A stretch of 64,000 nucleotides of DNA, taken from the NCBI GenBank assembly GCA_964016885.1, contig CAXHJY010000304.1:62001-126000 (forward strand). The letters are read 5' to 3'. Under the pieces are notes generated by a model, which ran no database searches, was not told the origin of the DNA, and worked only from the letters and a program-made list of their open reading frames with translations. Shown here in pieces: positions 1 through 64,000 of the stretch (within the stretch, counting starts at the first letter, position 1; each line of letters starts with the position of its first letter). Both the position numbers and the translations under genes were made by a program. Origin of the DNA: Eledone cirrhosa (Eukaryota).

Positions 1-892
1 GTATAGCTCTCAAGCCATTCATCAACACCTAGTTTTCTAAGGGCCCACCAGATAATCGAGCGGGGTACTCTGTCAAAGGCTTTCTCCAAGTCAACAAAGG
101 CTAAGTATAGGCGTTTACTTTTAGCTAGGTACTTCTCCTGTAGTTGTCGTACAATGAAGAGAGCGTCTGTTGTACTTTTACCTGACACAAACCCAAACTG
201 CATTTCGTCTAGATCAATTCGCTCTCTGATTAGTTGCGCTATTACTTTTTCTGTGACCTTCATGACCTGGTCAATTAATTTAATGCCTCTATAGTTTCTC
301 CTATCTAGGGCATCACCTTTACCCTTGTAGCAGTTAATGATGATGCAGCTGCGCCAGTCCTTCGGAACGACCCCATTCTGTATGACTTGGTTTACTATCC
401 GCGTGACCATAGTGTGTCCCACCGTTCCAGATACTTTCAGCATTTCGGCAACTATTTCCGCCTTACTTATTATACTACCTTCAACTTGCACTGCTGGTCC
501 CTCTATTGGATCGATGTGGGGGAGACTGTATTTCTCCCAATTATTCTCCTCATTTAGTAGCCTTTCATAGTGACACTTCCAAGCTACCTTCTTATCAGCG
601 TCAGTGATGGCAAGTACACCATCATCATTAAGGACACACTTCTCCCCGACAATATCACTGTTTTCCTTGACACATTGCCTAGCAATCCTGAACACCTCAC
701 GTTTTTGGTCCTTGCATTGTAGAACATGCTTGAACTTTCTTTCCTCTGCTTCCCTTCTTGCGAAGTACACTTGTCTCCTAGCTTCCCTCCTGGCCACTTG
801 ATAGTCTTCTTTACTTCCCTCATCCCGCCACGCTTTCCAAGCCTACTTTTTGGCCTTGATTGACCCCTCCACCTTACTGTTCCACCACCAAG
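1..892 (-). mobile_element. RTE-clade LINE fragment (linker to RT N-terminal part), same subfamily as 50350-53370; runs off the window
   Basis: Near-identical to 51480-52411 (reverse strand encodes ...LDEMQFGFVSGKSTTDALF...VDLEKAFDRVPR); about 40 bp deleted relative to that copy. Confidence 0.9.
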
Positions 893-914
893 CATTATAT
901 ATCATCATATACCA

Positions 915-1101
915 GGCGGTGGATTGGCAGTATCAGTAGAGGGTCGGACGCCATGCTTTCCAGCATAGTTACGTCCCTTTACAATCTGAGTTCAAATCCC
1001 GCCGAGGTTGACTTTGCCTTTCATCCTTACGGGGTCGATAAAATAAAGTACCAGTAATGCACTGGGTAATTGCTGGCCTTGTGCCTAAAGTAGAAACAAT
1101 T
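915..1101 (+). mobile_element. tRNA-derived SINE (about 190 bp, family 1)
   Basis: A-box-like TGGCAGTATCAGTAG, B-box GAGTTCAAATCCC, core CTTTGCCTTTCATCC...GGGGTCGATAAAATAAAGTACCAG; further copies at 29541, 41770, 42647, 55440, 55577, 59798 and 61324. Confidence 0.85.
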
Positions 1102-1234
1102 ATATATCATCATCATCATCATCATCATCATTTTACGTCCGCTTTTCTCTGCTTGCATTATGTCTATATGTGTGTGTATATATATACAGTATATATATAA
1201 CAAAATTTGTTTTCGCTCTAACACTTACGAATAC

Positions 1235-1278
<44 letters not shown>

Positions 1279-1359
1279 TATATCAGGATATAAAAACGTG
1301 TATGTGTGCATACAAGCATTCATGTTTTATTCCTTACACATAAACAACAGAGAAGTTAA

Positions 1360-4300
1360 CTAAAAAGAGGCATTACTGCCAACACCCAAAACAACAACAC
1401 AACCACCACCAACACCACCACCACCACCACCACCACCACAACAACAACAACAACACGCAAACACAACCAAAACAAGAACAACAAACCAACCTGCAAGCAC
1501 ATTCCCACCCAACCCCACTCCACCTAAAACCACTGCAAAACACCCACAAACACAACAGCTCCCCAAAACATACCCCTTCCAAATAGCACAGACACCACAA
1601 CGGACGAGGCCCCCACATCATCACCAAGTGATGATGAGGGAGAGCCTCTCCGTTCGAAAAGAAAGAAGAAAAGACACCACAAGAACAACAAAACAACAAA
1701 CATCACTACAAACATACAACCACAAACATTACAAACAACACAAACATTACAAACAAACCCCCCCCCCCCCCGTCTCGAAAACAAAACCACGACATCACTC
1801 CAAACACAAACACCTACAACAAAACGAAAGCTCCCACAAGAACAACAGACAAAAACCACCGCAACACAAGAAGAAGATTACACATACATAAACAGTAAAA
1901 ACAAAACTTTAATGGAGGTCATCTCCAACGACCCTTCGGTGAAAACTGAAGGGAAAACTTTTTCGAACTGTGTAGACAAACCTAATTTAAGTCTTTAAAG
2001 GAAAACTTTCCTAAGGACGTGGGTAATCCTTGTGTTAAACCCATTAACCGCGTCCTTTTAAAAAGTTTCCCCACCCTCACCCCAGACACACCCACCCCAG
2101 AAACCCCCACCCCACCAAACATCTCCGTCCCCACCCCGCCGGAAACCACCACCCACCCAGACAACTCCTCTAATACCCCCATGGAAACCGTGCGGCCTGA
2201 TCCCCGGGAGACGAAGAAGTGAGAGTTTTCTTCTCCTCTTTTAACTTTTCAGAACCAACATGGCCAATATAAGAGTTGGGTGTGTGAATGTACGCGGCCT
2301 GGGGATGCCCTGGAAACAGGGCAAACTCTTAAACGACCTCAGGTCGCACAGTATGGATGTAGTAGCCATTTGCGAGTCCAGGATCCACAGCGAGCGACAG
2401 CTGGCCCCCATCTTCGATGACTTTGAGATCTACGCATCTCTCTGTCAGCCGGGGGGGGGGGGGGGGGGGCGGAGTTGCCGTTTTGCTGCGGAAACACCTG
2501 GGCCTCGTAACGCAAACGGTACATCTGGACCCGGAGGGTCGACTGGTGGTCCTAGACGTTGACGGTAGTGAAGGTGGAGCCTTCAGGCTGGTGGCCGCAT
2601 ATGCCCCATCCGGGACACCGCAGCCAGACTTGTTCAAACGTCTAGAGACTTTTCTGGGAACGTCCCGCTCCTTGCTTTTAGTAGGGGACTGGAATGGAAT
2701 CCTAGATGCACGTTGGGACTATGTGGGAGCATGTCCCGATAAAGGGGGGTGTAACATCCTCAAACAGTTAATAGGCCGATTTGACCTGGCCGATAGATAT
2801 CGACTAGATTTTCCGACTGTGCCACTGTGGACGTGGACTAATCGTAGCGGAACATCTAGATCGTACCTAGATAGGGTTCTAGTTAGAAATAAGGATAGGG
2901 ACATGTTAAGCTGTCCACAAATGTTCATGGTTGCCTATTCAGATCACAAACTAGTGACCTGCATGGTCAACCTTGATAGAACCCATAAACAAGGACCCGG
3001 CTACTGGAAGCTCAACTTGTTGTTACCGACATGCAAAGCCTACAGTAGACGGATTAGCACTTTAGTTAAACAGCACTTGACAGGGGCCATTGTCAACAAC
3101 AGATGATGGTACTCTCTCAATAGGGCAGTTAGATTAGACTCGTTAGTTTTTAGTAAAGAATTAGCGTTAGATAGAAATAGAACCGAGAAAGAACTGGTAG
3201 ATAAAGTAGAAGAGGCAATTAGAAGTGGCAACGTAGCCAGCGTGCTAGCAACGAGAACGGCCTTGGACCAGTTCTTCGATGCAAAGCATGAGAGCTGTGT
3301 TGTCAGAAGCAAAATACGTGCTCTGGGAAACGAGGGAGCCAAAGCTGTTAGCTGGGCCCGAGTGACAGAGGCAAAAAGTGGCAACAAGTCCACGATTCAG
3401 TCTTTGAAGGATTAAAACGGGCGCGTGATACATGAGCCGAAGCAGATGTGTGCGGCCTTTCAGCAGCACTTTGCTCAGCTGTTCAGGCAGGGCAGCACGC
3501 CGGGAGAGGCTATGGATTTCGGTCCATACCTCGACGGCCTACCGCAACTCTCGGACAGCGAGGCAAAGTTCTGCGAAAAGCCGATTTCAGCCGCTGAGAT
3601 AGGGGATGCGCTGAGCCAATGCGGCAAACACAAATCTCCAGGTCTCGACGGTCTACCCTACGAATTTTACGTAGCAATGCCGGACTTATTCACCGGTCTC
3701 CTGGAAGTGGTCTACTGCAACTGGCAACAGAACGGGAGAATTCTCAGTTCTGTGACCGGGAGCATAGTCACATTAGTCAGGAAGGACGAAAATAAGGGGG
3801 ATGACATAGGCAATCCCGACCAGGTCCATACACGATAACCTACACCTCATGCGAGTCATCATAGAGAGAGTAGGGTGTAAACCCGGCTTCGGTGGGGCCC
3901 TGATCAACTTGGATCAGTCTAAGGCTTTCGATAGGGTTGACCATCGTTACCTGGATGCGGTGCTCAAGGCGGCAGGCTTCGGACCCGTGTTCAGGGCTGG
4001 ATTGCTGCAATGCATAACAGCAACATCTGCTCAAGGGTTAAGGTGAACGGCTACCTCTCGGAGCCGTTCCATATCACACGTTCCATTCGACAGGGATGCC
4101 CTCTCTCCTTCCTTCTGTACATATTGACTCTCGAGCCACTACTGCGGAAGTTGGAGCTATTGCAGGGCATCCCTCTGGAACCGGGACTGCGGAAAGCAGC
4201 GTTGGCCTACGCCGACGACGTGACAGTAATGGTGTCGAGCGCCTCGCAAATCGAGGAAGTCGGCACCTTACTGAAAGAATACGAAAGGTTCACAGGAGCA

Positions 4301-5825
4301 AAGCTGAACCGGGACAAGTCCATCGGTTTGCAACTCGGATCGTGGAGAGGCAAACCGATGCCTTCCGATGGCGTCGTCGGACGCTGGACGGAAGGACCAG
4401 TAAAGCTGCTCGGGGTCTGGTTTGGTCCGGACCTCCAGGTGGAGAAGAACTGGAATGAGGTGTCGGCCAAGGTGTTTGCACTCACCCAGAAGTGGGCCGA
4501 GTGCAAACTATCCTTGAAAGGTCGAGCGGAGGTGGCGAACACTTTTATAGCGTCCGCCATCTACTACCCCTTGACCGTCGTGCCTTGTCCAGCCAAAACG
4601 CTCACCAAAATGGAGCGTGCGCTCTTCCAATTCCTTTGGAAGAGGCGGGCTTCTTTGGTGAGAAGATCCATCTGCTGCCAACGCCCTTCCAACGGAGGGC
4701 TGGGGATGCCGTGGCTGACGATGCGCAAACACGCGCTCAGGCTGCGGCATCTCTACGTATTCCTCTCCGGACAACCGGTGTGGGCCCCGTTCGTGAGGCG
4801 AGCCTTCCCACGACTCGTCTCACTGACCGAGCTGCAATCCTGGGTCAAGCAAAGACCGAGGAAAATGAGCGACTGGCACATCGAATGTGCTCAGGCGCTC
4901 ACAGCTCTCTGGCAGGCGGACCCGGCGATCAGTGGAGACTCCACTTCGTCATTCTATAGAGCGTTGATCCGCAGCAAGTGCGACGACATGCTCCGTGCAA
5001 CTCTGGGCATAGAGGAAGATGAACTGGCCAGTCTGTTTGGTAGGACCTTCCGCCCGGGACCGATGGACAACTTCCAAAAGTCCCTGGCCTGGCAGTGCTA
5101 CCGAGGAGCTCTACCAGTTCGAGACAAGCTCTACAGACATGGGTGCCCGGGCAGGGACCCTGCAAAAAAGATCTGTCCGAGGTGCGTGCGAGACGAAGAA
5201 ACCGTCGCGCACGCGTTCATACACTGCCCGGGCGTCACCAGCCTGTGGGGCTATGTAGAACAACTATTGTCGCGGCTGGGACCAATCCGGTTGACCACCG
5301 AGTCCATTGTCATGATCAAACCGCCACCCTCCTTCAAAAACGAAGGAGAGGCGGTTTTCCTTTGTGTGATAGCTATGGCGAAAGAGGTTGTATGGTGGAC
5401 AAGGTTGAAAGGGCTGAGGTCAGACACCTTTCTCTCCGGCCAACAACTGATTCTTTTTTTCAAATACCACTTTGGAAGAAGAATCAGGATGGAGAGAGAG
5501 GTACTGTACCCCAGCAAGTTTTATGAAAGGTGGGTGAAAGTGGCGCGAATGGCCCAAGTGAATGGGCCTTCTCTATATCAGCCTGTAGGTTGAGAAAAAA
5601 GAGGAGGAGAGGAAAGGAGTACAAACTCTTCGTACTCCTGGAGATGAGGGTTGTACATTTTTTTTCGGGGGTATGTGTTACCCATATGAAATGTCTCCCC
5701 TATTGGGGAAAATCGACTAATTTTTTAAATTACATTTGTGATAATATTTTACACGTTTTTATTGTATGTAAACTTCCCCCTTTGTATTTATCCCCTTCTT
5801 TTGTGCCCCTGTGGCTAATAAAGAA
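1360..5825 (+). mobile_element. Tx1/L1-clade LINE, degenerate: C/A-rich ORF1 remnant, ORF2 and 3' UTR
   Basis: ORF2 pieces at 2260-5593 with APE, RT and C-terminal zinc motif; AATAAA at about 5817; 5' boundary uncertain. Confidence 0.8.
2260..5593 (+). pseudogene. Tx1-like ORF2 (APE endonuclease, RT, zf-RVT) with frameshifts, stops and an internal RT deletion near 3812
   Basis: APE motifs NVRGL, VAICES, AYAP, VGDWN, SYLDR, SDH; KSPGLDG; LDQSKAFDRVDH; IRQGCPLS; AYADD; CPRCVRDEETVAHAFIHC; frameshift in poly-G at 2451-2469. Confidence 0.9.
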
Positions 5826-5917
5826 ACATATCTATACAAGAGGTAGCAAGTTACGTAGGTGAGAACATAAGGAAGGTATGGGGAGGGAAGTGTCCCAAAT
5901 GACATTTCTTTCATATA

Positions 5918-6808
5918 CAGGGTGCGGACGATATTTGTTCGTAATTTTCAACTGCTAATTTTATGCACATTTTTTTTACTTCCGTTGTCACTCTTGTCTT
6001 CATAAAAACAGTGACTATATTTCCATTATTTATTTTGAGAATAATTGATTATGAATAATTTTGAACCTCCAAATTTGTGGAAGAGACATGGAGTTCTTCT
6101 TGGAATCCGCGCCGGGAGGACAAATAAGACCAGAAGATCAACTCCCAGAACAACAGGTGGCTCACTGTCTCATCCAAAGACATGCCCAGAGTCATGCAGA
6201 CAAAGTTTCCAGCAACAACATTGGTCTTAGGTGTCATGAGCAGTCAAAGTGACGTCATGCCACCTCACTTCTTCCCTGAGGGCTTCAAGCTGAACACCGA
6301 TGGCTAATCCGCGTTCTGAGCAAGGTAGTAAAGCCCTGGATCTACCAGGTAGCTGCAGGTAGGCCGTATGTGTGGCAGCAAGACTCAGCACCCTGCCACA
6401 CCAACTGAAAGTCCCAAGCCTGGCTGTCAGAGAACTTCATCAACCACACTTCACCTGACATCTGGCCTCCCAGCTTGCCTGACTGCAACCCCCTCAACTT
6501 CTTTGTGTGGGGCGCAGTGGAACGAGACACCAACAGATCTAGCTGCAATACGAAAGATGATCTGAAGGCCAGGATCACAAGTGCCTTTAGGGGCCTAAGT
6601 CGGGGGACAGTGACGAAGGCCTGTAGCCGGTTCCGAGGCCGCCTTGAGGCCGTCATCAAAGCCAATGGCGGGTTTATCAAGTGAGATTGAAAGAACAAGT
6701 CATAAAGACAAACTGACCCAAGTTTGATAAATATATCTTAAAACATAAAACTACTGTGTTATTTTTTCCTAGACAGTAATCTTGCGAACAAATATCGTCC
6801 GCACCCTG
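5918..6808 (+). mobile_element. Tc1/mariner-superfamily maT (DD37D)-type transposon, internally deleted
   Basis: TIRs CAGGGTGCGGACGATATTTGTTCG / CGAACAAATATCGTCCGCACCCTG with TA on both sides; transposase remnant WQQDSAPCH...WPPSLPDCNPLNFFVWG with 37 codons between the second D and the third catalytic position. Confidence 0.88.
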
Positions 6809-7091
6809 TATAAATTTATCATAATTATAGGCATACTTTCCATCAAAAGTTTCCAGATACAATCATAAAAGAACATGCACAATTCTTTTTCATGTATGTC
6901 TCATATAATCAAATATAAACATTAATTTTCAATTTGTATAGGTATCTGTATCTCGATAGAGTGAAGTATGTTAACCTCTGTGTATTCAAAAATATGTGTA
7001 TATATATATTGTGTATATATATTGAATTAGTGTATGTCTGTATGTCAAAGTCTGTGGTTGTATGCCAATAACTGTATATCTAAGTAAATAT

Positions 7092-7378
7092 CATCATCGA
7101 TTAACATCCATCTTCCACGCTAGCATGGGTTAGACGGGTTTGTCCCATTTAGAGACAAGTTGGGTCAAGTGAACGTGTCTCACTCATATATGAGTGTTTC
7201 TGGCTGGTTTTCTAAAGCTGGATGCCCTTCCTAATGCCAACCACATTGACAGTGTGTACTGGGTACTTTTTGCTGTGTCTTACACGTCCACTTTACAGTG
7301 TGGGTTGGGTGCTTTTTGTCGTGACACCTACACAATCCCTTTACAGTGTGGGCTGGATGTTTTGTGGTACCAGCATAA
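7092..7378 (-). mobile_element. Degenerate RTE-type 3' UTR / SINE tail
   Basis: Reverse complement of the RTE tail stem (CCATGCTAGCGTGG) and the GGAAGGGCATCCAGC motif. Confidence 0.7.
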
Positions 7379-7690
7379 CATATATATATATATATACATG
7401 CACATATCATGATATACACATATATACATATTTGCATGCATATACATATACCATATATGTAATATACATACACATCATACATATACATACATACTTCATA
7501 TATATATACACACATAAATATATCATCAACCTCGACAATTAGCATCCATAATTCATAGGTAGGATGGATTGGTCCTTGTTTAGCTCACCAGGGGCAGGTT
7601 TTGGTTTGGTATCTACAGCGGGGTGCCCTTCCTACTGCCAACCATATTTACAATGTGTGCTGGGTGCTTTTGGAAGATGGACGTTAAACA

Positions 7691-7759
<69 letters not shown>

Positions 7760-7913
7760 GAAAGAGAGAAGAATAAACTCGTCACCTACGGATACCTCTT
7801 GTTGAGTCAAACAACGCCGAACGCTAAAACCATCCACAATACAAAGTATTCACAACCTCTAACTGGATTCCCTATAACGATATTTTGTTATCCCTTATAT
7901 ATATATATGTATA

Positions 7914-8295
7914 GGCGCATGGCTTAGTGGTTAGAGCATTAGGCTTGTAATCGAAAGGTTGTGAGTTCAATTCTCGGACCAGGTGATGTGTTGTTTCCTT
8001 GAGCAAGACACTTTATTTCACATTGCTCCAGTTTACTCAGCTGTAGAAATGAGATGATAGGACTGGGGTCCATATCATTCCACTGCAAAGTGGGCGTGGA
8101 GGTGCCACGGAAAAAAAGCACCCAGCACTCACTGTAAATGAGGTTGGTGTTATGAAGAGCATCCAGCTGTAGAAATCAAGCCAGAATCAGTTCCCGTATG
8201 AGCAAGACAAGGTCAGCCAACCGGATACTGCCCACAACAAGACAACTCGTCTAACCCATGCTAGCGTGGCAGAACGGGCGTAAAACGGTGATGAT
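7914..8295 (+). mobile_element. Composite tRNA-derived SINE (family 2) with RTE subfamily-A 3' tail
   Basis: A box TGGCTTAGTGG, B box GAGTTCAATTC, CORE-like CCTTGAGCAAGACACTT, then sequence matching the RTE 3' UTR 13730-13975 and a (TGA)n tail. Confidence 0.8.
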
Positions 8296-8344
8296 ATATA
8301 TATATATGATGATGATATTATATATATATATATATGATGATGAT

Positions 8345-9512
8345 ATAGAGGTACTCTCAGTAAAGTCAGGGTAGGAATGGAGTTTAGTGAGGAATTCCAG
8401 ATACAAGTAGGAGTACATCAGGGTTCGGTCCTCAGCCCGCTCTTGTTCATTATAGTCCTCCAAGCCATAACAGAGGAGTTTAAGACTGGCTGTCCATGGG
8501 AACTTCTCTATGCTGACGATCTGGCTCTTATAGCAGAATCAGTAGAGGAGCTAGAGAATAAATTCCGGCTATGGAAACAGCAGTTGGAAGCAAGAGGACT
8601 GAGAGTAAATCTAGCTAAGACAAAAGTGTTGATGAGTAGAAAAGAGGACAAAACCCTGATTCCATCAGGGAAATGGCCATGTTCGATATGCAGAAAAGCA
8701 ACTGGCATAAATTCTATAAAATGCACACAATGCAGGTGCTGGGTACACAAGAGATGTAGCGGGATAGCAGGCAAACTAACAGGTAGGGAGAAATATGTAT
8801 GCAGTAGATGTACAGGGAAATTAGACAGTAGAAGTCGCACTGATAGACACATTTTTCAAATGCGAGAGGGCGCTATAGAAGTGGTGGATAGCTTCCGGTA
8901 CCTAGGAGATCAGATTAGCATGGGAGGAGGGTGTTCCGAGGCCATAGTATCTAGAATAAGGACGGGTTGGAAGAAGTTTAGGGAGCTGCTTCCTCTGTTG
9001 ACGAAGAAGGGTTTCTCCCTGCGTACGAAAGGCCGGTTGTATGATGCCTGTGTGAGGAGCGCGATGCTGCATGGTAGTGAGACATGGGCAGCAACCGCAG
9101 AGGATATGCGACGGCTGGAGAGAAATGAGGCAAGCATGCTCCGTTGGATGTGCAGTGTAAATGTGCGTGAACGACCCAGCATAAATGTGTTGAGAGAGAA
9201 ACTGTGTCTGAGAGGGATAGAATGTAGTGTACGGGAGAGGAGACTGAGGTGGTATGGACATGTGATGCGCATGGAGGATGACCGATGGGTGAAGAAGTGC
9301 CAGGAAATGCCAGTTGAAGGAAGACGTGGTAGAGGTAGACCACGAAAAACATGGGCGGAGGTGGTGAGAACAGACCTCAGATCATTGAAGCTCACGGTGG
9401 AGATGACGAGGGACCGTGATGAGTGGAGAGATGCTGTGCTGAATAAGACCCGTCCCACCCTTGCAAGCAGGGAAAAGCGGACGTAAAATGATGATGATGA
9501 TGATGATGATGA
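8345..9512 (+). mobile_element. 5'-truncated RTE LINE, subfamily B (RT C-terminal half with PHD insert); ORF 8377-9486 runs to the tail
   Basis: VHQGSVLSP, LLYADD, C4HC3 PHD, RLRWYGHV, GRPRKTW; (ATG)n tail directly after the stop. Confidence 0.9.
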
Positions 9513-9551
9513 TATATATATATGATGATGATATATATATATATATGATGA

Positions 9552-9585
<34 letters not shown>

Positions 9586-9606
9586 TCATCATCATATATA
9601 TATATA

Positions 9607-9755
9607 GGGACTGGGGTCCCTATCATTCGACTGTAAATGAGGTTGGTGTTAGGAAGGGTATCCAGCTGTAGAAATCAAGCCAGAATCAGTTCCCGTCCCA
9701 CCCTTGCTAGCAGGGAAAAGTGGACGTAAAATGATGATGATGATGATGATGATCA
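9607..9755 (+). mobile_element. Truncated family-2 SINE tail ending in the RTE subfamily-B terminus
   Basis: ...CAGTTCCCGTCCCACCCTTGCTAGCAGGGAAAAGTGGACGTAAAA(TGA)n; same junction as 32908-33234. Confidence 0.7.
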
Positions 9756-9834
9756 TCATCATATATATATATATGATGATGATATTTATATATATATATG
9801 ATGATATATATATATATGATGATGATATATATAA

Positions 9835-9897
9835 TAGGTGTTCCTGTCTTCCCTCTGTTTATCTTCCTCAACCTACAGGTTTATATACAGAGAAGGC
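9835..9897 (-). mobile_element. 3' piece of the Tx1 LINE interrupted by the RTE insertion
   Basis: Reverse complement GCCTTCTCTGTATATAAACCTGTAGGTTGAG matches Tx1 5566-5594 and continues the 13992-14813 fragment. Confidence 0.75.
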
Positions 9898-10054
9898 TTA
9901 CTACCCTGTCTTTAACCTAATTCATTCAATCTGAAAATATTGAAGAGATAAGACACTTTGCCATTCTTCTCTGCTAAAATGTACCACTAGAGCTGATTCA
10001 AATTTTCCCAGCCAGCCATCCACCTAATCTACGAAGGTATTTTAGCCTACATAT

Positions 10055-10260
10055 TGTCGTTAATATTATGATGTTCCCTGCTGTATTAGCGTTAAATTTT
10101 CCCTGCTGTATTAGCGATAAATTTTCGAGGGTTTCTCTTAGTAGCTTTTTCATGTCGTTAATATTATGATGTTCCCTGCTGTATTAGCGTTAAATTTTCC
10201 CTGCTGTATTAGCGATAAATTTTCGAGGGTTTCTCTTAGTAGCTTTTTTCATGACGTTAT
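10055..10260 (+). repeat. 98-bp tandem monomers (2 copies plus a partial) in the RTE 5' UTR
   Basis: TGTCGTTAATATTATGATGTTCCCTG... starts at 10055 and at 10153. Confidence 0.85.
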
Positions 10261-10567
10261 TATTGTTAATTTTACTGATGTAGTATTAACTTGGATATTT
10301 ACCATGCGACCCTCAGTTCCTACCTCACAATTTCCCTCCCCCCCACCCCCACACACCACCATAGTCTATTCGACCAATCAAACCTAGCATGCCATTTCCA
10401 CTGCTGCTGCTGCTACTACCTGCCTAACTAACTCTCTCCTCCTCTGGCGCATCCCAACACACCCTGCCATTACCCCACCACCACTGTCCTTCTAGCCCTC
10501 AATTTTCCCACCGTTAGGGATGGATGAGCTGGGAATACACGAGCAACTCTGAATCAATAGATGAAAT

Positions 10568-13500
10568 ATGAATCTGCGAGCTACCAAGCACCCACGTGAA
10601 GCGCCAACCCAGAGACCCTCCCCTACGAGTGTCGACAAATGCCCAAAACTCCGAGTTGGTACCATCAATGTAGGCTCAATGAAAGGAAGAGCAGGAGAAA
10701 TCGTAGAAATGCTAGAGCGAAAGGAAGTTGATGTATGCTGTGTGCAAGAGACTAGATGGAGAGGAGGGTCTGCTAGAGTCCTTGTAGGAAAAAGCCAGTG
10801 CTACAAATTTTTCTGGGTGGGAAATGACGATGGGATGGGTGGTGTAGGTATACTATTAGCTGACAAGTGGGTAGATAAAGTAATCTCAGTGTACAGGGTA
10901 AATGCAAGAATCATTAAACTCAGACTAGTCCTGAATAAGACAATTACCACAATAATATCAGCTTACGCACCCCAATCGGGGCTGCCAGACGAACTTAAGG
11001 ATAGGTTTTACGAGTCCCTAATACACACTACTGCTCTAACAGACGACAAGGACTTCCTAATCATTGCAGGAGATTTTAACGGACACGTAGGTAAACACTG
11101 CGACGGCTTCAATAGAGTACATGGAGGCCATGGAGTTGGCACAAGGAATGAGGAAGGATTCAGACTTCTAGAATTCTGCGACGCCAATGACATGTCGATA
11201 TGTAACACAAACTTTAAAAAACCCGACAACCACCTGATCACCTATAGATCAGGGGAGCACTCTAGTCAGTTAGATTTTATCCTCATCAGAGGACGTGACA
11301 GATGGACGGTCGTAAACACAAAAGCCTTCCCTAGTGAGGAATGTACATCCCAACATAGCTTAGTTGTCAGCGACCTCACGGTCAGAACTAGACGAGCCCT
11401 GAAACAGAGGCCAACCTGGAGAAGAAAGATCTGGAAGCTGAAAGTCCCCTCAACCAGTAACAGATTTAAAGATATTTTACTCAACGCCTACGACAGTAAA
11501 GAAGAACAGATAGAGACATTTAACGTAGAAGAGAACTGGGAGTTCCTAAAAAATAACTTACTAGAGGCGACGGATGAGGTTTGTGGCTGGAGTAAGACCT
11601 CAAGCAGGAGGAGAGTGACTTGGTGGTGGAACAATAAGGTAGATGAAGCAGTCAAGGCCAAGAGACAGGCATGGAAAGAATGGAAGAACGGGGGGAGCAG
11701 GGTACATTACATAGAGACCAAGAGGGAAGCTAGGCGACAAGTATACTTAGCTAGGAGGGAAGCAGAGGATAGAAAATTCAAGCATGTTTTACAACGTGAG
11801 GACCAGAAACAGGAGGTATTCAAGATTGCGAGGCAGTGTGTCAGAGATAGTTGTGATGTCATTGGAGAGAAGTGTATCCGGAATGATAAAGGTGAGCTTG
11901 CCCTCACAAGTGCTGAGAAGAAAGATGCATGGAAGAGTCATTATGATAGATTACTAAATGAGGAGAATGCATGGGAAGAAGAGACCCTACCCCACGTAGA
12001 CCCTATAGAGGGACCAGCAGTACAAGTCAGCGGCAGCGTAGTAAGTAAGGCAATCAGAGATATGAAGATAGGGAAGGCAACCGGTCCATCGGGTATAGCT
12101 GCCGAGATGCTGAAGGCATCTGGGTCTGTAGGTCACACTATAACCACACGTATCGTTAACCAGGTAATACTAGAGGGGGCCATACCAAAAGATTGGTGCA
12201 GTAGCATCATTGTCAACTGCTACAAAGGTAAAGGCGATGCACTAGATAGAGGAAACTATAGAGGTATAAAGTTGATGGACCAGGTCATGAAAGTAACAGA
12301 AAGAGTTATAGCACAGCTGATTAGGGACCGGGTGAATATAGACGAGATGCAATTTGGGTTTGTTCCAGGGAAAGGCACCACTGATGCGCTCTTCCTTGTG
12401 AGGCAATTACAGGAAAAGTACCTAGCTAAAAGTAAGCCACTCTACTTGGCATTTGTCGACCTTGAGAAAGCCTTTGACAGAGTTCCACGTGCAGTAATCT
12501 GGTGGGCTCTTAGAAAACTAGGAGTAGATGAATGGCTTGTGAAAGCGGTACAAGCCATGTATAGGGGAGCAGTCAGCAAAGTTAGGATTGGCAATGAGTA
12601 TAGCGAGGAATTTAGCGTACAGGTTGGGGTCCACCAGGGCTCTGTTCTTAGCCCTCTCCTGTTCATCATAGTCCTGCAGGCAATAACGGAGGAGTTTAAG
12701 ACCGGATGCCCATGGGAACTCCTGTATGCTGATGACCTCGCACTCATAGCTGAATCTATGGTAGAACTAGAGAATAAATTCCAAACCTGGAAGCAGGGAC
12801 TAGAGAGAAAGGGCCTCAAAGTCAACATGACAAAGACTAAGGTCCTTATAAGTAGACGAGAAAACAGAACCCAGATCCCCTCAGGGAAATGGCCTTGCTC
12901 AGTATGTAGGAAAGGTGTAGGTAGGAACTCCATTCTTTGCCCCAAATGCAAACAATGGGTACACAAGAGATGTAGCGGGATCTCAGGAAGCTTAATTAAG
13001 AATGTAGGATTCACATGCAGCAGCTGTGCTGAAACAGCAAGCAAACAGCCACAGGAAACAAGTACCACCAATCTCTGGGAGGGCCCTGTAGAAACAGTAG
13101 ACAGCTTCTGCTACCTAGGTGACCGAATTAGCAACGGAGGTGGGTGCTCAGAAAGTACAATAACTAGGGTAAGAACGGGATGGAAGAAGTTTAGGGAACT
13201 ACTACCACTGCTAGCTGCAAAAGGCTTCTCCCTCAGAATGAAAGGCAGACTGTATGATGCGTGTATCCGAACAGCGATGTTACATGGTAGTGAGACCTGG
13301 GCGCTGAAGGTGGAAGACTTACGTAGATTAGAGAGAAACGAAGCCTGCATGCTCCGATGGATGTGTAACAGTAATATACGTGAACGACAAAGCATAAATG
13401 AATTGAGAGAGAGACTGAGCATAAGAGGAATCAAATGCTGCGTGCAGGAGAGGCGGTTACGCTGGTATGGACATGTGATGCGTATGAAGGATGACAGCTG

Positions 13501-13687
13501 CATAAAAAGGTGCAGAGCACTAGAAGTTGATGGAAACCGCGGAGTGGGGAGACCCAAGATGACTTGGGATGAGGTGATAAAAGCCGACCTTACCCAACTA
13601 CACCTCTCAAAGTCAATGACACACGACCGTGACTTCTGGCGTCACGCAGTAATACAGGGTACCCGACCTCCCATGGGTACATGCTGA
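10568..13687 (+). CDS. RTE ORF (1039 aa): APE endonuclease, reverse transcriptase with embedded PHD finger, RTE C-terminal region
   Basis: GTINVGSM, CCVQETRW, SAYAPQ, AGDFNGH, LDFIL, TSQH; YRGIKL, QFGF, VDLEKAFDRV, VHQGSVLSP, YADD; uninterrupted reading frame. Confidence 0.93.
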   Translation: MNLRATKHPREAPTQRPSPTSVDKCPKLRVGTINVGSMKGRAGEIVEMLERKEVDVCCVQETRWRGGSARVLVGKSQCYKFFWVGNDDGMGGVGILLADKWVDKVISVYRVNARIIKLRLVLNKTITTIISAYAPQSGLPDELKDRFYESLIHTTALTDDKDFLIIAGDFNGHVGKHCDGFNRVHGGHGVGTRNEEGFRLLEFCDANDMSICNTNFKKPDNHLITYRSGEHSSQLDFILIRGRDRWTVVNTKAFPSEECTSQHSLVVSDLTVRTRRALKQRPTWRRKIWKLKVPSTSNRFKDILLNAYDSKEEQIETFNVEENWEFLKNNLLEATDEVCGWSKTSSRRRVTWWWNNKVDEAVKAKRQAWKEWKNGGSRVHYIETKREARRQVYLARREAEDRKFKHVLQREDQKQEVFKIARQCVRDSCDVIGEKCIRNDKGELALTSAEKKDAWKSHYDRLLNEENAWEEETLPHVDPIEGPAVQVSGSVVSKAIRDMKIGKATGPSGIAAEMLKASGSVGHTITTRIVNQVILEGAIPKDWCSSIIVNCYKGKGDALDRGNYRGIKLMDQVMKVTERVIAQLIRDRVNIDEMQFGFVPGKGTTDALFLVRQLQEKYLAKSKPLYLAFVDLEKAFDRVPRAVIWWALRKLGVDEWLVKAVQAMYRGAVSKVRIGNEYSEEFSVQVGVHQGSVLSPLLFIIVLQAITEEFKTGCPWELLYADDLALIAESMVELENKFQTWKQGLERKGLKVNMTKTKVLISRRENRTQIPSGKWPCSVCRKGVGRNSILCPKCKQWVHKRCSGISGSLIKNVGFTCSSCAETASKQPQETSTTNLWEGPVETVDSFCYLGDRISNGGGCSESTITRVRTGWKKFRELLPLLAAKGFSLRMKGRLYDACIRTAMLHGSETWALKVEDLRRLERNEACMLRWMCNSNIRERQSINELRERLSIRGIKCCVQERRLRWYGHVMRMKDDSCIKRCRALEVDGNRGVGRPKMTWDEVIKADLTQLHLSKSMTHDRDFWRHAVIQGTRPPMGTC

Positions 13688-13991
13688 AGCATATAAACAA
13701 TATGCCCCCCCCCCCCCCCACCGCAAGGTGGTCGTGGAGGTGCCACGGCAAAAAAAGCACCCAGCCCACACTGTAAAGTGGACGTGTAGGCGCCACGAAA
13801 AAGCACCCAGCACTCACTGTAAATGAGGTTGGTGTTAGGAAGGGCATCCAGCTGTAGAAATCAAGCCAGATCAGTTCCTGTATGAGCAAGGCATGGTCAG
13901 CCGACCAGACACTGCCCACAACAGGACAACCCGTCTAACCCATGCTAGCGTGGAAGAACGGACGTAAAACGGTGATGATGATGATGATGAT

Positions 13992-14813
13992 GAGAAGGCC
14001 CATTCATTCGGGCCATTTTCGCCACATTCACCCACCTTTCAGCGAATTTACTGGGGTGTAGCACCTCTCTCTTTACTCTCACCTTCTTCCTGAAGTGGTA
14101 CTTAAAGAAGAGGATAAGTTGTTGTCCGGAGAGACAGGTGTTTACCCTCAGTCCTTTTAACCTTGTCCACCATATTACCTCTTTTGCCATAGCCACCAGA
14201 TAGAGGAAAACCGCCTCTCCTTCATTCTTAAATGAAGGCAGCGAGGTGATCCTCACAATGGACTCGGCTGACAACTGGATGCATCCCACACGTGACAGCT
14301 GCTGTACAACATGATTCCACAGGTCGGTCACCCCTGGGCACTGAACAATTGCGTGCAGAACAGTTTTGATGTCCTGCTCTCATCTTGGACAGGTCCTTTT
14401 AACAGGATCTCTGCCAGGGCGTCCGTGCCTGTAGATTTTGTCTCAAACTGGTAGAGCTCCTCGGTAGCACTGCCAGGCCAGAGACGTCTGGAAGTTATCC
14501 ATAGGCCCTGGACGGAAAGTCCTCTCAAACAGACTGGTCAGTTCGTCCTCCTCGATGCCTAGAGTTTCCCTGAGAAAATTGTTGCACTTATCCTTCACTA
14601 ATCCCCTATAGAATGTCAAAGTGGAGTCTCCGCTGATTGCCATTTCCGCTTGGTAGAGGGCTGTGAGCGCCTGTAGGCACTCGAGGTGCCAGGCACCCAT
14701 TTTCGGTCTTCACTTGACTCAGGACTGCAGCTCTGTTAGTGAGACGAGTTGTGAAAGAGCTTGTCTCACAAACAACAGCCACACCGGTTCGCCGGTCAGG
14801 AATACCTGGAGAT
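13992..14813 (-). mobile_element. Tx1 LINE 3' fragment (older relative of 2260-5593)
   Basis: ORF pieces FRPGPMDNFQTSLAWQCYRGALPV and SFKNEGEAVFL...WWTRLKGLR align with 4010-5593. Confidence 0.88.
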
Positions 14814-15214
14814 GATAGATAGATAAATAGATATAAGTTGATAAAACAACAGTAAGGTGTTCAGATATTTATTTAAAGCTCAAATGTGGTTTATTTTATA
14901 TCCAAAATATATTTCAGAGGTAGATCAAATAAATAATGTATTAACTGTTGAACTTGGTGACTTATTTCTTTGTTTTATATATATATATGTGTGTGTGTGT
15001 GTGTTATCATTAACATTTTACATTAGCTTCCCATGCTGGTATGGGTTGGGTGGGTTGCCACAGTCCAAGACCAGACAGGTCGGATCAAACCATTTTACTC
15101 ATATGTCTAACCCATCCTAGCATGGAAGATAGACGTTAAACGATGATGATGATGATGATGTTCCATATTTGGCAAGGTTTCTATGTCTGGGTGCCCTTAC
15201 TAACACCAAAATCG

Positions 15215-15372
15215 TTACAGGATATACTAGGTGTATTTGTGTTGCACCAACACTAACACTTCTAGTATATCCTTACAGGATATACTAGGTGTATTTGTGT
15301 TGCACCAACACTAACACTTCTAGTATATCCTTACAGGATATACTAGGTGTATTTGTGTTGCACCAACACTAA
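15215..15372. repeat. 58-bp tandem repeat, about 2.7 copies, with hairpin junctions
   Basis: TTACAGGATATACTAGG... at 15215, 15273 and 15331; CTAGTATATCC-TTACA-GGATATACTAG is a perfect 11-bp stem. Confidence 0.85.
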
Positions 15373-17121
15373 AACTTTACATGGTGTACTGACTGCATTT
15401 TATCATGGCACTAACACTAAAGAGGTTGTTATATGCTCATGTAGGTATAACCACAGTTTTAAATTATATGCCTCGCTGTAAAATGTAAACAAATGTCAGA
15501 TTGTTTTATTATTCTCTTTGTACTCATAAACATAAGGAATTACCTTTACAAGTATCACAGGTAGCTGGCTCTTCCTCAGAAGACAAATACACATATACAT
15601 GTGTCCACAAAGAGAGCTATAGTTATATGTCATTTATATAAAATACAAACTAGAACTTATCTGAAATGGCCAATCTAGTTTGCATTTGTTTGACTATGTG
15701 CATAATTAAATAATAAACATTTATGTATGACACACCAAATATTAGAAAATTTAAGGAGAAGGGTGCTTAACTACTGATAAACTGACAACTACCTGTGTAT
15801 GAAGAGAACAGAATGTTTTCACAATTGTTTACACTTTTACAGTAAGGTTTATAAACTGTTGTGAATTTGTATTATACTTCAGTAACACAATTAAAATTGG
15901 GACAAAAAAAAAAGACAAAACAAAAGAAAATTGAGAGGAGTCAAACTCTACATTCTTGACTGGATGATACATCTCAGCTGCACCCTACTGGCAAGATGGC
16001 AAAAGCCTTGTCATGGAGAACAGCCAATGATAGCCACTCCATCAGCCATTCCTCCTCAAGAGGTTCCTTCTTTAGATATGATGTTTTCCTCTCAATTTGA
16101 CAGAGGAAAAATGGCAGTCCAGTGATAAAAGGCACTGGAAGCCTCAATGGCAACCAGCACAAAAAGGAATTGGTCAGTTACTATCTGATTTTTAGTCATC
16201 TTCTGCAGAGGTACTATTTAAACCTCCACTGTCCCCTTCTCAATTTAGCAGACAAAATGCCAGTCTGAAGACCAAGAACACTAGAGGTATTGATGAGGAA
16301 AGTCCAACACTAAAAGAAATCAGTTATTCAATGCCTAGTATTTGGTAATATTCCACTCCTCTGCATTGCAGGCAGCAGAGGTCAGGTTTATGGTGGGTAT
16401 GATGAGGTTGGCACCCACATTAACTTTTGACTATTTAGTCAGATAGATGTAGACATAGATTGGACAGAGAGGTGTAGACATAGATTGGACAGATAGATCT
16501 AGATATAGATTGGACATATAGATGTAGACATAGATTGGACAGATATAATTTAGAGAAATGTATGGTGTGGAAATTGACAGACAGATGGACAGACAGACTG
16601 ACAGAGAGGCAGACTGATAAACAGACAGGCAGACTGACAGACAGAGAGAAGACATATAGACTGACTGACAAATAGACAGACTAACAGACAGACAGACAGA
16701 GAGACAGAAAGAATGACATGTGTGAAGAGATCAACTTAAAAAATAAAAACCTGTTAAACAAGTTTTTACAATTTTTTGTCCTTCTACTTCCCCCACCAAC
16801 ACCTCTGTTGCCTTGCCAGATCTTGAATGCCTTGCACTCACACACATGTGTGAGTAACCACCACCTTGACTCTGCTTCTGTTTTTCTTTTTAATGAGCAA
16901 GTTTACAGGGTAGAAATCTTCCCCCTCCCACATACCTTTGGAAAGAAAGACCAAAAAAGTCAGCTAACCACAATTTGACAGGTAAAAAGTTAAAAAGTAA
17001 CCCGCCTCGTTTTGCAATGTTTGGGCGTTCAGTCTATTTAGTTTCAAGTGAAGCATTATCGTCTTCAAAACAAGCGGATAATTGCTACCACGATGACAGT
17101 GTGATCAAGAAACAATCCACC

Positions 17122-17631
17122 ATGGCAACAACTACAGAGAAGGAACGTGCAGAGAATGTTACCGGGATCTCTTGGACACCAGAGTGGACAAATAACTCAG
17201 TACCCCTGAAGGATTTTGCTACAAAAAACTCTGTCCCTAATTTTGTGAAGGTTACCAAGGGTCAGTACATGAACATTGGTCAGTCGAAGTTTTTATTACA
17301 GAAAGCTCACCAGCAGCTCTACTTACACAGTTTCCAGAGCTGTGTGAAGGTACTGTCTCATAGTGTACAGAGAGTGTCTGAAAACCACCCCACTGGACCT
17401 TACAAGCAACGGATATTCAGCAAAAAGATACTGTCCTTGCAACAACGCCTTGCAATCCCAGTTTCTTATGAAGGGTGGTTTGAGATCCTGTCTGAGGATG
17501 GTAGAGGGTCTCGCGCCATTGAGACTGTTCAGGAACTTGCACGGATCTTTCCAGAGAAATGTCTGGTGCGCAAGGATATTTTTGCATATGGTGCAAATGA
17601 AGATGGCAAACTTAGCAGCAATGTTACAAAG
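17122..17631 (+). CDS. Coding exon 1 (170 codons) of a CABIT-domain adaptor protein (THEMIS/GAREM/Serrano-like)
   Basis: Kozak CACCATGG; W...VPLKDF...PNFVKVTKGQY and IPVSYEGWFEILSEDG resemble CABIT motifs; donor AAG|GTATGT, phase 0; an in-frame upstream ATG at 17017 is an alternative start. Confidence 0.75.
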
Positions 17632-17761
17632 GTATGTGAGAGAAAATATAAAATATAAACACAATATTTCAAAGCTATTCACAAAAGATACTAAACTGTA
17701 CTAACTAATGTCTTATACATCCAATAATCTATTCATCAATCTGTTTTTCTATATATAATAT

Positions 17762-18273
17762 AACTGTATATACTGGAGTAATAGTCGGCCCCCTATTTTG
17801 GGCTAAAAAATCTGGTATTTTCCATAGACCTCGTATAAAAGTCGACCCTAGTATTTCACAGGTAACAGGTCAACATTTGTGGGTCAAGATATCATCCTGT
17901 AGGTAGAAATAACACTATTACAAAATCATCATGAATTTAAGGCAAATTTATATTATTGCAAATAAATGTCTGAAACTAAAAATTTACCCAAATTTTTGCC
18001 TACCTAACTGTAGCCCGCTCTATAGCTGGAATGTCTGGTGCTTATAGTGGAATGTTTGGTGCTTATAGCAAAGCACAGCAAAGCACTACACAGTTGTTGA
18101 TGTGTACTACCATTACTAAAATGTAAGCATAAGATGTGCTGCAATCTTGCAACCTTTATATTTTTGGATTCTAGCTTGAATTTCTAATCCCTCAAAACTA
18201 GTATCCATGTAATACACCCCCCCCCCCCCCACGAACTTTAACCTTAAAAAATTATCTATAAAATTCAACTTGA

Positions 18274-18278
<5 letters not shown>
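17762..18278. mobile_element. Degenerate Tc2/pogo-like MITE remnant
   Basis: Left end CTGTATATACTGGAGTAATAGTCG with a repeated TATAAAAGTCGACCC subterminal motif; decayed right end CTTGAGTATATA. Confidence 0.4.
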
Positions 18279-18332
<54 letters not shown>

Positions 18333-18350
18333 GTATAAAAATCAATATAA

Positions 18351-18426
18351 TTACCTCATTACCAGAGGTTTCCCGAATGAGGCGAATACGAAAGAAACGT
18401 CTTCATTCGTTCGTCAGACGAGGCAA
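18351..18426 (-). ncRNA. Type I hammerhead ribozyme motif (PLE-associated)
   Basis: UUGCCUCGU-CUGACGA-helix II (CGAAUGA/UCAUUCG)-GAAA-CC(UCU)GG-UA-AUGAGGUAA; helix I 9 bp with G-U pairs. Confidence 0.75.
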
Positions 18427-19130
18427 TATAAAACATGGGTAAATACTTGGAAAATCTCATCAAGAAAAGCAAAAAAAACAAAAAAACAAAAAGATATAGA
18501 CAAATGAATTAGAATATGAAATATATAATAATCTTTCAAGAAAAATAATTAGGTGTGTGTATATGTATGTATATACGCTCACAGATGTGCATATATGTGT
18601 ATGCACATATGTATACGTATAGTGATAAAGTGTGCGTAAATATATAATTTAGGGCAAATGTATCTGTATGTCTGTAATCTACAGACAGAATAGATACATC
18701 ATAAGAATATGAAGGCACGCGCATAAACACACCTACACACACGTACACATAGATGCGGAAGTAAAAGAGGTAAGGGAGTGTAATAATTAAAGGAAAGTAT
18801 CAATCTCGATATATTTATAAAAATGGAACAATAATTTAGAAAGAAAAAATTAAAGAAAAGAAGACAAAAAAGGTACATACATATACACACACGTATATCT
18901 CACATAAGAAACGCAAAAATATACATGCTTATATATACATGCACACTTACACATCCATACGTTCGATACGTACACACACACGCACACACACACATACTTA
19001 CACTCACGCATATTGACCTGTTTGCATGACACGCATAAAAATGAGTAAGTAAAAAAATGGGGGAAGAAAAAAGGAACAAAACATAAAACCTAGATGTAAA
19101 AACACGGATATAAAGACACATACACATACG

Positions 19131-19167
<37 letters not shown>

Positions 19168-19608
19168 GCACGCGCGCGCACATACATAGTCGCTCATGTA
19201 CATATATAGGTATACACACATTAAGGCGTTCAGCCACATTGATACAGGGTGTAAAAAACTTGTGGATAAGTAAGTACAAATATAAAATTATGAAATTGTA
19301 AGATTGGCTGCGCAAAAATAAAAAATAAAATATATCTGGGGTGGAAAACACAAATGACATGACAAGTGTAATCAGTTAGTGAAGGAAATAGGGAAGTAAA
19401 AAAATGGAAAGTGAAAATATTAGGTAAGTGAATCGGAGAATAAAGGGGGGGGGGGTTATTGGTGGATGTGAAGTAAAAAAAAAAAAATAATAATATATAA
19501 AAATAAAAATAAAAATAAAAATAAAAATAAAAATAAAAATAAAAATAAAAATAAAAATAAATGAAATTAATGATAAGGATAAAAATGAAAGTAAATCAGA
19601 AAAGGTAA

Positions 19609-21510
19609 TTATAAAGAGAATAATAAGGGTTTATGGAGGATAGTATCTGAAAGTGTGTTAAGCTTATATGAGTTGGAAAGCAGGTGTGATTTCATGTGTG
19701 GGCAACTGGTGAAAATTTCCGTCTTTGTGTTCAGGCAGGTCTTTGGTGATTTTAGATTTTGCAATATCCAATATTTTTCATTTATGTAGAGCGTGCATTT
19801 TCTTGTTCCTCAAGCATATTCTTTAGATTGGTTCAAAATTGACCAATCTAATTTATATTGGATGCCTTGGTCTTTCAAATCCCAAATTCTGCTAGCCAGA
19901 GCTGTTGTAAATCTTTTTTCTGGATGTCGAAAGGATGCGACATGTGAGTAATAACGCGTTTTGAATTTGTCTTGCGTCATACCCACATATCGTTCACTGG
20001 TGGCTGGATGGTTGTTGCTGATGGTTGTCACTTTAGCCGCATATACAATGGCTTTGGTGTTGCATTTACCTTGTAATGGGCATTCACTTTTGATTCTACA
20101 GGAGCAAGTTTGATTTTCTCTAGGTGATATTTTGTTGATGATATAGGACTTAATAGGGGGACCGCAGGAATAGCTAATTTTGACACAGTTTCTGTTAAAG
20201 ATCTTATAGTATCTATGAGTTCTAGGGAAATGTTTATCTAGGAGCTCTAGGAATTTTTTGCGTACATTAGTTTTAACTGCTAGAGAGTAGGGGGGTGTGA
20301 ACCAGATTATTTTTCTTTTCCTGTTTTTATGTTTAATAGAGTTAGTATAGTTGGGTATGTATTTAATCGGTTCGCTAAAACCGCTATTTTGGAGGGCTTT
20401 ATTATAGTAGGGGGATGCCTTATTAAAAATAGCTTCTGAGGAAGAGAGGGTGGAGATCCTACGGCTAATATTAGGGATAAGATTTTTAAAAACTATAGGT
20501 GGATGGCAAGAGCCTTTATTTATATATTTTAAGTTTTCATTAGGTTTATGGTATGGTTTATAAGAAGCAGTAGGCAAATCTAGGTTTATATCTAGGAAAT
20601 CTACATTGGAAAGGTTAGTGTCAATAGTAATTTTAAGATTAAAACTAGCGAAGGTTTTTATTAAGGCTTTCCTTAATCTATCTAAGTTATGTCCTATGGT
20701 GGTATGGGAAAGTATTAGACCATCGTCGCGATAAAGCCCAAAAATATGGTTAGGAAATTTTTCTTTAAGAGTATGTAGGAGGAATAGGCCGACCAGATCA
20801 CAAACATCAGCACTGTCATAAGAGCCCATTGAGACATCGAATGGGTTCTCTGGGTTAGATATTTTTACCCAAGTGTCATTATCATTAAAAAGTAGAGTGT
20901 TTCTAGCGTGCAAGATGACATTCTCTTCAATATCGGAGATATTAGTAAACCCTCTAGCGAAATTTAAAGCTTTCGCTAAAAGGGTCTGAGTGATAGATGG
21001 GTAGAAATCTACAATGTCAAATTGGCTGAATCTAGAACTATTTTTGTTTTTAATATTATTAAACCAATGTACTACGGAAGAGCTATTTATCCATTGGAGT
21101 AATTTAGACTTACTTCTAATGTGTGTATTTAATTTATTTAAAATTTTTTTGCTGGCAAGACCAATATCAGTCTTAGCAGAATTGATTAATCTACAACTAG
21201 GACGATTAATAAAGTCGGGTTTATGATCTTTAAGAGTGATGTACGCTGAACGTTTAGCAAGTTTTTCTGTCCTATTATCTATTTTTAAAGAAACAGCTAA
21301 TTCTTTAGCTTCCTTATTTATATTATGGTACGTATTTATATTAGCTATTTGGTATTTAGAGGTGATATTATCTATTAATAGTTGGTCGTGTAAATTATTA
21401 TTAACTTCATATAGGTTTTTAGTTTTATCGGAGAAGATGAACTTATTATTAGAAGATTTGAAAGTTGAAATATCATTAGATAGTTTTGATTGAAAAGGGT
21501 TAGAGTACTT
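19609..21510 (-). pseudogene. PLE RT + GIY-YIG ORF with one in-frame TGA at 19810-19812 and 66 more codons to TAA
   Basis: Read-through gives GTRKCTLYINEK...CLNTKTEIFTSCPH, matching the PLE endonuclease C-terminus. Confidence 0.8.
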
Positions 21511-21549
21511 ATATATATATATATATATACTTTCGGAAACATATATATA

Positions 21550-21811
21550 CTTTCGGAAACATTTTTTCACGCTCAGAGTTGCTGAAGCATGGAACAAACT
21601 GCCTGCGTAAGTTGTTAGCTGCCAAGACACTGCATCCTTTAAAACCCTCATGCTTCCCGAAATTCGCCAAAACTACACCTGATGTCCCCCTTCCATACAC
21701 ATGCACACATGTATATATCATGACTCATGCACTGTTCATTTTCCTGACGTTTGTACATTACCCTATGTACTATACATACACTTTTTGATGAGTTGTAGTG
21801 CACCTGAGCAC

Positions 21812-21812
<1 letters not shown>
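21550..21812 (+). mobile_element. CR1-clade LINE 3' end
   Basis: Translates to FFTLRVAEAWNKLP...SFK, typical of the CR1 ORF2 C-terminus, followed by a 3' UTR. Confidence 0.6.
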
Positions 21813-21846
<34 letters not shown>

Positions 21847-22148
21847 GTTTAACGTCCATCTTCCACGCTTGCATGGGTTTGGACGGTACACAATATTTCA
21901 TTATTATTATTATTATTAATATTATTATATATTAATATTATTATATTGACAAGCGCACCTCAGCGTGAAAGGTCTTTCTAAAAACGAAACAATACCTCCT
22001 ACGTTAACCAAGAACTCCTAAGACCTAACCAACAACCAACAACTTAATTTCTAAAATAATTTTTTTTAAGAAAAATTCTTTTTGGATTTTGTGAAGAAAA
22101 TAAATTTGTTGAAAGCACAAGTGAAGCCATTTTTTCTTCCCTCCTGTC

Positions 22149-22620
<472 letters not shown>

Positions 22621-22780
22621 AAAAAAAAAAAATCACTTATTCACACTTATACGTACGACATACACACACGCGCATACATATGCGCGCACACAAACGCATA
22701 CATACGATCCGCTTCAACTATACAAACTCTTGAAAGTCAACAGTTGACATAATCTTGTAATCTTGTATCAGTAATGACGG

Positions 22781-22863
<83 letters not shown>

Positions 22864-23376
22864 TGAGTAGCGTGTGTGTGTTTGTTTGTATGTATATATA
22901 TATATACATATATATATATATACACACACATATTTTTGTATATATATATATATATATATGTATCTATCTGTCTGTCTATCCATTTATCTTTCTATGTATT
23001 TATATCTATATGCACACACAAACACACGCTCACACACACAACAGACATACACCCACACACACATACATACATGTAACATGTGTTATTTATGTTTGCATCA
23101 CTTTATATCTTTATATATCTCTATATACTAAACTACAGCTGGAGTATGACTTGGCATTGCATACCATGCTTTCACTAAGGGTTTTAGGTGACCATGTAAT
23201 CATGAGTAGACACTGTTTCTTGGTCCCTCACTTAATCCAGGAAAATGTGACAGCTGGAAGGAGAGAGGGATACACCAGCACTGGGTTGGTATTTTCTTTG
23301 TTGACCCTGAAAGGATGTAAAATAAAGCAGACCTCAGTGAGGTTTAAATTTGGAATGCAGAGACCTGGAATAAATA

Positions 23377-23888
23377 TATTATAAATATATAAAGTTGTAG
23401 TTCCTGTCTGTTTGTTTGTTTCTTTGTTTGTTCACGAACTCCTCCTATGGTTTTGGAGATAGACCCCCATAACCATATATATTCTGAAGCTACATTGCCT
23501 AGGGTACTTGGATAAGTATATTTCATTTTAATGAAAGGGTTCCCCGAGGGCACAAATCCCCACTGAAAATGTTTTCCCTTCGATTTATATGAAATTTAAA
23601 CCATAGGTAAATGACAAGATATGATGCATATTCATAAAAGTTTTGAATTGATATTTTGAAAAAAATATTTACAAGAAACAAAATAAGAATAAGATTTAAT
23701 AATGTAATTTTGATATGATATATTACAAAAAATAATGTTTTCCAATTTTTCATGCATTACATTTTACATTGAGTAATATTGAAATGCAGAGTTTTTCTCC
23801 ATAAATTATATCACTGATTTAAAATCAATCATCATTTTCTTACAAAAAAAATGTGTGAAACGCAACATGACGCGGGTAATTTGGCTAG
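23377..23888 (+). mobile_element. Non-autonomous Helitron-like element (degenerate)
   Basis: 5' TATATAAAG...GTCTGTTTGTTTG microsatellite head; 3' decayed hairpin ...GACGCGGG followed by CTAG|T. Confidence 0.55.
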
Positions 23889-23936
<48 letters not shown>

Positions 23937-24586
23937 CATCCGCTTTTACCTGCTTGCATCGTGACCACAGTCAAACATTTTGAGAATTGATCAACGAAGT
24001 TTCAATTAGGTCTTGCACTACTGCATCTACTGTGAGTTGGTTCCCACAATAATATCTTGTGTATAACTTCCTGCTTACTCTTCCAGCAATGCCCTGCAAA
24101 TCATAACTGTCTTTGAGCAATTGTAGTTGTTATCTTGGGCAAGTTTCCATATATGTATTACATTTGTAATACATTGATGCCAGTTTATGTTTTGTGCAAC
24201 ATTTAGTGTATGTACCATCTAGTTTCATTTCAAGTTCTTGTGTCAGGGTCCATGTACCTGATCTACATTGATTTATCATTGTGCTGGCATGGGTTGGATA
24301 GAACTTTTTGAGGCAATGTTTTACAGCCAGATTTTTACAGCTATTACTCACTTCTTACAACACACAGGGATATGGTTGATCTATTCTAAACTGGATACAT
24401 ATACATAAATAAGATATAGTCCCAACAGAGTACCTTCATCATTTCAGCTTGTTATCATGCCATTCAGTGAGGTGGCATTAGCATCGCATAATCTTGGGAC
24501 ATGTAAAGAAGTCCATGTAAAAATAATATGATTTAAAATAAAATAAAAATCATGAACACTTCATATATATGTATATGTATATATAT

Positions 24587-24862
24587 CATCATCATCATCA
24601 TCATCACGGTTTTACGTCCGTCCTGCCACGTTAGCATGGGTTAGATGAGTTGTCTTGTTGTAGGCAGTGTCCAACAGCTGACCTTGTCTTGCTCATACGG
24701 GAACTGATTCTGGCTTGATTTCTACAGCTGGATGCCCTTCCTAACACCAACCTCATTTACAGTGAGTGCTGGGTGCTTTTTTTTGTGGCACCTCCACGTC
24801 CACTTTACAGTGTTGGCTGGGTGCTTTTTTGCCATGGCACCTCCACAACCACTTTGCAGTGT
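24587..24862 (-). mobile_element. Family-2 SINE / RTE-A 3' tail fragment
   Basis: Reverse complement of the 8080-8295 sequence with (CAT)n. Confidence 0.75.
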
Positions 24863-26168
24863 GTAGGTTTGTACCTGGAAAAGTCACTCTCAATGGCACA
24901 AGTCAGGGCAAGGTGTTTTGTGGAAGAGCAGCAGTCATCCACATAGGCAAGTCTTTTCTCTCCATGCCACTGATGTTGTCCAAAGGAAAAGCAAAGGTTG
25001 ATATAACTTGGAATCAGTGTTGTCACAGGTTATCATCATCATTACCATTTAATGTCCATGTTGTTGTGTCATGAGATGATTGAGATCAGAAGACCATGCC
25101 ATACTCATAAAGATCTGTATTTTAACTTGATTTCTACTGCTGGATGCCCTTCCTAACACCAACCACATTACATTATATATATATACACTATGTATGCACT
25201 ATATATATATACTATAACGCTATGCATGGTTTTACCCAAAGGAAAGGCAAAGGTCAATACAGCTTGACAATCTTAATACATGTATACATTATATATATAT
25301 ATACGTACTATATATACACTATATATACACTATGTATAATGTTGCCCAGGGAAAGGTAAAAGTCAATACAGCTTGACACCAGTGTCATCACAACTAATAT
25401 TTTCCAGCTGAATAAACTGCAGCGCTGTGAAACAGAGTGTCTTGCTCAATGACACAACGCACCATCAAGTCTGAGAATAAAACTCACAACTACACAATTA
25501 TAATCTCAATACCCTAACCACTAAGCCATGCACTTTCAGGTGCCTAGTTATCCAATTATTGACTACCTATAGGACTGATCAACAGCAACAACAACAACAA
25601 CATCAATCAAAGCCACAACCAATAGCTTCTATGTATCAACCCCACAACTACACCTCCACCAATATTACAACTGTTACATAACAAAGCACCAAATCACCAA
25701 CAATAGCAACAGCAATATCAGCAGCAGTAGCAGCAGCAGCAATAAACAGTCAACAACGGAAACAACAATAACAACAACCACAACAACAATTATCATGATA
25801 TACTAGTTACTACCACCACCACCACCACCACCACTACTCGCCAACACCCACACCAACCCAAACACCCACACCAACCCAAACACCCACACCAACCCAAACA
25901 TCCTCCACCACCATCTCCACGTATAACTATCACAACCACCACCACCACCACCACCGCCACCACCACACACCACCACCGCCACCACCACCGTCACCACCAC
26001 ATACCACCACTGCCACCACCACACACCACCACCGCCACCACCACCACCGCCACCACCACCGCCACTACCGCCATTACCAACGTTAAACTAAATATAGCTA
26101 GTGTGAGAGTTATCAATTAAAATAATATATATAGCAACAGTATCTACACCCCTCTGCCCCCACCATAA

Positions 26169-26212
<44 letters not shown>

Positions 26213-26384
26213 ACCATCACCACCAGCTGGTGATGATGGTGATGATATGGGGATGTGGTTGTGATGATGGTGTTGTGGGTGTGATGATGATATGGTAGTG
26301 ATTGTGATCATTGTTGTGATGGTGTGGTGGTAGTTGTGATGCTGATGTGGGGATTGTGATGGTGTAATGGTTGTGATGATGTGG

Positions 26385-29027
26385 TGGTTGTGCCGTAGCA
26401 ATAGTGTGGTGGTGGTTGTGTGGTAGCAATAGTGTGGTGGTAGTTGTGTGGTAGCGATAGTATGGTGGTGGTTGTGTGGTAGCGATAGTTTGGTGGTGGT
26501 TGTGTGGTAGCAATAGTATGGTGGTGGTTGTGTGGTAGCGATAGTTTGGTGGTGGTTGTGTGGTAGCGATAGTATGGTGGTGGTTGTGTGGTAACAATAG
26601 TGTGGTGGTGGTTGTGTGGTTGTAATGGTTGTGATGATGTGGTGGTTGTGTGGTAGCGATAGTGTGGTGGTGGTTGTGTGGTAGCAATAGTGTGGTGGTG
26701 GTTGTGTGGTAGCGATAGTGTGGTGGTGGTTGTGTGGTAGCAATAGTGTGGTGGTGGTTGTGTGGTAGCAATAGTGTGGTGGTGGTTGTGTGGTAACAAT
26801 AGTGTGGTGGTGGTTGTGTGGTTGTAATGGTTGTGATGGTGGTTGTGTGGTAGCAATAGTGTGGTGGTGGTTGTGTGGTAGCAATAGTGTGATGGTGGTT
26901 GTGTGGTAGCAATAGTGTGGTGGTGGTTGTGTGGTAGCAATAGTGTGGTGGTGGTTGTGTGGTAACAATAGTGTGGTGGTGGTTGTGTGGTAGCAATAGT
27001 GTGGTGGTGGTTGTGTGGTAGCAATAGTGTGGTGGTGGTTGTGTGGTTGTAATGGTTGTGATGATGTGGTGGTTGTGTGGTAGCAATAGTGTGATGGTGG
27101 TTGTGTGGTAGCGATAGTGTGGTAGTGGTTGTGTGGTAGCAATAGTGTGGTGGTGGTTGTGTGGTAGCAATAGTGTGGTGGTGGTTGTGTGGTAACAATA
27201 GTGTGGTGGTGGTTGTGTGGTAACAATAGTGTGGTAGTGGTTGTGTGGTAGCAATAGTGTGGTGGTGGTTGTGTGGTAGCAATAGTGTGGTGGTGGTTGT
27301 GTGGTAACAATAGTGTGGTGGTGGTTGTGTGGTAGCAATAGTGTGGTGGTGGTTGTGTGGTAGCAATAGTGTGGTGGTGGTTGTGTGGTAGCAAGGGTGT
27401 GGTGGTGGTTGTGTGGTAACAAGAGTGTGGTGGTGGTTGTGTGGTAGCAATAGTGTGGTGGTGGTTGTGTGGTAACAATAGTGTGGTGGTGGTTGTGTGG
27501 TTGTAATGGTTGTGATGATGTGGTGGTTGTGTGGTAGCGATAGTGTGGTGGTGGTTGTGTGGTAGCAATAGTGTGGTGGTGGTTGTGTGGTTGTAATGGT
27601 TGTGATGATGTGGTGGTTGTGTGGTAGCAATAGTGTGGTAGCAATAGTGTGGTAGTGGTTGTGTGGTAGCAATAGTGTGGTGGTGGTTGTGTGGTAGCAA
27701 TAGTTTGGTAGTGGTTGTGTGGTAGCAATAGTGTGGTGGTGGTTGTGTGGTAGCAATAGTGTGGTGGTGGTTGTGTGGTAACAATAGTGTGGTGGTGGTT
27801 GTGTGGTTGTAATGGTTGTGATGATGTGGTGGTTGTGTGGTAGCAATAGTGTGGTGGTGGTTGTGTGGTAGCAATAGTGTGGTAGTGGTTGTGTGGTAGC
27901 AATAGTGTGGTGGTGGTTGTGTGGTAGCAATAGTGTGGTGGTGGTTGTGTGGTAACAATAGTGTGGTGGTGGTTGTGTGGTTGTAATGGTTGTGATGATG
28001 TGGTGGTTGTGTGGTAGCAATAGTGTGGTGGTGGTTGTGTGGTAGCAATAGTGTGGTGGTGGTTGTGTGGTAGCGATAGTGTGGTGGTGGTTGTGTGGTA
28101 GCAATAGTGTGGTGGTGGTTGTGTGGTAGCAATAGTGTGGTGGTGGTTGTGTGGTAACAATAGTGTGGTGGTGGTTGTGTGGTAGCAATAGTGTGGTGGT
28201 GGTTGTGTGGTAGCAATAGTGTGGTGGTGGTTGTGTGGTAACAATAGTGTGGTGGTGGTTGTGTGGTAGCAATAGTGTGGTGGTGGTTGTGTGGTAGCAA
28301 TAGTGTGGTGGTGGTTGTGTGGTAGCAATAGTGTGGTGGTGGTTGTGTGGTAGCGATAGTGTGGTGGTGGTTGTATGGTAGCAATAGTGTGGTGGTGGTT
28401 GTATGGTAGCAATAGTGTGGTGGTGGTTGTGTGGTAGCAATAGTGTGGTGGTGGTTGTGTGGTAGCAATAGTGTGGTGGTGGTTGTGTGGTAGCAATAGT
28501 GTGGTGGTGGTTGTGTGGTAACAATAGTGTGGTGGTGGTTGTGTGGTTGTAATGGTTGTGATGATGTGGTGGTTGTGTGGTAGCGATAGTGTGGTGGTGG
28601 TTGTGTGGTAGCGATAGTGTGGTGGTGGTTGTGTGGTAGCGATAGTGTGGTGGTGGTTGTGTGGTAGCAATAGTGTGGTGGTGGTTGTGTGGTAGCAATA
28701 GTGTGGTGGTGGTTGTGTGGTAGCAATAGTGTGGTGGTGGTTGTATGGTAGCAATAGTGTGGTGGTGGTTGTGTGGTAACAATAGTGTGGTGGTGGTTGT
28801 GTGGTTGTAATGGTTGTGATGATGTGGTGGTTGTGTGGTAGCGATAGTGTGGTGGTGGTTGTGTGGTAGCAATAGTGTGGTGGTGGTTGTGTGGTAACAA
28901 TAGTGTGGTGGTGATTGTGTGGTAGCAATAGTGTGGTGGTGGTTGTGTGGTAGCAATAGTGTGGTGGTGGTTGTGTGGTTGTAATGGTTGTGATGATGTG
29001 GTGGTTGTGTGGTAGCAATAGTGTGGT
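26385..29027. repeat. 28-bp GT-rich minisatellite (about 2.6 kb) with interspersed 34-bp variant units
   Basis: Unit GTGGTAGCAATAGTGTGGTGGTGGTTGT; variant GTGGTTGTAATGGTTGTGATGATGTGGTGGTTGT; 28-aa periodicity in all three minus-strand frames. Confidence 0.95.
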
Positions 29028-29540
29028 AGTGGTGATGAGGGTGGTTGTGATATGGTGATGGTAGTAATGATGATGTTGTGGTTGTGATGATGGTGTGGTG
29101 GTTGTGAAGATGGTGTGATGATTGTGATAGAGGAGTAGTTGTGATGGTATGATTGTAGTTATGGTGGTAGTGTGGTTGTGTTGGTGGTATGATAGTGGTG
29201 GTGGTGCTGGAGATGTCATCTGTTTCTTTTTGTTGGCTCCTTTGTGAAGTTCAACATCCTGGGATTTCCTTTCAGTAACATTTTTCTCAGTATATCTCTA
29301 CCATATCTTCCTTCCACTACAAACTCTTGGCACATTTTCTCCCCCCACAACTATTATCCATATACACTACAAGTCCATACCAGGCACAATTTTCTCTCCT
29401 GCTCACTATATTTGATTGCTCTTACACCTAGTTTTTCTCTCAAATCATCTGTTCTCCATCATTCATGCATAATAAAATTACAAATTCAGTGGAGTATGCT
29501 CACTTTATTTATTTCTAGCCTTCACATATCTTTCAAATAT

Positions 29541-29729
29541 AATTGTTTCTACTTTTGGCAAAAGGCCAGCAATTATCCCAGTGCATTACTGGTACTTTAT
29601 TTTATCGACCCCATAAGAATGAAAAGCAAAGTTAACCTCAGCGGGATTTGAACTCAGAATGGAAAGGGCCGTAACTCCATGCATCAAAGCATGGCGTCCG
29701 ACCCTCTACCGATACTGCCAATCCACCAC
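29541..29729 (-). mobile_element. Family-1 tRNA SINE
   Basis: Reverse complement of 915-1101; TTCAAATAT on both flanks (likely TSD). Confidence 0.85.
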
Positions 29730-31412
29730 CCTTCAAATATCTTTCAATGCCCATGTTTATATTGCACATTGCACAACATACACAAGATAATGCCCATGCA
29801 CTATATTGCACATTGCACAACATACACAAACATCATGCTAACTTCCCTTCACTAAGAGAGAAACTCTTTGTTGCCAGCAGACATATTAAATAGCCCTGTG
29901 AACATTTTGTACCTTGTTCTTACTCTGTCCACGATGCTTTTGGAGCACTCTCCTCTACTGCTAATTAGGTCACTTAGGTAAATGAAGCTGTCATTTATTT
30001 CTAGGGAACATGGGTGCCCTCATTGCTATTCCTATACACATGCTAAATTACGAAGTTATCTTGCCTGTAATTCCACAGTTTATATTGGTTACACCATATG
30101 AAATTCCTACCTTCTTTTTTTTTTACATAATTAGCATGGCAATTTCTCAGGTGAGAGTAGAGTCATGTCTTCTATCTGCCTAACTAAAACTTTTGTCTTC
30201 AGGCCTCACAATTTTAGGTTTAGGCCTCTATGTTTGGAATTTATTCTCTAACTCTTTGATAGACTCACCTATCAGAACTTGGTCATTAACTTACAAGAAT
30301 TCATTCTCTCGTGGTAACAATTATGACCACTACCAGAATATATGTGGTTGCCTGAGACCTACGAAATCTAGCAGCCAAATCTTGCTAAATTCTTTTGCTA
30401 CCATATTTCTAATTCAAAGGCACTGCCTAAGATTTTCAAATAATTTGGAAAATAATTAAGAATTCAGAAGGATTTAGTAATATAACCAACTTTATCATTA
30501 TTAAGCTCATGCTAGAAACATAGCTTGTAACTAATATGATTTTCAGTTAATTTCAATGATGACTAAAGTTTTTGGAAGGGTTTAGGGATATAAATGACTT
30601 TCTCCTAAGGTGGGGTTTGGAACATAACTTAACAAAGGTTTATCATCATCATTACCCTTTTTACATCTGCTTTTCTTGTTGCCATGAGTTGTCATGTTAA
30701 AGGTAGACCAATCAGATGACCACATCTTGCTCATGCATTCCATATTTGGCATGGTTTCTATAGCTGGATGCTCTACCTAATACCAAACACTTTACAGGGT
30801 GTACTGGGTGTGTTTTATCATAGCATCAGCACTAGAAAGGTTTTGAGATGATTATCCTCACAGAATTATGATAGAAAGTTTTTAGATAAATATACAATAC
30901 AACAGTTTTGTATGGTAAAACCCAGGACAGTTTCAGGCAGTCTATTATCAAACAGATTAATTTACATATATTGGATATATTAGATAAAGTTACCCTAAAT
31001 ATAAACTGCTTAAGAAAAGTATATGGTGGTCAAGGCTGTGAGGAAGACCTCTGTGTGCTAGAAATAACAGTCAAATCTCCCTAATATATTTACGAAAACA
31101 CACTCTGGATAGAAAAGTCTGTGATACACTATGTCTGAATTACAAAATGGAATGGGTTTGTTTACTCAGGGTTGACTTAGGGCTAAACAACAACAACAAC
31201 AACAACAACAACAGCAACAGCAGCAGCAGCAGCAATAACAACAGACATAAAGAAACAGAATGGACAGTGAGGAGTGTACAGCATGGCCTAAATGCAACAG
31301 TGTATCAGACACATTTAACTGAATGTTGAACGTTCATACTAGTTTTAAATGTTTTCATACTAAACTGCCTTAAATAACCTCTAGTTTTATGATACTAATC
31401 TGTTTATTCTAA

Positions 31413-31627
31413 CCCTTTAGCATTACACTATATTTACTATCGCATGTTAGTGGTAAAGGCTTTATCTCACATAATTACCTCATATAATATCGACTCTATG
31501 AGATTTTGTTAATATTCATTTTGAGAATAATACTTAAACATCAGTCTGAATGGCCAGTTACGGCCAGTTTGAACAGAAAGAGGTGAGAGAATTCTGGCCA
31601 GATACAGCCGGTTTAAATGCTAAAGGG
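31413..31627 (+). mobile_element. piggyBac-type TTAA MITE, copy 1
   Basis: TIR CCCTTTAGCATT...AATGCTAAAGGG, flanks CTAA / TTAA. Confidence 0.8.
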
Positions 31628-31910
31628 TTAAAGTGTTTATATATGTATCTGAAAGTGAATGCACATGATGAAGGTGTTCAGCTCATGACCATAATAGTCA
31701 TGAATTTGATGCCCAGTAGCACACTGTGTCTTTGAACAAGACAGTTTATTTCACAATTGCTCCAATCTATTCAGCTAGTACCAAGCCTATGCAACAAGTG
31801 TTTTAAGGCCATTTTCCCTGCTAAAGCAAGGGGCATGACAAGTAGTTACTTTAGTTGCCCCTTATGACACACATGGATACAGTGTAACCCCCCCCCCCCC
31901 CCCATTTTAA

Positions 31911-32131
31911 CCCTTTAGCATTTAAACTGGACATATCTGGCCAGAATTCTCTCACCTTTTTCTGGTCAAACTGGCTTTAACTGGTCGCTCATACTGATGT
32001 TAAAGTACTGTTCTCAAAATAAATAATATTAAAATCTTATAGATTCGATATTATGTGAGATAATTATGAAAGATAAAGCCTTTACCACTAAAATACAATA
32101 GTATATATAGAGTAATGTAAATGCTAAAGGG
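31911..32131 (-). mobile_element. piggyBac-type TTAA MITE, copy 2 (inverted relative to copy 1)
   Basis: TTAA-CCCTTTAGCATTT...AAATGCTAAAGGG-TTAA; internal sequence is a diverged reverse complement of copy 1. Confidence 0.82.
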
Positions 32132-32577
32132 TTAAACCAGATACACACTCAAGTTTGTAATATCTTTAATAACACAAATAGCAATTACCTTGAATTAATC
32201 ATTGATACATACACAACAGTACCTACCTATACATGGCCTTCACAAATACTTTCAGTGACATAGCAAAAAAAAAAGAAATGTTGCTTTGAACAGCTATAAA
32301 AGGTATTTAACAAAGGCAGACATTCATAAGGATAAACATCATACATTTTGTTATTGACTCTATTTTCGCTATTGTTGTTGCTGTGAATATCGTTGTTGCT
32401 GAGAATATTGTTGTTGTAGTTAATGCTGCTGCTGTTGCTCTAGACATTGTGGTTGTTGTTGTTGTTACTCTTATTGTTGTTGTTTCTGAGAATTAGTATG
32501 GTATTAGTATTAAATCATAAACGAACAACCAAACAAAATGATTCTGAGTATATTCTCTCCCCACTTCTCTCTCTCTT

Positions 32578-32646
<69 letters not shown>

Positions 32647-32874
32647 TCATCATCATCATCAACGTTTAACGTCCGTGTTCCATGCTTGCATGGGTTTGGA
32701 CGGGGGTAGTCCCACTTGAGGCAAGAGTGATTTTCTTGCTCGCATAGGACTGTCTGGCAGGTTTTCTACAGTTGGATGCCCTTCCTAACACCAACCACAT
32801 TTACAGTATATATATATATACTCTTTTACCTGTTTCAGCCATCCGGCTGAGGCCATGCTGGGGCACCGCCCTTG

Positions 32875-32907
<33 letters not shown>

Positions 32908-32908
<1 letters not shown>

Positions 32909-33234
32909 ATCATTTCATTTTACGTCCACTTTTTCCCTGCTTGCAAGGGTGGGACGGGAACTGATTCTGGCTTGATTTCTACAGCTGGATGCCCTTCCTA
33001 ACACCAACCTCATTTACAGTGAGTGCTGGGTGCTTTTTTGCCGTGGCACCTCCACGACCACTTTGCAGTGGAATGATAGGGACCTAAGTCCCTATCATCT
33101 CATTTCTACAGCTGAGTAAACTGGAGCAATGTGAAATAAAGTGTCTTGCTCAAAGAAACAACACATCACCCGGTCTGAGAATTGAACTCACAACCTTTCA
33201 ATTGCAAGGCCAATGCTCTAACCACTAAGCCATG
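32908..33234 (-). mobile_element. Composite family-2 SINE with RTE subfamily-B terminus
   Basis: Same head as 7914; tail switches at CCCGT to CCCACCCTTGCAAGCAGGG. Confidence 0.8.
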
Positions 33235-33884
33235 TAATATATATATATATATATCATCATCATCATCATCATTGCTTAATGCCATGGGTGTGGTTCCCTG
33301 CTACAAAAGACAAACCTATGAGTATTCAAGTGAAATGTCTTTCAGACGCTTTGTTTGACAGGTTTTTAACAGCTGGGGTGTTCTTTCTATCACCAACTAT
33401 TTCACAGTATCTGGGTGATCTTTTGTATAGATTACCAACTCTAGGAAGATTGTCAAGTCTGTGACACAAATGAAAAGATCTGAATCTTTCTTTGGCAAGT
33501 TTTCTAAAGCTAGATGCCCTTCCTATCACCAATATATATTATCATCACTATATTATGTCCACTTTTCCATGCTTGCATGGGTAGGATGGGTCTTTTCGGG
33601 ACAGCATCCCTCCACTCATCATATTCCTTCATCATCTCCTCTATGAGCTTCAGCAATTTGTGATCAGCTGTAACCACCTCCACGCAGGCCTTCCTTGGTC
33701 TTCCTCGACTGCAGCTTTCTTCCACAGGGAATTTTAGGCACTGCTAATTAGATCACCTAGGTAGCAGAAGCTATCAACCATTTCTATGGGTCCTTCCTAA
33801 GATTGGAAAAGGTTTATTTCACTGATGCTCTTACTACTAACTATCTCTATACATCTACTACATACAAAGTTTACTTTTCCTGTT

Positions 33885-34250
33885 AGTCTGTCTGGTGTCC
33901 CACCACTTTCTGCAGCCGCAACCTGGTGCAGTCTGTGACTGACCCAGGTTCTGCTGCACGTCGGGCTGAGGGGGCCAAACTCCTCAAATACCGGTTGCTC
34001 TCTGACAGGTTTGTGGTCGTTCCCCTGGCAGTGTAAACTTCTGGTGTCCTTGGCCCCAGGGCTACCTCCTTACTCACCACTATAGGCGATGAGCTGGCCA
34101 GCTGTAGGTGTGAGCCCCGCGAGTTGGAGTGGCTTTTCCAGCGCGTCTCCCTTGCCGTACTCCGGGGAAACGCCTTCTCCATTCTGTCCGCCGGGGCTGT
34201 GGGTGGGCTCCATCACGTACCAATACATTAGTTAAATACCATTCTTTCAT
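33885..34250 (+). mobile_element. CRE-like non-LTR element 3' fragment (restriction-like endonuclease end)
   Basis: AARRAEGAKLLKY...FVVVPLAV*TSGVLGP...FQRVSLAVLRGNA. Confidence 0.7.
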
Positions 34251-34611
34251 CACAAAGAAATTATATTGCTCAACACCTCTTGTGTACTCAAGATTTACAT
34301 TGTGTACATCATAAAGAGTTTCTGCCTACTCCTTTTTCTACATATCGAGCATTGCCACTTCAATGATGGGATCAGGGCATTATCTTCTTTCCTACTTATT
34401 AATACTTATCCCACTTGAAGCAAGATTGGTCGTCTCGCTCGTATAGGACTGTCTATATATAAATATGAGCTCTTCATGCACAAGCAGTGTATATACAGGC
34501 ATCCACAATCAGGTGTTGCCAGACAAAAAAAATATTAAAAACTTTCCAGTCCTCACACACCCATACGCCCCCCCCCCCCACACACACACACAGACATATA
34601 TATATATACAC

Positions 34612-36176
34612 TTGTACCTAGCTAAAAGTAAGCCACTCTACCTGGCATTTGTCGACCTTGAGAAAGCATTTGACAGAGTTCCACGTGCTGTAATCTGGTG
34701 GGCTCTTAGAAAACTAGGAGTAGATGAATGGCTTGTGAAAGCGGTACAAGCCATGTATAGGGGAGCAGTCAGCAAAGTTAGGATTAGCAATGAGTATAGC
34801 GAGGAATTTAGCGTACAGGTTGGGGTCCACCAGGGCTCTGTTCTTAGCCCCCTCCTGTTCATCATAGTCCTGCAGGCAATAACGGAGGAATTTAAGACCG
34901 GATGCTCATGGGAACTCCTGTATGCTGATGACCTCGCACTTATAGCTGAATCTATGGTAGAACTAGAGAAGAAATTCCAAACTTGGAAGCAGGGACTGGA
35001 AAGAAAGGGTCTCAAAGTCAACATGACAAAGACTAAGGTCCTTGTAAGTAGACGAGAAAACAGAACCCAGATCCCCTCAGGGAAATGGCCTTGCTCAGTA
35101 TGTAGGAAAGGTGTAGGTAGGAACTCCATTCTCTGCCCCAAATGCAAACAATGGGTACACAAGAGATGTAGCGGAATCTCAGGAAGCTTAATTAAGAATG
35201 TAGGATTCACATGCAGCAGCTGTGCTGGGACAGCAAGCAGCAAACAGCCACAGGAAACAAGTACCACCAATCTCTGGGAGGGCTCTGTAGAAACAGTAGA
35301 CAGCTTCTGCTACCTAGGTGACCGAATTAGCAGCGGAGGTGGGTGTTCAGAAAGTACAATAACTAGGGTAAGAATGGGATGGAAGAAGTTTAGGGAACTA
35401 CTACCACTGCTAGCTGCAAAAGGCTTCTCCCTCAGAATGAAAGGCAGACTGTATGATGCGTGTATCTGAACAGCGATGTTGCATGGTAGTGAGACCTGGG
35501 CGCTGAAGGTGGAAGACTTACGTAGATTAGAGAGAAACGAAGCCTGCATGCTCCGATGGATGTGTAACAGTAATATACGTGAACGACAAAGCATAAATGA
35601 ATTGAGAGAGAGACTGAGCATAAGAGGAATCAAATGCTGTGTGCAGGAGAGGCGGTTGCGCTGGTATGGACATGTGATGCGTATGAAGGATGACAGCTGC
35701 ATAAAAAGATGCAGAGCACTAGAAGTTGATGGAAACCGCGGAGTGGGGAGACCCAAGATGACTTGGGATGAGGTGCTAAAAGCCGACCTTACCCAACTAC
35801 ACCTCTCAAAGACAATGACACACGACCGTGACTTCTGGCGTCACGCAGTAATACAGAGTACCCAACCTCCCATGGGTACAAGCTGAAGCATATAGACAAT
35901 ATGCCCCACACCCCCCACCGCAAGGTGGTCGTGGAGGTGCCACGGCAAAAAAGCACCCAGCCCACACTGTAAAGTGGACGTGTAGGCGCCACGAAAAAGC
36001 ACCCAGCACTCACTGTAAATAAGGTTGGTGTTAGGAAGGGCATCCAGCTGTAGAAATCAAGCCAAATCAGTTCCTGTATGAGCAAGGCATGGTCAGCCGA
36101 CCAGACACTGCCCACAACAGGACAACCCGTCTAACCCATGCTAGCGTGGAAGAACGGACGTAAAACGGTGATGATG
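34612..36176 (+). mobile_element. 5'-truncated RTE subfamily A copy with a nonsense codon at 35467-35469
   Basis: Very similar to 12418-13975; CGA>TGA relative to the intact copy. Confidence 0.92.
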
Positions 36177-37087
36177 ACACTTGCAATTGAATACACAGGC
36201 TAAAACACACACATACACATATACACAAATATATATACACACACAAGTAGGCATGCCTATGTACGCAAACACTTACGTATGCACACATGCAAAAAAATAG
36301 GCCCAATTTCTATATAATTCATATGTATATATGATATTACACATACATATATTATATATAAATATATATAGTGTGCAAGAGAGAAGACTACATTGGTATA
36401 GCACACTATGCAGTGTTGGGAGAAGACTCTTACCCTTCCACTAACACTCCCTAACACATAACAGTTATTCTCAACTTCACTACTTCACCCCCACCCGCAT
36501 TATTGGCACCCCACCTCCATTATTGGCACCCCACTCCCACCAATGAAGTGGTCAGTGATAGGAAGGGCTTCCGGCCATCGAGAGCTTGCCAAGCAAACAA
36601 ACAAAAAGTCGGGAGGACCCTTCGGTCATTTCATGGACATACTTCCTAGTGTTGGTGATCTACATGATAAACACACCCAGTACAGTGGTTGGTGATAGGA
36701 AGGGCATCCAGATATAGAAATCTTGCCAAACAAAGGGTTGGGAGGGCCGTGGGAGAGCCCTCAGTTATGACAAAGGCAGGACAACCTCTCCTGAACACTT
36801 AATGGAATGTGAGACCGTACATAAGCGCACATCCCTGGCCTGCCTGGGAAATCAGTGGCTCCATGTCAGTACCGACTTGGTCTATATAGACCCGTCCAAA
36901 CCTTGCAAGCAGGGAAAGTGGACATTAAAATGACAACGATGATGATGATGATATATATATACATATATATTATATATATATACATATGATATATATATAT
37001 GATATATATATATGATATATATACATATGATATATATATACATATATATTGTATATATATACATATGATATATATATACATATATAT

Positions 37088-37570
37088 TGCAGAGCACTAG
37101 AAGTTGATGGAAACCGCGGAGTGGGGAGACCCAAGATGACCTGGGATGAGGTGATAAAAGCCGACCTTACCCAACTACACCTCTCAAAGTCAATGACACA
37201 CGACCGTGACTTCTGGCGTCACGCAGTAATACAGGGTACCCGACCTCCCATGGGTACAAGCTGAAGCATATAAACAATATGCCCCCCCCCCCCCTCCACC
37301 GCAAGGTGGTCGTGGAGGTGCCACGGCAAAAAGGCACCCAGCCCACACTGTAAAGTGGACGTGTAGGCGCCACGAAAAAGCACCCAGCACTCACTGTAAA
37401 TGAGGTTGGTGTTAGGAAGGGCATCCAGCTGTAGAAATCAAGCCAAATCAGTTCCTGTATGAGCAAGGCATGGTCAGCCGACCAGACACTGCCCACAACA
37501 GGACAACCCGTCTAACCCATGCTAGCGTGGAAGAACGGACGTAAAACGGTGATGATGATGATGATGATGA
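37088..37570 (+). mobile_element. RTE subfamily A 3' fragment
   Basis: Near-identical to 13511-13990. Confidence 0.9.
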
Positions 37571-37625
37571 TATATTATATATATATAATATGCATATATA
37601 TTATATATATATGTATATATATATA

Positions 37626-37661
<36 letters not shown>

Positions 37662-37666
<5 letters not shown>

Positions 37667-37872
37667 CCGTGTAGGCAACACGGTAAAAACCTCCCAGCCC
37701 CACACTGTAAATGTGGTTGGTGTTAGGAAGGGCATCCAACTGTAGAAAACCCGCCAGACAGTCCTATGCGAGCAAGACAACCACTCTTGCCTCAAGTGGG
37801 AAAACCCCCGTCCAAACCCATGCAAGCGTGGAACACGGACGCTAAACCTGATGATGATGATGATGATGATGA
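37662..37872 (+). mobile_element. RTE subfamily C 3' UTR fragment
   Basis: Reverse complement of 49966-50175; a further copy lies at 32645-32806 (-). Confidence 0.8.
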
Positions 37873-38499
37873 TATATATATATATATATGAGTTTCTGTA
37901 TGGCTTTGCCATTTCAAAGATGGTTATCCACTCACCCTGGAAATGGCAAGATCCCAACCATTGGAAACCAACTCATTATAATACCTACACTCTAACTTCC
38001 TAAGTATCATGTACTCACCTGAACAATGGTCCTACTAGTCTATACTGGTAAAACCCATATATATATGTTAATAGTTTTCTCTCGTGGTATTGGTGGACAT
38101 GTCTTGTCAATACTTCCTTCATTGTCACAAAGTGACTGTCATATGAACATATCTTTTATTATAATATGTGTGTCGACAACAGATAAGGCAAATATACCTG
38201 AAAGGAGTGTTCTGCATAATGTGTAAATATATAAATAGAGCCTTGCTGTCTGAATATGATGAGTGTACAAACACTCTAATCAACTGAGACTATCCTCGTA
38301 ATTTCAAAACCAAACCTTCCATTAAAGGTGTTCAGATGATAGAAAGCAAGCAAAGGAGATAAGACCAATAGACTATAAAATGGTCCACTCCCACTGCATT
38401 TACTTACATTGTTCTGAAAGAGTTGGATCTGCCAATACTATAATATTTCTATTCCTTCTTTATCCAAAATGATAACATTGCTGACACTCAAAAGAAAGA

Positions 38500-39240
38500 G
38501 ACATGGAAATGCCAATATGGGAGGTTGTTGAATGTGGAGAATAAGCGGGAGGAAGAGAAAGTACCCCAGCTGACATAAGAGACAGCTATCAAAATTGACA
38601 GTTACAGAAGCAATCAAAAATATGAAAAATGGTAAAGCTACTGAACTGAGATGCTGAAAATGTCTTGAGACATAGCCAAACTAGTCACCTGCATAGTCGA
38701 TCATGTAATACAGGACGGGATGATACCCAGTGATTGGCGCAGCAGCATACTCATTAACATTTACAAAGGAGAAAAGGTGATGCACTAGAAAGGAACAACT
38801 ACAGGGGCATAAAACTGATGGACCAAGTTATAAAGGTGACAGAAAGAGTTTTAGCACTGCTAATTAGGGTAAGAGTCAAATTAGGTGAGTTGCAGTTTGG
38901 TTTTATATCAGAGAGGAGCACTACAGATGTCCTCTTCTTAGTGACACAACCACAAGAGAGGTTCCTAGCTAAAACTACACCACTGTATCTAGTTTTCATT
39001 GATCTAAAGAAGTCTTTTCACAGAGTACCACAATCTGTCATCTGGTGGTCTCTAAGGAAACTAAACATAGAAGATTAGGTTGTGAGAGCAGTGCAAACCA
39101 TGTACAGAGAACTTGTCAGTAAAATGAGGATAGGTTATGAGTTTAATGAGTAATTCATTGTGTAGGTAGATATTCATCAAGACTCAGTCCTCAGCTTTAT
39201 CCTGTTTATTATAGTTCTCCACTCAATAACAGAGGAGTTC
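38500..39240 (+). pseudogene. Old degraded RTE RT fragment
   Basis: NYRGIKLMDQVIKVTERV...QFGF...FIDLKKSFHRVP with stops. Confidence 0.8.
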
Positions 39241-39380
39241 AATGGTGATGATGATGTGTGTGTGAGTGCATGTGCGTGTATATATATATATATAGCTGTT
39301 GTATGGTTGCAATAAATACGTCCGTAGGCAGTATGCCGTTTGAGCACTCGATGCTCGTGCAGAGCAGAATATATATATAT

Positions 39381-39412
<32 letters not shown>

Positions 39413-39416
<4 letters not shown>

Positions 39417-39642
39417 ATGAGAATGGAGGGTGACCGCTGGGTAAAGAAGTGCCAAGAAACGCCAGTAGAAGGAAGACACAGTCGAGGAAAACCACGAAAA
39501 ACAGGTGGTGAGAGCAGACCTCAGATCGCTTAAACTCATGGAGGAGATGACGAAGGACCGTGACAAATGGAGGGATGCTGCGCTGAATAGGACCCATCCC
39601 ACCCTTGCAAGAAGGTAAAAGCGGACGTAAAATGATGATGAT
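39413..39642 (+). mobile_element. RTE subfamily B 3' fragment
   Basis: Similar to 9262-9500. Confidence 0.8.
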
Positions 39643-39679
<37 letters not shown>

Positions 39680-39690
39680 GTATAATCAGT

Positions 39691-39743
39691 GAGTGTCACT
39701 GATGAAAGATTAATGAATCTTGAAAGAACGTTGTCTGATACTC
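39691..39743 (+). ncRNA. Minimal type I hammerhead ribozyme motif (one helix III mismatch)
   Basis: GAGUGUCA-CUGAUGA-AAGAUU(AAUG)AAUCUU-GAAA-GAACGUUG-UC-UGAUACUC. Confidence 0.7.
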
Positions 39744-40744
39744 TCAGAATATTCTGGCAACTCTATAATATATTCATAGAGGAAAATAGAAAAAAAATAT
39801 CATTTTTTACGTTTCATTTTCGTTTCATTACAAAAAAATTTTTCTTCACCAGTGATGTTAACCATATTTTCATTGTATATAAATGTATTATCTATGTTTA
39901 TATATGTCTTCATATACACCTCTATTAGTGCTGCTAACATAAATATATATATATATCATATATATATATACACATATGAAATTAATATTAAGACAGATGT
40001 TATATAATCGTATTAATCAGATAATATGTATTCAGAGACACCAGTGTGGAGTTGTAATGTGATCATTACAACAACGACTAGATGTTAAGACAGTTATATG
40101 AAGGAGTTGTCACATTCATGTTTGTTGCTGTTGTAATCATTGCATTGTCACTGAAATATGTATTATCCAATAAATACAATTATGTAACATCCGTCTTAAC
40201 TTTAATTTCATACATAGAAATTCTAGAGCATTTGATCACCATCGTTATGCTGGATAGATATGACTGATATGAAATACTCTTACCTGCTTACACCTGCTAA
40301 TCAACAAGATGTCACAACACAACTCTTATGGATAAGCAACACAGTAATTAACAACTATATATATACATATATATGTGTGTGATTGTGTGTTTGTGTGTGC
40401 ATGTGTGTGTGTGTGTGTGTGAGTGTATGTGTAGAGACAAGTGCTTAGTGGTTTGAAAGTTGTATTCATAATCATGAGATTGTGAGTTTGGTTCCTTGAC
40501 AGGTAATGTGTTGTGTCCTTGAGCAATACATTTTATTTCACATTGCTCCAGTTCACTCAGCTGTAGAAATAAGTTGTAATGTCGCTGATGCAAAGCTGTA
40601 TCAGCCTTTGCCTTTCTATTGGACAACATAGGTGATGTAGAGAGAGACTGGTATGCATGAGCGATTGCTTGTTTTCCACAAAAACATTTTGCTGGGCTTG
40701 AACTTCAGAGGGAAACTTTCTTTATTAGTGTCATCTTTATTATT

Positions 40745-41735
40745 TGTACTTGGGGTTCTTGGTCTTCATAAGTGTTCGTCCCTTTCTCTTCCCTGCTTCC
40801 TTTCCTCCACCCATGCTTGCTCCACCCTGGTGAGCAGCATCCTCTCCTCTCCGACATGGACTAGTTCCAACAGGGTGTTGGGTGAAGCTCTCCAGCAATG
40901 GAGTGAGTTGGGCTTGTCTCTTCCTGAGAAGGTGGAGAACTGTCGAAGTCAGAGAACTTAGGACAGCATAAGTTCTAAAGCCACCTTCGACTCCCTCTTC
41001 ATCCAGTCGGATCAGTTTGCAAGGTGCCGCTTACTATCTGCCAGCGTCAAATACTCAGGCGACTGGGTTGATGCCCTGCCTGTGGTCAACATTGGTGGCC
41101 TACTCAGCCTGGACGAACTTCATGTCTCCGTCGCCCTCAGAGTGGGAGCTGACGTCTGCATGGGTTTGAGGTGCCGATGCGGCAAACTCCTCGACTCTAC
41201 AGGTCTCCCCGGTATTTCTTGCCGCCTGAATGCCGGCCGCTTCGTGTGTCACACAGAGCTAAACCTCATTCTCAAGAGAGCTTTGGCCCGGGCTAACATC
41301 CCCTCAGTCTTGGAACCATCTGGGTTGTCCAGAAGTGACAGCAAAAGACCTGACAGCCTTACCCTGTGCCTCTGGTCGAGAGGCAGGTGCCTTGTCTGAG
41401 ACGTCACTGTTAGTGACTCTTTTGCTTCTTCTCACATCCTGGATGCTGCGGTTAAGACGAGAGCCACAGCTTCTGCAACCGACCGGGGGTAAGACCCTCA
41501 AATACTGTGATCTGTCGGCCAGCTACATTTTTCAGCCTGTGGCTTTCAAGACGTTTGGGGAAGTTGGGCCGCTGACTGTGAGGTTCCTCTCTTCACTGGC
41601 GGCTCGCCTAATAGAGGTGACTGGCGAATCATTAGAGAGGTTGCCCGGTACTCCTTGCGACGCTGCTGTCTTTTGCTCTGGTGTTTGCTCGGTTGTTCAC
41701 CACTTCATTTTCTTTAGTATTGCAACATTAAAAGA
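40745..41735 (+). mobile_element. CRE-like non-LTR element 3' part (zinc knuckle and PD..D endonuclease), degenerate
   Basis: SGDWVDALP...VALRVG...CRCG...SC...HTELN..LKRAL...LEPSGLSRSDSKRPD...W.RGRCLV*DVTV...KY...FQPVAFKTFG. Confidence 0.78.
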
Positions 41736-41902
41736 ATATATCCTTCTGAAATAATTGCAAGCAATTTATAATTGTTTCTACTTTAGGCATAAGGCCAGCA
41801 ATTACCCAGTGCATTACTGGTACTTTATTTTATCGACCCCGAAAAGATGAAAGGCAAAGTCAATTTATAATGTTATCTAAGCATTTGTAATGTTATTTAT
41901 GT

Positions 41903-42440
41903 CATCATCATCATCACTGTTTTATGTCCGTTCTTCCACGCTAGCATGGGTTAGACAGGTTGTCCTGTTGTGTCCAGTCGGCTGACCTTGTCTTGCTCAT
42001 ACTGGAACTGATTCTGGCTTGATTACTACAGCTGGATGCCTTTCCTAACACCAACCACATTTACAGTGAGTGCTGGGAGCTTTTTTTCCGTGGCGCCTAC
42101 ACATCCACTTTACAGTGTGGTCTGGGTGCTTTTTTGCAATGGCACCTCCACGACCACTTCGCAGTGGGAGGGGGTGGGGCATATAGTCTATATGCTTCAA
42201 CTTCGGCTTGTACCTGTGGAAAGTCGTGTCTTCTGTATTACTGCGTGACGCCAGAGGTCACAGTCGTGTGTCATCGCCCTTGAGAGATGCAATAGGGTAA
42301 GGTCGGCTTTTATCACCTCATCCCAGGTCTTCTTGAGTCTCCCCACTCCGCGACTTCCATCGACTTCTAGTGCTCTGCACCTTTTTATGCAGCTGTCATC
42401 CTTCATACGCATCACATGTCCATACGCATCACATGTCCAT
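41903..42440 (-). mobile_element. RTE subfamily A 3' fragment, antisense to the host gene
   Basis: MRMKDDSCIKRCRALEVDG..., 3' UTR and (CAT)n. Confidence 0.85.
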
Positions 42441-42545
42441 ATATGTATAAATTTAAAACATATTTGTTATATTATTCTACTGTAAATTTATTCATATGCT
42501 TTGTATAATAAATTTCCCACCAGCTTCTATATATATATATATATA

Positions 42546-42941
42546 TAGGGTGCGGCAAAATGATCTGACACATTTGTACATTTAATAAAAGCGAAATAGA
42601 ATAAAAAATGAACAAAGTATTTTTATTTTCTAAATATACATATATATGTTTCTACTTTTGGCACAAGGCCAGCAATTTTCCCAGTTTATTACTGGTACTT
42701 TATTTTATTGACCCCCATAAGGATGAAAGGCAAAGTTAACCTCGGCAGGATTTGAACTCTGACAATAAAGGGCCGTAACTCTTTGCTGCAAAGCATGACG
42801 TCAAACCCTCTACCGATACTGCCAATCCACCGCCATTTTGTTTTATTTTGTTTTAAATATTACATCAACCAAATTGCCGCTGTTGTTGTCCACACACTGT
42901 CGAAGGCATTCGCAGAAGTCAGATCATTTTGCTGCACCCTG
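42546..42941. mobile_element. Tc1/mariner-type MITE with a family-1 SINE inserted (about 42647-42835)
   Basis: TIRs (C/T)AGGGTGCGGCAAAATGATCTGAC / GTCAGATCATTTTGCTGCACCCTG, TA flanks; minus-strand remnant CLRQCVDNNSGNLVDVIF resembles a transposase C-terminus. Confidence 0.75.
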
Positions 42942-43477
42942 TATATATATATATAAAAACAAATAGTAGAAAGGAAAAAATATTTTCAGTAGAAAATGTT
43001 GAAGAGATTCTTTCAGTGAAATATCAAAACATTAATTTATTTACAATACCGGTTTCAGCATTATATGCATTGTCAATTGCGGATATGCAGAATATTGATA
43101 ATAATAATAGCTGACCCTTGTGGAATTCCATGGCTTAATTAGAAATAATCACCCATGAAGCCACATGATCAAGATTTTCTAGACTACATCACATGAAAAA
43201 TTAAAGTCTTTACTTTACTGCAAATTTTCATAATGATCTGTCTGCTAGTAAAAATATAAACATTTGAATTAAGAAATTTATTTTTGGATCTTTTTGGCGA
43301 AATTGTTACAGGATGTTAAGTGTTAAAGATCAATTAATATATAGATATTTTAATTATAAGTTGAGACAACTTATGCAGCTTCATATGCAAATGAGATTAA
43401 TCACCTCATTTACACAGAGGAGAAAACTATATATTCTTGACTGTTTTCAAGTCCAGCAGTAGCAAGCAGTGGGAGGG

Positions 43478-43521
43478 ACCGTCCTGACGAAGGCTAAACA
43501 AGCCTGAAATGCATAGACGGT
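43478..43521 (+). ncRNA. Minimal type I hammerhead ribozyme motif with extended helix I (43451-43544)
   Basis: ACCGUC-CUGACGA-AGGCU(AAACA)AGCCU-GAAA-UGCA-UA-GACGGU; outer GUCCAGCAG..AGCAAG / CUUGCU.CUGCUGGAC. Confidence 0.85.
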
Positions 43522-43589
43522 TGTCCCCCTTGCTTCTGCTGGACACCACGAAATATAAGTCAATTGCATGAACTCATAATCCTTTATTT

Positions 43590-43645
43590 ACTGCTATATA
43601 TATTTCGATGATAGCCATTGAATGGCTATGACCTCATCAGGCAGT
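43590..43645 (-). ncRNA. Minimal type I hammerhead ribozyme motif
   Basis: ACUGC-CUGAUGA-GGUCAUAGCCAU(UCA)AUGGCUAUCAUC-GAAA-UAUAUA-UA-GCAGU. Confidence 0.8.
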
Positions 43646-44219
43646 TAGTCAGTTCTTAGATATGCCAGCTCTGTGTTTTTGGTGTTGATGGTTTCAGAGC
43701 CTTGAGACATATGAGCTTGTTAGGGATAATTCAATGTAGTCAGCAGGAATAATCTTAATTCTCATTGGTCAGTTTTTAGATGCTAGTAGGGTTGGTATTT
43801 GACCTCAAAGAGGCAGGTGGTGTTGTAAAGTTCAGACAAGATGACAATAGTTCCATATGACTGATTTTCACAAAAAGCATTCCTGGTCAGATATATATTC
43901 AATTGAGGTTTATAGTATGAAATTCGATACTACAGGTCATTCTTAAATTGAGGAATTTATGTGGGGTGGTAATACTGAAAATTATGGTTAGAGTCAAATA
44001 CTTAGAAGTTTACAAATAAAAAGACTTATGTTGGTTGACTTGTACATACACTCACACCTACCCCCACAGACACACACATCTACACACACAAATCCATACA
44101 GGTGTGTATATATATGTATGTACGCACAAGTGCATATATATATACAACAGAGGCCCCCAAATCCAAGTATATGGCAGACAAAAAACGAGGTGGGTGTTAT
44201 TTTTAAAGGAAAGTAAAAT

Positions 44220-44312
44220 GTTTGACCCCGACGGCAGAGCTCAAGCCGTTTCGCCAGCTATTTCGGGAAAATAGCCGTCGAAACGGCTTGAGTTCTGTCG
44301 TCGGGGTCAAAC
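44220..44312. repeat. 93-bp near-perfect GC-rich palindrome
   Basis: GTTTGACCCCGACGGCAGAGCTCAAGCCGTTTCG ... CGAAACGGCTTGAGTTCTGTCGTCGGGGTCAAAC. Confidence 0.9.
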
Positions 44313-44399
44313 TTTTTCCTATTACCCACTCTACTACCCTAAGTATTGAGTACTCTAGTGCATTATGGTCCATCTGGTTCCTTACCAGACCTCCTTCGT

Positions 44400-45603
44400 T
44401 ATATATGTATAACTGAGGATGTCTGTCTGTGTAAATCCCTAAAACTCGAGAATTACCTAACCGATTTTTTTCAAACTTTACACATGCGTTACTTATATTG
44501 CTTGACGTGCAATGGGCTAAAAAATTTAATTTTCTGCGCAAGGTCCCACATTTGTCGAAAAACCACATTTTTAAGGCATTTTTAGGCTTTTTTGAGGCGT
44601 AACTTAAAGATAATCCAGCTGATTTCCTTGAAATTTGCAGCACACATTAGTTAGTCCTCTTACATTTCTGTGGACAAAAAAAAATTTCCGATTACATTAA
44701 TAGTTTCTAGGAAATTTATGAATTAGCATTGGGCATTACATGCCATTTTCATTTTCAATATAAATGCTACTTAAACATCGTAAGTAACATATAATATTTC
44801 GTTAAAAATTTGGTTTATTTAACAAAGGACACAACACTTACTTACTTTTAAGCAGGACGATTTTTGGGGGATTGAAGAAATGAGGAGGACCTTAAAATGT
44901 TTGTCGACGCCCTGTTGACGCTTCATGCTTTCATCACTCACAAATCCGGGCCCTGTGTACGTTGCCGTGTTATTGACACCGTAAAACTCACGTCTGTGCT
45001 ACTTCTACTAAGACCTCTTTTGTTGCACCTACACCGCAGTATCAACGCCCTGCGCAAGTACGCCGAAGAGCGGTTGTGCTAATTCCACGGTGACCCCTTT
45101 TGTCGCACCTTTCTTGCGGTGTAAATGCAGTAGCAACCAGTGCCACCCAGCATTTGTGCTAATTGCACTATGACACCCTTCTGCTGAAGCTGCATTTCCA
45201 CACTGATTTTGTCATCTCAGTATCCCTACTTAAACGTACATCCCTACTTTGTTTTCATACAATTGAGTACGTTGCTCCTTCAGATGATGTCTGTCCGGAT
45301 GACTGGGTGCAAATCAATAAAACTCAAAAAGTACCTAACCGATTTTCTCCAATGGAAGAAAAAATCATACTCTAAGATTTAGTACGCTTAAAGAGTATCC
45401 AGGTGATTTTCTTCAGATTTTGCACATGCATGCAGATGTTTCACGATTCGGGCCTGCTGGTGTTCTACGTTTCCAGTAGATGAACAATCATTCCCTGAGA
45501 ATAAGAGAATTCAAAACGTACACAGCTACATTCCTCAATCTTTGCATATGCGTGTTGCTATTTCATGTTTCCTACCCCGTGCAACGCCGGGTCCTGCTGC
45601 TAG
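44400..45603 (+). mobile_element. Non-autonomous Helitron-like element
   Basis: 5' TATATATGTATAA...GTCTGTCTGTG...CCGATTTT..AAACTT; 3' hairpin CCCGTGCAACGCCGGG, 8 nt, then CTAG|T. Confidence 0.72.
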
Positions 45604-46138
45604 TATATATATAAACTTAAGAAAATTAACAAAGAAAAGACAAAATAACAAACGAAAACAAAACAAATTTATAGCCGTTCAGCTACAAAACATACAATTT
45701 TGTCTGACGTTAGGGAAAATGTCTGGTGCCTGATAGAGCATGTGATACATGAGGGAAACAAAGAAAAAAACGGAAAAAAAGAAAGAAAAAAGCAAGAAAA
45801 AGAAAGTAAGATATCGTGTTAAAAAATGTAAGCTATTACAATAAATGGGGGAGAAGGGATAAACACGTATGCCACGTTAGTAAATAAACTTAAGAAAAAA
45901 AGGACAAGTCAACAAATGCAAACAAAACAAAACAAACAAGGGGAAACCTTAAAAAAATTTTTTTTTAATATACAAACGAAATCATTATCATCATCATTTC
46001 ATGTCTGTTTCTATGCTGGCATGGGTTGGATTGGTTGTCAGGTACTGAGATTAGACATGTCAGTTATCCTCATCTTGTTCATACATTCCATTTTGTCATG
46101 GTTTCTACTGCTAGATGCTCTTCTTAATACCAATTATT

Positions 46139-47211
46139 TTACAGTGTACTGGGTGCATTATATTGTGGTACCAGCACTACCATTTTACAGAGTGAACTGG
46201 GTGCATTATATTGTGGTACCAGCACTACCATTTTACAGAGTGAACTGGGTGCATTATATTGTGGTTCCAGCACTACCATTTTACAGAGTGGGCTGGGTGC
46301 ATTATATTGTGATTCCAGCACTACCATTTTACAGAGTGGGCTGGGTGCATTATATTGTGGTACCAGCACTACCATTTTACAGAGTGGGCTGGGTGCATTA
46401 TATTGTGGTTCCAGCACTACCATTTTACAGAGTGGGCTGGGTGCATTATATTGTGGTACCAGCACTACCATTTTACAGAGTGGGCTGGGTGCATTATATT
46501 GTGGTACCAGCACTACCATTTTACAGAGTGGGCTGGGTGCATTATATTGTGGTACCAGCACTACCACTTTACAGAGTGGGCTGGGTGCATTATATTGTGG
46601 TTCCAGCACTACCACTTTACAGAGTGGGCTGGGTGCATTATATTGTGGTACCAGCACTACCATTTTACAGAGTGGGCTGGGTGCATTATATTGTGGTACC
46701 AGCACTACCATTTTACAGAGTGGGCTGGGTGTATTATATTGTGGTACCAGCACTACCATTTTACAGAGTGGGCTGGGTGCATTATATTGTGGTACCAGCA
46801 CTACCATTTTACAGAGTGGGCTGGGTGCATTATATTGTGGTACCAGCACTACCACTTTACAGAGTGGGCTGGGTGCATTATATTGTGGTACCAGCACTAC
46901 CATTTTACAGAGTGGGCTGGGTGCATTATATTGTGGTACCAGCACTACCATTTTACAGAGTGGGCTGGGTGCATTATATTGTGGTACCAGCACTACCATT
47001 TTACAGAGTGGGCTGGGTGCATTATATTGTGGTACCAGCACTACCATTTTACAGAGTGGGCTGGGTGCATTATATTGTGGTACCAGCACTACCACTTTAC
47101 AGAGTGGGCTGGGTGCATTATATTGTGGTACCAGCACTACCACTTTACAGAGTGGGCTGGGTGCATTATATTGTGGTACCAGCACTACCACTTTACAGAG
47201 TGGGCTGGGTG
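46139..47211. repeat. 48-bp minisatellite, about 22 copies
   Basis: Unit TTACAGAGTGGGCTGGGTGCATTATATTGTGGTACCAGCACTACCA(T/C)T; 16-aa periodic ORFs. Confidence 0.95.
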
Positions 47212-48328
47212 TGTATATATGTATATATATATATGTTGATTAAGTGTATGCGGTTAATAACAACTACCATTGGCACCACAACCATTACAACCATCACCAC
47301 CACTAGTAACACCATTAGAAGCATCACCACCACTACTACCAACATCAGAACCACCACAACCACCACTATTAAAACCACTACCACCATCACCACCACCACC
47401 ACCACCACCACCAACACCACCACCAACACCACAACAACAATAACAACAACAATAATAACAACAATAACAACAACTGCCCCAACACCACCATCACCACCAC
47501 AACAACCGCCACAATTACAATCATCAATACCAACACCATTCCAACCATCAACAGCACCAGCACTACCAACACCTCCACCACCACATGCCAGTATCACAGA
47601 CAAAGCCAGGTTTGTGGAACTATCAGTAGTGGGTTCAATTCTAACACTCTTTCCCCATTCTCTCCAAACAACAACAGCAAGAAAAACCATTCTATCAGAG
47701 TGTAACTATGGCAACAGAGAATCCTATTTTTAACTTTGTTAGTATAATGGTTTTATTGAGTGATTATATGCATGTATGTATATGTATGTACGTATATAGT
47801 AGTAATCAAAGCAGCAAAGTGGAGTATATATATAAAGGAAGACATGAGAATGTGTAAGCGTGGGTATGCATACAGTCAATAAAGCATATATATATATATA
47901 TATACTTAATTAAACATGCATGTATACACACATATATAGGAATTGATAAACTTACATACCCACATACATATTCCAATTTTATATATTTGTATAGATGCCT
48001 ATACTTACATTAATACACACTATCTTGAATTAACTAAGAGTACGCCTATACCCAGTTAAGTATAGTTCTCTGTCCGTTATTGTTGTTGTTGTTTAACCCC
48101 ATGTCAACCATGACTGACCAGAGCTCTGTTTTTGTCTGTTATTTTCCACTATAATTATGTTACAGATGTGTCAAATACATCATCATCATCATTATAACCA
48201 TTTTATATCCCTTTTCTTGATTATTTTCAAAGTAATGTACGGGTTAAAAGTATTATTTCAAAAATAGCGGGAAATTATTATATCAAATTTATTCCAAATG
48301 ATAAACATTCTTTTTATTGTTGTTTCAG

Positions 48329-49678
48329 ATTGTGCAGGCTGGTGAGCAACTGCTGTTATCTGGTGATGTAACAACTAGTTTCCCACCAAGGGCCAACAAA
48401 GTCAAACTACTACGGTGTATTGACAGTAAAGGGGAAAATGTCTACCTTCCATTTGAGGAAAGAGGAATGTTTTCATCAATATATTCAGGAGACATTTACA
48501 CAGGAGTACTTCAGATTCAAGACATCATCCAAAAATATCGTTTGCCATTAACTGTTAAACTAGTGCATGGCATTTGGCCTAAGGTTGAGAAAGAACGTTT
48601 CACTGGTTTAATCCGGCTAGATTGGGTTTATGTCGATGAGACAGCATTTGTGTGCCCTTTTGAAAAAGATACTATTCGTATGATTCCTGTCCCTATAGAT
48701 GCTCCACTACAAGTGGCCCCCTCAGCTAATTTCAAATCTTTAACCGAGAAAGAATTGTATGAAAAAATTCATTCGAAATGTTCCCGAATGGTGTCTAACT
48801 ACAACAGCACAATACATCTCATAGTGAATGTACCAAATGCTGTTGCAAGGTGTTTCAGCAACAAACTGTCACGGAATGCATTCTCTCAGGCAATTAATCA
48901 GGAGTCCAAGACAAAGCTGATCTCCAAGAAAAAAGAAGATAGGCTGATGGATGAAATCGATGATATATACCATTATGTCCGTGATGGTGGTGTAGCACCC
49001 AAGTCAAAGTTTACTTATGATTCTGATGAAGAAAGCTATTGGGAAGAACCAGCCTATGAACCTATTGACAACTTCCAGCAACGCCTTAAAGCTATTCAAT
49101 CAGGAGAGCAAGTTCAACACCATGAGAAATACCAGCCTACTGATACAGCCAAACTTGGCTTCAGAGCAACTCAAAAAAGCACTAATGAAAATACCACAAA
49201 TAATTTCCATAACTCTCAGAGATCAAAGGTTAGTTCCAAGGATAGCAGTTCCAAGGAATGGCAAACCCAGACAAACGAACAACTTAACTTGTCCCAAATT
49301 AAACCTCAAATAGAGAGAATCACAGATAACCAAAAGTTATCAATGAGTATCACTAATATCACTCCTGATTTATCATTGGGTATTGGCGGCAACAGAGACT
49401 CTACTAAAACAGCTCGTAGTGATGACCCACCCCCTATACCACCACGCCACTACAGAAGGTCTGGATCTTTTCCTTTGTTGGATACCTCACCGATTCTAAA
49501 AATGGTACAATCTACAAGTGATTGGCACCTGGCACAATCTTCAAAGTCAAATTACAAGGATTCAAATACAACTAACAGCCTGAAGAGCTCGAAAACTTCC
49601 TCCCATAACAAGGCTTTGGGAAAATCAGCATATTTTGTCAAACACTTGAACAAAAAACAACAGACAATGTTTTTATAA
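48329..49678 (+). CDS. Coding exon 2 (449 aa plus stop) of the same CABIT-domain gene
   Basis: Acceptor TTTTTATTGTTGTTTCAG|ATT, phase 0; GEQLLL...LLRC...VYLPFEERGMFS...LPLTVKLVHG continue CABIT; Tyr motifs DDIYHYV and SYWEEPAYEPI; PPPIPPR; AATAAA at 49740 and 49889. Confidence 0.8.
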   Translation: MVQAGEQLLLSGDVTTSFPPRANKVKLLRCIDSKGENVYLPFEERGMFSSIYSGDIYTGVLQIQDIIQKYRLPLTVKLVHGIWPKVEKERFTGLIRLDWVYVDETAFVCPFEKDTIRMIPVPIDAPLQVAPSANFKSLTEKELYEKIHSKCSRMVSNYNSTIHLIVNVPNAVARCFSNKLSRNAFSQAINQESKTKLISKKKEDRLMDEIDDIYHYVRDGGVAPKSKFTYDSDEESYWEEPAYEPIDNFQQRLKAIQSGEQVQHHEKYQPTDTAKLGFRATQKSTNENTTNNFHNSQRSKVSSKDSSSKEWQTQTNEQLNLSQIKPQIERITDNQKLSMSITNITPDLSLGIGGNRDSTKTARSDDPPPIPPRHYRRSGSFPLLDTSPILKMVQSTSDWHLAQSSKSNYKDSNTTNSLKSSKTSSHNKALGKSAYFVKHLNKKQQTMFL

Positions 49679-49965
49679 CAAATCTTTATTTTTCTATACT
49701 TTATGGAATCATTGGTAACACACAAATTCAGAGTATTTTAATAAAACCATTTCCACCATTTAATTTGCTCAACTAATACTCATTTAGTCTCTCCATTTTT
49801 CTATTCGTTTATTTATCAATCTCTCTCTCTTCCTCTTTCTTCCTCTCTATTCTTACTTCCCTTTCTCTCTTTCATGTGTGAAGAGTCCAATAAAGGAGCT
49901 TTCACATCATGGCCTCCATCAATGTATTCCCGACCACCACACTGCAGACATGAAAAGAAAGAATT

Positions 49966-52900
49966 CATCATCATCATCATCATCATCTTCGTTTAACGTC
50001 CATATTCCACGCTAGCATGGGTTTGGACGGGAGTTTTCCCACTTGAGGCAAGAGTGGTTGTCTTGCTCGCATAGGACTGTCTGGCGGGTTTTCTATGGCT
50101 GGATGCCCTTCCTAACACCAACCACATTTACAGTGTGGAACTGGGAGGTTTTTACCGTGTTACCTACACGGCCACATTACAGCGTGGACTGTGTGTTTGT
50201 TTGTCATGACACCTACACGACCTCATTTGTTTCGGGCTGGATGTTGTGGTACCAACATAACTTTACATTGAAAGGGGTGGTGTGGATGGTGTGGGGGTAG
50301 TGAGACGGGGTGTATTTTGTTACTGACTGTAGTAGGTTTCAGTTTGCACTTAGGTAAGGCGGGTCTTCTCTATTACTGTGTAGCGCCAAAGATCTCGGTC
50401 CAGTGACATTGTCTTGGAGAGGTGTAAGTGTGTGAGGTCGGAATTTATCAAGTCGTCCCAGGTTTTTCTGGGTCTACCTACTCTGTGGCTACTGTCTATC
50501 TTTATTGCCCTGCACTTTTTTATACAGCTGTCTTCTTTCATGCGCATCACGTGACCATACCAACGTTGTCTTCTCTCGAGTAAACAACATCTGATCCCTC
50601 TTATTTCTAATTTCTCCCTTAGTTCGTTTATGCTTTGCCGTTCACGTATATTACTATTACACATCCAGCGGAGCATGCAAGCTTCGTTTCTCTCCAGTCT
50701 GCGTATATGCTCTGCACACAATGCCCAGGTCTCACTGCCATGTAACATTACTGTTCGTATGCAGGAATCATACAGCCTGCCTTTCATTTTTAGAGAGAAT
50801 CCTTTAGCGGCCAATAGTGGTATAAGCTCTCTGAACTTTTTCCATCCCGTTCTGACTCTAGCTACTGTACTTTCAGAGCACCCTCCCCCATTGCTGATTT
50901 TATCACCCAGGTAACGGAAGCTGTCCACTATTTCTATAGAACCATCTGTGCAATGGAATGAGTAAGTATTCTGTGGGCACTTGCTGCTACTTATTGCACC
51001 AGAGCACCGGCCACATATAAAATTTATATTCTTAGTTAGTTTACCTGTGATCCCACTACATCTTTTATGTACCCATACTTTGCTTTTGGGACATAAAATG
51101 GAGTTTCTACCTACTCCTTTCCTATACACTGAGCATGGCCATTTCCCAGATGGGACCGGTGCCCTATTTTCCTTCCTACAAATTAGAACTTTAGTCTTAG
51201 ACAAGTTAACTTTAAGGCCTTTTGATTCTAGGCCATGCTTCCATGTTTGGAATTTCTTCTCTAGTTCAGCCATTGATTCAGCTATGAGCGTTAGATCATC
51301 TGCATATAGGAGTTCCCATGGGCAGCCGGTCTTGAACTCCACTGTTATAGCCTGAAGGGCAATAATAAATAGTAGGGGGCTAAGGACGGAGCTCTGATGA
51401 ACACCAACTTTTACGCTAAACTCTTCACTATATTCGTTGTTAATTCTAACCTTGCTGACTGTTTCTTTATACATGGCTTGTATAGCTCTCACAAGCCATT
51501 CATCAACACCTGGTTTTCTAAGGGCCCACCAGATAATCGAGCGGGGTACTCTGTCGAAGGCTTTCTCCAAGTCAACAAAAGCTAAGTATAGGGGTTTACT
51601 TTTAGCTAGGTACTTCTCCTGTAGTTGTCGTACAATGAAAAGGGCGTCTGTTGTACTTTTACCTGACACAAACCCGAACTGCATTTCGTCTAGATCAATT
51701 TGCTCTCTGATTAGTTGCGCTATTACTTTTTCTGTGACCTTCATGACCTGGTCAATTAATTTAATGCCTCTCTAGTTTCCCCTATCTAGGGCATCACCTT
51801 TACCCTTGTAGCAGTTAATGATGATGCTGCTGCGCCAGTCCTTCGGAACGACCCCATTCTGTATGACTTTATTTACTATCCGCGTGACCATAGTGTGTCC
51901 CACCGTTCCAGATGCTTTCAGCATTTCGGCAATTATTTCCGAAGGCCCAGTCACCTTGCCCGTCTTCATGTCTTTGATCGCCTTACTTATTATACTACCT
52001 TCGACTAACACTGCTGGTCCCTCTATTGGGTCGATGTGGGGGAGACTGTCTTTCTCCCAATTATTCTCCTCATTTAGTAGCCTTTCGTAGTGACACTTCC
52101 AAGCTACCTTCTTATCAGCGTCAGTGATAGCAAGTACACCATCATCATTTAGGACACACTTCTCCCCGACAATATCACTGTTTTCCTTGACACAATGCCT
52201 AGCAATCCTGAACACCTCACGTTTTTGGTCCTCGCGTTGTAGAACATGCTTGAACTTTCTCTCCTCTGCTTCCCTTCTTGCAAAGTACACTTGTCTCCTA
52301 GCTTCCCTCCTGGCCACTTGATAGTCTTCTCTACTTCCCCCATCCCGCCATGCTTTCCAAGCCTGCTTTTTGGCCTTGATTGACCTCTCCACCTTACTGT
52401 TCCACCACCAAGTTACTCTCCTCCTGCCTATAGGCCTGCTCCAGCCACAGGTTTCATCTGTCGCCTTCAGCAGGTTAGCTTTCAGGAATTCCCACTGTTC
52501 CTCTATATTGTACGACTCTAATTGCTCTTCCTTACTATCAAAAGCATCAAGTAATATGCTTTTAAATTTATGACTGGCTGTGGGGTCCTTTAATTTCCAG
52601 ATTTTTCCCCTGAGGATAGTTCTCTTCTGTTGTCGAATACGTCTTGTCCTGACTATGAGGTCGCTAATTATGAGTCTATGTTGAGACGTGCATTCTTCAT
52701 GTGGGAGGGATTTAGTGTTTACAACAGACACTCTGTCACGTCTCCTGGTAAGGATATAATCTACCTGGCTTGTGTGTACCCCCGATCTATAGGTGATCAA
52801 GTGATTGTCTCGTTTTTTGAAGTTAGTGTTACAGATAGTTAGGTTATTTGCGTCACAGAATTCCAGGATTCTGGAGCCTTCCTCATTTCTAGTACCAAAC

Positions 52901-54150
52901 CCATAGCCTCCATGGATTCCGTCATAACCGTCACAATGTTGTCCAACGTGACCATTTAGGTTGCCAGCAATAATTATATAGTCACTGTCGGTTATTTGGG
53001 AGGTAGTGAGCATCAGTGTCTCATAGAATCTGTCTTTTATAGTATCGAGCAGTCCGGATTGGGGTGCGTACGCAGATATTACTGTCACCGTAGTTCTATT
53101 GAGGGCAAGTCTTATTTTAATTATTCTGTCGTTCACTCTATTTACGTCTATTATCTTATCTGCCCACTTTTCTGCTACCATGAATCCTACTCCACCCAGC
53201 CCATTGTCATTTCCCACCCAGAGAAGCTTATAGCATCGTTCTTTACCCACGATGAATCTAGCAAACCCACCCCTCCACTTGGTCTCTTGAATACAACAAA
53301 CATCGACCTCCTTACGTTCAAGCATTTCTACAACCTCGTTAGAGCGACCCTTTAAGGTGCCTACATTCATGGTACCAACTCTGAAGTTTTGGATTGCGTT
53401 TGGAGGGTGGGAGCGGTGGGGCGCAGGGGGAATGGGGGAGATGGAGTTATGTTAGCCATCCGCGGCCGAAACAAAGAGGAGGAGTCCTTGCATTCTCGTC
53501 CATGAGGTGAATTTGTCTTTATCTTTGGCATTGTCACTGAACGTCCAGATTTTTTCTTTTCAACTCTCCAGAATTCCGTAGTCCATCCATCATATCGAAA
53601 GGCAACCAGGTAAGCGATAGCATAGGCTGCTGACTTATGATTGGCCCACGTAATAATGGTGGCGGGGAGGAGGGATATTGGGTAGTTAGCGAGAAGGTTA
53701 AGGTTTAAATAAGATCCCCGTATTTTGGGCATAATTTAACAAGCATAAAACAATAATACAAGATTTGTTTTGAAAAATACGCTAGAAGTATCGAGTAGAA
53801 AAGCAAAGATTGGATTCGGGGAGAAATGATACAGAATGATGAATGGACTAAGGAATTAAAATGGTGAGAAGAGTGAAGAAATATTTGTACGTTACATTAC
53901 ACCATGTATGATAGCAGCCATCCTGAATAGGATTGGCGATTTTGAGGTTTCGTACTTGCAGGATTTATTTTATATTTGGAGAGAGGGGAAGGGATTGGCG
54001 GCGAACCAGCATGATATAGGGGGGGGGAGATAGGAGGGAGCAGAGGTTAAGAGTTTAAATAAAGTCCTCGAATTGGGGGCATAATTTAGCCAGCATAACA
54101 AAATATATTTAAAAATATATAAGAAGTTTTGTTTTGAAAAATACGACCAT
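49966..54150 (-). mobile_element. Near-full-length RTE LINE, subfamily C, inactivated
   Basis: APE and RT ORF 50350-53370 broken by an in-frame TAG at 51772-51774; GDFN>GNLN; PHD cysteine losses; (CAT)n tail; 5' end approximate and no TSD found. Confidence 0.88.
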
Positions 54151-55439
54151 GTTGATAATTAGTCTAGATTACATGTATCTTACAACAATTTCTCAAGGAA
54201 CCCTACTCTGAGAATCAGGTTGATGATTTAGAAATGTTCCCATGGAGCCCCAAATCTAACCACTTGTATAACTGGTTGAGGGCTGAGAGAAGTGAGTTTA
54301 TAACATACCATAACCCCTAACTCCTGATCTAAACACCTGTGTAACTGGTTGAAGGTTGAGAGAAATGGGTTTGTAAGATACCCAAACCCTAACCCTAGCC
54401 CTAACCATACCCTGCCCGCTGTGAATATTATAAAATTCCTCCCTGATCCACTATCATATTTGGCTTTATTTCAGTACTTTCCTATACAACCTATGTGAAG
54501 GTTATAGCTTAGTGATTAGGCTGTTCAACTTACAATCACAATGTTATGAGTTTGATTCCTCGCAGCATGTTATGTTCTTGAGCAAGACATTTTATTTCAC
54601 TTTGTTCTTGTCCACTCAGCTAACAAAAATGAGTTCTACCCTTGTTTCAATGGGGCAGCCTCAGCACACATTCTATCATGCTGAATCTTCCATAGATGTT
54701 AATTTCACAAACAGCCCATTCCATTGTTTCAACAGCTAAGATACTTATTGTCAGAACCGATGGAGGGCCAACACACACACACACCACAATATCAGACCTG
54801 AGCAATTTCTCTGTACCTAACCCCCTGTGTAACTGATTAAAGAGAAGGCAGAAATGCTTTTGTGAGACAACCCTTCCTCCTCTTCATCCTCCTCCTCCTC
54901 ATTTTATATCTGCTTCCTGTGATAGCATGGATGGGATGGGTTGTTACAAATTGAGTCAGCTCTTATTCAAAGTTACTGCCTTCCGAGATGAGTCAAAAGA
55001 CATCTTGTTCATACATTCTGATTTTTGGCATGGCTGCTATGACTTGTGCCCTTTCTTACACCAACTACTTAAAGTGTACTGGGTACACTTTATCATGGCA
55101 CCAGCATTAGGGAGATTGTCATAGCCTTAACAAGACTAATGAGTTCTCTCTACCTTACATTGTCTCCATTTGGTCAGCAACCGTGTTACAGGGTGTCTGG
55201 GGGCATTTTATCAAGGCATCAGGGAGGTTGTCATGTTCTCAACAATATGTTTGGAACGTAACTTAACAAAGGTTCTTAGATAAAGTTATGGTGAAAGATT
55301 TTTAGATTAAGATAAATACATTAACTCTTTCATTATCATATTTCAAATGAAAGACTGCCTATTATTTTCAATTAATTTTGAAAATAATCAAGAATTTGGA
55401 GGGACTTAGTAATATAACTTCCTCATTATTAGGAAGGTG

Positions 55440-55762
55440 ATTAAATCCCGCCAAGATTAGCTTTGCCTTTCATCCTTATCGAGTCGATAAAATAAAGTAC
55501 CAGTAATGCACTGGGGTCGATTTAATCAACTTTCCTCTCCCCCAAAATTTTTGGCCTTGTGCCTAAATCAGAAACCGTGGATTGGCAGTATCGGTAGAGG
55601 GTCGGACGCCATGCTTTGATGCATTGAGTTACGGCCCTTGCCATTCTGAGTTCAAATCGTTCCGAGGTTAACTTTGGCTTTCATCCTTACGGGGTCGATA
55701 AAATAAAGTACCAGTAATACACTGGCATAATAGCTGGCCTTGTGCCAAAAGTAGAAACAATT
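55440..55762 (+). mobile_element. Tandem family-1 SINEs (truncated variant plus near-full copy)
   Basis: Two copies of the GTCGATAAAATAAAGTACCAG core. Confidence 0.8.
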
Positions 55763-56397
55763 ATTAGGAAGATGATTGGAAAATAACTTAAAGGTTCTGA
55801 CATAGATTGGAAAATAACTTAAAGGTTCTGACATAGAATTATGATGGAAGGGTTTTACATAAACACTTTAAAATAAACAGATTTGCATCACAGACAAGAG
55901 AGTGGTTTCAAGCATATTGGTATCAAAAATATTCATATATGCCCCCCCCCCCCCTCCCCCAACTAAATTCAAATATAATTTCATCCCCTTCCTTAATACA
56001 TATATGTTCGCATCACACCCCCACCCCACCACAAATTAATACAAATATTTCCTCATAACCACCACCACCACTAATTAATTCAAGTATAGTTTCACCACCT
56101 GCTTAATTAATTAACTTAAGATCACAATCGTTTTTTTCCTTTACTAATAATAAATCAATTTATTTCAGTAAATAATCTCTCTCTTCTTTCTCTTCCTTTC
56201 TCTCTCTCTCCCACCTTCCTCTCTCTTTCATATCTCTCTCGTTTCTCTCTCCCTCTCTCTTCCATCTCTCTCTCGTTTCTCTCTCCCACCTCTCCCTCCC
56301 CTCCTCCTCCACTATCTCCCTCCAACCCCTTCTTTCTTTACCTTCATCTTTCTCTATTTTTCTCTCTGTCTTTCTAGCAACCTTCCCCATTTCTTAA

Positions 56398-56455
<58 letters not shown>

Positions 56456-56570
56456 TCTCTCATTTCTCTCTCTCTCTGTCTCCCTCACTCACCTCTCTCT
56501 CTTTTTCCTCTCCCACATCTCTCTCCTCTCTGTCTCCCTCACTCACCTCTCTCTCTGTGCCCCTCACTTA

Positions 56571-56601
<31 letters not shown>

Positions 56602-56625
56602 TTATATATATATATATTATATATA

Positions 56626-57543
56626 TAATAAAATGAGTCCCTCATCAGTGATTTGCCGACGATCATAGATATTTCATTGCATTAAAAATCATATACCTCA
56701 CGTCGGTGCAATAATAACCAAAATAAGTTATTAGGACAATTGAAACGCGTAAAGCGAGTGAGACAGGAGAACAACAAAGAGTATAGCTAACCATAGGGGA
56801 AAGAAACAAGCTTCAAAATTATTCTGTTTAGCATAAGCTAGGTGAATATATGAGCGCTTTTAGAAAAAAGACCTGACACGAACGATGGCCATGTGAGAAG
56901 AGAGAAAAATATAGCCTTCGTCGTGTACAGGATGAAGCGAAGAGAAGAGAAACAGTGAGTGAGTGAAAGTGTGAGGAAGAGCTAACTGACATGACAGAGG
57001 GGGCGAAAGAAAGTAGGAGAAACAGAGAGAATGGGGAGGAACAGTAAGAGAGAGAGAGAAAAAACACAGAATCGCAGTTTGGGTAAATATATGTAATAAA
57101 TATAGAGAAAAATACTGCAGGCCCCTCTGTCATGTCAGTTAGCTCTTCCTCACACTTTCACTCACTCACTGTTTCTCTTCTCTTTCGCTTCATCCTGTAC
57201 ACGACGAAGGCTATATTTTTCTCTCTTCTCACATGGCCATCGTTCGTGTCAGGTCTTTTTTCTAAAAGCGCTCATATATTCACCTAGCTTATGCTAAACA
57301 GAATCATTTTGAAGCTTGTTTCTTTCCCCTATGGTTAGCTATACTCTTTGTTGTTCTCCTGTCTCACTCGCTTTACGCGTTTCAATTGTCCTAATAACTT
57401 ATTTTGGTTATTATTGCACCGACGTGAGGTATATGATTTTTAATGCAATGAAATATCTATGATCGTCGGCAAATCACTGATGAGGGACTCATTTTATTAC
57501 ATGTTATCCATGTGCTACCTGCAGTATTTTTCTCTATATTTAT

Positions 57544-57550
<7 letters not shown>
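56626..57550. repeat. Long inverted repeat (arms of about 377 bp, 56626-57002 / 57122-57499) with nested tandem continuation
   Basis: Arms near-identical; 57518-57550 is the reverse complement of the spacer end 57089-57121. Confidence 0.9.
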
Positions 57551-57579
<29 letters not shown>

Positions 57580-58198
57580 AGTGGAAGCTTAGTAAAATCG
57601 AAGCTTTGGCTGTGGGCAAGCAAAGTCGACCTACAATATGAATGAGTTAGCAAAGCACTCAATAAAGGTAGGTCCTTAGAGTAATAACATACGTTTAAAT
57701 AGCTTGACAAATTGAACATTGTCGTAGGCAAAACCCAACACACAATACCAAAGTAACGAAAGAACTAACAGGTTAAAAATGTATATATATATATCACACA
57801 CATTCATCACCACTCTCTTCAGGACAAAACTTGTTTTGTCAGTTTTGTCAGACCATCAGACCATCAGTTTCTTTACCTATCTCTCTCTATCTCTCTATCT
57901 CTCTATCTCTCCCTCTCTATTTCTCCCTCTCTATCTGTCTGTCCATCTATCTATCTATTTGCCTGTCTAACAATCTGTCTGTTCATCTCCCATATATTTA
58001 CCTATCTATCTATCCACCTACCTACCCACCTACCCCTGTCTATCTGTCTGTCTGACTGTCTATCTATAGCTAAATATTTATATATATATTTACCAATGTA
58101 TTTGTCATCAGACAAGAACAAAAGAAGGATCTATCTCTCAATATGTCTGTCTATTCTTCTATCTGCCTATCTCTCTACCTATATATATTTCAGTCAAT

Positions 58199-58271
<73 letters not shown>

Positions 58272-58368
58272 TCTCTCACACTCTCTCTCTGATGATGATG
58301 ATGATTTATATATATATATATATATATATATATCATCATCATCACATATATATATATATGGCTGTGTG

Positions 58369-58411
<43 letters not shown>

Positions 58412-58443
58412 TCATCACATATATATATATATGGTTGTGTGTA

Positions 58444-59696
58444 TCATCATCATCATCATCATCATCAACGTTTAACGTCCGTGTTCCACGCTTGCATGGG
58501 TTTGGACGGGGGTAGTCCCACTTGAGGCAAGAGTGATTGTCTTGCTCGCATAGGACTGTCTGGCAGGTTTTCTACAGTTGGATGCCCTTCCTAACACCAA
58601 CCACATTTACAGTGTGGGTCTGGGAAGTTTTTACCGTGTTGCCTACACAACCACATTACAGCGTGGACTGTGTGTTTTTTTGTCGTGACACCTACACGAT
58701 CTCATTTGTTTCGACCTGGATGGCGCGGCACCAACATAACTTTACATAGAACGGGGTGGTGTGGATGGGGTGGGGGTGGTGGTGGTGGGACGGGGTGTAT
58801 TTTGTTAGAGATGCCTACTGGCTGGAGTAGGTTTTACTATATATTTAGGTAAGGCGGGTCGTCTCTGTTACTGAGTACCGCCAAAGGTCTCGGTCCAGTG
58901 ACATTGTCTTGGAGAGGTGTAAGTGTGTGATGTCGGAGTTTATCAGCTCGTCCCAGGTTTTTCTAGGTCTGCCTATTCCGTGACTACTGTCTATCTTTAT
59001 TGCCCTGCACTTTGTTATACAGCTATCGGCTTTCATGCGCATCACGTGTCCATACCAACGTAGCCTTCTCTCGAGTAAACAACATCTGATCCCTCTTATC
59101 TCTAATTTTTTCCTTAGTTCGTTTATGCTTTGCCGTTCACGTATATTACTGTTACACATCCAGCGGAGCATGCAAGCTTCGTTCCTCTCCAGTCTGCGTA
59201 TATCCTCTGCACACAATGCCCAGGTCTCACTGCCATGCAACATTGCTGTTCGTATGCAGGCATCGTACAACCTGCCTTTCATTTTTAGGGAGAACCCTTT
59301 AGCAGCTAATAGTGGTATAAGCTCTCTGAACTTTTTCCAACCAGTTCTGACTCTAGCTACAGTACTTTCAGAGCACCCTCCCCCACTGCTGATTTTATCG
59401 CCCAGGTAATGGAAGCTGTCCACTATTTCTATAGAACCCTCTGCGCAATTGAAAGAGCTAGTATTTTGTGGGCCCTTGCTGCTACTTATTGCACCAGAAC
59501 ACCGGCCACATGTAAAATCTATGTTCTTAGTTAGCTTACCTGTGATCCCACTACATCTTTTATGCACCCATACTTTGCATTTAGGACATAAAATGGAGTT
59601 TCTACCTACGCCTTTCCTACACACCGAGCACGACCATTTCCCAGAAGGGACCGCCGCCTTGTTTTCTTTCCTACAAACTAGAACTTTGGTCTTAGC

Positions 59697-59697
<1 letters not shown>
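58444..59697 (-). mobile_element. 5'-truncated RTE subfamily C copy
   Basis: ORF 58845-59624 with intact PHD and RLRWYGHV; 3' UTR and (CAT)n. Confidence 0.9.
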
Positions 59698-59731
<34 letters not shown>

Positions 59732-59866
59732 AAAAAAAAAGAAAAGAATGACTTCACTTGTAGTGTTAAAAAATTTATGATTTAATGTTATAATATAATT
59801 GTTTCTATTTTTGGCACAAGGACAGCAATTACCCAGTGCATTACTCATTACTGGTACTTTATTTTA

Positions 59867-60388
59867 TTTAGACTAAAGAAATTTCTAGCCTGATAGTGGA
59901 GTTTATAACCCTCGGAGAAATGGAAAAAGATGAGTGTTGCCGTACATGGGAGTCGATCCGAGGGTTATAAACCCCACTATCAGGCTAGAAATTTCTTTAG
60001 TCTAAAATATGGTGAAAGCTTATAATTTTTAATTTCTAATTTCAAACTCGCGCACCGTTTCAAAAACATACTTACATGTTTACGTTTATAATTTGCTTGT
60101 TTATCATTCACTTGCTAAGTTCATAGCTTCTAATTCGAATGGAAGGAGACGGGATGTGTATTGGTGTAATGGTAACACAGTGGTCTGGATAACCAAAGAT
60201 GTGGGTTCGACTCCCATGTACGGCAACACTCATCTTTTTCCATTTCTCCGAGGGTTATAAACCCCACTATCAGGCTAGAAATTTCTTTAGTCTAAAATAC
60301 GGTGAAAGCTTATAATTTCTAATTTCTAATTTCAAACTCGCGCACCGTTTCAAAAACATACTTACATGTTTACGTTTATAATTTGCTT
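59867..60388. repeat. 290-bp tandem unit (1.5 copies) with an inverted segment, containing a tRNA-like sequence
   Basis: 59957-60098 repeats at 60247-60388; 59867-59956 is the reverse complement of about 60207-60296. Confidence 0.85.
60155..60225 (+). pseudogene. tRNA-like cloverleaf (anticodon loop CUGGAUA) with Pol III boxes and a T5 terminator; not a bona fide tRNA gene
   Basis: A box TGGTGTAATGG, D stem GTGT/ACAC, anticodon stem TGGT/ACCA, T arm GTGGG-TTCGACT-CCCAT, partly mismatched acceptor stem, TTTTT at 60235-60239. Confidence 0.6.
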
Positions 60389-60440
60389 ATATATATATAT
60401 ATATATTTGTGTATAGTGGTAGCTATGGTGCTTCCGTAGG

Positions 60441-60474
<34 letters not shown>

Positions 60475-60660
60475 GTGTATAGTGGTAGCTATGGTGCTTC
60501 GGTAGGCGATATATATATATATATATATATGCAAAGTTTTATTTAAATTGTTGGGTTAACAACGAGTAAATATTTATAACTGATATAAAAGCACTCAACA
60601 AGTATTTGGAGTATATTTACGATATTAAATAAATGGAAACTATATTTATAAAACCATATT

Positions 60661-60726
60661 TATTTCATTATATATATTTCAGGGATATCATATTAAAAAT
60701 ATGTTATGCCTTCTTCAGACAAAATA
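60661..60726 (-). ncRNA. Minimal type I hammerhead ribozyme motif downstream of the PLE ORF at 62295-63216
   Basis: UAUUUUGU-CUGAAGA-AGGCAUAACAUA...UAUGAUAUCCCU-GAAA-UAUAUA-UA-AUGAAAUA. Confidence 0.75.
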
Positions 60727-61323
60727 CAATATAAACAGTCTTATAAATAGATAGATTCGACATACCTTTCAACTTCGACTTCTATTTGAAAAGTTGATTT
60801 GGTAGTGAAAAAATATTAGGGACAGTTATAAAAAGAAAGAAAGAAAAACGAAGAAAAAGAAGAAATGCATGCAACTAAATAGAGAGAGATATAGAGAGAT
60901 AGATAGAGAGAAGAAATTCATGTAAAGAAACAGAGAGAGATATATAGAGAGAGGAAAAAAACACAGAGGGAGATAGATAGAGAGAGATAGAGAGAAGAGA
61001 TGAGAGAGAGAGAGAGAGAAAATATAGAGAGATAGATATAGATAGAGATAGAGAGAAAGAAAATAGGTAGTTGGGCACCAGTTGAATGACGTATCAATGA
61101 TATATTTATTTATTTATTTATTTATTTATTTAGCTCTAGTATTAATGTAGAGAGAGATATATGTGGTTAAGAGAGAAAACAGCCGTTACATAGAGAGAAA
61201 AGAAAAATATCCAGACATAACCGAGGCAGAATTAAAACACTATGTTTCATCAATGTAAAAAATATCAATTCGTATAAAACAGGCATTATATCAGTATTCA
61301 TGAATGAGACACGTATCAATAAT

Positions 61324-61510
61324 TGTTTCTACTTTTGGCACACGGCCAGCAATTATCCCAGTGCATTACTGGTACTTTATTTTATCGACCCCGGAAGGAT
61401 GAAAGGCAAAGTTAACCTCGGCGGGATTTGAACTCAGACCATAAAGGGGCGTAACTCTTTGCTGCAAAGCATGCCGTGCGACCCTCTACCGATACTGCCA
61501 ATCCACCGCC
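61324..61510 (-). mobile_element. Young family-1 SINE with an 18-bp TSD, inserted in the PLE 3' region
   Basis: GAGACACGTATCAATAAT at 61306-61323 and 61511-61528. Confidence 0.9.
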
Positions 61511-63216
61511 GAGACACGTATCAATAATGTGTGAAAAATAATGATCATATGTCTAGTTTAAAATTCCTAGGTTTATATTAGAGTTGAGATAAAATAGAAG
61601 GTTATCCCAGATTTTATACTATATACATCCATGTGAATTTACGTGATCAGCTCTGCAAATTCCTGTTTCACACGAAAACATTCTCGTTGTGCTATAAAAA
61701 TTCTAGTATAGATATATGTGTACATACACACAAATATATATAGAGTCTACATTAATTTTAACAATACTATTCATGTCTTTACTCTACATGATTATCGTTC
61801 AAGCATAAATAGAGAACAGATATCAATATATCAATAAAAATAAAAATAAAAATATCAGAAACAAAAAATAAATAAAAAACAAAAAAAAAATCAAAAAATA
61901 TTAAAAATAAAAATATTAAAAATATTAAAAATATTAAAATAAAAATAAAACATAGTATGCCACGCAAATCAACCACAGAGATCAACCCTTCAAAGTTAAT
62001 TGACAATATATTGCCAAGTTCGTTATAAGCATCAGAATCAAAAGCAAACAAAACCAAAAATTATTTACCAAATCCTGTCTAGCAGAAAACATTCCAAAAG
62101 TTTAGGATACCCATTTGATCTACAGATGGTCTTATATTTAATATAGAAGTTTATCTAGTGTAAAATTTATTCGATATATTTGGAGCATCAGCTTTTAGGG
62201 TAGTTTAATTATTCATGAAGAATGTTTAAAATAAAAAGGAATCGAAAGATTTATCGGCGAGTTCCATAAATAATTATAAATCAAATTAAATATACTACAT
62301 TTTAAATTTATATTTATATTTAAAAGTTGAGTTCAATCTATGTCTGCAGCAACTGAATAAATTTGTCCGTAAATTAAGGGAATTTTTAGATTTTAGTATA
62401 AAGAATATCTCCTCCGCGCAGAGGTCACATGTCTCAGAGGATGAATTAAAAGGAATCCCTCTTGAGACTATATTCCAAGCCGTTGAATATCCAACGTTAT
62501 CATACCTAAGCCTGATAGTGATGTTGAGGATTTTTTGCTTGGATCTGTGAAAGAATTCTTGTGGTTATTATAGCGAAGTTTAAATTCTGTCGAGGTGGAA
62601 CCAACATAGTTAAAAGAATTTAAGTCCGTTTTAACATTACAGTTGTATATTATATTTTTAACTAAGCAATTGTTATTTAACGGACATTTAGATCTATCTC
62701 TACAGTTACATTTGTTAACTTGGATATTATTTATGCTATTATCGGTATTTTGGCTAGGTTTTAAATTCCTATTATTTATTCTATTAATATTTTGTGCTAA
62801 ATTTTTGGTGGATGAGTAGGTTAATTTTATAGTATGTCTATTGAAAATTGAGTGATACCTATGTGTTCTAGGGAAGCGATTATCAAGAGCATTAAAAAAT
62901 AGTTTAGCGATGTGGGTTTTAATGTTTAGTGAGAAAGGGGGGGCAAACCATATTATATTCCTAGTTCTATTTCTTTTTTGGCTTTTGGAATTATTGTAAT
63001 GCTTTCTATTATAGTTGTTAAAGTTGTTGCCGTAATTAAAATTGTTGTTATTTTGGTTAGTTTGTCTATTATTATCTATGTACATAATTGTATCACTATA
63101 TCCTGCTCTAGCTAACGCTTCATTGTAATACTGGGCTTTTTCGTCGAAAATCTTTTTATTAGATGAGATTCTAGAGATACGATTTTGAACAGAGTTTACT
63201 ATAGTATTTTTAACAG

Positions 63217-64000
63217 ATCTAATAAAAAGATTTTCGACGAAAAGGCCCAGTATTACAATGAAGCGTTAGCTAGAGCAGGATATAGTGATACAATTATGTA
63301 CATAGATAATAATAGACAAACTAACCAAAATAACAACAATTTTAATTACGGCAACAACTTTAACAACTATAATAGAAAGCATTACAATAATTCCAAAAGC
63401 CAAAAAAGAAATAGAACTAGGAATATAATATGGTTTGCCCCCCCTTTCTCACTAAACATTAAAACCCACATCGCTAAACTATTTTTTAATGCTCTTGATA
63501 ATCGCTTCCCTAGAACACATAGGTATCACTCAATTTTCAATAGACATACTATAAAATTAACCTACTCATCCACCAAAAATTTAGCACAAAATATTAATAG
63601 AATAAATAATAGGAATTTAAAACCTAGCCAAAATACCGATAATAGCATAAATAATATCCAAGTTAACAAATGTAACTGTAGAGATAGATCTAAATGTCCG
63701 TTAAATAACAATTGCTTAGTTAAAAATATAATATACAACTGTAATGTTAAAACGGACTTAAATTCTTTTAACTATGTTGGTTCCACCTCGACAGAATTTA
63801 AACTTCGCTATAATAACCACAAGAATTCTTTCACAGATCCAAGCAAAAAATCCTCAACATCACTATCAGGCTTAGGCATGATAACGTTGGATATTCAACG
63901 GCTTGGAATATAGTCTCAAGAGGGATTCCTTTTAATTCATCCTCTGAGACATGTGACCTCTGCGCGGAGGAGATATTCTTTATACTAAAATCTAAAAATT
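63217..64000 (+). mobile_element. Inverted near-identical copy of the same PLE segment (continues past the window)
   Basis: Reverse complement of 62381-63164; same protein sequence and same frameshift. Confidence 0.9.

What the first reader, a model, noticed from the sequence alone, without database searches (positions are those of the whole stretch)
43451..43647. Two convergent minimal hammerhead ribozymes 70 bp apart inside the host intron
Seen: a plus-strand type I hammerhead (ACCGUC-CUGACGA-helix II-GAAA-UGCA-UA-GACGGU) inside a roughly 90-nt extended hairpin, and a minus-strand one of unrelated sequence (ACUGC-CUGAUGA-long helix II-GAAA-UAUAUA-UA-GCAGU). Known: minimal type I hammerheads with a palindrome in place of helix III occur in Penelope-like element termini and non-LTR retrozymes and are thought to cleave as dimers. 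Inference: two different PLE or retrozyme ends meet tail-to-tail. Sequence 5' of the minus motif translates to KLICLKALKPSTPK, resembling a decayed PLE endonuclease end. The plus motif has no recognisable ORF beside it.
Basis: partly seen in the sequence, partly recalled or inferred. Interest (0 to 1): 0.75.

Follow-up and report, generated by a model that had tools for sequence, protein, structure and literature searches.

The report
Two transposon hammerheads joined by accident
Both self-cutting-RNA motifs are really in the DNA, but they are ordinary leftovers of two abundant jumping repeats, a Penelope-like retrotransposon and a small non-coding repeat that likely rides on such elements, and they face each other at a junction found only once in this genome, likely an accident without function.

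Summary
Both type I hammerhead motifs and both predicted cut sites are as described, and helices I and II covary across related families. The plus motif belongs to family A, a 323-nt ORF-less, retrozyme-like repeat (829 exact core matches). The minus motif sits in the 3' UTR/pseudo-LTR of family B, a Hydra-clade Penelope-like element (6,377 core matches with its sister families), 1.2-1.3 kb downstream of the real stop codon. The 'KLICLK...' peptide is therefore not an endonuclease remnant. Both families end in (TA)n, and convergent hammerhead pairs are common here (13 others under 1.5 kb in fetched loci). This pair is unusually close because the A copy lacks about 122 nt and B lacks 3 nt plus its TA tail, joined at a 2-nt microhomology found once in the genome. 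The A copy and 257 nt of flank were copied from one locus on contig C3. The motifs lie on opposite strands with incompatible palindromes, so they are not predicted to act together. Cleavage and expression were not tested. The scan noted this class before, on other pieces of this genome. Verdict: new members of known kinds, low interest.

The parts
43478..43521 (+). Type I hammerhead of family A: helix I 6-7 bp, helix II 4 bp in the family (5 bp here), palindromic helix III AUGCAU, predicted cut after 43515. Loop 2 differs from the family majority at three positions (43495, 43497, 43498).
43451..43544 (+). Extended hairpin prolonging helix I of the family A hammerhead; predicted in 5 of 5 copies folded
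43353..43549 (+). Family A copy: 197 nt of a 323-nt retrozyme-like monomer, 3'-truncated by about 122 nt relative to its C3 counterpart
43096..43549 (+). 454-nt segment (257 nt flank plus the A copy with the same 5' junction) matching over its whole length one other locus, G000:C3:37362460-37362913, with 11 differences and 2 shared derived bases; C3 is the inferred donor
43548..43549 (.). A|B junction: 2-nt microhomology, no TA run; one match in the genome
43590..43646 (-). Type I hammerhead of family B: helix I 5 bp, long helix II with a C-C mismatch, palindromic helix III AUAUAUAU, predicted cut 3' of 43595
43548..44220 (-). Last 673 nt of the 3' UTR/pseudo-LTR of family B, a Hydra-clade Penelope-like element; non-coding; lacks the terminal 3 nt and the (TA)n tail
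42956..43101 (-). End of a third repeat family (E) abutting the left (TA)n run 42942-42955; joined to the C3-derived segment through a shared stretch of about 14 nt after a 27-nt deletion. Strand inferred from the TA-side end.
44212..44411 (+). Fourth repeat family (C): inverted arms 44212-44263 / 44269-44320 and a long arm ending at a TA run; its left TA run is replaced by the 5' end of the B piece through about 6 nt of imperfect microhomology
17632..48328 (+). Host intron (inferred, 30.7 kb) between two exons of a CABIT-domain gene

Best explanation
The two motifs are hammerhead folds of two unrelated, abundant repeat families, a non-coding retrozyme-like repeat and the tail of a Hydra-clade Penelope-like retrotransposon, brought face to face by a one-off rearranged insertion that is likely without function. 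SHOWN: family B carries RT plus C-terminal GIY-YIG with Hydra motifs, its hammerhead lies near the 3' end, and copies end at (TA)n; family A is a 323-nt permuted unit without ORF, with two preferred 3' ends about 45 nt apart, followed by TA-like sequence, and frequent inverted 5' arms; helices covary; the junction is unique. INFERRED: a Hydra-type RT-endonuclease nicks (TA)n DNA and starts reverse transcription at internal sites of its own RNA, and of family A RNA in trans. In the parent families the hammerhead would cut when two copies of the same family pair their palindromic helix III (tandem transcript), probably weakly or with protein help. Integrated copies derive from uncut or re-ligated RNA, not from the cut linear monomer. 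At this locus only the A motif is in the sense of the host pre-mRNA; it is a lone monomer with an altered loop 2 and is predicted to cut poorly; the B motif would need antisense transcription. How the junction arose is open: a single template-switching insertion (about 50%) or nested insertions into a TA run followed by deletions (about 45%).
For: Exact-pattern counts 829 (A core), 1,124 (relaxed A core), 6,377 (B plus sister families), each with 0 in the reversed-pattern control. Sharp family boundaries meeting at 43548/43549. 29 of 29 other A loci continue past 43549 and 29 of 29 other B loci end in a TA run there. B ORF in L225: DKT, YRDD, CNCRDPSLC, VVY..YIG, CNLC, CRH, and RWR upstream of a frameshift; stop 1,293 nt before the hammerhead core; partial upstream copy of the 3' end in direct orientation. 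These match the Hydra traits in PMC8557442 section 11. A: monomer 323 nt in two loci, GC 43%, longest open frame 73-77 aa; of 60 distinct pieces 50 cross the cut site, 18 exceed one monomer, 0 start within 5 nt of the cut, 56 end in two clusters, 39 have A sequence again at the 5' side. Covariation: 5 of 11 pairs (A group) and 8 of 13 pairs (B group) change on both sides; covariation score above 500 of 500 shuffles and above all slid controls. Helix III is a perfect palindrome in 10 of 19 motif families. Predicted helix III duplex -4.7 (A:A), -3.2 (B:B), +1.7 (A:B) kcal/mol. Junction pattern: 1 match. 13 other convergent pairs under 1.5 kb.
Against: No cleavage or expression data. The covariation rows were picked by hand, one per sequence variant (10 of 26 and 10 of 41 variants listed), are related, and include single decayed copies; the count of pairs with two-sided change was reached by 17 of 500 shuffles in both sets. 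Hydra placement rests on motifs, no tree was built; Pfam gave only a sub-threshold GIY-YIG hit (E 0.021) and no RT hit; B is about 4 kb, longer than the 'generally <3 kb' of Hydra. No long tandem arrays of A were seen (longest piece 569 nt), and no sequence link between A and B beyond short AT-rich words, so the mobiliser of A is inferred from insertion signatures only. The loci sampled were fetched with A and B queries, mostly from contig C1, so pair counts are not genome-wide rates.
Confidence: 0.88

Rival explanations
1. Family A is the pseudo-LTR of an autonomous Penelope-like element not yet seen, rather than a stand-alone retrozyme.
For: A has PLE-type insertion signatures: TA-like 3' flanks (40 of 60), two 3' ends about 45 nt apart, inverted 5' arms. 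The preprint 10.64898/2026.07.22.740005 reports retrozymes as derivatives of PLE pseudo-LTRs.
Against: The unit runs from its 3' end straight into its own 5' part. In 60 loci tblastn with two PLE proteins hit only one place about 1 kb from A; in the first 30 loci one unrelated piece and one weak hit. The 21 non-A 5' flanks share no common upstream sequence except another repeat in 3.
Confidence: 0.07
2. The convergent pair is a functional device, for example cutting sense and antisense transcripts of the host gene at facing sites.
For: Both cores and both helices I are intact, 68 nt apart, in a host intron.
Against: Both copies have diverged from their family majorities about as much as other copies (A 4.1% vs median 4.6%; B 2.5% vs 1.9%), the A loop 2 carries three changes, the palindromes cannot cross-pair, the junction is unique, and convergent neighbours are common. 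PMC4209133 reports no monomer cleavage for a tested minimal PLE motif.
Confidence: 0.02
3. The junction is an assembly artefact of the unplaced 204-kb contig C331.
For: The contig is unplaced and the block is a mosaic of repeats with a piece shared with C3.
Against: The shared piece differs from C3 at 11 of 454 positions, more than a duplicated read would; all three inner junctions show microhomology.
Confidence: 0.03

Closest known systems
Hydra-clade Penelope-like elements (Craig et al. 2021, PMC8557442; passages, section 11 in full, supplement rows)
   Same: RT then C-terminal GIY-YIG; RWK-like, DKT, CxCX5C, CxxC and CxH motifs; hammerhead near the 3' end; (TA)n insertion; pseudo-LTR and inverted copies. 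The supplement lists a cephalopod family, Hydra-1_Obim, with a 3' hammerhead.
   Different: Family B is about 4 kb with a 1.2-1.5 kb 3' UTR and has RWR; its hammerhead sequence differs from that listed for Hydra-1_Obim, so it is another family. No tree built.
Non-LTR retrozymes of animals (Cervera and de la Pena 2020, PMC7229834, passages; Li et al. preprint 10.64898/2026.07.22.740005, part 1 of 5 and passages)
   Same: Family A: 323-nt unit, 43% GC, one type I hammerhead per unit, no ORF, some direct dimers with two hammerheads.
   Different: Sampled copies are dispersed pieces of at most 1.8 units, often head-to-head in (TA)n, not long arrays; circular RNA not shown.
Type I and minimal hammerheads of PLE pseudo-LTRs (Cervera and de la Pena 2014, PMC4209133, passages)
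   Same: Conserved core, unstable palindromic helix III predicted to need a dimer. The B motif has the long helix II and short helix I described for PLE motifs; the A motif fits their 'canonical' metazoan type I (helix I 6 bp, helix II 4 bp).
   Different: Neither lacks helix III altogether, so neither is a strict min-HHR.
Poseidon element PAc of the anole (Frangieh et al. 2024, PMC11167929, passages)
   Same: Two internal reverse-transcription starts producing a short 'tail', AT-rich targets, uncut RNA as the main template, no RNA ends at the cut site: all mirrored by the end and start statistics of family A.
   Different: Different clade; PAc's hammerhead overlaps the start codon and was tested in vitro (protein-assisted); nothing here was tested.

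Membership tests
Type I hammerhead ribozyme (both motifs) | Core CUGANGA...GAAA...UH with open helix I | tested here: met
Type I hammerhead ribozyme (both motifs) | Helices I and II supported by compensatory changes | tested here: met
   hand-picked related rows
Type I hammerhead ribozyme (both motifs) | Match to an Rfam hammerhead model | tested here: not met
   no hammerhead family reported; a library match, not a defining trait of the fold
Type I hammerhead ribozyme (both motifs) | Site-specific self-cleavage | not testable with these tools
   needs in vitro assay
Strict min-HHR (PMC4209133) | No helix III/loop 3 | tested here: not met
   AUGCAU and AUAUAUAU palindromes present
Hydra-clade PLE (family B) | Single ORF, RT followed by C-terminal GIY-YIG | tested here: met
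   L225 847-aa frame, YRDD at 317, VVY 727, YIG 742; Pfam GIY-YIG only E 0.021, below cut-off
Hydra-clade PLE (family B) | CxCX5C linker; CxxC and CxH around the conserved E and N | tested here: met
   CNCRDPSLC, CNLC, CRH
Hydra-clade PLE (family B) | RWK and DKT motifs | tested here: met
   DKT in L225; RWR in L225 and RWK in the sister family L228
Hydra-clade PLE (family B) | Absence of the CCHH motif, CxC domain and IFD | tested here: inconclusive
   none seen by eye; no reference alignment made
Hydra-clade PLE (family B) | 3' hammerhead and (TA)n insertion | tested here: met
   29 of 29 and 12 of 14 copies end at a TA run
Hydra-clade PLE (family B) | Placement in the Hydra clade of an RT tree | not tested
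   no reference proteins were held
Non-LTR retrozyme (family A) | Unit of about 170-400 nt, GC under 50%, one type I hammerhead | tested here: met
   323 nt, 43% GC
Non-LTR retrozyme (family A) | No coding capacity | tested here: met
   longest frame 73-77 aa; no adjoining PLE ORF
Non-LTR retrozyme (family A) | Tandem organisation, dimers to multimers | tested here: inconclusive
   direct two-hammerhead copies in L202 and L203; longest of 60 pieces 569 nt; no long array seen
Non-LTR retrozyme (family A) | Expression as linear and circular monomer RNA | not testable with these tools
   no RNA run available

The most novel reading that the evidence does not exclude
The 1.47-kb block between two TA runs (42956-44411) is one insertion event in which Penelope-type reverse transcriptase passed the growing cDNA across four unrelated templates (family E, an RNA or DNA from the C3 locus, family B, family C), entering B and C only 2-3 nt inside their normal start sites. 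PLE complexes would then accept a stalled cDNA end as primer, which would explain their partial tandems and let them build cross-family chimeras and copy host sequence between chromosomes.
Probability: 0.35. Interest if true: 0.45.

Novelty: new member of a known kind. Interest (0 to 1): 0.2.

Why it matters
As a locus it matters little: it is retroelement debris in a 30-kb intron. The two families are of some use: a Hydra-clade element (with a sister family showing open frames near 890 aa) and a retrozyme-like passenger with the same TA-targeting and two-ended 'tail' offer a testable pair for the open questions of who mobilises animal retrozymes and what PLE hammerheads do. The mosaic junctions, if made in one event, would be a genomic trace of template hand-over by a Penelope-type RT.

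Tried and rejected
Rfam scans found no hammerhead model match. Decayed-endonuclease reading of KLICLK...: rejected; non-coding 3' UTR, and the same stretch reads KLICPKALIQSTPQ upstream of the start codon in L225. Naiad identity for B (my first recall): rejected, since Naiads have an N-terminal endonuclease. A peak of A 5' ends at the cut site as a trace of in vivo cleavage: not found, 0 of 41 and 0 of 60 pieces; one copy (L005) starts near it. B inserted cleanly into A: the missing A part does not follow B in the window. Haplotig explanation for the C3 match: only 454 nt are shared in a 9.9-kb comparison. Shared ancestry of A and B ends: only short AT-rich words. Expression: no RNA holder listed, no evidence either way. 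Independent support for the junction: no listed contig of 4 runs (one study, at most 2 samples) bridges 43548/43549; inconclusive, lists were cut and the source may be another individual. PDB search with the B RT: nothing meaningful. In one search the B motif was sliced one base off; the duplex energy was recomputed. The neighbour tally misses pairs with a mutated helix I (the 323-nt tandems of L202/L203 were not listed). Paper searches: (PLE, template switching, chimeric, retrotransposition) listed 5 papers, none read beyond the listing, so I do not claim that cross-family PLE chimeras are absent from print. Supplements of the bioRxiv preprint were not seen and could list related families.

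Full report
1. Observation. Both motifs are present at the stated places. Plus: helix I 43478-43483/43516-43521, core from 43484, helix III palindrome AUGCAU, predicted cut after 43515, in a hairpin 43451-43544 (z -6.3, 0 of 200 shuffles). Minus: helix I 43646-43642/43594-43590, core from 43640, palindrome AUAUAUAU, predicted cut 3' of 43595 (z -2.1, 5 of 200 for 61 nt; z -1.25, 20 of 200 for 81 nt). They are 68 nt apart. A descriptor scan gave 4 motifs in the window against 0.01 per shuffled window (100 shuffles). Rfam reports no hammerhead here. The locus lies between two plus-strand exons that carry consecutive parts of a CABIT domain, with phase-0 GT at 17632 and AG at 48328.

2. Two repeat families. 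Each motif is a high-copy repeat in the 3.0-Gb genome: 829 exact matches to the A core, 1,124 to a relaxed A core, 6,377 to the core of B and its sister families, 0 in each reversed control. Fetched copies define A as 43353-43549 (+) and B as 43548-44220 (-).

3. Family B is the tail of a Hydra-clade Penelope-like element. [quoted passage not shown] In L225 an 847-aa frame holds DKT, YRDD, CNCRDPSLC, VVY..YIG, CNLC and CRH, with RWR upstream of a frameshift and a partial copy of the 3' end in direct orientation before the start codon. These are the traits given for Hydra in PMC8557442 section 11, whose supplement lists a cephalopod Hydra family with a different 3' hammerhead. The stop codon lies 1,293 nt (L225) or 1,183 nt (L050) upstream of the hammerhead core, so the window's 673 nt are non-coding and the KLICLK peptide is a chance frame of 24 residues. 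29 of 29 best-matching copies and 12 of 14 pattern-selected copies end at the same terminus followed by a TA run; one continues into the 5' UTR and one stops about 10 nt early. No tree was built, and Pfam gave only a sub-threshold GIY-YIG hit.

4. Family A is retrozyme-like. Two loci with two hammerheads in direct repeat give a 323-nt unit, 43% GC, longest frame 73-77 aa. Among 60 distinct pieces from 60 loci on contig C1, 56 end in two clusters about 45 nt apart, 40 are followed by TA-like sequence, 39 have A sequence again at the 5' side, 50 cross the cut site, 18 exceed one unit (maximum 569 nt), and none starts within 5 nt of the cut. No PLE ORF adjoins it. This fits the size and make-up of non-LTR retrozymes (PMC7229834, passages) and the PLE mechanism shown for PAc: two internal RT starts giving a tail, and uncut RNA as main template (PMC11167929, passages). 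Trans-mobilisation by a Hydra-type protein is inferred from these signatures only.

5. Structure support. In 10 hand-picked variants per group (of 26 and 41 listed), 5 of 11 pairs (A group) and 8 of 13 pairs (B group) change on both sides; the covariation score beats 500 of 500 shuffles and all slid controls, while the count of two-sided pairs is reached by 17 of 500 shuffles in each. Rows are related, so these are not probabilities. Over all fetched loci, 153 distinct motifs fall into 19 families, 10 with a perfect helix III palindrome of several different sequences, chosen without regard to palindromy. PMC4209133 (passages) describes this architecture as dimer-dependent, with low in vitro activity and none for a tested monomer. 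Predicted helix III duplexes are -4.7 (A:A), -3.2 (B:B) and +1.7 (A:B) kcal/mol.

6. Why they face each other. Convergent neighbours are common: 14 pairs under 1.5 kb in the fetched loci including this one (11 between different families), beside 21 divergent and 10 tandem pairs (loci were selected with A and B queries). L196, L197 and L198 show tail-to-tail copies with TA between. The window pair is the closest because A stops about 122 nt early and B lacks its last 3 nt and TA run, joined by a 2-nt microhomology; the junction pattern has one match in the genome. The segment 43096-43549, flank included, matches one other locus in full (C3:37362460-37362913) with 11 differences and two shared derived bases; at C3 the A copy is complete and a local duplication spans the left boundary, so C3 is the likely donor. 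Left of it lies the end of a third family (E, 42956-43101) at a TA run, joined by about 14 shared nt; right of B lies a fourth family (C) entered about 2 nt inside its TA-side end. The block thus reads (TA) E(-) | C3 piece | B(-) | C(-)C(+) (TA). One template-switching insertion explains three TA-less junctions in a row and the entries near the termini of B and C; nested insertion with later deletions (the C3 piece then being a 5' transduction by A) uses only known steps. I cannot separate them.

7. Function at the locus. The motifs are on opposite strands and cannot be ribozymes in one RNA. Only A is in the host sense; it is a monomer with three loop-2 changes. Both copies diverge from their family majorities like other copies. 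I predict little or no cleavage and no role. No RNA run was available.

8. Comparison and verdict. Works like, and by motifs is, a Hydra-clade PLE end (B); works like a non-LTR retrozyme (A), with array organisation inconclusive and circular RNA untested. The scan noted the same class on another piece of this genome (e1-8671580) and head-to-head insertions with short and long ends in another genome (e1-8669363); these are unchecked AI notes and I rely on my own calls. That the host looks like an octopus is my recall from a SINE-like stretch near 42620-42840 and was not tested. Novelty: new members of known kinds. Interest 0.2.

Noticed in passing
window 39691-39743 (+) and 60726-60661 (-): Two more type I hammerhead motifs of other families; the first has a one-mismatch palindrome, the second AUAUAUAU.
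   Followed up: partly
window 19810-21672 (-) and 62468-63913 (-): Further Penelope-like ORF pieces with DKT and/or CxCX5C linker and GIY-YIG-like end, i.e. other Hydra-type families; the second is present as two near-identical pieces.
   Followed up: partly
L228:1913-4594 and other places listed: A sister family of B (about 72% identical in RT) has open frames of 850-896 aa, with RWK and DKT and a related hammerhead with compensatory changes; in L228 it has an inverted 5' copy.
   Followed up: partly
L227:362, 838, 1314 (+): Three identical hammerhead-like cores with an ACUAGU palindrome at a 476-nt period: a probable tandem retrozyme trimer; helix I not checked.
   Followed up: no
family A head-to-head insertions, e.g. 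L008, L018, L110, L119, L121, L124: In most inverted pairs one arm ends at the short 3' end and the other at the long one, with exceptions such as L130.
   Followed up: partly
family A, monomer positions 285-323 and 1-14 counted from the cut: No 5' truncation point of 41 pieces selected by a 3' pattern falls in this 53-nt zone around the hammerhead core and cut site (about 7 expected if uniform; length bias not modelled).
   Followed up: no
window 42525-42962: TA-flanked element with 45-nt inverted ends and a very high-copy SINE-like insert at about 42620-42840.
   Followed up: no
window 60158-60222 (+) and 7920-7977 (+): Weak tRNA matches (39 and 29 bits), probably tRNA-derived SINE heads or pseudogenes.
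   Followed up: no
window 26170-29300 and 46130-47240: Long minisatellite arrays with strong GC skew in the first.
   Followed up: no
window 2245-5593, 8344-13687, 34447-35886, 50350-53451, 58845-59753: Several LINE-like endonuclease/RT ORFs (labels by recall, not scanned).
   Followed up: no

What the first reader, a model, noticed from the sequence alone, without database searches (positions are those of the whole stretch)
56626..64000. Three unrelated sequences within 7.5 kb share one offset-inversion geometry
Seen: at 57121, 59956 and 63216 a minus-strand copy joins directly to a plus-strand copy that starts 119, 40 and 52 nt further 3'. The arms are near-identical, and the two small units end at or near (TA)n runs. 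One is a coding PLE and two are non-coding. Inference: a common snap-back priming mechanism, implying that Naiad-type PLE proteins mobilise diverse small passenger RNAs, either hammerhead-bearing or tRNA-bearing. This is my best candidate for an undescribed system here.
Basis: inference. Interest (0 to 1): 0.72.

Follow-up and report, generated by a model that had tools for sequence, protein, structure and literature searches.

The report
Penelope-type mirror insertions, one carrying tRNA
The three back-to-back duplications are real copies of three abundant jumping-gene families laid out in the mirror pattern already known for Penelope-like elements; the less ordinary part is a non-coding family with a tRNA look-alike, likely copied by a borrowed Penelope enzyme that seems to stall at that tRNA shape, where a sister family has close to a thousand mirror junctions.

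Summary
All three junctions exist (spacers 119, 40, 52 nt). Each belongs to a large young family: E1 (about 515-nt non-coding unit), E2 (290-nt unit with a tRNA look-alike), and E3 (a Penelope-like element, PLE). The layout is the published PLE footprint: partial tandems, an inverted 5' copy and a one-sided tail. Of 56 junctions, 46 pair one short-end arm with one long-end arm; none pairs like with like. Offsets are not generally small (E3 median 1.8 kb), and the untailed arm is the longer one in 13 of 46, which argues against snap-back and for priming at both cut strands. E3 has RT before the endonuclease and a hammerhead, so it is not a Naiad. E1 has no hammerhead, but a covarying 3' structure. 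No autonomous partner of E1 or E2 was found. Not found in print: a tRNA-bearing PLE passenger, and 969 inversion junctions of an E2 sister family at the 3' edge of the tRNA look-alike, also seen in raw reads. This scan noted tRNA-bearing PLE passengers earlier in other genomes, and two-site priming earlier in this one.

The parts
56623..57121 (-). E1 left arm, 499 nt, ends at the family's short 3' end in (TA)n; 57003-57121 is the 119-nt spacer
57122..57555 (+). E1 right arm, 434 nt, ends at the long 3' end (tail about 57503-57555) in (TA)n
57387..57483 (+). E1 structured 3' module (four helices, covarying in 10 relatives) followed by a lone CTGATGA; not a hammerhead
59793..59867 (.). SINE fragment against which the E2 left arm ends short of the family's short end
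59867..59956 (-). E2 left arm, starts in the T-loop of the tRNA look-alike; 59917-59956 is the 40-nt spacer
59957..60388 (+). E2 right arm, 1.5 units of 290 nt (partial tandem), long 3' end followed by (TA)n
60153..60225 (+). tRNA look-alike inside the E2 unit (ARAGORN Ser-GGA call; Rfam tRNA 39.3 bits), followed 8 nt later by a run of five T
60215..60218 (+). CATG at the T-stem/acceptor boundary: inversion hot spot of the sister family, also seen as an opposite-strand joint in raw reads
60531..60611 (-). 81-nt tail of the E3 left arm (absent from the right arm), next to (TA)n at 60510-60530
60612..63216 (-). E3 left arm: 3' part of a PLE ORF (thumb, Cys linker, GIY-YIG-like domain, frameshifted) plus about 1.5 kb of 3' non-coding region; 63165-63216 is the 52-nt spacer
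60661..60726 (-). Type I hammerhead-like motif of E3 (exact core, stem I 8 bp, stem II, short stem III), 100 nt before the short end
61324..61511 (-). SINE with an 18-nt target duplication, present in both E3 arms; its exact junction is found nowhere else in the assembly
63217..64000 (+). E3 right arm; continues to window-equivalent 65803 (G000:C331:127803), ends at the short end in (TA)n

Best explanation
The three mirror junctions are separate insertions of three repeat families, likely made by Penelope-type reverse transcriptase/endonuclease proteins that prime DNA synthesis from both cut strands of a (TA)n target on the same RNA. Shown: each family has two fixed 3' ends (53, about 60 and 81 nt apart), random 5' ends and partial tandems; inverted copies pair one short end with one long end; and the two arms come from one source. 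Inferred: one cut strand starts at the short site and the other at the long site; each cDNA stops at its own point; and the two cDNA ends are joined head to head, often through 1-4 nt of homology. The offset is then just the difference in cDNA length. E3 is a defective copy of an active canonical PLE. E1 and E2 are inferred non-autonomous passengers whose partner enzyme was not identified. In the E2 group the cDNAs likely stall at the folded T-arm of the tRNA look-alike, so two cDNAs ending in register pair at a self-complementary tetramer and give perfect palindromes (about 0.55 for this last step).
For: Ends: 46 of 56 junctions are short+long, 0 are long+long or short+short, and 10 have one unclassifiable end. 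In 21 E1 loci picked by the short end, 16 have an inverted arm: 12 end at the long end, 3 at a third end in (AG)n, 1 is cut by the locus edge, and none ends at the short end. The untailed arm reaches further 5' in 13 of 46, including window E1; a copy of the first cDNA could not add a tail that the first lacks. E3 offsets: median 1796 nt, 3 of 26 within 160 nt against 2.6 expected, P=0.51. One source: arms differ by 0.8% against 1.4% between loci, and 6 of 7 long pairs are closer to each other than to any other locus; the window's E3 arms share a private SINE and deletion. Microhomology averages 1.4 nt in 19 direct joins against 0.6-0.8 by chance. Sister family: 969 junction sites within 15 nt against 1176 exact read-through copies; 42 of the first 50 listed are palindromes without a loop; the main joint is in three raw-read runs. 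In vitro, a PLE protein extends both strands and starts at two internal sites that bound the tail (PMC11167929).
Against: No sequence link between E1 or E2 and any coding PLE was found; only three active families and chance fragments were sampled, and two 3' regions were not covered to their ends. (TA)n flanks do not discriminate, since the RTE control also sits in TA. In the first E1 sample only 3 of 28 loci were inverted, no more than RTE copies with some adjacent inverted piece (3 of 24). Only 26 of 56 junctions could be resolved to the base, and 7 of those have extra bases. Loci are top-scoring hits, biased toward long tailed arms. In vitro, start-site use did not differ between strands, so the strict short+long pairing is unexplained. 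Gene conversion could also make arms alike. The window's own E2 left arm reads through position 58 of the tRNA look-alike, and 1176 copies pass the hot spot, so any stall is leaky.
Confidence: 0.8

Rival explanations
1. Snap-back self-priming: one cDNA (or an antisense template) folds back and copies itself, leaving a short loop.
For: Arms share private variants; modest microhomology; the window's three offsets are short; the tailed arm is the longer one in 33 of 46.
Against: The shorter arm carries the tail in 13 of 46. Spacers reach 2-4.8 kb with no excess of short ones. 42 of 50 listed sister-family junctions have no loop at all.
Confidence: 0.1
2. Assembly or long-read fold-back artefacts, or generic repair palindromes.
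For: Near-identical arms; the window lies on a 204-kb contig rather than a chromosome-sized one; its own junctions were not seen in reads.
Against: Outer ends fall on family-specific fixed sites with a one-sided tail. Arms differ by substitutions and microsatellite length. Opposite-strand joints and head-to-tail joints occur in raw Illumina reads of 2-3 runs and in contigs. RTE control: 0 of 24 direct duplicated joins.
Confidence: 0.03
3. E1 and E2 are moved by something other than a PLE: a TA-targeting LINE such as the local RTE, or, for the palindromic sister-family copies, a DNA transposase treating them as MITEs.
For: No PLE partner found. RTE also targets TA. Many sister-family copies share one junction. 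A tRNA look-alike is typical of SINEs.
Against: RTE copies lack the two fixed ends and partial tandems. Palindromic copies are asymmetric, vary at the long end (unit 266-270), have at least three different centres, and sit beside simple copies truncated at the same place. The tRNA is internal and followed by a T run. Shared arm-specific variants, which a MITE master would give, were not tested.
Confidence: 0.07

Closest known systems
Endonuclease-bearing PLE insertions (Penelope/Poseidon, Neptune, Nematis, Naiad; PMC8557442 passages, PMC3846280 passages and Discussion)
   Same: 5' truncation, partial tandems, inverted 5'-truncated copy joined head to head, one-sided tail, microsatellite targets.
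   Different: Tails here are 53-81 nt (about 37 in the E2 sister family) against 30-40 reported. The strict short+long pairing is counted here and was not stated in the passages read. E1 and E2 have no ORF.
Anole PLE PAc in vitro (PMC11167929, passages and second half of main text)
   Same: Both strands cut and extended; two internal RT start sites bounding the tail; AT-rich target.
   Different: No strand preference of start site in vitro; inverted insertions and passengers were not examined in the text read.
Animal non-LTR retrozymes (PMC7229834 passages; bioRxiv 10.64898/2026.07.22.740005 abstract to discussion)
   Same: Small non-coding tandem units proposed to be moved by PLEs.
   Different: Retrozymes are defined by a type I hammerhead; E1 and E2 have none, and E2 carries a tRNA look-alike.
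Non-autonomous Chlamys elements such as MRC1 (PMC8557442 passage)
   Same: Non-coding, pLTR-forming, head-to-tail PLE passengers in a group mostly without hammerheads.
   Different: Those generally share 3' sequence with an autonomous family; none was found here. No tRNA domain was mentioned in the passages read.
L1 twin priming and tRNA-derived SINEs (recalled, no call)
   Same: Two primings on one RNA joined by microhomology; a tRNA-like domain.
   Different: Twin priming inverts a non-overlapping piece (seen once in the RTE control, L126), whereas here the same region is copied twice. SINEs start with the tRNA and have target duplications.

Membership tests
Naiad PLE (for E3) | GIY-YIG endonuclease N-terminal to RT | tested here: not met
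   The 742-aa family ORF has the YRDD RT motif mid-protein and the Cys linker and GIY-YIG-like motif at the C-terminus (motifs read by eye). Pfam gave no hit on P0001 and a weak C-terminal GIY-YIG hit on homologue P0062.
Naiad PLE (for E3) | No canonical hammerhead | tested here: not met
   Type I hammerhead-like motif in the 3' region.
Canonical C-terminal EN+ PLE (for E3) | Single ORF with RT then GIY-YIG, tandem pLTR, tail, inverted copies, hammerhead | tested here: met
Neptune or Nematis clade (for E3) | RT phylogeny with named references; Cys-rich linker before the endonuclease | tested here: inconclusive
   A Cys linker is present; the homologues carry no clade names; no tree was built.
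Non-autonomous PLE (E1, E2) | PLE insertion footprint: two fixed 3' ends, partial tandem, inverted 5' copy, no ORF | tested here: met
   Longest arm over one unit in 22 of 28 E1 loci and 28 of 28 E2 loci, the latter forced by the query.
Non-autonomous PLE (E1, E2) | 3' sequence shared with an autonomous PLE | tested here: inconclusive
   No match in three active families and incidental fragments; most PLE families of the genome were not sampled.
Non-LTR retrozyme (E1, E2) | Type I hammerhead in each unit | tested here: not met
   No Rfam hammerhead at E<=1. Descriptor scan: E1 half core only; E2 no exact core, only a weak one-mismatch type II candidate on the minus strand.
Non-LTR retrozyme (E1, E2) | Expressed linear and circular monomer RNA | not testable with these tools
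   No RNA run was offered.
tRNA-derived SINE (E2) | tRNA head at the 5' end of the copied RNA, LINE-type 3' tail, target duplication | tested here: not met
   The tRNA is internal to a permuted tandem unit; copies include upstream sequence and end in (TA)n at two fixed sites.
Functional tRNA gene (E2 cassette) | Cloverleaf with A/B boxes and an identity consistent with the anticodon | tested here: inconclusive
   Passes Rfam gathering (39.3 bits) and ARAGORN. It is called Ser-GGA but lacks a long variable arm (expectation recalled). Charging cannot be tested.

The most novel reading that the evidence does not exclude
A ribozyme-free class of PLE passenger RNAs carries a tRNA mimic that folds, and may be methylated by host enzymes at position 58, inside the template. 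It acts as a roadblock for the Penelope reverse transcriptase, so cDNAs primed from both target ends stop in register and pair with each other. That would write about a thousand perfect palindromes into this genome and leave a DNA record of an RNA structure or modification.
Probability: 0.35. Interest if true: 0.75.

Novelty: new variant of a known kind. Interest (0 to 1): 0.5.

Why it matters
The geometry itself is known, but how PLE tandem and inverted insertions form is called unresolved in PMC8557442. The counts here (short+long pairing, independent arm lengths, loop-free palindromes) separate two-strand priming from self-priming. They give short non-coding substrates and intact candidate enzymes for a direct test. 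A tRNA-bearing, ribozyme-free passenger would widen the known PLE cargo beyond retrozymes and MRC1-like elements. Such units may be filed as SINEs or tRNA genes in cephalopod annotations (inference). A stall at the tRNA mimic would tie insertion shape to RNA fold or modification.

Tried and rejected
Partner search: E1, E2 and the sister unit against 1.08 Mb of fetched loci and 30 loci of two further active PLE families gave only low-complexity matches. An E1-like module next to a PLE fragment (L188/L234) proved to be a separate insertion. Hammerhead in E1 or E2: rejected. Naiad for E3: rejected. Host-DNA transduction as the source of E3's 1.5-kb 3' part: rejected, as it is the family's own 3' region. 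A second SINE-bearing E3 source copy: no exact junction match in the assembly. (TA)n flanks as a PLE-specific mark: rejected, since RTE copies share them (judged by eye). A generic self-inverted-repeat count did not separate the first E1 sample from controls (E1 2 of 30, E2 14 of 30, RTE 1 of 30, SINE 4 of 28). RNase Z cutting as the cause of the hot spot: disfavoured, because junctions include tRNA positions 63-73 that such a cut would remove (inference). Expression: no RNA holder listed. Pfam found nothing on the E3 ORF. Literature searches for a tRNA-bearing PLE passenger listed none; only listings were seen for most hits. Repbase, Dfam and subscription papers are not covered, and supplements (for example file S1 of PMC8557442, which lists Naiad families including Octopus ones) were not read and may bear on novelty and on the partner.
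Full report
Observation. The three head-to-head junctions are at the stated places, with spacers of 119, 40 and 52 nt. The window is G000:C331:62001-126000 of a 3.0-Gb animal assembly, probably an octopod (the only species-named homologues are octopods). The left arm has 81 extra nt, and both outer ends lie in (TA)n.

Three families. E1 is a non-coding unit of about 511-515 nt (1968 candidates, 40 scored). E2 is a 290-nt unit (1862 candidates) with a tRNA look-alike at 60153-60225. E3 is a 3.9-kb PLE (3802 candidates) whose intact copies encode about 740 aa, with RT in the middle and a Cys linker and GIY-YIG-like domain at the end. It has a type I hammerhead-like motif 100 nt before its short end. 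By the definitions in PMC8557442 (passages) it is not a Naiad; its clade was not fixed. The window copy is 5'-truncated. Both arms share an 11-nt frameshifting deletion and a SINE whose exact junction occurs nowhere else in the assembly. E1 has a lone CTGATGA and no hammerhead. Ten E1 relatives share a four-helix 3' structure, with 12 of 26 pairs changed on both sides and 0 of 500 shuffles as high. The structure was derived from the same alignment and the sequences are related, so this is support, not a probability.

Shared footprint. After dropping four duplicate loci (L018, L019, L053, L061), 28 E1, 28 E2 and 53 E3 loci were mapped. Each family has two fixed 3' ends, 53, about 60 and 81 nt apart, and 146 of 153 such ends are followed by a TA run. 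Inversions were seen in 3, 18 and 34 loci. Of 56 junctions, 46 join a short-end arm to a long-end arm, none joins like with like, and 10 have one end cut or rearranged. L086 and L206 share a junction and may be one insertion; one L200 row has a 44-nt gap. Picking E1 by its short end gave 23 exact sites. Of 21 analysed, 16 are inverted and 12 of those end at the long end; one of them, L224, is the same insertion as L020. This layout, including the one-sided tail, is the published PLE hallmark (PMC8557442; PMC3846280).

Controls. Among 30 RTE loci, 24 show their 5' end. One has a non-overlapping twin-priming inversion, two have an inverted 3' piece separated by a TA-rich gap, and none has a direct duplicated join. 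RTE copies also sit in TA, so the flank is not diagnostic. SINE loci show target duplications by eye. A generic inverted-repeat count gave E1 2 of 30, E2 14 of 30, RTE 1 of 30 and SINE 4 of 28. Raw Illumina reads from runs X15-X17 and contigs of X1 hold opposite-strand and head-to-tail joints of the E2 group, so the geometry is not an assembly product at family level.

Mechanism. Snap-back predicts short loops, and a second arm that cannot exceed the first at its 3' end. In E3 the median offset is 1796 nt, and 3 of 26 lie within 160 nt against 2.6 by permutation. The untailed arm is the longer one in 13 of 46, although sampling favours the reverse. Arms are closer to each other than to other loci (0.8% against 1.4%; 6 of 7 long pairs closest). 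Microhomology is modest: 1.4 nt in 19 direct joins against 0.6-0.8 by chance, with 26 of 56 junctions resolved and 7 of those having extra bases. An anole PLE protein extends both strands and starts at two internal sites that bound the tail (PMC11167929). I therefore infer priming at both cut ends, one at each site, on one RNA or on RNAs of one source, with the cDNA ends joined head to head. Why the two sites are always mixed is unexplained.

The tRNA look-alike. It is internal and followed by five T, so a normal Pol III transcript would end before the start sites (inference); E2 is not a SINE. A sister family of about 270 nt has the same cassette and the same two-end footprint. In 28 distinct loci, 11 are palindromes centred on CATG at tRNA positions 63-66, and 5 more arms begin there directly after non-element sequence; ranking may favour two-arm loci. 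Genome-wide, 969 sites have an inversion junction within 15 nt of this place, against 1176 exact read-through copies. Of the first 50 listed, 34 are CATG-centred (22 exact), 8 are centred on two neighbouring tetramers, and 8 are other. The CATG joint is in all three raw runs (18, 15 and 11 reads from 5, 8 and 7 start places), and 7 of the 9 opposite-strand joints listed have an end within 6 nt of it (read depth is also high there, and one joint row was not shown). Loop-free palindromes fit two cDNAs pairing better than one folding back. A stall at the T-arm, possibly at methylated A58 (that m1A blocks RT is recalled; abstract openings only), would explain why both end there. A cluster of three self-complementary tetramers could contribute by itself, other tetramers were not counted, and the stop is leaky.

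Partner. No match was found between E1 or E2 and coding PLEs in 1.08 Mb of loci or in two further active families. The assignment to PLE machinery rests on the footprint.

Known and new. The geometry and hammerhead-bearing PLE passengers are in print: retrozymes (PMC7229834 passages; bioRxiv 10.64898/2026.07.22.740005, parts 1-3 of 5) and MRC1. The O. vulgaris annotation (PMC13282606, first third and passages) does not describe such elements in what I read. Seven searches listed no tRNA-bearing PLE passenger; Repbase, Dfam and supplements were not seen. Earlier notes of this scan report tRNA-bearing PLE passengers in other genomes and two-site, two-end priming in this one. My reading was stated before I saw them, and they are not independent proof. 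Verdict: new variant of a known kind, interest 0.5.

Noticed in passing
L167:1485-1794: The tRNA look-alike, ending at its T run, is fused 5' to the common SINE inside one 16-nt target duplication; a single hint that the cassette exists as a short Pol III RNA.
   Followed up: no
window 18200-21501 (-): A second, 5'-truncated PLE family copy (about 47% identical to homologue P0004) with a long 3' region ending in a hammerhead-like core and (TA)n.
   Followed up: partly
L220, L221, L228, L003, L026: E1 has a third fixed 3' end (unit 495); in L220, L221 and L228 it lies in (AG)n rather than (TA)n.
   Followed up: no
window 60388-60519: Two 66-nt direct copies (97%) between E2 and E3, each bounded by (TA)n.
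   Followed up: no
L267-L296: Two more PLE families with many open ORFs of about 714 and 758 aa, tandem and inverted; 71,456 first-look candidates for a PLE protein in the genome.
   Followed up: partly
L117, L130: RTE copies with an inverted copy of their own 3' end upstream, separated by a TA-rich gap.
   Followed up: no
window 16897-17655 and 48305-49675: Two reading frames with CABIT domain hits (E 1.8e-11 and 1.6e-13), likely host gene exons.
   Followed up: no
window 26381-29033 and 46149-47211: Tandem arrays with 28-nt (93 copies) and 48-nt (22 copies) units that give long open frames.
   Followed up: no
window 31410-32134 and 44212-44320: An older element with 232-nt terminal inverted repeats (84%), and a 109-nt hairpin; both look unrelated to the PLE layout.
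   Followed up: partly
reads laid on window 60168-60277: Most reads match only the tRNA 3' half plus about 55 nt and then run on in other sequence, so further sister families share this core.
   Followed up: partly
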